Shown here in pieces: positions 1-64,000 of a stretch of DNA of 64,000 bases; positions within the stretch are counted from its first letter, which is position 1; each line of letters opens with the position of its first letter. The DNA lies in assembly GCA_044892525.1 (NCBI GenBank), contig CM097885.1, positions 222,828,001 through 222,892,000 of the forward strand. Reading direction: 5' to 3'. The translations under genes were made by a program, and so were the position numbers. The DNA is from Schmidtea polychroa. Taxonomy: Eukaryota. A model generated the notes under the pieces. That model saw only the letters and a list, made by a program, of their open reading frames with translations, ran no database searches and was not told the DNA's origin.

Positions 1-133
1 CTTTCAGACTCGACAATTCATCATTCATTAATATTTTAATTTTTAAATTTAAATAATCTGCATAATCTTTTAAATCAAAATTTGTTTTTGCATTTATTCC
101 AAATGTTTTTAAAAAATCTAATATTGAAGCCAT
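1..133 (-). CDS. Polinton adenain-like cysteine protease, N-terminus (partial, runs off the window)
   Basis: Manual translation from the minus-strand ATG at 133 gives MASILDFLKTFGINAKTNFDLKDYADYLNLKIKILMNDELSSLK. This resembles the TNxDLxxY...L...MxDEL N-terminal motif of Polinton proteases. The catalytic His/Cys are outside the window. Confidence 0.55.
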   Translation of the reverse strand, partial: MASILDFLKTFGINAKTNFDLKDYADYLNLKIKILMNDELSSLK

Positions 134-241
134 TTTGTATTTTATAACTTCGTATTTATAACTTCGTATACTTATTAAATTTATCTTTTGAAATTATTCC
201 TTGTTTTAACAAATCTTTAGAAATCTTTAAAATATCAGAAT

Positions 242-994
242 CTAAATTATTATGTCCTGCTTTTTAGCTGCTAATAGTTTTCTTAATTCAATAAAAAGAT
301 TTATAGGGTTGAGGCCTTCTCCTTCAATGATTTGAATTTGAAGGCCTGTTTTATCTCTATCTTTATATTTCTTTAAATCTTGAATATGTTTTGCTTTAGG
401 GCTACCATTTATTAATTTTATTAAGTTTAAATATTTATCAATTTCTTCATTCTTGACACCATCTGGAATATATCCAGAAATTAATCCATGAAAATCATCT
501 GAAAGTTCAATGTCAACACGCTCTCTATTCATAAAAGTATTTGTTGAAATAATCGATGGATTATTTTCTGAATTTAAATATATATAAAATTTTTGATTAT
601 TAATTGTTATTGTTTGAAAACCTCTAGGATCATAACCTATAGTAGGTATAATTGATGGACCTAGTGATGTATTAATTTTAAAATAAATTGGAGTCTTATG
701 AGGTGTTAATCTTGAAAGAAATTCATCTTCTTCTAAATCAATATTATTTCTACGTTTTTTTCCTACTAATCTTAGTAATTCCTTTTTAGGGGCTTCTATA
801 GCTTTATGTTCGGGGGTTAGAGGAGCTTCTATAGTTTTAAGTCCCTCTATAGCTTTAATTGTTGGTCCTTGTTGTTGTTGGATTACCTCATTTAATATTA
901 TAGATTCAGTTTGTTGAGTTGTATCTTTTTTATTATACTTGTTTTGTTCTGATTGTAATTTTTTTAAAAGTGCTAATCTTTCTTCATATACCAT
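242..994 (-). CDS. Polinton uncharacterised conserved-type protein (250 aa)
   Basis: Intact ORF inside the Polinton. It has IEAP repeats and a C-terminal GEGLNPINLFIELRKLLAAK segment like the GxGL...P..L...L.LL.A motif of Polinton accessory proteins. Confidence 0.65.
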   Translation of the reverse strand: MVYEERLALLKKLQSEQNKYNKKDTTQQTESIILNEVIQQQQGPTIKAIEGLKTIEAPLTPEHKAIEAPKKELLRLVGKKRRNNIDLEEDEFLSRLTPHKTPIYFKINTSLGPSIIPTIGYDPRGFQTITINNQKFYIYLNSENNPSIISTNTFMNRERVDIELSDDFHGLISGYIPDGVKNEEIDKYLNLIKLINGSPKAKHIQDLKKYKDRDKTGLQIQIIEGEGLNPINLFIELRKLLAAKKQDIII

Positions 995-1016
995 TTTAAT
1001 GGTATTAAAAATGGTA

Positions 1017-1535
1017 TCATTGTTCCTTCCAAGGTTTTAAATACAATCCTTTACCACTATTCTGTGGAGTTCCTCCAATTTTACAAATACACCCATTCTT
1101 TAAAGATTTACATATTTTTTTAAAATCATCTTTATCTTTTGATGATAAAGATTCAGATGTTGAAATTTGAATTTTTAAAAAATCATTTAAACCTCTGCCC
1201 TGATATGGATTAAGATAGAGACCTTTTCCTTTAGCTTGCCCTACCTTCATTTTCTCGATTTCAGTTTGTAGTTTTTCTTTTTCAAGGTCTGTCTTTTGAG
1301 ATTCTTTAGCTTTTTGAACTGTAGTTGCAATTCCTCCAGCTATTCCAGCAGCACCTGATAAACCAGCAATGATTGCAGGTATTAAAGCAGCTAATGGAAG
1401 AATGCCACCTTCATGTATTTTCTTTTTAACTTGTTCTTTTACATTTTTTCCAATAAAATATTTTTTACCATCAATTACTACTGATTTATTTTTATTTGAA
1501 TTTATTAATTCTTGCAAAGATTCTTCAGTTGTCAT
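1017..1535 (-). CDS. Adenovirus pX/core-like Polinton protein (172 aa)
   Basis: GGILPLAALIPAIIAGLSGAAGIAGGIATTV resembles adenoviral pX (GGFLPALIPIIAAAIGAIPGIA). There are two GKGLYLxP motifs and one GRGL. Confidence 0.7.
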   Translation of the reverse strand: MTTEESLQELINSNKNKSVVIDGKKYFIGKNVKEQVKKKIHEGGILPLAALIPAIIAGLSGAAGIAGGIATTVQKAKESQKTDLEKEKLQTEIEKMKVGQAKGKGLYLNPYQGRGLNDFLKIQISTSESLSSKDKDDFKKICKSLKNGCICKIGGTPQNSGKGLYLKPWKEQ

Positions 1536-1550
1536 TTTATAATAAATAAA

Positions 1551-2335
1551 ATGGATATTTGGAAACCAATTTTAAATAGACATAAGAGTAAATTTAATAA
1601 TAATGTATTTCCTGATAATTTTAGATTATTAATTGTTGGTTCTTCTGGATGTGGAAAGAATGTACTTGTTTTGAAAATGTTACTTGAAGATGGTTTTTTA
1701 GATTATAATAATTTAATCTTTTACTCTACAACTATAAATCAACCAGAATTACAACTTTTGAAATGTGGATTTGAAAATAAATTAACTAAAAAAGCAATAA
1801 TTGATATTTTTAAAAATCAACATAGGTGTCCTGAAGAAGTTTTTCAACCTTGTGATATGGTTGATTGGTATAAGGAAAAGATTTTAGAATCAGATATTAG
1901 TAATAAAAATGATTATATTTGTGAAGATCAGGGGGGCAAGCAATTCAAGTTTTATTCTCTAATAAACCTGAAGATGTTTTACATTGTGATTTACTTCCTA
2001 AAGATAAAAAGAATCTAGTTATATTTGATGATGTTGTCAACATGAAAAATCAAGAGATTCAAAAGAGTTACTTTACAAGAGGAAGACATAATAATTGTAA
2101 TGTTATTTATATATCTCAAACTTATTATGCTTTAGATAAAAACTCTATAAGAAATAATTCCAATTGTTTTATATTTTTTAAATTAGATCGCCGTGATAAG
2201 AATATGATTTATAATGACTTATTTTCAAATGTTGAACCTGATAAGAATATGTTTGTTGATAATCATTGGAAAGAAAAATATAATTATATTTATTTGTATA
2301 GAGAAGAAGCTGAAATATGGAAAAGTTTGTTTTAG
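1551..2335 (+). pseudogene. A32/FtsK-HerA-like genome packaging ATPase, split by a 1-nt frameshift
   Basis: Walker A is GSSGCGKN. A frame change at the G6 run 1931-1936 restores QAIQVLFSNKPEDV...LVIFDD (Walker B) and FTRGRHNNCNVIYISQ (arginine-finger motif). The likely start is the ATG at 1551. Confidence 0.85.
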
Positions 2336-2346
2336 GGCTTGTCGAC

Positions 2347-3732
2347 TTAAAAATCTGTTTTCTGTAACTCATTATTATAAAATCTACCTAATATTTTTTC
2401 ATTATTTAAATCAATGATGCTATATGTTATTGGAGTTGTATAATGTATTTTATTTATAATAAAAATTTCATTTGTCCATTTTGCTGTGAATCCTTTTTCA
2501 AATTTATTTTTATATTTAAATATTCTTACTCGGTCACCACTTTTAAACTTTGGTTTTTCAATATTTACCACTTTAATGGTTTCAGGATTTGTGAGTTCCA
2601 AAGGATTCAAGGAAGCATTTAAAGGTGTTGATTTTATAGAACTATGTACATCATTATTATATTCATTTACAATCTTTTGTAACAATTCATTATTCCATTT
2701 TTGTTTTCCAATAGCAGTAAAATATTTCCACATTTTATTTTTTAATGTTCTATTTAATCTTTCAACCACAACTGCTTTTCCTTCGTTTTCTGTTGAATAT
2801 AATTTAATATCATTTTCATTTAAAAACTTTGTAAAAACTTTGTTATAAAATTCTGTTCCTTTATCACACCATAAATATTTTGGAATTCTTTGATATTCTT
2901 CAAATATATTTTCAAATGCTTCTGTAATAGAATATCCTGTTTTATTTTCTAAACCTCTTGCAAAAGCAAATCTTGTATATAAATCTATTACTGTTAAAAT
3001 TATTTTATATTTTTCAGGGTCTGATGATTTGGTTGGCATAAAGACTAAATCTGCAGACCATGTTTGATCTTTTTCATGTACTTGAACTTTTAAATATTTT
3101 TTATTTTTTCTAAATTCATGGTGTAATTCGTTGGCATATTTTATTTCTGATTCTGTTGGGGTTTGTAAACTAGTCTTGGCTGTACTCTCGAGGGATCTTT
3201 CAATCTCTGCTTGTTCGATAATCTTTTTATTAGCAACATCTTTTGCTTTCCTAGGAAGTCTTGCACCCATAAGAAGTCCTAAGCCTATGAAAATCTTACC
3301 TTTCATTGCTAATTTAACTAGAGCTCTTTGAATCTTTTCTTGGGTTGATGGATTTTGGATACTATTTAAATCATGTATTAAATTCACATCTGCAACATGT
3401 CTATCTCTAAGATCTTCTGAATTGTAAGCAATATCATGTTTTAAAGCTGCTTGATCAATTCTATTTATTGGTTCTTCTCCTTGTTTGGGATTATTATTTT
3501 CATCTAATCTAATATCTAATCTTGTTCCTGGCCCAGTATAATTGTGTTTAAATAAATGTCTTTCACCTGGATATTTTTCTGTAGTAAAAGGTTTTAATAT
3601 TGAAGATGTTGTTTTTGAAGATTGTAGATCACCTCCTATATGTTTTTTAGTTTTTAAATGACTTGCTTTATGGTGTTTTGTAACTTGACAATTACAAGTT
3701 TCGCATCTCCAATAGGGTTTATTTATAGACAT
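2347..3732 (-). CDS. C2H2 zinc finger + parvovirus-type phospholipase A2 + c-integrase fusion (461 aa)
   Basis: CETCNCQVTKHHKASHLKTKKH (C2H2). YTGPG...DQAALKHDIAY...RHVAD (PLA2 Ca loop and HD catalytic motif). WSADLVFM / LWCDKGTEF / VVERLNRTLK (DDE integrase), followed by the FKSGDRVRI C-terminal domain. One uninterrupted frame. Confidence 0.9.
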   Translation of the reverse strand: MSINKPYWRCETCNCQVTKHHKASHLKTKKHIGGDLQSSKTTSSILKPFTTEKYPGERHLFKHNYTGPGTRLDIRLDENNNPKQGEEPINRIDQAALKHDIAYNSEDLRDRHVADVNLIHDLNSIQNPSTQEKIQRALVKLAMKGKIFIGLGLLMGARLPRKAKDVANKKIIEQAEIERSLESTAKTSLQTPTESEIKYANELHHEFRKNKKYLKVQVHEKDQTWSADLVFMPTKSSDPEKYKIILTVIDLYTRFAFARGLENKTGYSITEAFENIFEEYQRIPKYLWCDKGTEFYNKVFTKFLNENDIKLYSTENEGKAVVVERLNRTLKNKMWKYFTAIGKQKWNNELLQKIVNEYNNDVHSSIKSTPLNASLNPLELTNPETIKVVNIEKPKFKSGDRVRIFKYKNKFEKGFTAKWTNEIFIINKIHYTTPITYSIIDLNNEKILGRFYNNELQKTDF

Positions 3733-3761
3733 TTTAAAATGTTAAAATATCAGGGATTATA

Positions 3762-5054
3762 TCAAGAATCTCCCCTAACATTTTCAATAATTGAAATCTT
3801 TCCACCATATAATTTCATTTCTATTTTCTTTTCTTCTAATATTAATGTATATACTTTAGCTTTAAAATTAGAATCCTTTGTTACATGAAGTGTAACATCA
3901 ACATTATTTATAGCTAGGCGATCATCTTGGTCTGAAACATTTATACAAAATATAGAATATAAATTTTTGAAATCTTCTAAACTTAATTGCGGTTCAACTT
4001 TGAAATCATAACATGTTTCAATATAATTTAGATATGGGAATATGTTTTCATTATTTTCAATATTAAATTCCATTCTATTTATTGGATAATAAGAACTATT
4101 TAATTGAATTTGTATTGTTTGTAAATTATCATCTCCAATCTTTTGAATAAATAGATTGTTATTTTTTTGGAAAGATGAATCTGTTTCTTTGAATCCAATC
4201 AAGATATATCTTGGTCGGTATGCTAAATTTGCTACCTTTATAGAATATGTTGAACCCTCTGTCATACTAAATTCACTACAGATTCTATTTAAATAATTTA
4301 CATTTATAGACTTGTTGGAATTTAATCTTTCAAGGAGTTTAATCTCAGAATGTGGGTTTAATGTCCATTCAGGTATATGTAATTCAAGTGTTGATAATTT
4401 TAATTTAGCTTTTGTATCTACAGCTCCATAGAACAATCTTTTATCACCTTCTACTCTATTACAGATGAATTCTATAAAAACATTATGAAGTATACGATTA
4501 TAGTTTTGAAGGAATCCAAACAAGTGTTTTAATTGAAAATAACCTTCAAATTTTTTAGATTTATAAAGTTCAGCTCTTTTATGGTAACCATGGTTTACAT
4601 CTAAACCATCTTTATCTAAATCCCCTTTATTAGTGTCAGGAATCCAACCTGTTAATTCACCATATTCATTTTTATAATCACAACCAGTCAAAATAAAATT
4701 TAACATTGTAGAATATACTCCTGGATGTAAAACAGTTTCAATTTCTGATGATCCTAGTTTTAATCTCATGTTGGAGAATAAATTTGGAAAGAAATTATTT
4801 TCTAGGGTTATATCTTTGTTTGCTTCAATTTCTAATTCAATTTTATAATATAATTTGGCATTACAAATATCTATTGGGTTTGATGTTTGAAGAGATTGAA
4901 AAACTATATCACCCGTACGATTTAAGTTTGCAATAGATCCTGAAGTTGGCGAGATTTTTAAAATATCATTTTTTTTAATTTCATGAGTAAATTCTTTATT
5001 ATAATCAAGATTTAATTTATTTTTTTCTTGAATTTTGAGATTTATATTATTCAT
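3762..5054 (-). CDS. Polinton major capsid protein (double jelly-roll, hexon-like; 430 aa)
   Basis: Motifs LKHLFGFLQNY, RPRYILIGF, IQLNSSYYP and YSIFCINVS...Q are typical of Polinton MCPs. Size and position next to the integrase and ATPase fit. The frame is intact. Confidence 0.85.
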   Translation of the reverse strand: MNNINLKIQEKNKLNLDYNKEFTHEIKKNDILKISPTSGSIANLNRTGDIVFQSLQTSNPIDICNAKLYYKIELEIEANKDITLENNFFPNLFSNMRLKLGSSEIETVLHPGVYSTMLNFILTGCDYKNEYGELTGWIPDTNKGDLDKDGLDVNHGYHKRAELYKSKKFEGYFQLKHLFGFLQNYNRILHNVFIEFICNRVEGDKRLFYGAVDTKAKLKLSTLELHIPEWTLNPHSEIKLLERLNSNKSINVNYLNRICSEFSMTEGSTYSIKVANLAYRPRYILIGFKETDSSFQKNNNLFIQKIGDDNLQTIQIQLNSSYYPINRMEFNIENNENIFPYLNYIETCYDFKVEPQLSLEDFKNLYSIFCINVSDQDDRLAINNVDVTLHVTKDSNFKAKVYTLILEEKKIEMKLYGGKISIIENVRGDS

Positions 5055-5101
5055 TTTTATATATTAAAATTAATATATCCAATAAAAAAAATATTTATAA
5101 A

Positions 5102-5371
5102 ATGACTGACTTAATTGAAAGAATGAAAAATGAATTGAATGAAGTTAAACATAAGAGAATGAAAAGAAGAGAAGAAGAACCATTAGAATATATCAAAGAG
5201 TTGATGGTAGAGAATGAAAAGTATCGACATTTTTACATGAAAGCTGTAGAAGTTGCTGAGAAAAGGTTAAAGAAAATGAAACAATTACGGGAAAGAGTTA
5301 AAGAACTTGAATCGATTATTTATAGTTGTAAAAATGACAAAAATTTGAAACCTGATAGCGCAGTGGGCTAG
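5102..5371 (+). CDS. Small coiled-coil protein of the Polinton (89 aa)
   Basis: Charged heptad-rich ORF, divergent from MCP. It shares the TAAAATG start context with the other Polinton ORFs. Confidence 0.5.
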   Translation: MTDLIERMKNELNEVKHKRMKRREEEPLEYIKELMVENEKYRHFYMKAVEVAEKRLKKMKQLRERVKELESIIYSCKNDKNLKPDSAVG

Positions 5372-6039
5372 ACTGACATAGTGGTTCAAATGGATAGTGG
5401 TTCAAATCATATCTGAGGTTAGTTTTTTTTCAACATAAAATAATATTAAAAATTTGAAAATAATATTGAAAATGGTGTGGGTATCTTAGATTTATATTTC
5501 ATTTTATTTATTTTTATTTTATTTTATATATTTTATTAATTAATTAATTTTTTAAACATAAATATGAAAAAAAAAATATTGAAACGGGTGTGGTGGCGAA
5601 CCGGTAATTATCGTCACCAGTCTTTCGAACACCCCCGGATCGATCCCATAATGTGCACAATTTTTTCTCAGTTGTTTTCGGACCTCTTTTGGATTCGCTT
5701 TCGAATTCATTTGTACTTTCGAGCAGCACACTTAAAACGCCGATGAAATCGTATTCGAGCGAGAAGCGAATAATAAGGTGTGCTGCTATTATCGGATTGA
5801 TTCTGATGTATGAGTCTGGCCAGCTTGTATATTGGAAGAGATTCGTTAAACGAAAGAGGTTGAATAAAAAAATGATCCGGATCAAAAAAACTGTTGAGAG
5901 GACAGTGAAAAAAAAAATACCACTGTCCTCTCAGAGCAGTTTTACTATTTCATAAAATTTTTTATTCTTCAAGACATCAAGATTAAGATTTATAAAATTA
6001 TAAATTAGTCAAATAGCAACTTGCTAGTTGACATCCTCA

Positions 6040-6293
6040 AGTAGTGTGTTTATATCCCTAACCAAAATAGTCCTCTAACTTTTTCATAATACCATTTTCT
6101 TTTCTATTCTCTTTATGTTTATGAGACTTTAAAGATTAAAACAGTTAGAGCCATTAAGGGTGGTTGTTTTCAAAATATAGGGTTAAAATACTATAAAAGT
6201 ATAAGTTTTAGGTTGTTTTTCTAATGGTTTAAGCGTAATGGAGGCATGTTTTGTTTGGAGGGCTGTTTTGGTTAGGGATATAAACATACTACT
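6040..6293. mobile_element. 254-bp non-autonomous unit with Polinton-type termini
   Basis: Starts AGTAGT and ends ACTACT. The 36-bp terminal inverted repeats match at 33/36 (agtagtgtgtttatatccctaaccaaaatagtcctc). No TSD is visible. Confidence 0.6.
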
Positions 6294-7236
6294 AATAATG
6301 CGACAAAAATTTTATGCCAGAGTACAAAATCCAAATGAATCGATAAGTGAATTCGCATACCATTTAACGACTTTAGCAGACAAAGCCTTCGAAGCAAAGC
6401 CTGAACAAGTTGAGATGGTAAAACAAGTCAGAGAACTGCTTCAAGATCAATTTATAAATGGAGCCCTTCCTGAAATAAAAAAGGCACTATGCTACGTGGA
6501 TTTCTCGAATTTTGATGAACTTGTGAAAAAAGACATGAAAATTGAATTGAACTTAAAATGTACCAGAAAATCCGAAGTATTTGCTGCAAATGCCGATAAA
6601 AGAGAAAGGTCGATAACTCCAGTTCGAGAACAATGGGTTTCAAAGAAACCAACTCAAACAATCAGTTAGCCGAGACCAAGTAATAAAGTCAAAATTAATA
6701 AAGCAGCGTTTGGGAGTCAGGTGACCGGGAGATCTAACAGCATAATATGCGATCACTGCAAGAAAGTGGGACACTATCAAAACCAATGCTGGTTTAAATA
6801 TGGAAGAGACCCCAGCCCCAGAAGAAAGTTTGTAGAGAGTAAGTCAATTAGCCATGACTTGAAATGCTATAGATATGGGAAAATGGGCCACATAAGCAGA
6901 AATTGTTTTTCAGGTACCCCATCACCACCAAGATCTCCGTCGCCACAACGAGATAAAGTGAACACCAATGGACAAATTCAATGTCATTCATGCAAAGGTT
7001 ATGGCCACATGGCTCGATCATGCCCTAGGAATTCAGAAAGATTCAGCAGACCAATATTGAAGAAATCTATTAGATTTCAAGGTGAATCAGCAAATACTAA
7101 TGTTGCATATGCTCAAAAGGAGGAGTTTAAAGAGAAAATGGAAAATGAATTTTGGGAGATGAGACAGAAATTAAACAAGCTTATGTCAAAGTTTGAATCG
7201 GATGAGGAAGCAGATGGTGTACGAAAAAGAGACTGA
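6294..7236 (+). pseudogene. Gag (retrotransposon capsid + three zinc knuckles), N-terminally truncated and interrupted
   Basis: RVQNPNESISEFAYHLTTLA...LQDQFING. Knuckles are CDHCKKVGHYQNQC, CYRYGKMGHISRNC (second Cys lost) and CHSCKGYGHMARSC. A stop lies at 6667-6669. Confidence 0.85.
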
Positions 7237-8604
7237 TATGGGCGGAAATCTTAGTGATAAAGCAAAAAATGATCTATCAAATGGAAAAGCTGTTCTGTCG
7301 ATAAATAAAATAGAAAGATGGTATACCGGAATGGAAACAGACCTTCCGAGATTGAAAGAGTGGATTACCGAACTAACTCAAATCCAACAGCCAAAGAAAA
7401 TTGAAAATTATCTTAAATATGTGTGTTAAAGTTTACAATAAATACCAATACGATGAAATTGCAAAACTAATAAAGACATTGGGAAAAGCACTGAGATCCA
7501 CAGAGAGTTTGACCGACATATTCGTAGACACTATAGACGGAAATGGCAGAAAATTTCAATTTTCGATTAAACCTAATGGGCAAATAAAGGACTTGAGGGA
7601 GCTTATTATGTCAAAATATAAAGCAAATGAAGTGCAAATAAATTTCAAAAAACGGTCAATGGGTCAATTGGCGGATGGAGAATATTTGGTCGATTGTGGG
7701 TTGATATAAAAATGAGGTAAAGATATTAAATGTAATTAATCATTCAAATTCAGATTTTAAAGGATGAGATGGAAAATTACAGGATTTACGGGATAGCCTG
7801 TATATTGGAGATGAAGACGAAATTAGTAAATGTCTGGAACGGATGATAAGTTCGGAGATGGATCAAAAAGCGAAAGAACAATTATTCGAAAGTATTTTAC
7901 CGTATATTCATAAAACAACGAACTATCAGGCGAAATTGAAAGAAATAATACGAAAAATGGGCCGCGAGCACCAGGAGTCAGATGATATACCAAGATCATT
8001 AGTAATAGCCTTAAATATGAATGGAAAGGTGGAGTATTTACAAGAACACTGGAGCATGAAGGTGTCGAAAGTACGACGGAAAGCGGTGGAAATGTTGGGC
8101 AATGATGGAATTATTATACTAACTTTCAAGGGAGTTGAGTTAGACGACGATGAATATTTAATCAATTGTGGATACAGTCCGAATTATACAAATAATATCG
8201 AAGCCAAGAAACAGGTGAGTGAGGTATCCGAGAGTATAATAACCCGCTGGCCGAGAATTACAAAAGATACAAAGGATGCCGACATAGAAATTAAAACTGA
8301 ATTGGCTGAGGAACCTAACGACTACGAGTTAGAAAAGTATGACCCAAGAGATGAAGGTATAAATGACGAGCAAAACGAAAATAAGATTGAGGAGGTAGAC
8401 GAAAATGATGCAGTAAATCAGGAAACTAACAATATAACTGACGAGCTACCAGTGAATATAATTCAAATAAACAAAAACAGAGTTGAAGCTGTGGTGGATT
8501 CTGAATCAAGTCATATAATTATATCAGAAGAAATACTGTCGGTGGAAGAGAAAAAACGAATCCAAAACGAATCCATATTAATCAGATGGTCAATTGCTCT
8601 CTAA
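7193..8604 (+). pseudogene. Gag-Pol linker with two ubiquitin-like domains and a degenerate aspartic protease start
   Basis: Ubl1 spans about 7515-7740 (DIFVDTIDGNGRKFQFSIKPNGQIKDLRELI...QLADGEYLVDCGL/KNEVKILNV). Ubl2 spans about 7996-8200 (SLVIALNMNGKV...KVSKVRRK...LTFKGVELDDDEYLINCG). The protease motif is VEAVVDSESSHIIIS (DSE for DSG, 8497). Frameshifts and stops are present. Confidence 0.7.
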
Positions 8605-8660
8605 GAGTATGATTTCGAAATTAAATATAGAGCAGGAAAACGAATGCAAATGCCGATGCA

Positions 8661-10160
8661 ATGTCAAGAATTCTCAATGGGCTTAGTGGAAAGGATGCTG
8701 GCACAGAAACGATGGAAGGCACGATATTTGCAGCAATCAAAGCCGTTAATAATGTGACTGAATTACAAAACGAACAGAAAAAGGATAATCGACTTAAACA
8801 TTTCTTTGAACAAGCAATCACAGTCAGAAAAGAGAAAGATTTAAAGCAGATAATGAGTGAAAATCATAAATATATAATTCACGAAGGAATATTAAAATGC
8901 GTGAAAAACGACGAGATATTGATTATGATACCTGAAAAAGAGAGAGATTCACTATTGATGCAATATCATGATGGAGCCCTAGGAGGACATTTGTCCGCTA
9001 GAAAAACCTTATCAAGAGTGAAAATTAAATACTATTGGCCAATGATGGAAAAAGACGTAAAAGATTGGTGCAAAAATTGCAAGATATGTATAACTCGAAG
9101 AAATACAGGCAATAAAATTAAAGTACCTTTAAAACCAATGTCTGTTCCAACCGCACCAATGGAGATGACTGCAATGGACATTGTTGGACCGTTACCTGAA
9201 ACAATAAAAGGAAATAAATGCATTGTAGTATTTTGTGATTATTTGACAAGATGGCCTGAAGCTTACGACATACCAAATCAAAAGGCCGATACAATAGCAA
9301 AAATATTTGTAGAGAACATTATTTTCCGATATGGTACCCCAAAAACGTTATTAACTGATCAAGGTAAAAATTTCCAAAGCGAATTATTTAAATCAATCAC
9401 CGAGTTATTCGGAATTTGGAAGTTGAATACTTCGCCCTACCATCCACAAACCGATGGTTTAGTCGAGAGATTTAATGGCACATTGATAAATATGATTTCG
9501 TCGTATGTAAATAGCAAACAGAGAGATTGGGACGACTACATAAAGCCTTGTTTGTTTGCATATAGAAATGCTGTCAACCCAAGTATGGGAGAGACACCTT
9601 TTTATTTAATGTACTTAAGACGAAATAACATGCCGATAGATCTAAACTTCCAATCACCCGTTACTCAATATATGGAAGTGCCCGAGTATAACGCGATAAT
9701 GCAAGAGAGAGTGCAGTCTGTATGGACAAAAGCCGGATTAACAATAAAACACAATCAAGAGAAGTACAAAGAAGCCTACGATAAGAAAACACGACCTCAT
9801 GGAATTAAAATTGGAGATTTAGTGTATCTTAACAGACCAGAACCACTCAAAGGAATGTCTCCAAAGTTACAGAGACCATTTAAAGGGCCATATAAAGTGT
9901 GTGATACAACCGAAACAAATTTGAAATTATTACCGTTTAGGAGTAAAAAGCCAAATTCTATAATAGTTCATGCCAATCGTTGTAAATTGGTTCCGGAAAA
10001 TTACGAAAAAAGATATCCATTACGATCGAAACGGAATAAAGAGAAGGCGGATACAAAAATTCAACAAAAATTTACCAAAAACCCAGTTCCAATCAGTTAT
10101 CTTAACAGAGTGCTATTCACAACAGTTGTGCCAATGGTGATGACAAGTGTAAAAGGGTGA
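8661..10160 (+). CDS. Ty3/gypsy integrase (with upstream RNase H C-terminal remnant)
   Basis: RWSIAL*EYDFEIKYRAGKTNANADAMSR (RNase H end, from about 8580). HHCC zinc domain (HDGALGGH...CKNC), D-D-E core (MDIVGP, TDQG, VERFNGTL) and GPY motif. Uninterrupted for 499 aa. Confidence 0.92.
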   Translation: MSRILNGLSGKDAGTETMEGTIFAAIKAVNNVTELQNEQKKDNRLKHFFEQAITVRKEKDLKQIMSENHKYIIHEGILKCVKNDEILIMIPEKERDSLLMQYHDGALGGHLSARKTLSRVKIKYYWPMMEKDVKDWCKNCKICITRRNTGNKIKVPLKPMSVPTAPMEMTAMDIVGPLPETIKGNKCIVVFCDYLTRWPEAYDIPNQKADTIAKIFVENIIFRYGTPKTLLTDQGKNFQSELFKSITELFGIWKLNTSPYHPQTDGLVERFNGTLINMISSYVNSKQRDWDDYIKPCLFAYRNAVNPSMGETPFYLMYLRRNNMPIDLNFQSPVTQYMEVPEYNAIMQERVQSVWTKAGLTIKHNQEKYKEAYDKKTRPHGIKIGDLVYLNRPEPLKGMSPKLQRPFKGPYKVCDTTETNLKLLPFRSKKPNSIIVHANRCKLVPENYEKRYPLRSKRNKEKADTKIQQKFTKNPVPISYLNRVLFTTVVPMVMTSVKG

Positions 10161-11103
10161 GAATGGATTTACCATATGCGATCACAAAAATACTCTTATG
10201 GGACGAGATCGATATTTATTCCACGTTTACAAATATTATTTGGACTTATCAGTGCGAAATAATGGAGCAAATAGAAATTAACAACGTGTTAGATCCGTCC
10301 ACACCTTTCATTATTTTGAATTATGACAGAAATACGTATGCGGCACGAGAATTAAAAGTTAACTTCAAGTATCCATGGATCATATAAAGCAGAATGGATC
10401 AGATTCGCTTGAAAAGTTTAATAGTCAAATTCGAATTATAATACAAACTAACGAATTATGGAATACCGTGGAAATTGAGCCGATAATGAATGGTATAGAT
10501 GTGTATTGGATAGCCGTAGAAAGAGTAAAGGTGCAGGTCATATTTCAAAATTTTGTGGATATTCTAAACATGCGAAAGGCTTACACTCGGTATTACAATC
10601 TCAAAATGAATTCAAATCATACAATAACGGTTAATTACTACGAAAATGCGCTGTATGATAATGGCACAATAATGAAAAATAAATGGACATTGTTTCAAAC
10701 AGAGAATCAAATAATCCCCCTCAAGAATGTATCGAATCGTGTGATTCTTGGAGTTCAAAACGAGTCAAATCCCAGATGACGAAAGAGTGGTTGTCAGTAA
10801 TGGGAAAAAATCATCGTCTTGTTGGATGCCGGTAAAAGCTACTGAAATCTGATATAACCACCTCACGTCCAATTCCTACAAATCAATACCAAGTTAACAA
10901 TCGTGTAATAAAATAAGCGGACTCAAATTGAGATTGATTAAACTTTAACTATCTGTGAATATTTGATATACCTCATCCAGACAGCATTTCTCATATTATC
11001 TCTTGTGTTCATAATAATAACAATCATTCTGTGCAGAAATAGACAGCACACTGTGGGTGATTTACGACTCGAGTCTTTCAATGTGATCGAAACCACTGTA
11101 TAA
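10100..11103 (+). pseudogene. env-like type I membrane glycoprotein remnant
   Basis: Signal-like stretch VLFTTVVPMVMTSVKG. ORF 10375-10779 has five N-glycosylation sequons (NGS, NHT, NGT, NVS, NES). A 25-aa hydrophobic helix YLIYLIQTAFLILSLVFIIITIILC (about 10960-11034) is followed by RNR and a short tail ending at stop 11101-11103. Several frameshifts and stops. Confidence 0.6.
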
Positions 11104-11822
11104 AATTACTTTATAAAATTGCATGCGTGTAAATAAATCTTATAAAATCAGTATGATTATAGATTAATATCAACGTAGATTGGTTATTTTGTTTGGTCGG
11201 ACTTCGCTGTGGTGTGCTTGGCCTTGCGCGAAAAAGAGTGTTTAAGAAAACTTTATTTATATTTAACTTCAGGAACTCCAAGAGGAAGAGTCAATCAAAG
11301 AGTGTCGGAACTCGATGAAAAAAATGAAAAGAAAAATGAAAGCAATGGTGAGGAAAATTGACGACTTGGAACTATAGGATATGATTTGTAAAAGAAAGCT
11401 GGAAAGGATGGAAATTCTCTTGTTCCAATACTAAGCGGAAGTCAAAGCGGATGCAGATACAGGAAAATGAATGCCCAACCAATGAGGAAGGAGAGATGGA
11501 TGCGTTAGAATAATTTAATGATTAATAAAATTTACAATGTAAACCTCGCTTTTCGTCCTCGAAGTAGCGAAAGAGAAAGGCTAAACGATAATAACATTTA
11601 GATTAATAAAACTAAATTTTAAAAGAGAATAAATAAATAAAACAAAATTTATATATTAAAATATATATATTAAATAAAAAGTTAGTCCTCCAATAGGACA
11701 AAACTTTCAATGGCGGAGCAGAAATCCTCGTTTACACCCCGAGGGGGTCGCTTTTCGAACCTTTAAAATCTGTGGGACAAGTCCACACAGGCAAAGGTTC
11801 GTTTTAGACCCAAACAAGGTAG

Positions 11823-12100
11823 TGTGGGTACAGGAACCCTAAGTAAATCCTACAGTAATTTTAATTATATAGAAAGTAGACTAACCATATGAGGGGATTA
11901 AATTTTACTATTGAATCCTTAATTAAAGATAAAATTAAATTAAGTAAATAGATAGAAAAAATTAATTTCGGCATAAAACAAAAACAAAGTGAAAAGACAA
12001 GCAGCATAAGTAAAAAGATTAAAACTGCGAGAGAAAATTTATATTTATAAATAATACAAATAAAACCCAATGTTTTACAATAATTCTTTCATTTCTAGTT
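11823..12100 (+). repeat. Probable start of 3' LTR (end undefined)
   Basis: TGTGGGTA preceded by a weak purine tract (aaacaaggtag) and followed by A-rich U3-like sequence. No matching 5' LTR is in the window. Confidence 0.35.
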
Positions 12101-12670
12101 CTCGTAACGCGGTACTGTTAGTCAAAGCTGAAACACCTGCCTTTGATAATGATTTAGGATAAAATTATTATTTATTATTATGATTATTATTATTAATATT
12201 TATTATTATTATTTATTATTAATGTTATTATGAGTATTATTAAAATTATTATTAATATTATCGGTAAAGGTAGTTAATAAATAGCGATATCTGACTTGTT
12301 ATTTAAAATCGTAGAATAAATTTATTGAAATTAAAATAGGACAAAAAATTTTATTTTAATTTTTAACAGACCTGAGTAATGATAACGAATATTAATAGCA
12401 ATAATAATAGATGTTTAAAAATATATATATTTAGAATTGCGAGCAATAAGACGCATGAATACACATTGCGGTAACGAAAGATAAAATTAATCTCACTTGA
12501 GTTACATATAACAATAAAATTCCATTACAACAATTCACAAATTTTAAGATATTTTCCAAGAGTAAACAATATCATCATTATACTCAAATCTCGAACATCT
12601 TTATCTCTAATGCAATCGGTTTATAAGTACCACTGTGGGGTTGCAGCAGCGCAAATCTGAATTGATATAG

Positions 12671-12672
<2 letters not shown>

Positions 12673-12719
<47 letters not shown>
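12673..12719. repeat. (AT)n microsatellite
   Basis: Perfect AT dinucleotide run. Confidence 0.95.
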
Positions 12720-12721
<2 letters not shown>

Positions 12722-13304
12722 AAAAAAAGACAAATTCAGCAACCGCCTACCAACTAGGTACCAAGTACTTACAAACAACTAACAACACATAAAAATAATA
12801 ATTAGAAATTAAGACAACATAAAGATACAAAGTTTATTCTGCCTATAATAAGTTCTTCTTAATTCAGCAAGTAGGATATGTACTATTTATTTCTTCTTAT
12901 ATTCTTGACAACATAAACATTTAAAAAGATAAATTAACTTTACAGGATCTTTACAGACCACACCATATTCATGATATTTCAATCGATTCTTGTGCACGTT
13001 CGTAGTACATACGAGTAATTTTCCCGATATTGATTCCTGCCAACTGCTTTATTCTATAAAAGCTCTGGATCTTGAAAGTGTTCTATTGGTTCAGTCATCT
13101 GTTTCAGAGCTGATGCCCAACCCAATCTCTTTGGATGTTTCATCAAGGTTGTTAGACAGTTTTTTAAAATTCATAATAATAATAATTGTTTATTTTACGC
13201 TATATAGTTATATTTCATATGCAATACTTAATGTAGATGATCTATTTAAATTGGTTTTATTTTATTTTTCCAAATTGAACAGATCTTTTGAAAGGAATAG
13301 AGTA

Positions 13305-15924
13305 CACCTAATTCTGTTTTTACGCGAATTTGATTTAACGCGATTCAAAAAAATTCATTGTTTAACAAGAAAAAACATGTATGTACATGTTTTATGGTAA
13401 AAAAAGAAAATTGTGCGAAATGTTATGTTTGTTTAAAGTGAGCAATACAAAATTAAAAAAAAGAATAAAATATTTTTATAGTTCGTTAATTCTTTATAGT
13501 TTACTGCTAATTTGTAGTTTAGGTTTAAAACAATTTCTATTTTAATGTATGTACAATAATCAAAATTCTGAGGTGAGAAAACTAAAATATTTACATTCAC
13601 ATGTACCTTTATTTTTCTAAAACATTTGAATTTTTTAAGTTATTCGATAATAGGTGTTATAATAGGTGTTTTAGTATAAAATACCAATCCAAATTTGGTA
13701 TCAATTGCGTTTGAAGATTTTACCAAGAGATTTATACAATTCCTGAATTCAATTAACGGTAATTTATAATTTGAAGTGCATTTATTTATTACCTGCAAAT
13801 AAATTTTTTTATAGGGACCTCATTACAATTAACAATGTCAGCTAAAAAACAAACGAATAGAAAAGCTATTTCTTTGGAAGTTAAAATCAAAATTTTGGAT
13901 AGACTAGCCACTGGAGAAGGTGCCACTTCTGTAGGAAAATATTTTAATTTAAAAGAATCTACCATAAGAACAATAAAAAAAATGAAGAAGCTATCAGAAA
14001 ATCTGTGATTGCTGGAACAAATATGAGTGCTCATACATCATCATACACAAGAGACATAGTAAAAGAGAAAATGGAGAAGGCTCTTGTAATATGGATGGAG
14101 GATTCCTCACAAAAACGAATACCAGTTGACGGAAATGGCATAAAGCAGATGGCATTACGGATCTATAAGCAGATGAAAGAAATGGAACCACAAACATCAG
14201 GCCAGAGAGATAAAAAATTTGAATTTTCTGCAAGTACAGGTTGGATGACAGGTTATCTGCAAAGGCACACGCTGCATAATATAAAAATTAGGGGTGAAAT
14301 TGCATCTGCAGATGAGGTAGCAGCCAAAGAATTTCCCCAAAAATTGGCTAAAATAATTGAAGAAGGTGGCTACACTGCTGATCAGGTATGGAATGCAGAT
14401 GAAACCGGCCTTTTCTGGAAACGAATGCCGAGCAGAACATACGTAGCTAAATCCCAAAAAATTGCAAGTGGGTTTAAAGTAGCCAAGGATCGTGTGACCT
14501 TTTTATTTTGTTCTAACGTTTCAGGAGATCGAATGCTAAAACCTTTACTTGTAAATCGAGCTCTAAAACCACGGTCAATGAAAGGTGTAAATTTTAGTAC
14601 ATTGCCAGTTCACTGGAAAGCTAATAAAAAAGCTTGGGTGACAACTGAGACATTTAAGGAGTGGTTCCTCAAAAGTTTTGTCCCAGAAGTTCGCCGCTAT
14701 ATGAGCGATAAAGGTTTTGAATTCAAGGTTCTGTTGATTATAGACAACGCACCAGGTCATCCCCATATGGAGCATCCAAATGTCGAATTTTGTATTTTCC
14801 ACCCAATACTACTTCGTTGATACAACCACTGGATCAAGGAATTATAGCAACCTTTAAAACCTATTATGTTAAGTAAACATTCCGGTATATTTTAGATCAA
14901 TTAATGAATGATGACAATTTAAAAGTTATGGACGCGTGGAAGAAATTTTCTATTAATGACTGCATCAAACATGCTGGATTAGCGCTATCCGAACTAAAAC
15001 CATCAACTTTAAACGCATGTTGGAAGTCCCTTTGGCCGGAATGCGTCAAAAATAAAAATCCGATACCTTCTAATGCAGTCGAGTTTAGCAATATCATAGC
15101 CTTAGCTCATGAAGTAGGCGGAGAAGGTTTTGATTATCTATCGTCTGCAGATATAGAAGAACTAATAGTGGATACGGTACTTAGCAGTGATGAAATCATT
15201 GCTTTTGCGCTTGAGACACCCGATGTGCAAGAAATTAGCAAAGATAACGACGTAGAGGTTCCTACCCTCACCGCAGATCTAATTAAAGAAGGACTTCAAC
15301 TAGCAGCTAAATTAAGCGATCATTTTGGCAAGCATGATCCTATTGAGGAAAGAGCTCGGAAATTTCAACGTGACGTGAAATTATTAATGGGAAATTATCG
15401 CAAATTACATAACAGCATTATCAAACCCAGACCACAACAATTGATTACTGAATTTTTGACTAAAACCACTAAAACATCAACACCACTTCAACATGAAAAT
15501 GAAGTGGAAAATATTTCTAGTGATGACAGTGATTGTGGCGTTCAAGTCTCACGTAAACGAATACGTATATCATCAGGAAGTGACAGCAATTAAAAAATAT
15601 GTTTAATGATATATTTTGCCACTTTTTGATTTACTAAAATGAATTTTTTGTGATTTTTTTGTTAAATAATGAATTTTTTTTGTTAAATTAGTATTTTCTT
15701 TCGTTTGTCGTTATTTTATTCATAAATATATATTTAAATAAATAAAAAGTGTATAAAACACGTAAAAACCATGAATTTGTATACTTTAATCACATTATTT
15801 TAGTTGATTTTGGAAATGAAGAACCAATCCTCTACTTTTATATGGACACCATATCTTTTTTTACGCGATTTTTTTACGCGTATTTTCGGGGAACGTATCT
15901 ATCGCGTAAAAACAGAATTAGGTG
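13305..15924 (+). mobile_element. Full-length pogo/Tigger DNA transposon (2620 bp)
   Basis: Perfect 22-bp TIRs CACCTAATTCTGTTTTTACGCG (13305-13326 and 15903-15924). TA TSD on both sides. Confidence 0.95.
13835..15593 (+). pseudogene. Tigger transposase (CENP-B HTH + DDE_1), disrupted
   Basis: MSAKKQTNRKAISLEVKIKIL HTH. DDD motifs WNADETG, IIDNAPGH and IQPLDQG. Frameshifts at the A8 run (about 13975-13982) and near 14800, and an in-frame stop at 14874-14876. Confidence 0.92.
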
Positions 15925-16132
15925 TATTTATTAACAATTAGTACCGTTAACCGTTTTATTAAGATTTCTCATATGAAAGGATTATTCAGTTATTCATTAT
16001 TTCCTTATTTCATATTTATATTCTCTTCCGTTAATTGCTACCGAAATATTTTTTGAATATTTAAATTTCGGAAATGAAAATATTTTTAAATTGTTTGAAT
16101 TAACATATTAATGTATTATATTTATTAACTAA

Positions 16133-18615
16133 ATGAATTCAAACAAACAATTAATGAACTCTGAAATTTCCGAAGCTTTCAAAAGAAATTTGAAATACGA
16201 TCTAGTAAAAGATCATTCAACAGCAACTTCAAGGCATCATTATAACGCCCTCGCTCAAACGGTTTGGGAACAAATTTGTAGTCGATGGATCAAAACTGAG
16301 GAACTTTATAACAAAAACGATCCAAAAGTAAATTCAATTTTCATTAAAATATTAAATTAATATTATTATTTTAGCGAGTTTATTATTTATCTCTGGAATT
16401 TTACATGGGCAGAACATTGAGTAACACAATGATGAATATTGATTTACAAGAAGAAGTTAAACAAAATCTCTATGAAATGGGTCTCGAAATCGAAGAATTA
16501 GAAGAGATTGAAGATGATGCTGGACTTGGAAATGGAGGTCTTGGACGTCTAGCAGCATGCTTTCTAGATTCCATGGCGACTTTAGGAATTGCTGCTTGCG
16601 GATATGGAATCCGTTATGACTATGGAATATTTCAACAGGTTTTCCATGATGGATGGCAAATTGAAAAGCCTGATGATTGGTTGAAGCATGGTAATGTTTG
16701 GGAAAAAATCCGATCCCAATATAGTCACGAAATCAAATTCTATGGACACTGCCAAAATACCGAAGATGGAAATAATCGTTGGGTTGACACAGAATCTGTA
16801 CTGGCAATACCATATGATACACCGATACCTGGATATAAAAATGACATCTGTAATACTTTACGCTTGTGGTCAAGCAAACCAGTTAATAATTTCGATTTTC
16901 AATCATTTAATTCTGGAAATTACTTAAATGCAGTCCATGAAAGAAATAACGCAGAAAACATTTCACGTGTTTTGTATCCAAATGATAACTGTGAAGGTGG
17001 AAAAATACTGAGATTGAAACAAGAATATTTTGTTGTCGCAGCAAGTTTGCAAGACATTATTCGACAATATAGAGAATCAGGACCTCGTTCAGGTTTTGAT
17101 GAATTTCCTAATAAAGTTGCAATACAACTCAATGATACTCATCCTAGTATTGCTATTCCCGAATTGATGCGTATACTAGTTGATTTGGAAGGTTTGGATT
17201 GGGATAAAGCCTGGGATATTTGTACTCGAACATTTGCCTATACAAATCATACAATTTTACCAGAAGCTCTTGAAAGATGGTCAGTTTCATTACTAGAGTT
17301 TCTTTTACCTAGACATTTACAAATTATCTATCTCATCAACCATTTCTTTATGTTATCGGTTAAAGAAAGATATCCCCATGATAATGACCGCTTACGACGA
17401 ATGTCAATAATTGAAGAGGGAGATGAAAAGAAAGTGAATATGGCCCATCTCTGTATTGTTGGATCACACGCAGTCAATGGCGTTGCTGCGATACATTCCA
17501 AGATTATTAAAGGCGATACATTTAGAGACTTTTCTGATTTTTGGCCTGAACGGTTCCAAAACAAAACTAATGGAATAACTCCACGTCGGTGGTTATTGTT
17601 ATGCAATCCAGATCTTTCCAATTACATCAGTCAGAATATTGGAAGATCATGGATAAACAACTTGAATGATTTGTCAGATTTGAAACGGTTCTGCGATGAT
17701 GCAAATGTGCTTGAGTCAATCATGCAAATCAAATATGAAAACAAAGTAAAATTTGCAAATTACATTGAGAAAAACATGAACATCAAAATTAATCCCAATA
17801 CAATGTTCGACTTTCAAGTGAAACGGATCCATGAATATAAACGTCAATTGTTAAATTGTTTATATGTGATTGTGCTATACAACCGATTGAAAAAGAATCC
17901 TCATTTGGAAATCACTCCAAGAACTGTCATGTTTGGAGGAAAAGCTGCTCCTGGGTATCACATGGCCAAATTGATAATCAAACTTATCAATCAAGTCGCA
18001 TCTACCATTAATCAAGATCCAATCATCAGTGAAAAGCTAAAACTTGTATTTCTTGAAAACTATCGAGTATCAATGGCAGAGAAGATCTTTCCTGCTGCAG
18101 ATCTTAGTCAACAAATATCCACAGCAGGTACGGAGGCATCTGGAACTGGGAACATGAAATTTATGTTAAATGGAGCTTTGACAATTGGTACAATGGATGG
18201 AGCTAATGTCGAAATGTGTGAAGAGATGGGTAAAGAAAATATGTTTATATTTGGAATGTTAGTAGACGAAGTCAACTCACTCAAACCAAGATATAATTCC
18301 ATGGAATTTATTGGGAGAAACGAAGAACTCAATTTATGTTTAAACCAAATTCGTGATGGCCGTTTTTCACCTAATCAACCACATTTATTTCACGATATCT
18401 ACAATTCTTTAGTTTACCATGATAGATTTATGTTGTGCGCTGACTTTGAAGATTATGTCAAAGTACAGGATGAAGTTGGAAAGATGTATCAAAATAAAAG
18501 ACAATGGGCTAAAATGGCTTTATTAAACATTGCATCCAGTGGAAAGTTTTCATCTGATAGAACAATTTCTGAATATGCACGAGACATTTGGAATAGTAAA
18601 CAGAACATTTATTAA
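16133..18615 (+). CDS. PYG: Glycogen phosphorylase, 2 exons (16133-16327, 16375-18615), about 811 aa
   Basis: A 47-bp GT-AG intron joins NDPK to [13 protein letters not shown]. Motifs [27 protein letters not shown]-lysine [10 protein letters not shown] and C-terminal [17 protein letters not shown] are present. Confidence 0.97.
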
Positions 18616-19099
18616 ATTTCAATGTAAAATTCACCCATGCGATTTTGTTAAGTTAATATATTTTTATCTTTATTTCTTGTATTTTAAGGATTTTCAAGTA
18701 CATTGTACATTTTACATATTTCTTGCATAATTTCAGCTTATAAATTCAACTAATTTTTAAAAACCTTAATTTCAGTCATAAGTTTATTTATTACAATTTT
18801 CCTATTCTAATAAAAGTGCCAACAATCGATTATTAAAACAATATTAATAATTAAATATGATAACAATTGAAAAAACAATAGATGTTAACACACGTTCAAA
18901 GCAATACAATTTAAAAGTAATATTGGAAATATAAATTAACATTTTATATTTGTAATTTTATATATTCACTATATGAAATTTCATAAATCCATTATTAATT
19001 TTTATAATTGTAAAGCTTTTACGATTTAATAAAACTCATTTAATAAAAATGCAAAACTCTGAATATCACCCACGGGATTAATGAAAGAACATTGTTTAA

Positions 19100-19344
19100 C
19101 CCTACACTGCATGACTTTTTATATTACATTTTATATATACTTTCACTTAAACTGTAAGACGTTTTAAAAATTGATTTGGTAATACAAAACTATTGAGAAT
19201 TACATTACGGTTTTTTTGTATTATATTGCAAATATAGCCAATACAATGTAATATGAGAGAACATTTACCGAGAACAAGTGCGAGACAGTTTTTATTCTAA
19301 TAAGATAATTGTGTATCACCAGTGATGCAATATGCAGTGTAGGG
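19100..19344. mobile_element. piggyBac-like MITE (245 bp)
   Basis: 13-bp perfect TIR CCCTACACTGCAT and TTAA on both flanks. Confidence 0.85.
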
Positions 19345-20116
19345 TTAATATTTCAAAGAATAATTTTTTCAAACTTTATAACTGTTCAACAAAAATACTT
19401 TATATAAACTAATATATATAACATTTTCCACCTGTATAACTGTAAATTCGATATTTAATTTAATTTTCAATTTCTTTAATCATCATTTCTTTTCAAATTA
19501 TCGATAAATATTTTGATTTATATTTAACATGAGTTGGTGCTGAAAAATATGTTAAAAATAAAAAAATGTTGATCTACAGTGTAAAGAATTGACGAAAGCG
19601 GCAATTGAAATTGATAATAGATAATTGATGAAAAAGATAAAATATTTTACTGATATTTCATTTTATATAAGTTGCTATCATAAAAGTACAACTGTTGAAT
19701 TTATGACCAGCTTGATCAACGCTTATTAAAATCAGAAATTATCTATAACAGGTCTGCCATCACCAGCAGATTTATAATTAAAATTTTCGATTTGATGGTA
19801 AACATTTGATTTGGTAAGTTTATTTTTATTTTGAATTTTGTAAAAGATATTTGTTAAAATTTCTATGAATTTACGACACGTTTTAATTAATTATTTTCAT
19901 ATATTAATATTATTTTCAAAGATCAATAATATATTTTTTCGTTGTTGATAGATCTTCATTTTCAATATTTTTCATTTTCATTTTAGACTATAAATCAATA
20001 TTTTTATTTAACAAGAATTTTCACCAGTCTTTTTCAATTGTTTGAACATAATTCTGTTTTTAAATATTTTAATGTAAATATATCCTCAATATAAAATTGT
20101 TTTTAATCATTAAATT

Positions 20117-20119
<3 letters not shown>

Positions 20120-20192
<73 letters not shown>
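20120..20192. repeat. (AT)n microsatellite
   Basis: Perfect AT run, abutting the truncated end of a hAT element. Confidence 0.95.
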
Positions 20193-20193
<1 letters not shown>

Positions 20194-20877
20194 CCAGGAA
20201 TTCAGTTTGGGAGGGGGCAAAATTAATAAATATTACAATTTATCGAGCAATGTTAAAACTTGACACGTAAAAATAGAAAAAAATATTTTAAGATAATTAA
20301 CAAATTTATTATTAATTACTAACAATGTATATTACATAGAATATATTACAATATCATATTAATTCGTCTTTGTCCCTTCATTAATTCAGAAAGTATTTCA
20401 TCCGGACTTATTTTAGATTTCTTGATGAATATATAACAAAGCCAAACCGTTTAATCTTTTTTTCATCCATGGTATTTGTTAAATATGACTTCAGGTATTT
20501 AAGTGATGAAAAAGAACGCTCTGCTGTACAAGTTGATACCGGCAAAGTAGCAAATCTTCTTTTGTCATAGACCCATTGCTAATGTATCTACAGCAATAGT
20601 CAGTCTGATTTTAATTTCTTCAAATTTTTTGTACCACAGTTTAAATATATATTCAAGAGTTTTTTTGTTACAATCAACATCTTTTTGATAGAAATCAATT
20701 AGGTTATCAAAATTTTGAAATTCTTCGTTCATTTTCTTTATTTTTTTATTCTCATACAATTCTCATAACAAAACCAAAATAAAGGTTTTATTAAAATATT
20801 TCATCCATAATTTATATTTGATAATCTATAATTTATTTGGGGGGGGGGCGAATGCCCCCTCCCTAGCTACATCCTTG
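20191..20877 (-). mobile_element. hAT internal-deletion derivative with transposase dimerisation-domain remnant
   Basis: Minus strand reads FATLPVSTCTAERSFSSLKYLKSYLTNTMDEK/RLNGLALLYIHQEI. The right end is CAAGGATGTAGCTAGG-type; the left end (TAGCCAGG) is truncated by (AT)n. Confidence 0.8.
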
Positions 20878-23834
20878 AATCAGAGTCATAAACTTTTACA
20901 GAGTCCCATATATCCTTCCAAAATAGAAGTTGCCTAGAAGTGGTTAATAATAAAAAGGTAGTATGCATATTGGAAATAATATATGATGAATATTACTTTT
21001 TATATATTAGTTTGGCTTTGAATTTAATTATGTCAATTATGTAAATTTGTTATATTAACAGTGCTACAGTTAAATTTGATATTATAATTATTGATATTTT
21101 TCTGGAAAAAGTGAAAAACATTTTTTAAGATGTAATCAAATTTTATATTTAAAACCCTTCTTCAAATAATAATTACAATATAAAGTTAACATAATCAAAT
21201 TAAACTCTATTAATTTAGAAATTAATACTATTAAACTACTAGATGAAAAATCACACAGTTCTTACAATATAGTATATTATACTTTTCTAAATCTATTGTA
21301 TTTAAAAAATTTCCTTCATTATTTTGATAAGAAATTCCAAATCAAAAAACTCCACATCAACTGAAGAAATATAGATAAATTTCTTATTATTATATATAAA
21401 AAACTATCATAATATTTCTGATATATGACTACGCTAATAAAATAAGTACAAAAAAATATTTATCTATACACACCGTTTCCAAATTTAATTTGATATAAAC
21501 AGATAATTTGTAGGTCACAAACGTGACAGTTTTTGTGGTTTGATAGAAAATACGCTAACATCCAACCAACTCAAAATTCTGTGTCTATTTGTAATTTTGA
21601 TAGGTATGAATAGAGTGAACTGAGTGCATTTTGCAAATGATTGAATGCCGCTAATAAATGTATTTGAATACATTCGACAGTGTACACATTTTTCCACGTG
21701 TAGTAGATTGAATTTGAAAATGGTATATAAAAGTCATTGAACAATTACATTTTCAAATTTTAAAATCTAAAACATGTTATTTAAATTTAAATTCAGGTTT
21801 GTTGGGGGAAATTTTAATGATTTGTAAATTTTAAATGTATTAAAATGAATTTAATATTTTAATTTTAATATTAATGTCTGTTATGAATATGAATATTTTA
21901 ATTTTAATTTGAAAATTTAAGCACAGTATCGAAATTGAAATCTATATAGATTTGTTTGAAAATATTACGTTATGAAATATATATTTTTTTACATGGACTT
22001 AATCAAAATTAATAAAGAAATTTAGTACAATTCATTTTCAACTTACAATATGTATGTATGTCATTTCTCTATAGACATTTTTGCATGTATTGGTATTCTG
22101 GGTCATATATCTATGATCGTACTATGACTTCGAGTACCAATAACCACGAAATACAGAATGATTTTAATTTGACCAGTAATTCACCTTTGACAACTAGTCT
22201 ATACCACCAGATTGGTTCTGTGAAACGCGGTTAAAAACTAATGAGCAGGTTAAGTTCCACACCAAAATTACACTTCGAAAACCTTCCTTTCGGGGTTATA
22301 GACCATCGATAGAAGGATTTAGGTTATTATCGGTAATGTATTTTTCTATCAATAACCGAGATAATCATATATTAATGTAGTATGATTTTATTCAGATTAT
22401 CCTTCATACAAGTATTTCTAAAAAGTTGAACAGAAATTTCCCATAACAATTTAATTCTGAGCGAACTCTCTCCGGCTTGTAAACATGTGATCCAGTAGAG
22501 TGGTCTTCTAGTGTTAGAGCTCAGACACACAGAAACTAAGTGGGCTATGATTTTATCTTTAACTGCAGAGCATGTGACAGAACAGTAATGAATAAAAAAC
22601 AAAACTTAATCATTTATACAATTTCTTAAATTACATTAAGTAAAAAAAGAAAACTTACATCTAATTTCAAATAACATTTCAAAAATAAAAACAACAAATC
22701 ATTACTCACCCCTACAATTGCAAAATTCAAACAAAATTATTAATCGAGTGCTGCCTAACAAAAGTGAAATTGTAGACTGATTTTAATGCGTTCTTTTTAA
22801 TTCAATTAAATTTTTTCACTACACCATTAATGTGTTCATCATGGATATTACCGCTCATTTTATTTGGATAATTTAAACAAATAAACAATTTTATTAATTT
22901 AACTGTTTTATTATTTTCCACCATTATAATTATTGTACTTTCATATGTTAATGTATACCATATTTTTCTAAAAAATATTATTTATCTCTGTGGATTTAAT
23001 TATGACTCTCATTTATTAATAATTGTCCTAATAATGTTCATTAAATTCGACTATGATTTCTCCTATACAACCAATTATCGTTTCAAACATTTTTTTTTGT
23101 TATTTTTAACTCATTATCATCATATGTTATTCTTAACTATGTTAGTGTATGCGACTAGTTGTGTTTAATAATTTTATCTACTCACATTTTGTTTATCTTT
23201 AAAGTGTTATGTACTTTACTTTGTATTACTTGACGTGTTATTGAGAACTTTATATAAACTTAGCGCTGGAACGTTGCGTGATCTTTCGACGCCCTCATAC
23301 AAATTGAAAACTCAAATGATGTCCTTCGGTAGTAACCTACAACAACAAAATTTGAAATATTAACTATTTAGAATCCAACAATAAAGATAAACGATAAAAG
23401 AATATCGAATCAATTCTAAAGTGCTTTTAAAGGCTATTTTCACTCATTTTGTAACATTTGAATATGAGAATTGTTTTTTTAATTATATTTTTCAATCATT
23501 AACATTGTGTAAAAAACAAAACAATACAATAAGAACGTTTTTTAAATAAATAAATTAAGATTTATCATTAAAAATTTACACATTTCTGTTATCGATTTTT
23601 CAAATTTAGTGATCAAAGCGAAAAAATCAATAATTATTATCTATTATAATATTTAACAACAATTCAATGAGCACTTCAGAAAATTGCTAGCAACAAATTT
23701 ATGATATTATTTAGTTGAAAATATTTTCATACTTGTTTAAATAATAATAAAGATATAAAAATATTTAAATTAATTGGAAAAACTTTCAAATGAGTTTGTA
23801 TTTAAAATTATCAACATTTTTTCAAGCGATATAT

Positions 23835-24240
23835 ATATTGGGAGGAAAATATTAGTTGGTCCTTGGATGGTATTACCGGCATATATCTTGTTTTGTATTT
23901 ATCATATCAAGTCAAGGTTATACTCGTAGAAGAGAGAAATTTCCCTACAAAACAAGTACATTTTGGCATTGTTGAGATAAATTTCTTTAGTTGAAAGTTA
24001 GAGCGTTAAAGATGGAAGTTCACAAAGAAAAGGTTTCAGGCGGCTGAAATTCTAAATTGTATTTATGGTCTCGTCGATTGGGAAAGTCATTTTGGGAAAT
24101 TGCCATAATGAAGTTACCTTCTAAGTGGCAACGAGTCAATGAAAACCTGAGAACATATTTAAGTCAAAGCGAATTATTGTAATAATATTAAATAAAGCTT
24201 CAAAATGAATGTTAAAATGGATTTTGTTCCCCAACTTTAT
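23835..24240 (+). mobile_element. Degraded mariner remnant
   Basis: The C-terminal peptide AIMKLPSKWQRVNENLRTY resembles the mariner GIxKLPxRWQ motif. Degenerate TIR-like ends lie in TA runs. Confidence 0.5.
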
Positions 24241-25959
24241 ATATATATATATATATATACTTTAGACCAACAAAATATCATTTTACCTTTTTCAAGTGTT
24301 ATAAAAATTAATTTTAATATTCAACATCCATACAATATATAATATGAAAAATTTATTTTTAATTATCTTAAATAATAAATAGATTTTGTTTTAATGACAA
24401 TATTTAAAATTTTAGATTCTTTAAAGACCCATAGCAAAAAAATTTTTAAAAATTAAGATCAAGGATTTGTTTGAATTTTTATACCACCATTTATTTCAGT
24501 TCTTTATAGGTGAATGCTGACAATTTATTTATACTAAAATCTATTAGATTTGCTTACTTTTGAAAGGGTTTTTGAAATATTTTATTAATATTCTCAATAC
24601 ATTCGAAAATTAGTCAAAACCGAATATATTAGAAATTATAAATCTAGTTGAATTCTTGTTCAATGATATAAATGTATTTAGAGAACCAGTTGCATTGAAT
24701 TATGTAATTTACATTAAAAATTGACCTTTAACTTTTGATGCAATATAAAATTTTAAGTTCTTTGAAAAATCCCGAAATTAAGGAATTAAAAATTCTGACA
24801 GATTTCCACAAGGGAGCACCAAATTTTCCAAATTTTTAATATATATATATATAATATACGAAGATTCAATTAATCTAGATGTGGAGAATATAAATGATTT
24901 TTCTTATTTAAATGAGTGGGAGAAATATATTAATGGAGGATTTATTATGTTAATATAATATCTGTGGAACAAAAGATCATTTAAAAATTAATATTTACAT
25001 TTATGGTTAGTTAAAATAGATAATTAAAACAAATTATTTACATAGATAATTAAAACAAATAATTAAAATAGATATATAAAATAATTACAGATTCTGATAT
25101 AATTATAATAATTGGTTCTAAAATTTGTTTGAGAAGTTCATTCATTTTAAAAAAATTTTTTGACGTTTTAATAATTGTAAAATAAAATTGCCGATAGTCA
25201 TCTTTGTTATTTATGTAAATAAAATGGAAAAGTTTGTGTTCTTTATTTAGCTTATTATTAATTCCCCTGTTCATTTAGAATTGCATGGAAATTGTTTTAT
25301 TATAGGTTCTTTTAAATCAGTGATTCCCTACCTTTTTTTTCTTGAAATATTTTAGAGTATTTAAAAATTTCGCAGCACAATTTACTTAAAATTAAACATC
25401 TTACAAGAAAGCCATTTCAAAAATTGCTAAAATGACTTTCTAGAAAAATGAAATTTATTAGATTGGTGAGTCAATTTAATGAGACCAATTGATGTACACT
25501 ATAACCACCACTATAGAAAATGTATCTCAGATAGATCAAAAGATAAATTAGCATTAAACTTCTTTTTTCTATTATGCTAAGTTTATAACTCTTCGGTTGA
25601 AACAAAATTTAAGTCTGACTCTCCGTACCCTATGTCAAGTAATAAAAACATAAAAATGTGTTAAAATTTTATTTAAGAAGACATAGATATAAGTTTTACT
25701 ATGGAAAAATTCCATTTTCTTGAATCTGATTGGCAGTTAATATGAATTTACAACACTTTCTTCATCCAAAGTAGCATTTTGGCCTTGTATTTGGCAAGAA
25801 TGATTAATCCAAATAAATATAACTTTCCATATAAATCTCTCTGATTTCCGTTATCATCATGATATTATCTTTTTCTATTGTTACAAGTTTTAATTTCCTA
25901 ACTAAAATATGGTGATTCTTACATCGCCACAAAACATATTTTTAGAGTGCTGTAATAAT

Positions 25960-26760
25960 GATTCGATGATTAGTGCCCACACTAAAAATGCCCACACGAA
26001 AATTGCCCACAGAAAATTGCCCACAGGTAGTATTGCGCACACGATTAATGCTCACACAGAATAATGCCCACACAGAATAATGCCCACAAGGAAAAATGCC
26101 CACATAGACAAATGCCCACAAGGAAAAATGCCCACAAGGAAAAATGCCCACACGAAAAATTATTTTAAATATAAAAATTAAATTAAAATAAATAGAGAAA
26201 AAAATCAAAAATTATATTCTATCTAGAATCATTATCTTATTATTCTGTAATTTTAAAAACCATTAATTGGGTAGATTTTTTATCCAGTAATATTTATTTA
26301 ATAATAATCGGTAATTAATAAACAATAAAATGTTTACTTCNNNNNNNNNNNNNNNNNNNNNNNNNNNNNNNNNNNNNNNNNNNNNNNNNNNNNNNNNNNN
26401 NNNNNNNNNNNNNNNNNNNNNNNNNNNNNNNNNNNNNNNNNNNNNNNNNNNNNNNNNNNNNNNNNNNNNNNNNNNNNNNNNNNNNNNNNNNNNNNNCCGA
26501 CAAGATATTTTGTCCCCCTATGGGTATTAGTCGCACGGGTACTGGTCATGCTTATTATTATTTTCTTATTATTTTATAATTGAGAGGGTGGCTTTAAGAT
26601 GATATACCTCAAATAAATTAGTATAATATATCACTAATAAAAATCGCTTTAATTTAATTTTTATATCTAAAATAATTTTTCGTGTGGGCAGTTTTCCTTG
26701 TGGGCAATTTTCTGTGGGCAATTTTCGTGTGGGCATTTTTCGTGTGGGCAATAATCCGAT
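25960..26760. mobile_element. Foldback/MITE-like unit with inverted arrays of a ~15-bp TGCCCAC repeat
   Basis: The AAAATGCCCACA-type array at about 25975-26160 faces the reverse-complement GTGGGCA array at about 26680-26750. An N gap lies between them. Confidence 0.7.
26341..26496. other. Assembly gap (N)
   Basis: Run of N. Confidence 1.
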
Positions 26761-28470
26761 CACGGTAATAATAATGATTGAAAATTGGTTTAGTTGGAGT
26801 AATAATAAAATATTTCCAATAAATAAAGAGAAAATAATAAATTAATAAAATCTATATGAACTTAAAAATCCATTAAATTTGTTAAATATTAGTTATTTTA
26901 ATTAGAATGCTAACAATTGTAAGGCCGTAAAATTATTATTTTGACAATTAAAAGATTAAGTAAAAAATAAACCAAATGTTGTACTTTTGTTTAAATTAAA
27001 AATATTTTGTTTAAACTTTTAATTAAGAACTTTTTTCAATTTTCAACATTGATTTCTTTTCAATAAACATTGTATGCCTGTCAATCAATTTATATATTAT
27101 AAAATGTCCCTCGAAAATCATTTGTACAATATATTTAGACAGGTAAGAAAAATAATTTATATAAATTTTAAATTGATTATTAAAACTAATTATAAAAATT
27201 GGGTACACTGAGAATTGTAATAATAGCCTCTAGTGGTAAACAAAATTTATCATAGAAAACAAAAATCTAAAATTTTACTAGTACAATAATTCAAATTATT
27301 GTTTACGGGAGGGTCTTTCTCATATACAAGGAACGTAAAGATTTGTTACCGTTTGACAATTTTAATGGAAATTCATTTATAGTAACAACTGTTAATTAAA
27401 AGTTAATTAATTGAATTAGAAATGTAAGAATCACCATATTTTGGTTAGGAAATTAAAACTTGTAACAATAGAAAAAGATAATATCATGATGATAACGGAA
27501 ATCAGAGAGATATATATGGAAAGTTATATTTATTTGGATTAATCATTCTTGCCAAAAGCAAGGCCAAAATGCTACTTTGGATGAAGAAAGTGTTGTAAAT
27601 TCATATTAACTGCCAATCAGATTCAAGAAAATAATAAAATAAATAAAATTTTAACACATTTTTATGTTTTTATTACTTGACATAGGGCACGGAGAGTCAG
27701 ACTTAAATTTTGTTTCAACCGAAGAGTTATAAACTTAGCATAATAGAAAAAAAGAAATTTAATGCTAATTTATCTTTTGATCCATTTTCATACTATAATA
27801 TTTGCAATTTAACGGTTAAGCTATTCATTTAAATTAGCAACAAAAGTACTAGCTAAATTATTTAATAATTATTTATATATATTATTACCAAACATAAAAA
27901 TAAAATACTAAAAAAAAGTAATTAAAAAAGTTTAAAAATAATGAAAAAAATATTTTATTCTTTTGATCTCCTTTGATCCTTTTTTTTTATTTTCACTTTC
28001 ACAAAAGATAAACAATTTATGTTAAATTTTCTTTTATATTAAATCTTTGATTTTTTGTCAGAATACAAATAAATGAAATATTATTAAAATTTTAAAAAAA
28101 AATTACGAAGTAATAATGATCCTAAATTATAAAAATAAATATTATAATTAAAACAAATAAAACCGAACTTTTACTCTTGATTTTTTGTGTAATTAAATTT
28201 TTAACATAAATAATAAATGGGCTGTTTATTTTGAAAGTGTATTTGTTTATTTTTTCGAAAAAGGAGTAAAATCTGTGTAAGATAACAACAATATATGATA
28301 ATTTTATTTTTAAACAAGCCATTCGCTATATCTTTCAAAATTTAACCAATTTATAAATAACTAATTTCCCAAAATTATTTGTCTTTTACAATTATTTGTA
28401 TTGAAAATAAATGGACCCTGAGTAGGTAGGCGTGATCCAAGCAGCTACATTAGTTACCACACAATAATAA

Positions 28471-28654
28471 GCAACAGAGGCCCCTCTATCTTCAAGGTCA
28501 AGTCGCGTTTCTTGATTTTTTAAAAATTTCTATTTTTATTGATTTAAAAGTACACACATTTTTTAATCAATAATAGAACATTTAAGTCAATAAAAATAAA
28601 AATTTTAAAAATCAATAATCGCAACTTGATCTTGAGGGAGGGGCCCTCAGTTGT
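28471..28654. mobile_element. PIF/Harbinger-like hairpin MITE (184 bp)
   Basis: Imperfect inverted arms of about 75 bp (caacagagggcccctc...) and a TAA 3-bp TSD on both sides. Confidence 0.7.
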
Positions 28655-29280
28655 TAACCCGTGATACGAAACTTTAGGACATTATATATTTGAGTGCCAA
28701 ATAAACTATTATATACAAATATCCTTTCAAAACTTTATTAAATACAACCATCCCTCGAAAAAAGCCTATTATACAAGACTTTGAATTTTCGAAAAAAACA
28801 AAATTTTCACAAGTTATATTACAAATTATTTTACCATTTTTATAAGAAAAGAGTAGATGAGCCAGTCAGATATAATTCAAAATTCTCCTAATAGAAAAAG
28901 ATTAATAATTAATTAACGGAAAATATTTTTTAGAATTATAAAAATTATTTTTATTTCGTGACAATGATATTGATGTCCAGTTTTCTTAAATCTTTCCCAC
29001 GTTGACAATATTCATTTAATTTTTTTTCAGCCTTTATTTTTCCTCATGATAAATATCCAGACTATCTTGATTATTTTTCCAGATATTATAAATAATTAAC
29101 TGCGAATCTAGTCAATCTGATTGAACTATTAACAGAATAAAAATGATTCGTTGCAGAAAATACATTCAAAATAGATCATCATAATAATATACTACAATTT
29201 ATTTCAGATTATTTCTTCTGAATAGGAATTTTAATATATCATTTCGTACTAACGCTTACACGAGCAAGTTTTTCTTTTTT

Positions 29281-29483
29281 NNNNNNNNNNNNNNNNNNNN
29301 NNNNNNNNNNNNNNNNNNNNNNNNNNNNNNNNNNNNNNNNNNNNNNNNNNNNNNNNNNNNNNNNNNNNNNNNNNNNNNNNNNNNNNNNNNNNNNNNNNNN
29401 NNNNNNNNNNNNNNNNNNNNNNNNNNNNNNNNNNNNNNNNNNNNNNNNNNNNNNNNNNNNNNNNNNNNNNNNNNNNNNNNNNN
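29281..29483. other. Assembly gap (N)
   Basis: Run of N. Confidence 1.
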
Positions 29484-29879
29484 ATATTAACATTAATAAT
29501 AATAAATTATAATTATAAAAATCGTTAAATAATTTATTGTCAATTTTGTTTTATCCTCTGTTTTATATTTATGTTTTTATTCTATATGTATTTTTTCAAA
29601 TTATCCGTGACGACAAGGTAACGACAAGGCTTTAATTATTATGTTATTACACCGGCAATCGGCTAAAATTGTAAACATTTAAAATGATATTTCTCGCGGT
29701 TGACTTTTAATCATTTAAAAAACTTTATTTATTTGTGAATCAATTGTAATATGAATTTTTATCATTTGCTGTAATGGCATCTTCATGCTGAAGAATTGTT
29801 CCAAAACTGAACTGCATGGAAAATATTAACAATAAATAATTATTTGGAAAAGTAATGGGAAATACGGTTTTCATTTTTG

Positions 29880-30345
29880 ATTTTTCATTTAAATCCACTT
29901 AGTATTATGCATTTCCCGGGCCGATTGTATTCTGCTTTCCAAAACTATCGGATACCTCATTATCAAATCGAAAGTATTTGTCGTCTCGTTACATTGTTAA
30001 AAACCCTTATTGTGTTCACTAATATTAATCAATGCCTTCGGTCTTTGATATTATCGAGCTCGAATACAGAGATGGCGGGAAGTCTTTTCAATGTATGTGG
30101 CATTACACGCATTACATGTAAATTGATAAACGAGATCAGAACACAATTCAACCGGAGTTTTAGGCTTATTGATAAAAATATTACGTACTTTCCATGAAGT
30201 TGACACTATCCTATATTTTAAATCCCCAAAATGCTTGATTATCGTTCTTTTATAATCTGCAAAACCTTTTGAGTACGACACTACCAAAACAAATTTAGGC
30301 TTATAATCCTTGTACTCGCTTCTTATAAGAAAACTGTCGAAATAT
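29880..30345 (-). mobile_element. Penelope-like retroelement fragment (GIY-YIG endonuclease region)
   Basis: SDLVYQFTCNACNATYIEKTSRHLCIRA matches the PLE VY.F.C..C...YIG.T.RHL..R motif. Stops occur downstream. Confidence 0.8.
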
Positions 30346-30670
30346 ATCGTAAAACTAATGTTTTAGTGGAGCTTTTTTATAATTAAATCGTTGCCATGTA
30401 TGTTTAACTATTTATCCATAATTAAGATTTAAATTCTAATATTTATTATTTTCAAATATTTTATTTTCGCATATCTAGAATAATATTCAAACAAATCTCC
30501 ACGAGTAATTTCTTTCAATATAGAGTAATGCACAAATAAAAATTCAACGACACGCATTCATTTTCATTGATTATTTTGTAAATTATTTAATTAAACAAAT
30601 TAATCATATTTTCACAATTGCAAAATTTTCTTATTTTTATTGAAATAAATTTATTTTAGTTTTTTTTCAG

Positions 30671-33600
30671 ATTGAGAGAAAAATATGTGATTTTTCAAAC
30701 CACTCTGTATCATGCAAACGGTTAGGAAATTATTAGTTATTTCATTTATAATTTGAAAAATTATTTTTAAATGAATTAGATTATTTTATCATAAATAATA
30801 ATTTAATATTATTGAAGTGAATTCAGAAGTTTGTTTACATTAATGTCAGAAAATTATGAATGTCTATTGAATAGACATTGCATATTCAAGATAATTAAAG
30901 TTCCATTTATGTAGCAAATACCAACTAACACGATTTTTTAAAAAGATAAAATTTCTGACAAAAATATGAATATTATTTATAACATATTTACTTTTACGAC
31001 TTACTTAAATTTACCTACATTTATTGATTGAATATATTCACTGGAAATGTGACAATTATATATTATTAGTAAGACCTTATTATTTTAGCTTTATTTGTTT
31101 TAAATAACAAATGAATTTGTTTATTTGTGTCGACACATATTTTTTTAAAAAAATTTACCCATAGCCTGATTTAAAAGAAAGATAAAGAAAATTAAAATTG
31201 TCATATGTGGGAACCGATTATGATTTAATTAATTAAATAATTTCAATAAAACCCTTACTTATAGTATGTAATTATGGTAATTAACGAAATAATCACATAT
31301 ACATATTGCAGAACGCATTGGTAATTAAATTACAATCCTCTACAAATAATATTCAATCAGTAACGAATTTATTTGAGATTATTTAATTAATTTATAAAAT
31401 TATGTTATTATTGGTTTCGCTATATAATATATATATATATATTTAGTTTAATATTTTTATCATACCCAAATTTTTAAAGGTTATAAGTTTTTAAATTTAT
31501 CATTACAATCCACTTTTATGAAAATATTATGATTTAAAAAGTGTAAAATTGAAAATATTTTCCAAGTTGAGATGAACGTGTAAAACTAAAATCTATTAAA
31601 GTAAATTAATAAATATACACTAAAACCTCTCTTAGTGAAGTTTAATTTTGCGCTTGTCAAAATTGTGACAATTTGTTTAATGTTATCATTTTTAGATATT
31701 TTGGAGATTTATGTCTTTTAGAAGATAAATATTTTTATGAAACTAGGCAGTTCAAATTTTGTTGTTGTATGTTTGTTAGTAAGTTTAAAGACCTTCGAAA
31801 TTTATCATTAAAATCCCATTCAAAAGCGATGAGTTTGATTAAAGAAGCTATAGGACTTTTTCCCAAAAGAGATTCTGACATCAAAACTAGCTTCAAAGTT
31901 TCTAAGACATTAGCAGTTGATATAAAATTATACCTTGCTTAAAAATTCTTCCAATATATTTTGATAGGTATTTTTTGAAACAGAAGCGAATGACTTCATA
32001 ACTTTAAGGCTTAAGTAAAAAGTTAAAATTAATAATTTTTTGTTTTTATGAGAGTAAATAGTTTTTTTAATTTTGGTTATATAAATATTTTCATTTTTCC
32101 ATTTTTCTAAAAATATAATGCTGGAACTTATCTCTATCATATAAATCTTTTCCTATAAACAAACTAATATTCACTTTTGTTGTGTTTTCTTTTGTAAAGT
32201 ATTTTCAAATCCAAAACGAGGCTTTTGAACATAAAGAATTCATACATGTTTAATCAATGATTTCTGCTATTTACTCAACTTATTTACTCACTATAAACTT
32301 TTTTTCTTTTCATTTCATATCACTATATATCAATAAATTTAAATTTTACACATGTTTAAAAAATAAAAAATAGGAAACAAAAAAATTAAACAGAAATAAA
32401 ACTGATAAGAGCCTACAACATACTACGAGCGGATGTGAAAAATATTACAGAATTCTGAGCAAAGCAAAAGAACATACAACAACACAAAATAATTCATTTG
32501 TTCTAATTGTGTCTTTCTACTAACCTTGGTGCACTGGTCACCAGCGACCCCGTAGCATTCAACATCTTAAAGAATTGAAAAGTTTAATTGAAGTAAAGAA
32601 GGTAAATATATGAATGTAGATAGAAACAAATTGTAATTTAACTCCATGCGTCCTATATATTAAAAAACAAGGCCAAAAACAAATAGGTTTTATTTCCAAT
32701 ACAATAATTTCAAAAATTCAATCATCCAATTGCCAATAATAATAATTTCAGCTTAATTTCACTTTTTATCACATTTACCAATAATATTCTGGACTAATGG
32801 CAATTGGCTTCAAGGAAGGTCGCCTCAAACTATTTTATTCTTTTACGAATTCCAAACGAGGATAAGCAGGAAAAAAATCCAAGTGAATAATAAAAATATT
32901 TGTATATCCAATATTAAAATATCCAATTCACAAAATTTATTGCCTTATATGGTGTTCAATTAATAAAAGGTTGGGACTGCTGATTTTTTTAATTATTTAA
33001 TATTTGTATATTTACGTGTTATTGTCTTTTAGCTTACATCAATCGTATTTCTAGGGTTCGCAATGTAAGTAAGTTTTTCGTTTATTTTATAATTTAAACA
33101 AATTTTTTACGTATTATCATATTTTAATTCTATTAATACTATTAATTGTAAAATCTGTAATATGATTTCCTTTTCACCAATGATCGAAAATAATAAATTT
33201 TCTATCCAATGACAATATTGTAAATTCATCAATTTTAAACAAAATTTTAGCACAAACTTTATCAAGTGTTAGTTTTTCGGAGGCTTGCTAAATAATTGCT
33301 TTCGGATTTGATTTGATTTGTCATTGAGAAACAAATGATTCATAATATTTCTAAGAAAGGATTTAAGTATGAGTCCCTGATCTTAAGTTTAAAATTGAGA
33401 CCCTTCTGGGACTTTACATCATAATAGCATTTGGTAGACCCAAAAAGGAAAGTCACCAGAAAAAATATTATAAAAATAAGATTTTCTTGATTTTTACTTT
33501 ATCCAAATTGATGTTTGTCTTTCGAATAACACATTATTTTTAATAAATATTTATAGGAATTACTAATCGTATTCTTGAAAGTTTTTATATTCCTTGTTCA

Positions 33601-36600
33601 TTCTCCCAATAATATAAACACTTCCTTATTTAATTGAAAATCTTTTCCCCTTATTTGTGAAAATAATCCTTCCCGTTCATAAAACAAATTTTCGGTTACT
33701 ACAACACGAGGGGCATTAACTTATAAATCAAAGTGTTAAAAATATTAAAAAAATAAAAATAATAACTTAAGAGCGCAAAGTTTCTTTCAAATAAATAAAT
33801 TTTATAATTGCAGAAAAATTAAATTCTAATGTTAAATTCATATTCACAGATTTATTTTCAATTTTGACGGACTCCAAAAATATCAGTTGCTTCGGGCTTC
33901 GTAATTACTCCGAAAAACCCTTGTAAAAATAATACTAGAAAAATTAATTATCAAAACAATGCTGATAATTTTACTAATTATATTAGCGAAGATCATATGA
34001 ATTAAGAAAATAATAATTAAACTTTTCGCGGCCTGCTATTTTCCTATTAAATATGCCTATAATACGGACAGTTTTCGAGGTTTTCGGAATCGTACTGTTC
34101 GTGTGTCCACTATGAAATAAGAACTACTACTGCCAGATTCATACATGACAAATAAAATAACAAACAAGTTTAAACTTGCCTATAAACACAAATAAACATA
34201 TCAAACACACAAAACGGAAGCGTCCGGCATTCGTCGCTTAAATATAATGAAATCGGATAAATACGGACTTCGGTGCGAAAAGGTTAAACAAATCATAAAA
34301 AATGAGAGAGGAATATAATACATATTTTAGAACAACATCATAAAAATAGATTTGCTGAAAAATTCACGAAAATTATAAATTGTGAAAGAACAGAAACCAA
34401 TGGGAAAATAAATAACTTGGATAATACTCGGATATGCGCCCCTATCCCAGTTGGTATAAGATATAAAATGGATTATTTTATTTTGTCTGATGATGGCTGA
34501 AGAAGTTGAATGAAGAGATTGTTAAAATGTAAGCTAAGAAAATTGATGCTATTAATTAAACAATTAATTAGAGTATATAAAATGGACAAAATAAGAGGAA
34601 ATTATACATTTAGCCATGGAGACGAAAACGAAGAAAGAGGAAATATGTCAAAGAAACTTAGAAATTATTGAGAAAAATGTAAAGGAAATTTGAAGAGTTT
34701 TTAAATAAATATTGTTATTACTGTGCAGAATGACGAAATTCATGTGGGCAAGTCAACTTCAAAATCATTTCGGTGGTTTCATTTGTTTCAAGAACATTGG
34801 GAGTCAGATATTGTGAAACGAATTTTGTTAAATTAAAACCCAAACGTACATAGTAGAGCAATATAGAGAATAATATTCACAATATTATAATTAATCTCCC
34901 AATCAATCAAATCTGAATGGGTAGGGATTCGTTTGAACATTTATTATTTAAAATTTCCAAACTGTTAAAACAATTAAAACAATATATTTAATAAATTAAT
35001 TTCATTTTTTTCATTGGGATTTTTGAAATTATTATTTATTAGAAAGTGGTTTAATTTTTATTTGGAATTGTAATAAATTTAGAATCCAGTCAAGTTTTAA
35101 TGAACTTACTGAAAATATTTACCTTTGGCAAGATTCTGGCGAATGGTCACCTTGTTCAGTAACTTGTGGAGAAGGCAAACAAACAAAAGAAAAGTTTTGT
35201 GCCATTAAAGTCAATTCAACAGTAATTAAAACTTCAAAACACAGATGTAGTCGTTTAAAAGCATCCTATACCCTTATAAGATTTTGCTATCAAACTGAAT
35301 GCCCAGAAAAGTACAGATGGAAAACTTCATCTTGGAGCCAGTGTTCGCATTCCTGCGGTAATCTTGGATTCAGATTTAGAGATGTTGAGTGTATCCATAA
35401 CATTTCTGAAACTAGTTCAATTAGTGTTGCAGAATTCTTTTGTGCGAAATTCATTAAGCCAATCCAGAGGTCCTTGTGCAATAGAGTCGATTGTCCCCCC
35501 GAATTCGTAACTGGCAAATGGGAAAAGGTTTTTATGATATAACTTTTTGATAAATATTATTTTGTGACTTTCATGGTCAAATTTAATTTACATTTCATTT
35601 TACAAAAAAATATAAATGTGCAAATTGATAAAATGCCATAAAATGCCAAAATTAAAAATTTATGTTTTCCGGAGGAAATGGGTATATGTGCAGATAGCAA
35701 ATGTAAAGACAAACACAAATATAACAAAATAAAATCAATTGGGAGTCTCCCAAAAAATATATTTAATATATACAAATTAATTAAAAATAAATAATCAATT
35801 TATTAGCCATGTAGAAAACCCGAGCTATAAACAAGAGGATAATGAGATTAGAACTCTCTCCAAAATTAATAAAGTTTATTAGTTTGAATTAGCAAAACGA
35901 GATTTTTGAGAAAAGTCATAAAACCGCCTGCTTAATTGTTTTGTTTTGTACAATTTTGTTTGCTGGCTAATTCAATTATTTTATTGCAAAAATCGCAGGA
36001 GGGTAGCCTCTATAAAAAAACGACATTGGACAACAAACATCAGTTTGGTTGAAGAGAAAAATCAGAGGCACATTGAACAAAGAGACCAAATAGTTAAGGG
36101 AGTTTGTAAAATTTGTTAAAAGGAAAAGTTGTATTTAGATTCTAAAAAATAGGCGGTCTCCGTTTAGGTCACCTACCTTTTTGAATTTTTATAGAAAAGT
36201 GCAGTTCAAATAACTTAACATGAACATAAAGTAAAATAACTTATAATGGATTAAAATGCTAAAGATTTACGGATGCACTTGTAAACAGTTTCTGTGTATG
36301 ACAGTGTCTCCAGAGGTGAATATGATTTTTCATACGCCATGTTTACAAGTTTGCAGATATTGTTTTCTGTGATTTAGCGAATTTGCAAGTGATGTGATTT
36401 CCAGTGTAGAAGGTGATGTATGCAATTGAGTTGAATCAGCAATATTGTATACTTACCTGGCGCGAAGAAAAATCTTCGCGTCTCCTGCATAGTACTGGAG
36501 AGAGCCAAAAGCTCGAAACTAGTCTACTATTGGGATTTGCACTGGGTATTACAAAGCTTGTAATGTTTATCTTAAAATAACTTAATTTAAATTCCAAAAT

Positions 36601-39600
36601 CACTTCAAATGACCACTTCAAGTCTAATTATTTTTAATAAGATAATTATTATTGTTTGTTTAAAACAACCAATGGATTTAAAAAATGTAAAAACCCCAGT
36701 CATATTTTTCATTTAACTTTTAAAATTTAATTACATAAGAAAAAGCTTTAAAACATTATTTAATAGTGTGTCAAAGGTCCAGGATGCCAACCAGGAAATC
36801 AAAAAAGAAAGTTGAATTGTTCTCAGATATTACAATCAGGGGAAATAAAACCAATGCCGTTGTATCTATGTTACAGTAAACAAAAGCCACCGCCGGCTCA
36901 ATGGAGAAAATGTTATGATTTTATCAATATTCCCAAATGCTTGAAAGGTATTCCTCCAAGAAAAGTCGAATTTAGTATGGCAAATAATAATTTCTATCAA
37001 ATGAGACGAGCTAACATAGTGCAGTTACAAATTGGGCAAATTGCATATTTGTTACCTTATAGTAGAATAAGTATCAGTTGCCCCGTCGAAAATTTTCCAC
37101 AGCATAATATAATATGGACTCATAAGAATATTACATATAAATATAACGGCCGAGTTACTCAACGGATAAGAGTTGACAGAATAGGTCAAATACGAATTCG
37201 AAAGTTGCTTTTTCAAGACCAAGGAGAATGGAATTGCATTGCTGATAGATCTCAAAAATCTGCTATAATTAAAATACGAAATCCTTCTTCTGGGTTTCGA
37301 GATTGGGCGGTAAGAAATAATCTCTGGAAAACCGGTATGTTATCAGAAGATTCCAAAAAATCCATCAATCGACAAGAACTTGTTCAATGGATAACATCTG
37401 AGTGGAGTGTTTGCTCTGTTACTTGTTCTGGTGACGGATTACAATACAGAGAAGTGCACTGCGAAAAGGTTGAGCTAAGATTTTATCTCGTATTGGATGA
37501 TACAAATTGTGAAAAAGTCACTCCGGCGCCGAATAAAATGAGAAACTGTTATACTGCCACTGAATGCCCTCTTTGGAAAATTGAAAGGATAGACAAATCT
37601 AAGGTAATTTATCTATTTTTAGTAAAAGTTAGCTTTATAGAATTATTAAAAATTATGTAAGTATTCAACTTTTAAAGCATGAGCTGGTAGCCTCGCAAAT
37701 ATGATTATTTTTTATAAAATTTACAATTAGTATATATTGTTTAAAATCATCAATTTTTATCATTAAAATGTATTTAAATAAACAATAAACAGAATTAAAT
37801 ATTACTTGGAGTAAAAATAAAGAATTCTTTAAAGTTAACGATTTCAAACCATTACATTATATTCCAAACTCGTAATCAGAGGCGTAACTTGGGTTGGTGT
37901 GACCCAGTGCGGCAAACTGATGGTGTCATCCAATCAATCCTCCAGAGTTCAGATTTCCACCATGGAGTCATGGACCTCTTTCAAATATTCATGTACTAGA
38001 CCATACATAATCGTTGTTAGTAATGTTTGTTAAATAAATCAAAAAGTTAATATGAACATAAGAATAAAACAAATTGAACAATATTTACTGTAAAACCATG
38101 ATGCTTTAAGCATCTAAGAACTCTAACAAAGTTAAATTATTGTTATTTTAACATTCAGCTTCATTTAAAACTTTCCTTTCCTGGTCTTCAAAGCTGCAAA
38201 CCTGTCAATAACTCAAACAAAACCAATATCTTTAATAACATCCCTTTCAATTAATAATAGAGAAAGTATAAAATAAAAGTATAAAATTTTATAAGAATAA
38301 TTATTTTCATAAAAAGAGTATGTAAACAACGTCTTCAATTTTCTGAAACCACGTAACGTGGGGTTTGCAAATAATACCAGGTTTTGTTCCGAGAAGCTCT
38401 GAATCTTGTATTCATATAAGTCCCCGGCGCTGTGCATGGTGGCACCTTGTGCCTTCTCATGTATTTAACTATGATCAGTTATGGAACCCAATTAGATAGA
38501 GTTTTGTTTGCTCTGTCAAATTTGTAATTTTCCACTTTAATGTCATCCTTCTGTAATTGTCAGTCATTGTGACCCACACCTTACTCCCCTACTAGTAATG
38601 CCACTGCTCATTATGTTATAAACAAGATATATGTCCTAAATAAAAATATCCATTCTTTTCTTTGGAATTATAAGAACTTTTTTTAAATTTCACCACTGAT
38701 TTCTTTTCCATTGACATTGTATTTATTAAAGAGCTTGGCTTAGAATCAATAAATATATCGATGTTTTTTTTATATATTTACTGATTCATAGTCAAGCTTT
38801 TTTTGAGTTTTATCATTAAAATTTTATTTATTTTCTTTTCGACTATAAATTAAATTTTTCCTATTTATCAAAAATCTTTGGAACTTCTTTAATTTTGTGT
38901 TCTTGTAATTTATTTAATCAGTTTTTCGTTAATAGTGACTTTTATTTTTATTTTTTCTTATTTTTGAACAGTTGAAATGACAAATCTTTATTCAAAATTT
39001 ATTTATGTAAATTTCTGATACCCAAATCGAGAGAACTTTTGAATAAATGACAAATACTTTTCGAATGAAAAAGTCGACTCAATTTGTCTATTAATTAACA
39101 TTCATTGACACAAACTTTCCAAGGTTGGACCAAGACACTTTTAAAAAAATGTTCCGATACTTGTTTGGAACATCTCCATATATAATATTATAGAAAAAAG
39201 TTAAAATAAAAAACAATTTATTTGTATATATAATTTGTATATAAACAAGTACCAATGTTTATTTACTGCTACTAGAAATTAGTTAATTAATTTTTAATTA
39301 ATTTTTACAAGAGTTTATTTTTGAATTTCTATTAGCTTTTAAAATAAATATTATGAATGTTCCAACCACCATTTACAGCAGTGGTGGCCAACCCAAATCA
39401 ATCGAAGGGCCAAATTTTCCGAAAAATACTATCACGGGCCACAATAAATTCATTTAAATAAATATAACTCGTTTTTACGATTCAAGTAAACTTAGAATCA
39501 ATTTTTTAAATTAAAAACATGCTTAATTCGAATATAAATTCTAAAAAAGACAATTATTGATTTGATGTTTAAAATTGTGTACGGGCCACATCAAAACGCT

Positions 39601-42600
39601 TCGCGGGCCACCGGTTGGCCATGGCTGATTTACAGTATCGGATTAATAATTAATCTAGCCAATAAAAATGATTTGCGAACCGCCAATAACTTTTATATAA
39701 CTTTATGAATAAGTGAAAACAAATAAAATACGGAAAATGTCTTTATAAAAATAAATTCCCAAATACCTTTAGTGCACTAATGAATGTGTCGACATCGGAC
39801 TCAGCAGCTTTTCAGTGGAATTAAAATGTATTTATATGAATCAAGATGTTCCTTTGCATTTATGTGCACAGAAAAAAAAACCTGAAATAACTTGTCAAAA
39901 TGATGCTTGTCAATTGGATTGGCGTTTGAATTCTTGGTCTAAGGTTAGTTATTGAAAATAATTTTAAATTCACAAATCTCTGTAAAGTGTTCAAAAAGCT
40001 GTGAGGGAGTTGGTTTTCAAGCACGGTCAATTGCATGTGTATGGAAAACGACAAGAAAGTCGGCTGGTTCATTATGCTATGAAAACAAATTTCCTCTTCC
40101 AAAAGTTATTAGGAAATGTGAAACTAAACCGTGTAACATGAGTGAGTTTTGATAATATTATATAAGTTTTTATACACATAAGAAAAAGCTTTAAAAATAA
40201 CCAATAAAAATTTATTAGATTTAAAAATTAAACAATATTAACAGCCCATAAATATCATAAAGATCAAATATTTTGAATGTTAGTTTTTCTACAGTACTCA
40301 ATTTATGAAATTGTAAAATAATAAATTTTATATAAAAACTTTTATAACAAGTGGGGAAAGAATCACAATCTTACAATTAACATTCAATCAGCAATGAATT
40401 TATTGTGATTATCTACTTAACTCATTAAATCATAACTATTATGTCATCATTGTTTCCATTGACTCAAATTATGATGATCAGGATTCTTCATAAATTGCTT
40501 GAAAGTTATGAATTATCAAATTTGAGATTTGTTTGAAACATATGTTAAATATTGTGTAATTTTAAAAACGAATTTTCTAAAATTTTATTAATTTTAAAAG
40601 TTGCAAGTTTTGAAGAAACTTTACTTTTGTTGAATATATTACCTTTATATAGGTATTTTTGAAAATTTTTCTTTCTAAATTTTTTTTTACAGATTTATAA
40701 AACCAATTCTAAAGACCAACATGTCACAAAATTCACCAAATATAACCACTAATTTTAGAATTCCAGGTGCTATAAGGGGTGCCGAAAGTCTCAGTATGCA
40801 GACAATTTCACACCAAAGTGATTTTTCATGTCCAGAGAGGAAATTATAAACCTATTTTTACGCTATATCAATATAAGAATTAATTAGCAAAAAGGTCACA
40901 GATAACATTATAAACTAAAATCACGTTCGAGATCTATGATTCCTCGAGTTTCTGAAGGAATTCTCGATAAAACTTTAATAGAGGTTAAAGACATTGTTTT
41001 TGATTTATATGCTTGTTCGGTCAACTAAGTTTCACTCCAGTTATACTAATTTTACTTTTTAAATACAACTAATGATTTTAATTTAGTAAAATCAAATCAA
41101 AACAAAAAAGAATTTATTGAAATATACATAATACAAGTAATAATTTCCACAGAGACTCAACAAATTAAATCTTTTTCAATTATTATTTCAAACTCTATTT
41201 GTTTGCATCAATATTACCCCTTCGAGTTACAATTGATACAAATAATGTAAATATTTATATATTTTAAAATTGTTTTCGTCCTCTTATCCTCCGATATTCC
41301 AATTAATAAATATATTAAATTAAGTAAATTAAATCACGTGGTTTAAATATTCATTATTTTTTCGTACATCGCCACCTTTTATTTCAAATGTATATAAAAC
41401 CATGGAATTTTATCAAATTGACGAAAATCTGTTTCCTCCGAAGACACGTCATTTCTAAAACCCAATATTACAATATTCGAAGCATCAGCTAGTTATACAG
41501 ATCACTATCTCACATCTATCTTGAATTCATTATTTTATCAACCCCAATATTCCTATTCTTGATATACTCATCCGTCATCAATATTCGAAGTTCTATTAAT
41601 GAAAATTTCATATCACATTACAAATCCGCAAAAGAACGTCAGATCACCGTTGATTGGAGCTATACAAAATATAATTGGATCAATAATAACTCATTAATCT
41701 TGAATGACAAATCAATTGTTTACGGTAAATTAACTTCGTCGGATCCTGAATTTTCTTATGAATATATTTTAAATATCGGTCTTATGTTCCTACAGTATGC
41801 AACATAAATTAATACAAAATGGACAGCAGAGAGTATTAAAGTTTTCTATTTGACTATTGTAGTAGTCTGAGTTACTTTATTTACATCTTTTTTAATTTAT
41901 GTTAATTGTCGATAATAATTTGTTGTTAATTGCTAATATTAAGATCATTTTGATTGTTTTTATTTAATTATTTTATTTATTTTTCTGTAATAATTAAAAT
42001 ATAAAAAAATATTAAAGTTTGCTTTTTTGAATGTGTCACTTATTTTCATTATAACTGTAGATCAAATTTGCATAACATAGAAGAAAAAATATAGTCGTAA
42101 TGAAAATAAATGAAATGTTATAAGAAAATAGATGAATAAAAACTAAAGGATTTTACTGAATTTGTTTCAAAGCATCAAATAATAAAAAATCAGTTTCAAA
42201 AAAAAAAATTTCTATGTTTTAAATTGTACTGAAAAAATGTTCCACAACTTTGGAAATCTGGCATTTAAGGATATATCCTATCAAAAATGAAAGTACTTTC
42301 ATAAAACAAAAAATGTGACCATATTCTAGATTATTACGGTGATTAGAGAGCTAGCGGGGTTATTTGTTTTCCCTTAATTAAAAGTAGGAGTAGTGAAGAA
42401 TTCAATGCAGAACTGAGTGCTGGTGGTGAATTCCCATCAAAAGCAACAATTTACCAATTTTGGATGATGAGGGTAAGCCCATCACCACATTTAACCTCAA
42501 CAAGTACTACAAGTACTAAAATGTACCGGGTCAACATACATGCCGAAGAAAAACAATAGATCAACATGAAAGGTCAACAATATCAATACAACCCAAAAGT

Positions 42601-44857
42601 CCAATTCAATACAATCCAAAAAAACAATCAGTTGGATATATCTAACTGACAATCATTATCCCTTGTGATTTTATTAACTATATATCTAATTGACAATGTA
42701 TATATTTTTATTATGACAATCATCTAATTTATTGACAATCCCTATTTTAATTATTGTACTCTTTATTGATATTTTATTTTTGTTGTACAGTTATTTATTA
42801 GTTTAATATATCTTATACACAATTAATATTTATTTTTACAAAAGGGATTAAATAAAATTATAAAATATTAATTATAAAATTATTATAAAATACAAAGAAT
42901 TATTATAAAATATTAATTATTATATTAATTAAAAATATTAATATTTAGAAATATAACATTCCGTGCGTACAAGCCGGAAAGGAATATATAAAACATTTGT
43001 TTTAGGATTTAGAAAAAAATCAAATTAATAATTTAATAAATAAAGTAATAACAAAACAGATGGTAAAAATATTATAATAAAATATTAATATTATAAATAT
43101 TATTCCGTGCGTATAAGCCGGAAATTAAAATATTTTTATTTATTAAATATGGGAATAGTATAAATACCCAAACAAAAATCATAAAAATTCGCCAAAAATT
43201 AGCACTTTGACAGTTTCAAAGGGAATTCCTGCGAAACATTTAAAACCAGAGACAGCACAAAAACGTCTCACACGTTCTTTCAATTAAGCAGTAATTTTAT
43301 ACATATACATTCACCACACAACATTAAAACAAAACACATTTATCGCAATTATCTTTAATACTTCAACGGAAATTGGACAAAGGAAAAAATCATTGTAGAA
43401 TACAATTGTATATCGAAATTTATATCATCTATCTTATGTAAATTTTATTCTTAATAAATATTTATATACAGACTTGTTTTGATTTACACATATATAAGAA
43501 CCAGACAAGTTGAGTGTTTTCGAAAATCGAGACCTCAACACCAATGATACAATTACTTCCAGAGTGATAGAACTTCAGTTTATGATGAGGAAAAGCCAGG
43601 AAGGCCTTGTTAAATTAAAGAAAAAATAGTGGAAGACCTGAGAAAATTTGCTCAAACTGAGAGGAAAATTGCAACCAGAGACTTAAAAATGTGCTTGAAT
43701 ATGAGTAAAGCTACAATTTATACATTGCTCAGTAAAAGTAGCATTAAAATGTTATGCTCTCGCTCCGTAACTGCTGAAATGCAAAATCGACGTTTGCAGT
43801 GATGCGAAGAGAACCTTCAGATTTTAAATGTTGGAAATATTTTTTGAATAATAATATTACCATGAATAGATACCACTTTCATACTATATTGAATATAGTA
43901 TATTCTACGATCTAAACTGGAATCTGAAGAGTGGAAACTGCCTGAAGAGGTCAGTTATAAAAAGACGAGGTCATCAACAAGTCACCAAAAGCCACTCGTA
44001 TTGACTGTTTTCTAAGGTGCCAATGACATTATTCTAGTTGATTTTGTAGAATGTGGTATTCGAAATTACAGATCCTACTACTCCAAATTTGGGTAAGAAA
44101 TAAGGAAGTTATGAAGTAAAACCAAGTTGTGTGGGCTCTATTACTTATTAGAGTACTTATCATTTTTTTTCAAACCTCCCAAATAGATTGCCAAAATCCG
44201 AAAGATAAACAGTACATTATTATAAAAAATGATATGAGTATATAAAATGGTGTTCATTATACACCAATACCTCGGTTTGCGTTGACTTGGTGTGTGTTGC
44301 TTCCGTGTTTGCTTAGCACATTTATTTTGATATTCAATTTTCAGTTTACGTTTAAATTATTTCACACTGTGTCGCGTTTTATTTTGTAATTTTGCATTAT
44401 TCCCCTTCTTTTGTTTACCATCGTTTATCCGGCTGTTTGGATAATTGCTCTCTGAATTCCCCGTTTGTTTATCCTTCCAAATTGCCACGCTCGGGTTTTC
44501 TTCATCGCTCGGGTTTTTCATTGGCTCGGGCTTCCCATTAGCCAATTAATTAATTAATTAATAATTTGTGTTTTTCATATTTGCCTGTTTTACGACCCTT
44601 TCTAAACATTTTCTAATAATTTCTTGCTCATTGTCTTCTTCACCATCCCTTAATCTACCCCTCTCCCGTTTTCCAGCTTCAATTTCGATAACATTTTACT
44701 CTATTCCACTTCCTCAGGTTTGCGCATTTTTCCATTTCGTGTATGATTGTACCCTTTTATAGTTCTGTTTTTATCATCTCTTTCTTTGCTATTACTTTTC
44801 TGCTTGACCGCCATTCAATTTCGGTTTTTCTTTTATTCGGAACTATATAATTTAATA

Positions 44858-44903
<46 letters not shown>

Positions 44904-46475
44904 CATCCAACAATACATATAAAATTGCTTACCGTCACTAGTTAAATAGAGTCACAAATAAAACAATTGAACAATTAAAAACGTTACAGTGAAATTACGA
45001 GAATTTTTGGTCGTATTAATTTATTGCTTAAATACCGATAACCGGTATTGTTTTTACTATTTCTTACACGCCGTCCTTAAATGCTACCCATTCTGTGATC
45101 TATTTGAACTGTTTCATCGATGTAATTGTTAATAGTTGACTGTAAAAAATAGCAGCGGGAAAAGATATCCGGTCCCTGTGTTATGTAAAATAATGTTAAG
45201 GAAAATATTTTCATTTAAGAGAACATATAGGTTGTTAGAAGCTATAACATTTAATTCTTCGGTCATCAAAATAAATTACTAAGACTATTAAATCCAAAAT
45301 TATATTTCATTAAATCTGATTATATAAACAAATATTCTTGGGACATTTTCTAAATTTTAATTTCAACCAAATATCAACATACCATCGCATTCATACTTGA
45401 ATTTCAATTTTATTAAAAATTATTTTATTTTAAAATTTCAATTATCATTTCAATTTTAATATCTTAAAATAATTTAAGTTTCAATTAAAACTTTACAAAT
45501 TTTAATCATGAACTAATTTAATTTAGTATTTTAATTTTAACTCCTCACATAGGTGAAGTAAATTCTATGTTAAAACAAGTAAAACTTCAAAAAAAGTAGA
45601 AAATTTATTAATACATCAAAAAATGAATCATTTCTCATTTAAACAGATTGCAAGATTGTCTTTTCAATTTTAAATTTTTAGATATTTCTGTAATTTCTGT
45701 TTGATTTTGGTTAAATCTGTAAAATATTTTATTATTTAGTTTCTACAAAATTTCAATATTATTAACATTTGATTGCTCATGAACAATATCACTGACTATT
45801 TCGACAATAGCACAAAGTGATGATTTCTTGGTAGGAGCATATATTAAATTTTAAACAATTAAATGATAATTTAAACCTATTGCTTCGAATAATATATTTG
45901 ATACAAATGAATATATTTTCGACTGTAAGATAGACCTTGTCAGTGATATTGAATGCCCTCGTGAGAACCTAAAGAATCAACAATGTAAATATAATATTCT
46001 TTTGCTACCTTTGATCTGTTTTTATATAATATTTAATAATAACAAAAATTTCACTACATTATTGGAGCGATATATTGGTAACGTGAACTCTTACAATACT
46101 ATGTATTATACCATTCCATCCCGAATCACAGCCGACAGAAATCTCCCAAATTGTTTTTGTCATTTATGATAATCTAACGGGTCATTTTCAGACAAATCAG
46201 GCTTATAAGGCCCATTGGGTCAAAAATCAGAATGTTGTTTTTTTATGCACGTTTATTATTAAAAGAAGTGAACAAAAATAAATTTGCTATAGATAAAAAT
46301 AATTAAATATTTATTTATTATAAAATTTACAGAATGTATCGATCTATCCACGAAATGTTCCAGTGAACCAAAAAGATGTCATCAGAATCTTTACAAATAT
46401 TTATGTTGTTATACATGTCAGACTTATTATCAAAAACTTTATGACGAAAAGAACTTTTCGAAGACTCTTATTTAA
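30671..46475 (+). CDS. ADAMTSL: ADAMTS-like (ADAMTSL1/3, punctin/MADD-4-like) secreted protein, 3' exons: 30671-30720, 35083-35527, 36767-37603, 39773-39943, 39988-40141, 46333-46475
   Basis: All exons have GT-AG ends with compatible phases. TSP1 repeats (WSPCSVTCGEG, WSQCSHSCG, WSVCSVTCSGDG, WSK/CSKSCEG). Ig domain (ISCPV...IIW...DQGEWNCIA). Terminal PLAC domain (CIDLSTKC...CCYTC). 5' exons were not identified. Confidence 0.85.
34021..34283. mobile_element. Possible piggyBac-like MITE
   Basis: TTAA flanks and a short TIR (a/c)CTTTTCGC with one mismatch. Confidence 0.45.
36449..36565 (+). ncRNA. Candidate U1-like structured RNA (alternatively an antisense exon or Helitron end)
   Basis: Starts with ATACTTACCTGGCG, followed by several hairpins and an AUUUG segment. 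The body does not match canonical U1. Confidence 0.25.
37877..38606. mobile_element. hAT-type non-autonomous element
   Basis: Ends CAGAGGCGTAACTTGG / CTAGTAATGCCACTG. Degenerate 8-bp TSD ctcgtaat/ctcattat. Confidence 0.65.
39379..39627. mobile_element. hAT MITE (249 bp)
   Basis: TIR CAG...TGGCCAACC and a perfect 8-bp TSD ATTTACAG. Confidence 0.9.
43450..44140 (+). mobile_element. Decayed mariner transposase fragment
   Basis: Fragments DEEKPGRP, VEDLRK...RKIATR, ENL...FLN.IIT, ESEEWK and ILVDFVECG in shifting frames. Confidence 0.6.
44861..44900. repeat. (AT)n microsatellite
   Basis: Perfect AT run. Confidence 0.95.
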
Positions 46476-46649
46476 TTTTCTTTCACTTAATGTAACTTGC
46501 TTTTGTCATTTCAGAAAATATAAATAATTTCATTAAAAATTTGTTTATATATTCATATAGAGTCTAGGACGATATCCCACAGAACAATATCCGTTTTGAA
46601 CAATACCTCCCGGTCAATTATTATCTAGGACAAACCCCTAAGAAATAAA

Positions 46650-47045
46650 ATTTCAAAATAGAAACTAATTGAAGGTGTAATAAATTTGGGAGTAACGCAA
46701 GCAGATCTTGCAAGGAAGTATAATGTATATCCGTCTATAATTTCCGCCATAAAATCTAATCGGGAATATTACAAAATAGATCATTTAAAACGAAAATAAA
46801 CTTAAAGGAACTCCATTTGAAACTAGATTTGTTTGAGCTTTTGGAATGGTTTAGATTTCAAAAAACCAAAGCTTGATTTAACAGATTTTCAATGTAATTC
46901 CAGTTGAATTCAATCGCCATGATGTTAAATTTGGTGCTATTTCTGGTGAGTCTAATTTGGTTGATAAAGTTATTGTTGATCAATGGTCAAATTAAACATG
47001 GTCGCAGATACGAGAAGGGTATGAAGTCAAAGATATTTTGTCTTT
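46650..47045 (+). mobile_element. Decayed Tigger/TIGD-like transposase fragment
   Basis: GVTQADLARKYNV.PSIISAIK (CENP-B HTH) and FNRHDVKFGAISGES...IREGYEVKDIF. Confidence 0.7.
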
Positions 47046-48426
47046 GATTACATGTATATTAAAAATAAAAAATCAACCAAAAAATATGGCTTTGGAAACT
47101 TTCTCTAAATTTCACTCAAAACTAAAATTTCAATATGCGCTCTCAATGCCATGTAATATTTGTTATTTGTTATTAATCAATTTTTTTTGCTTGACCAAAC
47201 GAAACCCTAAATTATGGGATCATCGTAATGTGATAATGATAATTATATCAATTATCATTATATATTTTAAATTTAAACGTTCGATTTAGTTTTTTTTATT
47301 CTTTTTATTATTCGTTTCCAGTTTAAATTTAAATTTGTATTGAGTAATTTTAATAGATATTGATGAACTGAGGGTTACACTGGTCAAGGGCAAAGTGGGC
47401 TACATGTCCTCTTACCCAATGGATTAGGTGATATTTCAGTCAGCTGGATTCAGGGCAGTGCTTATCAGGGCCTATTGGGTCAATTGCTGACACAATCTTT
47501 GTTGATCTAGCGAAGTATAATTAGATAGAGTCATTCCTTTTAAATTAGTGATAGGCGTGAGTTTTATTTTTGAATCATAATATAGAAAAATCAAATCTAA
47601 AAATGTGAAAGACTAGAATGGAGATAGAATCTAGAGATTTTGTATAATTGAATGACTCGCAGTAGTTGCAGAGGGTTATAAAAGCAGACATAGAGATTTC
47701 ACAAATCAACACAGAAAATATAGGACAAAATTTATGAACTGGGAAATAAGAGCGGATCCTTGCTCAAAATTATCGAAAGTAATATTGAATAACATCCAGT
47801 AATGAGGACCATAGTTAAATGAATAAGGAAGGACAGTAATCTACGAAAAAATAGATAATGAACAGTGACGTAAGACCTTCTATCGGCATTGCAGAACCCG
47901 AAAATGAAAATGCAATGAGTTGTTCTAGTAATAGAACTCACCTGCTCATTGCTTTTTAGCCACTGTGTACAACACTAACATCGTTGCTGCCATGAGTATG
48001 CAGATGGTATAGTAAAATAATCATGAAAGCGTTTAAGAAAGAGTTGATTCAAAATCCATAAGTAACGCTAGAACATTTAAATAACACACTTCGTAAGTAC
48101 CAATAATATTGTAATTTTGATATCCTAAAAATATAGTCCCCGGGGAAAATGATTTAAATAATTATGATTGCTGGTTTGCATGGAATATATTCAGTTCAAA
48201 GAAATGACTATTTAGGAGTTGAACAAATTAATCCAGTAAGTAGAACTAGTTTCAAACTTAACTTTATTCAATAACCATTATACTGACTCGTATGGAACTC
48301 GTATGATAATAACAAAGCGATAAACAATATTAATGATAATTAAAGCCTTTTGCTGCAAAGTATATATTTAAAAAATGACTATATTTATAGTTGAAAATTC
48401 TTTCATTTTATTAGTTATCAAAGATA

Positions 48427-49200
48427 CACGACATCAATCATCCAGGAAATAAGGCCGCATACGAAATCATCCATAACAAATACATATGGCCAAACATGCG
48501 AAAAGAAATAAAAGATTTCGTCAAGACATGCAAAGGTTCCCAGATCAACAAAACTTCAAAAAAACTAACGGTTGAAAAAGTAAATTTCCCGAGCAGACAA
48601 GCTTTCGAAACAATACACATAGACATAGTAGGACCGTTACCACCAAATAACGAATACAAGTACCTACTAACGATAATAGACAGAAAGACAAACTGGTTCG
48701 AAATAATCCCACTAAAACAAATATCCGCATAAAACATTCGTAACAACATCGAACTAAACTGAATAGCCCAATATAAACAACCTAAAACATTGATAACAGA
48801 TCAAGGAAGACAGTTCGAGTCGGAACTATTTAATACCCTATGTAAAACGCAACCGAACCACTGCTTACAGCCCACAAGCAAACGAAAAAAATCGAAAGAT
48901 TATATAGGACACTTAAACAACGCATTAGAACTAAAGCAAACGACAGAAATTGGCTAACCGAACTACCGACAATCCTACTGGGTTTAAGAGACACCCCCAA
49001 CTCAATCGACAACGAAAGCCCTTCTTTCAAAGTTTTTGGCAGAGAATCAAACCTCTCATCACTCAAAAACAAAACAGCAGAAAATACAAAAACAAACAAA
49101 CAAACAACTAACATAAACAGCGGAAACGTAGAAAAAAACCCAAAAGGAACTGTAAAAAGGAGATTAAACTCTGAATTGGATGGAAAAATCGTGCGTTTCA
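48427..49200 (+). mobile_element. Decayed Ty3/gypsy integrase fragment
   Basis: HDINHPG...KYIWPNMRKEIKDFVKTC, IHIDIVGPLP and LITDQGRQFESELF, with stops and deletions. Confidence 0.85.
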
Positions 49201-49732
49201 AAATAAAAATACATAAGGTTGAAATAGTAGCATTTTTATTCGGGTGACGTCATTAAGTCTCAAAAGTCATTGAGGTAACCTCTTAGATTTCCAGATGTTT
49301 TTCCTTCTAGCCTGATTCAAAGTCGCAAGTTATATCAAGTTGTTTTATCTGAGAACATTACATCTTACAGAACTGTAATTTACTATCAGTAATCTGTAGA
49401 AAACACTATAGGAAAATTATCATTGTTTTTATAAGATTTTACATTGAAATTTTGGGTTACTGAAATAATTTGGTTCAGATTATTCATTTATCATAGCTGA
49501 TTATAATATATATTGTTATTTATTTAACTAAATGGAGGTATTTGGAAGCCCAACTGCGATCGGTATCATTTACTGATTTAGTCCCAAAAATGAGTCAACA
49601 TGACTATATTTATTACTTTTTATTACTTATTCTCTATAAACCCAAAACCCAAACTAGCGCTTCCTTTGGAAGACCCGAAATGCAATTAGGTTTACCAAAA
49701 TTTCAAAATAAATATTGTTGGGTTATATAGTT

Positions 49733-50625
49733 GGTGACAATATTTGTAAATTCAAACCTTTAATCTGGCTCCAAAGCGTGTTTATTAATTCGCAATTCAA
49801 CACTCTCGAACACAATGAGCTTTATTAATATCCACACGTAATAGTACAAATTTCAATTACAATCAATTAACTATAAACCAATTTATCACACAGAGCTTAT
49901 TTCGACACTAGGTGAAGAATAGCCCTTTCTGTAAACCACAACAATAATCACTAGCCGTCAACTACTCAATTACAGGATATATTGATCGATTGTTCTATTT
50001 GTTTTGACCACACAATTTATTTACTCCACTTTTACTTTATATTCAATTTTATAAAAGATTCTTGTTACTTCTCTTTTCACTCTGTTTTGATTCCCCTTAT
50101 TACTCTGTCGTCTCTAATTTCACTCTACTTTTTGCCTCTAATTTCGTTTCGTTTTGCTCTCAACTTCGTTTTTTTTTCGTTCTACTTTTCGTTCTAAATC
50201 TGTTCTAAATTTGTTCTAAATTTGTTCTCAATCTGTTCTCATTTCTCGTCCACCAGTTTTCCTTTATATAGTTGTTTGGTTTGTGGCATTGACGACAGAT
50301 TCTGTTTATCATTTTCCTTTTCCTCTACATCAGCCTTATCTCTGACAGATGTCAAGATATTTTCCCATTTTCCTTTTCTGTTAAGCCGCCTTCTCCCGAC
50401 AATTTCGCTATCTTTGACAAGCTTTCAAGATACGGCTTTTTCCCTTATTTTGTTTTTCTGGAATTTGAAATTCCACCTTCATTTGTACTTCTTAATTAAC
50501 AATGACCTTTGTTTTAATTTCTTGTTTGTTTCCTTTAATTTGATTTATCTTTCTCATTTTTAATTTCTTTTAATTTCTTTTTTCTTTTCAGAGTTCCCAT
50601 ATATCGTCCAATTTGTCATGACGAT
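49733..50625 (-). repeat. Possible solo LTR with 12-bp tandem repeats (about 50181-50240)
   Basis: On the minus strand a GGGGGAAGA purine tract precedes GTCATGAC. There is a ttctaaatttg-type tandem array. Boundaries are uncertain. Confidence 0.3.
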
Positions 50626-52940
50626 CTTCCCCCAGGTAATTTATTTATTTATTATGTTATTTTTCATTTAGGTATCCTCAACAATATAGCCAAAAAATGA
50701 AATATTAGACTAGACAAATTTTTGACAGGCATATCTGTTCTCTGGAAAAATACCTCGAATTTCAAATCAAACAATAAATCAACTTCTTAAAATAGGTCTT
50801 TCAAATCAAAAATCTCTCGACCTTAATTTGAAAAGTATAACACCGAGACGTCCATTTCTCTGGCAAAACATATTTATTCAACACTAAGAGCGAAATAACA
50901 TAATGTCATTATTGAAGACCACTTTACAAAATAATTTTTCCATTACAAAATAAAATTCATTCAATTATAAACGATTTCAGTCCAACTTGAAATCAAAGAC
51001 CTTTGATTTTGTAACTGTAGTAATCCCTTACCCGGCAACATATTCATGTTACTTAAAATCGATTAAAGTCCCTTTATAAAACTGATCCGTTGTTTCCACA
51101 GCTGACAAACATTTCAAACTTTATAAAATTCTTGAAAGCAGCCTTGAAAGCAGAATCTATTTTGTCACAGAAATGATACCAGAAAATATTATGGACATCA
51201 GGGACAGTTTATGAAACTGAATTCCAGTTTCTAGAAAATAAGTTTACGAATATACAAAACTATTTCCTGAAAGCCCTTTTATCAAGATACATTTTTATTT
51301 CCATTTAAATAAATAATCTAGGATTCAGTGATAAGCCAAAGGAAGGGTTGAATGATTAAATCAACTCACTCTTCCATTGATACATATTTTTACAAATAAA
51401 AGTTGCTTTATCTTATATATTTTTTGCATTTTGCACCGCATTTGAACTGTTTGTTAAATTGTCTAAACTATCACCCATCATGCACAGGCAACAGCTCAAT
51501 AAGACGTGGAATTCTTTTTAATGTCGCTTTCACAGCACCCACAGTTTATTGGATGTAGACAATATATATATATATACAGTCTAAAGTTTAATTATTATAA
51601 TATTTGTTTACTTGATACTTAACCCTTCGAGTCCCGGGTTTTTAAAATAAAATATTTTCTATGTTGTCAATCAATTAGTATTAAAGAAAGTATCTGTGAA
51701 ATTATTTTTCATAAAAATTTGATATTTTTAGTAAAAATATAAAACTCAGAAATAAGGCAGAGTGTGATATTTAAAAAAAATCATTCAAGCATAGTAGAAC
51801 ATCACATTTTATGGACATATATGATGTTTGAGAATGTTTATTATGTTTTGAACATAAAACGCATCTTCTTTTCAAAGGTTTAATATCATTGTTTTTTCAG
51901 GATTGGGTTCAATGCTGTTACTCAAAAGGCGGATGAGTTCAAGACAGTCTCTCAGAAGTTTAGGGACTCCAAGATTCATACTTTTCAAAAATAAACTTTA
52001 CAAACTGCACCATATTTCAAGTAAGAATGATAAGGGACTAATAGTATCTTAATTTTTATTGCAATTGAATGAGAGTACTCTGCATGATAATTAATCTACT
52101 ACTTGCTTATGTACGATTTGTGAAGATTGAAAAAATTATCGAAATAATGCTATTTGTAAAATTATTTATAACTAACACGACTGGTACATCAGTATTTGAA
52201 ACCCTTGAAAACTTTTTTGTCAAAAAAATATTACCTGCACTAATGTGATTGCTTGTGCTACCGATTGAGCACCGCCTATGGTTGGTCAGCATCATGGTTT
52301 TGTATCAAGATTGAAAAATGTCCCACCAAATGCTTTAAAAATCTACTGCATCATTCACTGTCAACATTTAGTCACAGAACATCTTAATGGAATACTTCAC
52401 AAATCTATGAGTATTGTTATAAATGTTATCAATATGTTGGGGTTACACCTCGGTTGACTACTCTACATTATTGGCTAGCCTAAGGGTTGATTGTCCATCT
52501 TGAATAGAAAGCGCTTTCACCTGGTCAACTCGGAGCGGCACCCCACATAACTTTCCTCCAACATAGTGCCCGTGAATTGCTTCACGTTGGTACTGCACTA
52601 TGCAGGCGAGACACCAGCAAGCAGGTGAGCTTCTACCTTAAACTACTCCTTGCTGAGGCCTCGACTTCCCAATCGCGACTGCCGATAGAAGGGCTTACGT
52701 CCATTTCCATACATAACCACTTATCAGGATTCGCTGAATGCAAATTGGGAATTTCTCACTAGATCTTGCAGGTTCTCTACTCAACCCACTTAATTAAAGT
52801 CTGATTATTCATGAACGAAAACATATAAGACGACAAAATTTATTAATTTCAACGTTATGACACAAGGATTCAGCTGTACATTTTACTAATGTTTGTCGAA
52901 AGAAGAGAAAACGTCATAATCAACATAGATCAGATCCTTG

Positions 52941-53693
52941 TTATTCATCCTGACCGCCACTGGGGTTTTCTTGTTTCTCCCATTCAGTGTCGGCGAATAA
53001 CTCGTCTAGATTAAAGAACTCGGAAGCGTTCTCTTCCCACGTTACGCCAGCGGCTGAAATGATTCGTGCTGGGGGTCCTGTTGTTAGGTCGATGGACACG
53101 CGAGAGTTGCCACCGTTGGTTGAGTCCTCTATTGATGGGATGTTTGGTTTTGTAGTAGCGCGCTCGCGCTGTCTTTTCTTGCGCTCTGCACGAGAGAGTT
53201 GTTTGCGCTTGGGTTTGCTTGAAGATGCAACTTGCAGAAGTGTAACTGATACGGATGGACTAGCAGTGGGTATCTTACTGGTACCCGTGATGACAACATC
53301 TGGTCGCTTGGGTGACAGTTCGGTTTCGACGCAGTCTCGACAGGGTCTCTTGAGAGGCGGAGATAGATTTGAAGTGGTGTTATGATGAGGCGGAAAGAGG
53401 TTGTCGGCCTCTTTGATCGGGATCTGAACGATCTTCCGCGTGGTGGCTGCCTGAAGGTAGACTTTATGTAGCGCCTCCGACTGCTCTTTGATAAGACTTC
53501 TTTGGGCACGGCTCTCAGATATTAGCGCGTCCCGGCAATGCTCGCTACGATGGAGCTTCTTTTGGGTCTCCTTCATCTGAGCGGGAGTGAACCAAATGCC
53601 CTCCAGCTCATCTATCTTCTTTTTGTAGCGCCCTTTATTTTTGTCCGCGCAGGAGAAGCATGGGCGTAAAGCGGATTTCGCAGCTGGTAACAT
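52941..53693 (-). CDS. Unknown 250-aa protein (CxxC, coiled coil, basic NLS-like segment, acidic-aromatic C-terminus)
   Basis: Intact GC-richer ORF. A polypyrimidine-CAG acceptor (AG at 53704-53703) lies 9 nt before the ATG. AATAAA lies at 52844-52839 downstream. Confidence 0.7.
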   Translation of the reverse strand: MLPAAKSALRPCFSCADKNKGRYKKKIDELEGIWFTPAQMKETQKKLHRSEHCRDALISESRAQRSLIKEQSEALHKVYLQAATTRKIVQIPIKEADNLFPPHHNTTSNLSPPLKRPCRDCVETELSPKRPDVVITGTSKIPTASPSVSVTLLQVASSSKPKRKQLSRAERKKRQRERATTKPNIPSIEDSTNGGNSRVSIDLTTGPPARIISAAGVTWEENASEFFNLDELFADTEWEKQENPSGGQDE

Positions 53694-55932
53694 GTTAGGT
53701 GACTGTAAAAGAAACTAAAATAACTAATCTTTAAGAAATCGTTGGTTGAGTATGGGATTTGTTCACCATCGCACATCCGGCGACAGGGCGATTAAGATAA
53801 ACGAGAAAAGAAAACCATTTCCAGAACGATTTAGTCACCATTACTAAGCTAATTATTTATCAAGACAATACCAATTCTGGTACCCATACTACTGCATTGA
53901 CGGATGCAAACAAAATGTTAACTTCAAAATTGAGATGATTTATGGATTACTAAATTAATCTATAAATGTCGGTTTATAAGACATACTTAATTATTAAATA
54001 GCACATTTGAATATTATTTAAAAATACATTTAATTATTATTTAAGATATTTTCCATTATTATTTAAAATATTCTTATTTATGAACCCGAATAATTTTACT
54101 TATTATTTTAAAAGTTGCTATCTAATTATCCGCTATATCACTTAACGGGTACCATATTAGGTTATAGATTCGATGATTTATGCACGTAAAGATTTATATG
54201 CTAGATTGTAGGACGGCAACGGGGATCTCTATCCCTAGTAGATCTACTAATCTAAAATTCGTATTTTTAGAAATTATTCAGAGCATTTTATTTTCATCTC
54301 ACCAACGGCATGTCAGATACTAGATGATGATAGAACTACTGTGAGTCAACAACTGGGTATTACCCATATCTGCTACTATCTACACGATGACTGATGGTCG
54401 CATGCTTAACTCGCAAATGTTGTCGTATGGTAGAATTCCTTATTGTGAGTGACTACTCATGAATCGTTCAATCTACTATGCCGGTGCACACGTGTCAATT
54501 GTTACCTCCCATCGGCATTTCAAATTATCGATGCATGATATGATGGAATTCACACCGCATTTGTCACCTGGTAGCAATCCTTACAATGAGCGATTATCTC
54601 TCAACATTGTGCTTTCTCGTGTAAATTCTAAATCTGATGTTACTACTCATCGTCATGCTGGTGTGCTTAATCAATGGGAATTTATCTGTGTTTACAGATC
54701 ATATGGACTAATTCTTAAACGTCAATTTGCCTGACCAGTTTGTCTACTTTCGATGGCTGGAATTATTTACTATACTTTGCAATTTGCTCAATTCTGGATA
54801 TTTCGCTTAATGGGGATTTCTACAAATTAATTCACTACTCTATTTGGATGTTATTTCGGCAATGGATATTCCGATTTGATGCGGTGGCGGTTGTAGAACG
54901 GTAATATTAGTCTATTAATGAGGGTGAATTAAATATAATCGTTATCCTGGATTTATGATTTTGCTTGAATTTTTATGAAAATTATTTACGTATCAGAATC
55001 TTTATATGCCTTAAACTAACTGGGAAGAGTCTAGAACTTGTATCATTATAGAATGAACGAACATAAAGGTAGAATGTAGTAAGATATTGGAGTCAAATTT
55101 CAACGGATTACGACGGTACTATTGGAGAGTTAGTCTCAGGGTCGCATGATCTCTCACGATAGGAATTAAAGACGTAAGGTCATTGTAGATGTGGCGTTCA
55201 CCTCAATCACTGTAAATTTCTGCATTCATTCTAGATTCGTGTTACCAATATAAACTACCCTTTTCTCATTATTTTTTCAAAGTTTGAGTCAACCTTCAGC
55301 GATTGGACCCGTGAAGAAGCCTTCACATTTCGGCCCAATCTAGCTGCGTGATTGAAGAACCCCAGATCCGCCGGCTGAGCTCCCGAAGGCACCTCACACC
55401 ATGATCTGAAGTTCCTCAACTCCACGTTACTCCACATTTTAACATCATAAAAAGATACTCCATAAAAATAATCATAAAAATAGTTCAATTGCTCAATCAT
55501 ATCGAATAAATACTTTTAGATCTTTAAATCATTTAATTTATCAAATTTATTAATCGGGATCAAGTGAAAAGAAAATCAAGTGTAACTTTTAAAATTTTAA
55601 TTATTCAATAAATATACATAGTTATTGTTAACTTTAAAATTAAACAAAAACAAATGAAATACAATCCCTTACTGTCGAGTTAGGCTGAATCGAAATATAA
55701 GGATCGTCTTCTCCAAGTGGTTAAATAGTTTCGAATCTTGTAGTCGGTTTCTATTGATAGTTGATTTGATTTGTTTTAGTCGTTGCTGTCACTGAGTACT
55801 TATGAGGTTTTTGAATGGTTTCTCTGATTTATTGAAGGTTTTCTGGTCCTAGAGTCAGTCCTGTAATGTTTTCAAATTAACACTCTGTCACTTATGCTAA
55901 AATTTCTTTACCTGTAATGTTTTCAAATTAAC

Positions 55933-55992
55933 ACTGATTTTTATGATTTTGGCGTCGGTTTATATACCAATTTTTCATTTACGCGGACCAAT
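55933..55992 (-). promoter_or_regulatory. Pol II core promoter: TATA (55966-55959) + Inr TCAGT (+1 about 55935) + CCAAT box
   Basis: TATATAAA begins 31 nt upstream of the A of ATCAGT. CCAAT lies at 55988-55992 on the opposite strand. Confidence 0.65.
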
Positions 55993-56417
55993 CAAAATTG
56001 AGTACCGCTTATTTTATTAAATTAATTTGTTTTTTCCTATTTCTTTGGATATTTTACTTATTTTCCTATTTTTATTATATCTTTTATTTATTTCCTAAAT
56101 TCCTTATTATTTATTGCATTTTCCGGTATCTTATTCATTATCTTATTACTTTATTTTTTTAATTTTTTAATTTTAATTTTTTGTTTTAATCTTTATATCC
56201 TATTTTATGGTTTATTTTATGTCTTGATTTATTTATTCCTAAAATTGGTGGTCTTATTTTATTTTATTCGCCTCTTGTCTATCTTATTTTTCGACGATTA
56301 TGTTTTCCGATTCAGCCCAGCAAATAAAATAAAGTCGCATCCTTTAAATCATAAATTATTTCACCAAATGTGTAAAGAAAATAATGAAGAATTTGAAAGA
56401 CTTATCTTACATACAAA

Positions 56418-56663
56418 CAGGCCACCGAGAGCCAGGCCGGGCATCCGATGCAATTCGTCAGTACGGGCTTCTTTGCAATTACAAACTGATATATTCAGTG
56501 CTCGAAGTGAGGCGGGATAGCCGGGATATTATCCCGGCATTGATTATGTAGGCGGAATTGCATCCCGGCACTTCATTTCATATAATCTATAGGTTTATCC
56601 CGGTACTTATTTCATTTTATAGGCACACAAATACTGCAATTAAGGTCACACATAGTACATCCA

Positions 56664-56751
<88 letters not shown>

Positions 56752-57189
56752 TTATTCTCTATTCTCTATTCAATTAAGAATTTCCCAAGCAGCAGTAATG
56801 GATAGGTAGGTATATTCTCTTATTTATTTTAGTTAAACCAGCAACTTATGATTAAATGGGTGGACACCCCCCCCCCCCAAAAAAAATTTGTTGGACACCC
56901 CCCAAAGTTTTGCAACACCCCCAACTGAAAATTTCTGCATAAAAGCCTGGAATCCCGGGTGCCACAGCATGCCTATCCCGGCACATATTTTGTTCCACTT
57001 CGAGCACTGGATATATTTATTTTAAAAAATGTGTTATAGTTATCCTATATATTACTTGTGAAATTCCATGATACATATAAACTTAAATTATCACAAACTT
57101 AGATTTTTAAAATTATTTAATTATAAAAAATGCCAAATATGATTATATCGCGGGCCCCGATGATTTGCATCGCCCTCTTATCAGTGTTG
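56418..57189. mobile_element. hAT MITE A (772 bp including nested insert)
   Basis: Perfect 8-bp TSD CATACAAA (56410-56417, 57190-57197) and GC-rich subterminal similarity. Confidence 0.85.
56496..57009. mobile_element. hAT MITE B nested in MITE A (514 bp)
   Basis: 14-bp TIR CAGTGCTCGAAGTG and perfect 8-bp TSD GATATATT. Contains (AT)n at 56670-56748. Confidence 0.9.
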
Positions 57190-57950
57190 CATACAAAAGT
57201 AAGATGGCTATTGAAAGAAATTTGTTTAAAAAGATTTTATACGCTATTTGATTGAGAACTTATAACTCATACCTAATTTATATTAAGATTATGTTTATAA
57301 TTTTTTGATTAATTACTATCAAACGTACTGTGCCTAGACGCTAGTATGGTCATTATTTCTATTTTAAAATGACACAAAACTGTTTATATTAAGGAAAGGG
57401 TATAAGGAATAATACATCTCTATTTCAAAGTACAAGTTATAAAATATAGGGGCTCTATAAATTCTCTTCCTGTAAACTCCTCCCATCTTCATTGGAAAAT
57501 CATATTTGTCACTGTTAGGATTAATGGTTGTGCCAAAATTTATGTTTAATTTAAAATTAATTTATCAATCAATTGTAAAACAAAAATATATTAAACACTG
57601 ATTATACATTTTGTGATATAGATTAATCTAATTTACCTTTAACTAAAATTTTAAAAATATCCCTAACTAAACTACAATTCAATTAGCATTATTATTACGA
57701 CTTTTGAAAATAAACTTCCTATTAAATTCTTAATTTAATATAATTTCTAGCTTTCTAAATTTTTCATAACCTATTTTTTCTGAAATAAATTTCAATTATC
57801 TCTAAATCATATAGCTAAACGAAACAAATATATTTTTGGTTTTCATAGGACTTTGTTTTATTATGCCAATTTATTTTTTACTTAATATCTTTTAAAGTTT
57901 TAATTTAATTTCTCAAATTTAATTTATTTTCATTTTTGAAATTTAAGAAA

Positions 57951-60900
57951 ATGAAAAAAGAAGAAGTTGTTCAGAGACTAGAAATAATTAAGACCATTAA
58001 GTATGATAATAAATTAAATAAAAATTTTATTCGTAATACAGACATAAATCTAACTGCCTTAATGACTGTCTTTCAAGTCTTCAAGATTCAGTTCAATATG
58101 TAGAAAAGGAATCTGGGTTTATTAACGAATACAATCGGGAACTTCAACAATTAAATCTTGAACGAGAGTATCATGTTGAACAATTAAGATTGATTCATAA
58201 TGATATAAATATAGTAATATTTTTGTTTTTAAAGAAAAAATTTCATTCACTGTAGATGGAAACTACTATTAAAAATGCTACAATTGATACTATTAAAGCA
58301 AGGGGTCGGGTTTTGGAATTTAATAGTAAATATGCTGAATATTTAAATGAATTAAATCATTTGAGAAAATTGCTTGAGCTAGAACCATTAAAAGATACAA
58401 GAAATAATAAAATTAGTGAATGGTGAAATATTGATCGGTTTTAATGTATTTTTAAGTAATAAATTAGTATTTTATCAATGGAAGAATCCTATCGACCAAT
58501 CGGTGATGATTTCATAAATAATTTCACAGACAAATCGAGTGCTAGTCAAGGTTTGGTGGAATTAGATAAAAGCAGCAACCCTGTGTCTGCTGGTAACATC
58601 AATGACTCATCATTTGCAGTAAATAATCTCCACAAGCAAACTGGTGCCAACGTGTCATTGCAGAATATATTCAATGATATCAATGAATTGTACATGCTTC
58701 ATCATTACATGAATCCTGAATCCGGTTTAATGAGACAAGGACAAATATTTTCTAGGCCTGATCTGGTCGGATTGAACTCGGGGAATAATTACGAACTGAA
58801 TATAAGCAGCAATAACAATCCCAACAACAACATTTCTGGTAATGATAATCTCGTGTCGATTGCCTCCTCAGAATCCCAGATGAACAAAGGTAAGCATAAT
58901 AGATTGGACAGTATTTATTAATTGACATGCGACTGGACAATCATTAACATAGAACTAATGCGAATTCGGATATCAATAAATCTGGGGAATATAAGCAATA
59001 ATTAAGTCATGTCATAGAAAATGTCATTTTGTTACAAATAAAGGCTTCGTACACCAATAAGCAATCGATATGAGCTCTAATAACTGTGATGTGTGTAGTT
59101 GATAATAAATATTAAACCATCCTATAATAAAACCGTGTAATTATCAAAGCTAACAATAGATATGAGACCTTAATACACCCGGTATCAGTTAATAAAGCCG
59201 TTATAATAGAAAGACGTATAATTATTGCAAATGCTGGCATAAATTACCCTCTGTGTCATATATCCAGGTACATTGCACAATTTCTTTAAATACTTCAATT
59301 TGATTGGTCGGATAACTTTATCTATCCAATGTACCTTAATCATATCAATAACGAATTATTATTGCCCCAGTTTAAATTACTGTCACATTGAACTGCAATA
59401 ACTGACAGTGGGTGCAATATAGCGATACAATTCAATGCACACACACACAAACACAGCTCACAAAATACCTGTAATAAAAATGTATTTATTAATCGTAATT
59501 GTATTAAATATCATAATTTTACGCGAGAAACATTTTGAAATTACCGCGAATTAAGGGGACAAAAATTATATTTATATGCTTTATAAATACCTTTATCGAT
59601 AAGGTTACTTTAGAAATAAGTATTTATTTCAATTATTGTTACTATAATCGATGGAGGCTTTTTAGGATTGGTGAAAGAAATACAGTTACCTAGGTGACCT
59701 TTACCAGATGTTAAAATGTATTACTATAAGTTTCGGTAGGGGCAAAGTGTAAATCTGATTCCATATGCTCACTGTTGAGAAGTTTGAGGATGTATATTTA
59801 TGTATTTATATATTGTATGTTTATGTGTGTGAAAGAGAAATACTGTAGAGCCCAACCGGGTCACCTTTAAAAATATTGTCTCCGGAAAGCTGGGGTGCTT
59901 GTGTGTAAGTTGCAAAAAATTCTGACAATTGAATAAGTAACAATAAAATAAAATTACAACTTTTATTTACAAAAAAGGTATGAACCTTGAAATTGGGGAG
60001 AGATTGAAAGTTCGTATTCTATTACTTCTGTGAATGAAACTTCAAATCTATTATTTTATTCTTTGGAACTTCTAATATGTTTATTTTGAGTTTCGGAAGT
60101 TTTGATAGATTATTTCCTCAAACAAACGATGATTTCGATTCTGTCGTTATATTTTATAGAATTTTAGTTGGGTTTTCTTAAATACTAGGAGTTTCGGTTC
60201 TGTTAGTTTAAGCTTTGAAATTTCTGATATATCTTGTATTTTAAGTTTTTTAATCAATTTTTTTCAATTTACTATAGTAAATTATCGCCATATAGTATTT
60301 TTTAAATATCCTTTCCCCGACGCTATGGGGACGACAATGACCAAAAAGAAAAGCAAACCTAATTGAGAAATTGTCGAAAACGACACTGGTGATTAAAATA
60401 AAACAATCTATTACACTCACTATTCAGCTTTATTCACAATACAATTTCATATGAAATTCCCATCAATCGATTGCCAGAAATATAGGATCATCCTTCAATC
60501 GGTGGCTACCGCGATCTTACTAATCAATTTGATAGATTATGACTCAGTGTAACTTTTCCTTTCTTTCGTAAAAATACAAAAAGAAAAAGGGGAAAAATCA
60601 TCATTAGTTTCGATAATTTCCCAGCAATTCTTTCTCTTTCCGTATTTGCTTTGTCAAGCAACAAATCGTGTTTTTGAAATAGCACAACCTGGGTATATCG
60701 TCGATTTCTAATTATTTTTATATTCGCTTGCTTCCCATTCATAATTTTTTCTTTCTCCGGGGAAATATTGATTTTTTAAATTTATATAATCCCAACAGAT
60801 AATTTAATGAAATTACGAAATGTTTTAATACTTTCAAAATCTCACAAAATCGAATTCTCGGCGGGAATCCGTTTTATATACCTAATGCTCCATTAGATTT

Positions 60901-63289
60901 GAAAATAAATCCAATACTCACCCTTGGAACAAATTTTGGATTATTTTCATGGATCTATTTGATGTTACATTAAATTTGAAAACCCAAACAAAAAAATCTT
61001 ATTATCAGGTGCTATATCAAAGTCTGCTGTAATAGAGTTTGTTTTCAATTTCTTATCTGGATTCAGTTTTATTAAGATCTACGACATTTCATTCTGATAC
61101 TTTTCATTTCATCTTGACCTTCATTGTCATCATGAATTTAGCCATGGCACGTGGCCAAAATTTATTAAAACTACTTATTCCAGCAATCACATTAATTGTT
61201 CATTCTTGCAAACAAATACTGAATAAAATAACCAAAGATCAAAAATCTAGATTTACCAAGCTTTATATTCGTTCTTAGATATGTTTTCTATCATATATAC
61301 CTACAAAGGCACAGGTATTTTCAATCTGTCATAATTTAGCTTAAATATTCAAATTCTTGATTGTTTTCTATTTAAAATTCATTTTCTGCCTTTTCATTGA
61401 TTTAAAATTGATTAGATAAAATTTAAAATAAAAATAATTAATAAATGATTTGATAAGTTAGAAGTTTCAAGATTATTAAAAAGAAAAAAGAGAATTTGCA
61501 GCTTTGAAATAATCATCATCGATCGGTATATGGAAATAGTTTGAATTTGGATTCGAAGATTTTGATCCATTTCATTTGAATTATCTACATTTTGATTGGA
61601 ACCTGATTTAATTTCGAAATTAAAGTTTTCCGATATTTTTTAAAAGAAAATTTTTATTGTTTTTGTCAATTTTTTCTATAGTTATTAAGATATTTTTAAT
61701 TGAAATTTCTGCAATCAAAGTGAAACAGATTATTTAGAGCCACAATCCAAAGTCAGTTATTTCATCAAAATGAGCAAATTCTATACATAAATTGTCAAAT
61801 CAAAAATTACATTTTTATCAAATTTCCAAAAAACTCACAAAAATTAAGTTAATAATCAAAAATTTTACACCGTGCTGTCATTTCGCTTCACTATTGTCTA
61901 CCGAAAAATTATTTTAAAGTATCTTTAAAAATATAAATAACAGATTCTATTTAAGTAAATATATTTTTTTAATTGAAAAACAATTTTTTAGGAAGAACAT
62001 TTAGAAATTAAAGTTAAAATTGAAATACAAAATATTAAGTTAAGAATTAATGAAGAGAAAACATTTTGAAAATATTCAGTAATTTAAAATTTTTAATATT
62101 AATTTTATATTTTATTCAATCAATTTTAAATCAATGAAAAGGCAGAAAATTAAATTAAGTAATTATAGTCGGAAAAGTTTTTTTGATTAAAGTAAAAAAT
62201 AAAATAGTATAAATAAAAGTTAAGGTTAATGTTAGTGTTAGGTTTTAGGGTAGTGTTTAGGGTAAAATTTAATGTTAGGTTTTAGGCTAGGGTTTAGGGT
62301 AGTGTTAGGGTTATAGTTTAGGTTAGGGTTAATGTTATTGCTAGGGTTTTGGGTAGTGTTTAGGTTAGGGTTAATGTTAGTGTTAGGTTTTAGGCTAGGG
62401 TTTAGGGTAGTGTTAAGGTTAATGTTAGGGTAAGGATTTAGGTTAAATTGATGCTAGGGTTTAGATTAGTGCTTCCATTTGTATTTGGATTTAAGTAATG
62501 GTCTTTCTTGTTATTTAACTTATTCATGAATTAAAATGCCTCTAGAGTTGTTTATACAATTTAATTTTTATTTTTTCATAAACCTATGAATATAAAGACC
62601 CAAATGAATTTATCAAACAAAATGAGCAAACTTTGGAATATTCTTGCTTGTTTCTTAGGGATTGGAAATGATTAATTTTTATCATCTGCTTGTTTAATAT
62701 TTAATTTATTCTTCCAAGAAACAACCAATTACTTTCTATTATCTTTCTTCCTAATCGATTTGTTAAATGATACTTTTCTCTTTCTAAGTTTTCTCGACCT
62801 TTTCATGTAACATGATTAAATTCAGCAATCTTTTTCTCCTTAAATCGCCATTAATATCTCGCCGTTAATCACTCAATATTTGCCTTTACAATGGCCGCCA
62901 ATATTCAACTTCCCCTTGCATTTCCTTTAATTCATTCTCAATTGATAATTAAAAACTGATAAAAGATTTCACTAACGAGAGATGTAACATTAGAAAAGTC
63001 AGATATGTTGAAAAGTGATCAATCCAGTTATATTATGCACAACTCTACAATGCCAGCAACTCTTGCTGGAGTACTCGGGACAGAAGGCCTTCACCAGCAG
63101 CCACCTCCGATGAAAAAATGTCAAAGTTGTCAACAACAAATCCATAGAAATGCTCCCATTTGCCCATTGTGTAAAGCTAAATCCCGTTCAATCAATCCCA
63201 AGAAACCGAAGAAGAAACCAGTCTCTCCTAATGAGGATAAAGATGAAAATGTTTACGATTATGATTCTTTAAATCATACGAAGAGATAG
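57951..63289 (+). CDS. ZC4H2: Zinc finger C4H2 domain-containing protein, 5 exons (57951-58000, 58042-58213, 58256-58422, 58468-58889, 62994-63289), about 368 aa
   Basis: Coiled coil with [21 protein letters not shown]-terminal [41 protein letters not shown]. All splice phases are compatible. Branch point ACTAAC at 62971. Confidence 0.92.
62224..62465 (+). repeat. Degenerate TTAGGG-like (telomere-like) tandem array in ZC4H2 intron 4
   Basis: Many TTAGGG/TTAGG/CTAGGG/TTAGTG variants with recurring higher-order blocks. Confidence 0.8.
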
Positions 63290-64000
63290 ACAAAATATTT
63301 GTTGTTTTTTGTATTTATTTTTCCATATTAGTTATGATAATTTAGTGAAATTAATTTTTGTTAGAAATTTTTATAACGGTAATTTGTTTATTTGAACTGC
63401 TGTCATAATTAACACTTTTCAATTGATATATCGGAATAATTTGTTTATCAGTCGATATTTTGTTTGATAATTTACACGAATTCTCAAGTGCATGTTTAAT
63501 AATTAAATTTTATATTTACGCTAATAAAACCAAATTCGTATTTATTTTTATTTGAGGTCATTGGACAATTACGTCACACCTAAAATTACCATTTATGGAA
63601 CACTCGACAACCCTATCACTTAGGTTCCATAGACATATCGTGACGTCATTTTATTGTTCATGAAACGGGGGTACCATAATAAAATTACTCATACAATGAT
63701 TGCATACATTCCTCCTGGAATATATTACATTGTATTAAACTGTTCTCTAGCTTTTTGCAGCAGGTTTGTTAGTCATGGAGGTCTAGTTAGAGAATTAGCA
63801 TCGCTGTAGCAGAGAAAAATCACTTGAAAAGCCTGTGCCGAAAATTCGTGAATATTTAAAAAAACATTGACATCTTTATTGATTTATAGTCAATTTTTTA
63901 GTAAATATAATGTCTATTGAAAATGAAAAGGAATCTCAGATAGAAATCAAAAGAAGTTCTTATAATAATAAGATAACGCCAATCAAACATTCTTTTCACG

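Follow-up and report, generated by a model that had tools for sequence, protein, structure and literature searches.

A segment of 3,888 bp in the genome of Schmidtea polychroa, at 52435..56322 of the window (the whole stretch analysed, 64,000 nucleotides of contig CM097885.1), has the ends of an LTR and encodes no gag or pol, and it was described from its sequence as carrying a spliced gene on the minus strand. What is this insertion, and how could a gene be expressed from within an LTR? Comparison with other copies identifies it as the solo LTR of a Burro-type gypsy/env element of about 30 kb.

52435..56322, minus strand: solo LTR of a Burro-type giant gypsy/env element; the element's sense strand is the window's minus strand
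52431..52434, no strand: left copy of the 4-bp target-site duplication, AATA
56323..56326, no strand: right copy of the 4-bp target-site duplication, AATA
52269..52434, plus strand: left part of a relic hAT transposase frame, with a CIIH motif (seen directly and in empty paralogues)
56323..56418, plus strand: right part of the same relic frame (seen directly and in empty paralogues)

The segment begins with TG at 52435 and ends with CA at 56321-56322, and AATA stands on either flank. Because AATA occurs just once, within one uninterrupted frame, in each of the five hAT paralogues fetched, the target-site duplication is real and the segment is a single insertion, as the preliminary description had it; these empty sites, together with collinear full-length copies, also dispose of the idea of a mosaic with a chance AATA match. 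The insertion does lie inside a hAT frame, a family name that we take from its motif (the short left piece, 52269..52434, had no match in Pfam), but the host is a relic and not the intact, cleanly split ORF that had been described: it has stops upstream of the insert and another insertion about 90 nt downstream. The inserted copy is itself decaying: its ORF has lost 27 nt in frame near codon 20 and also the family's usual stop, so that it is 9 codons longer, and one base of the terminal repeat has changed.

Close relatives of this LTR stand as direct-repeat pairs around gag-env-pol, 99.9-100% identical to each other in all five elements fetched. A frame of 4,732 codons, present in 4/5 of these elements, runs in the order gag, CCHC, Bcl2-like, env-like fusion glycoprotein, PR, RT, RH, IN and ankyrin; its Bcl-2 match is weak (E 0.057), and the PR-RT-RH-IN order is that of Ty3/gypsy. 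LTRs of the window's own subtype flank such elements as well. The PBS lies 7 nt past the 5' LTR and is complementary to the genomic tRNA-Pro(TGG), and a fixed sequence that is not a clean purine run precedes every 3' LTR. This pairing, proposed beforehand as a check, establishes the solo-LTR reading and refutes its competitor, a non-autonomous Ginger-like DNA element. TGT ends and a 4-bp duplication would suit a Ginger-like element, or unrelated insertions brought together by chance, but besides the pairs with their PBS, other full-length copies are collinear, each with its own target-site duplication. The inverted ends are merely short and imperfect, and the insert has neither long terminal inverted repeats nor an integrase-type transposase. 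We regard the chance of either as negligible.

The suspicion that the source is a giant Burro-type gypsy with multi-kb LTRs fits by size and domain content. Burro and GYPSM1 are giant gypsy-like LTR retrotransposons of planarians (Jurka 2007 and Grohme et al. 2018, as cited in PMC6431247). As far as the Burro passages of PMC6431247 go, the likeness to our elements extends to a length of about 30 kb with an internal region of 26 kb, a single huge polyprotein of roughly 4,800 aa that includes gag and CCHC, a Bcl-2-like domain, an env-like protein in frame between gag and pol, PR-RT-RH-IN and ankyrins, accessory ORFs, and a leader with tandem repeats. In the same passages ORF1 of Burro1 has 4,873 aa/codons, against 4,732 codons here, and contains MATH and BIR domains, whereas here MATH is found in a downstream RING-MATH ORF and a domain search of the elements' ORFs gave no BIR match. 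Judged by this published description, the relatives are probably not Burro1 or GYPSM1 itself. Section 7 of PMC6431247, in describing Burro, is silent on genes within the LTR, on introns, on the length of R and on RNA elements.

Within the LTR, the following gene structure is predicted.

53703..55672, minus strand: predicted intron 2, 1,970 nt, from a GTAAGG donor to a pyrimidine-CAG acceptor
52941..53693, minus strand: LTR ORF of 250 aa (53693-52944 plus stop), with the in-frame deletion and stop read-through of the window copy

The acceptor at 53703, the ATG 9 nt further on and the 250-aa ORF are as first described. The donor is kept in 55/56 copies compared with 44/260 sequence windows, and a YAG stands 5-10 nt before the ATG in 56/56, accompanied by a pyrimidine tract in 47/56 compared with 74/5,330 intron windows; the copies are related, so these counts overstate their independence. 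Between subtypes, exon 1b and intron 2 fall to ~10-65% identity, and the intron no longer aligns. The ORF is under purifying selection: dN/dS among its copies, as had been suggested for calculation, has a median of 0.11 and a maximum of 0.18 (from the 72 pairs, out of 120, whose dS could be measured). An ORF of 225-260 aa is retained in 41/56 copies. To say that an expressible gene would be left behind by each solo LTR was too strong, since such an ORF is kept in 8 of the 16 TSD-flanked solo LTRs examined. Splicing at the predicted sites is likely, judging from this conservation. A single tight gapped pattern for an LTR without intron 2, the retro-copied spliced form, covered three subtypes and had 0 matches; contigs from three presumed-RNA runs and one run of unknown kind, compared with one young relative, gave sparse and uninformative cover in which the predicted sites showed no junction. 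The ORF is also retained by distant families in G000, together with the acceptor, the promoter, a repeat described below and an intronic hairpin.

Transcription of this gene would start from a promoter near the 5' end of the LTR.

55936..56322, minus strand: predicted U3, 387 nt
55959..55993, minus strand: core promoter, with a reversed CCAAT box at 55993-55988 and a TATA box at 55966-55959, conserved in aligned LTRs
55912..55935, minus strand: predicted exon 1a, 24 nt, from the putative +1, which would be the start of R
55861..55911, minus strand: predicted mini-intron, 51 nt, GTAAAG...CAG, ending in a 24-nt stretch (55884-55861) identical to exon 1a
55673..55860, minus strand: predicted exon 1b, ATG-free
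52839..52844, minus strand: AATAAA followed by a GT-rich tract, with the R/U5 border probably near 52820
52435..52820, minus strand: predicted U5, ~385 nt, followed in full elements by 7 nt and then the tRNA-Pro PBS

The TATA box, TATATAAA, lies where it had been placed, at -31, the A of TCAGT at 55935 being 31 nt past its start. The position of this putative initiator holds, but the TCAGT word itself occurs only in the window's subtype; likewise the CCAAT box is present, but reversed, reading ATTGG on the sense strand. ATTGG is found in 24/25 and TATA in 25/25 aligned LTRs, distant families carry the pair too, and the AATAAA reported after the ORF stop is kept in 25/25. The window's leader contains no ATG from 55937 to 55673; leaders are ATG-free in 51/55 LTRs, where 2.46 ATG would be expected in each. 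The ATG-free first exon ends at the GTAAGG donor at 55672 as described, but it contains a further 51-nt intron (CAG|GTAAAG, 55911) that had been overlooked, one of a class of cap-proximal mini-introns predicted at 44-52 nt across LTRs. The end of exon 1b (55695-55679) is complementary to the start of the LTR, its first ~17 nt, and is the top duplex among all sequence windows in 52/52.

The final ~25 nt of the mini-intron are an exact repeat of exon 1a in 54/58 LTRs, in 20 sequence types; the repeat starts 26-31 nt after TATA, its first copy is directly followed by GTAA in 53/54 LTRs, and six LTR copies lack exactly one unit. Comparison of genomic copies suggests that the repeat is likely a trace left when minus-strand DNA was transferred from a 5' end that had been spliced; such a trace would place the start at 55935 and make R about 3.1 kb long. 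The repeat could instead have arisen by simple tandem duplication spanning an AG|GT site, been homogenised by slippage or conversion, and have no bearing on strand transfer. In some subtypes the repeat continues for 3-6 nt into GTAA, which simple duplication would predict, and slippage could yield the copies that lack a unit. Duplication seems unlikely to us, as all 20 unit sequences are identical within their own LTR and bounded by the same two landmarks, distant families included, and comparable exact repeats occur elsewhere within the LTR in 3/56 LTRs only. Moreover, variation gathers before copy 2 and not copy 1: among 15 young LTRs, 8 distinct 12-mers precede copy 2 and 2 precede copy 1, the same variant standing in both LTRs of 5/5 elements. 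Two subtype pairs share U3 at 94-100% and diverge from the repeat/start point onward; the repeat junction is a top breakpoint window in the E1-type group only (one of 4 of 340) and not in the E5-type group, and other mosaic breakpoints are located at the intronic hairpin.

An R region of about 3.1 kb from 55935 is therefore likely if the strand-transfer reading holds, and the LTR comparison argues strongly for the layout first proposed, with a U3 of ~390 bp and an R of ~3 kb that would contain an intron-bearing gene. A short R would put the gene and the hairpin in a 3.4-kb U3 with its own internal promoter, like MMTV sag, genomic RNA arising from another promoter, without TATA, just ahead of the polyA site. 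A short R is the usual arrangement, and a strong-stop DNA of 3.5 kb would be unusual. Each LTR has just two TATA-like words, however, of which the second is not common to LTRs, and the exon-1a repeat is tied to TATA+26..31 and to a splice junction, which requires RT to reach the RNA end there. A non-autonomous partner family (LTRs of 1.8-2.3 kb, keeping the RNA element, TATA, donor and PBS and lacking gag, pol and the LTR ORF) retains the TATA promoter with no gene behind it. Furthermore, gag has its own acceptor in 7/7 elements, 550-690 nt before its ATG, and no ATG intervenes in 6/7; no acceptors were found before four 3' accessory ORFs. We therefore hold a short R to be quite improbable, and the architecture as a whole, a Burro-type solo LTR with a conserved, likely spliced gene in a likely R of ~3.1 kb from 55935, to be highly probable.

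Intron 2 contains a structured element.

55297..55426, minus strand: two-hairpin RNA element of ~130 nt, candidate export or packaging signal

Its folding z is -6.0, and an apical C(UUCG)G loop stands above a purine-rich internal loop at 55395-55377. Both sides changed in 9 of 46 pairs, which was reached in 0/500 shuffles, the structure having been derived from the same alignment, with 39/40 rows chosen by the apical 19-mer; when the apex was left open in the search, 23 of the first 100 matches varied there (hand count). The hairpin core is present in at least 672 copies in this genome, and ~60% of the first 100 stand without a near partner. The second hairpin is the best-kept part in a distant family. 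In distant families the RRE-like loop is not conserved, an observation that speaks against the Rev-like step considered below. Searched over the whole LTR, Rfam 15 gave 0 matches at E up to 10. A ribozyme was rejected, with no Rfam match and no hammerhead or hairpin core by eye, and so was a second PBS in the intron: the hairpin shares 13/14 PBS bases, but these form part of the paired stem and change along with it.

The LTR protein comprises a CxxC, long helices, a second CxxC and three further features within the ORF.

53216-53160, minus strand: predicted Arg/Lys-rich helix
53099-53082, minus strand: SIM-like VSIDLT
53018-52995, minus strand: acidic FFNLDELF tail

The CxxC pairs, basic stretch and acidic hydrophobic tail are also kept in distant families, and homologues from another genome have NRRRRERR-type motifs. 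In one distant homologue (P0003) the Arg-rich stretch gave a Pfam REV match below the cut-off (19.1 vs 22 bits). The motifs and the match speak for a Rev-like step, but the low score, like the tail's resemblance to an activation domain, weighs against it. The family alignment, read by eye, gave no clear pattern of a CRM1-type export signal. The AlphaFold2 model is of low confidence (pLDDT 57, pTM 0.23), with helix 177-188 predicted at modest pLDDT, and it matched no viral fold. For the LTR protein itself, Pfam, a word-indexed protein search and a search of phage proteins gave no match, viral contigs gave one weak match, and the best ESM Atlas value was 0.83, with low recognition.

We propose that all RNAs would start from one promoter (TATA 55966) and lose the ~50-nt mini-intron from their 5' end. 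Next, splicing from the donor at 55672 to the LTR acceptor would give the 250-aa protein, with polyA within the same LTR; alternatively, by polyA read-through, this donor would join acceptors ahead of the RING ORF and of gag-env-pol. Because the LTRs retain the 2-kb intron, genomic RNA must do so too. Minus-strand DNA of ~3.45 kb, copied up to a 5' end already spliced, would pair with the still unspliced 3' R at the position of the mini-intron's end, so that in each cycle exon 1a would overwrite that end; under this proposal the repeat is exact because of such overwriting. The basic protein from fully spliced RNA may bind the intron-2 hairpin through its Arg-rich helix and let intron-retaining RNA leave the nucleus in the fashion of Rev, and the non-autonomous partner may borrow it in trans. 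The structured element would be confined to the predicted intron-retaining RNA, as in Rev/Rex-type systems. By this analogy, Rev-like control by the putative regulator is a tentative idea, to which we give somewhat less than an even chance. With the same architecture, the hairpin could instead be a packaging or dimerisation signal read by Gag, and the LTR protein a Tas/Tat-like activator or a host-interaction protein unrelated to it, a difference of function only and about as likely, approaching an even chance. Elements past the major donor are a known packaging design in the part of PMC13736810 that treats them, and such a site would limit packing to unspliced RNA; a non-autonomous element must also retain its packaging signal, and the conservation of the second hairpin, CxxC pairs, basic stretch and tail fits these roles. 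On the other hand, the Arg-rich helix, the Rev-like wording of distant homologues and the purine-rich loop suit RNA binding, and the element needs some export route for its intron-retaining RNA.

HTLV Rex/RxRE, MMTV Rem and HERV-K Rec are, with HIV Rev/RRE, export systems of complex retroviruses. The likeness to these lies in a small basic protein with a predicted Arg-rich helix, from a predicted fully spliced RNA, and in a structure that would be found only in intron-retaining RNA, with a purine-rich internal loop. Here, in contrast, family membership is not seen by sequence (the sub-threshold REV match is in a distant homologue only), no clear export signal is seen by eye, the host is Ty3/gypsy, and gene and RNA element lie wholly inside the LTR and so are present twice. 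MMTV sag, HIV nef and foamy bel/Tas are genes in or overlapping the retroviral U3, upstream of the start site; they share with our ORF the ability to persist in a solo LTR, but the latter is predicted downstream of the start, within R, where two introns precede it and the polyA signal follows. R regions normally span tens to a few hundred bases and, to our knowledge, normally carry no gene. In the portion of PMC4488727 on HIV RRE IIB, the internal loop has G47-A73, G48-G71 and bulged U72, an arrangement that G-U-G/A-G here resembles. Ty1 RNA is cyclised by CYC5/CYC3, complementary sequences near the genomic RNA ends (as outlined in PMC4974528); complementary sequences also occur here, but they are the first U3 bases and the exon 1b end in R, and a cyclisation role for them is a guess by analogy. 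A literature search of titles and abstract openings gave nothing on a Burro LTR gene, a long intron-bearing R or a Rev-like protein in gypsy. The LTR ORF may already appear in the extended data of Grohme et al. 2018 and in Fig. 2A of PMC6431247; new here are the predicted mini-intron with its exact exon 1a repeat, the covarying intronic RNA structure, and the predicted Arg-rich helix with the acidic tail.

If true, this would be a novel kind of LTR, one whose 3-kb R contains two introns, an ORF under selection and a covarying RNA element, and the exon-1a repeat would make start site, splicing and first strand transfer readable straight from genomic copies. Were a Rev-like pair to exist outside Retroviridae, it would matter for the question of how many times export of intron-retaining RNA arose, and would mean self-regulation of a jumping gene akin to that of complex retroviruses such as HIV. 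Gene models of another genome, which are predictions only, splice homologous ORFs into host genes, and solo LTRs may be a source of many expressible copies and of cryptic exons. In the broadest and more doubtful form of the idea, Burro elements would be the analogues of complex retroviruses in Ty3/gypsy, with a Rev/RRE-like switch in a 3-kb R, a cap-proximal intron rebuilt in each round, and hundreds of solo LTRs leaving regulator genes and acceptors across the genome.

The 3,888-bp insert in the window (52435..56322) is a solo LTR with its sense on the minus strand, and every feature that the preliminary description had listed for it was found in its place. Each of the five examined paralogues of the hAT relic around it has a single AATA and reads in frame across the site, so the insert is one insertion with a genuine 4-bp TSD. 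The idea that it cleanly splits a hAT ORF holds for the site, which is in frame in 5/5 paralogues, but the flanking hAT itself is broken.

In the genome of the window (G000, 781 Mb), where 40 of the 2,787 candidates were scored, the insert has full-length collinear copies at 93–96% identity, and many matches were paired ~26 kb apart. Pairs around gag-pol had been proposed as the arrangement to look for; the five pairs examined were elements of 26–30 kb with 4-bp TSDs, whose LTRs (3.85–4.16 kb) were 99.9–100% identical within pairs. The LTRs nearest to the window's own likewise sit on such element bodies, and the PBS, beginning 7 nt past the LTR, matches genomic tRNA-Pro(TGG). The solo-LTR identity follows from these relatives, which are paired LTRs on elements of Burro layout. 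A Ginger-like DNA element, suggested by the TGT ends and 4-bp TSD, was rejected because of the paired LTRs around element bodies and the tRNA-Pro PBS. The tRNA-Pro 3'-end pattern had 1,577 matches with at most one mismatch, and tRNA-Pro gene arrays with a 475-bp period lie at 130.9 Mb and 133.2 Mb of contig G000:C1 (L053-L055). Several tandem arrays have LTRs in common, spaced 11–27 kb. A contig of run X5 terminates in an A-run just beyond a 3' LTR on the antisense strand (L013:5413); this may mark polyadenylation of an antisense transcript or be an artefact.

Elsewhere in the window, the minus strand of 242-5063 has three ORFs, of 264, 464 and 433 aa, the second integrase-like and the third capsid-like by eye; they may be part of a Maverick/Polinton. 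Further features, named by eye, were as follows.

7768-10160: gypsy integrase fragment
13948-15593: Tigger/pogo-like transposase pieces
16375-18615: glycogen-phosphorylase-like exon
25563-27752: 2.2-kb inverted-repeat element

In four of the five elements, a 4,732-codon frame encodes gag, CCHC knuckles, a weak Bcl-2 match, a fusion glycoprotein, PR, RT, RNase H, integrase and ankyrins, and the same elements have a RING ORF past the PBS and four ORFs past pol, one of them RING-MATH. The RING ORF (L015:6767-7249, minus strand; 161 aa, C-terminal C3HC4 RING) lies 340 nt past the PBS with its own predicted acceptor 2 nt ahead. Another predicted acceptor, 550–690 nt ahead of the gag ATG, is conserved in 7/7 elements, and the stretch from there to the ATG is itself free of ATG in 6/7. 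This layout agrees with the description of Burro in section 7 of PMC6431247, although the domain split given there for Burro1 differs. The element family is thus known and the insert an ordinary solo LTR. One element (L021-L024) has a 0.6-kb LTR piece within its body and a shortened polyprotein, and about eight 74-nt tandem repeats in a leader (L015:5548-6175), each with GTC/GTAAG, are possible extra donors.

What appears to be undescribed is the anatomy of the LTR, namely its gene, predicted introns and long R, and RNA element. None of these was found in the titles and abstract openings of the literature searched, though the ORF may be drawn in published figures, and the parts of PMC13238120 and PMC11410931 considered here say nothing on LTR structure. 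The predicted features on the minus strand of the window are listed below.

55935-55912, minus: exon 1a, first copy of an exact repeat
55911-55861, minus: mini-intron
55884-55861, minus: second copy of the exact repeat
55860-55673, minus: exon 1b
55672-53703, minus: intron 2
55426-55297, minus: two-hairpin RNA element
53693-52941, minus: LTR ORF

Of 56 LTR copies homologous to the ORF, 41 have it at a length of 225–260 aa and three others at up to 266 aa. A YAG lies 5–10 nt upstream of the start codon in all 56, with a pyrimidine tract in 47 (background, 74/5,330 windows), and GTAAG precedes the hairpin in 55 (background, 44/260 windows). Between subtypes, the sequence groups of the LTR, identity drops to ~10–65% in exon 1b and the intron, while the splice signals and AATAAA (25/25) are kept. 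The dN/dS comparison called for earlier gave a median of 0.11 and a maximum of 0.18 for 16 subtype representatives (72/120 pairs with measurable dS), with 0.06 in the N-terminal 110 columns. The predicted spliced leader is ATG-free in 51/55 copies, where 2.46 ATG are expected. The window copy is decaying, since its ORF has a 27-nt in-frame deletion and has lost its stop; the full ORF is kept in 8/16 TSD-flanked solo LTRs (ends located for part of 42 examined). According to parts of PMC8532177, BURRO1 transcripts are controlled by PIWI; the Burro family is therefore expressible in a related setting.

An exact repeat lies at the predicted start of this gene. About 25 nt beginning 26–31 nt past the TATA and ending AG/GTAA recur 44–52 nt on, ending AG, in 54 of the 58 LTRs with promoter and donor located (87 given), distant families included. 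There are 20 different unit sequences, six copies are short of exactly one unit, and comparable repeats occur elsewhere within the LTR in 3/56. We infer from sequence that the first copy may be exon 1a and that exon 1a may have overwritten the end of the mini-intron, where the second copy lies. Minus-strand DNA copied from a 5' end already without the mini-intron would land on the 3' R still holding it, and the mini-intron end would be overwritten. The general strand-transfer scheme is outlined in parts of PMC6894440; the specific model is ours. It predicts scars ahead of copy 2 and not copy 1, and among 15 young LTRs there were 8 distinct 12-mers ahead of copy 2 versus 2 ahead of copy 1, an excess clear in one young group but not in the other. 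A plain tandem duplication is a possible alternative. The 12-mer variant before copy 2 is the same in both LTRs of 5/5 elements; in two subtype pairs U3 is shared and divergence begins at the repeat, and other breaks lie at the hairpin. If the transfer reading is right, R would run from 55935 for ~3.1 kb to the polyA site, and the gag and RING acceptors and mostly ATG-free gag leader are in line with that start. In 52/52 LTRs, the end of exon 1b is the best pairing partner of all windows for the first bases of U3. The predicted duplex includes G-U pairs and extensions particular to single subtypes, and is reminiscent of Ty1 cyclisation as treated in parts of PMC4974528.

LTR modules appear to have been swapped between lineages: two elements (L105-L108, G000:C1:9591500-9624499; L013-L016, G000:C2:49096000-49131999) have bodies 94% and polyproteins 96–98% identical, whereas their LTR ORFs are just 63% identical and their introns unalignable.

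In the LTR protein, two motifs that we take to be CxxC bracket a pair of long predicted helices; after the second CxxC come a conserved helix rich in Lys/Arg, a SIM-like word and a tail that is acidic and hydrophobic. It had no match in Pfam, the atlas or fold comparison. Twelve proteins were matched in a profile search with E no higher than 0.001, homologous pieces within apparently chimeric gene models of another genome (best G000 match ~40–44%); several have NRRRRERR-type motifs and one a REV match below threshold. The RNA element, ~130 nt lying ~250–300 nt past the second donor, is 86–99% identical between subtypes and folds with z −6.0. In 37 distinct copies, selected by apex and with the structure taken from the same alignment, 98% of cells pair and 9/46 pairs show both-side changes (0/500 shuffles), versus 38–49% paired when the structure is slid along the alignment. 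Rfam gave no match; our model matched 4/20 distant-family loci with a different apex, and in other distant families a long hairpin occupies a comparable position. The loop G-U-G/A-G, absent from distant families, is similar to HIV RRE IIB as presented in parts of PMC4488727. The protein might tentatively be considered Rev-like, controlling intron-retaining RNA; about equally likely, the RNA element is a packaging signal (compare parts of PMC13736810) and the protein Tas-like or unrelated.

A non-autonomous family (L100-L101, L096-L099 and L061; two paired elements and one unpaired) has LTRs of 1.8–2.3 kb and the same PBS and pre-LTR sequence, and keeps the TATA, donor and RNA element; gag, pol, the LTR ORF and any other coding capacity were not found in these three. 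Because this family retains the RNA element without those genes, this RNA is likely to be required in cis. The family is likely a parasite of the Burro-type element.
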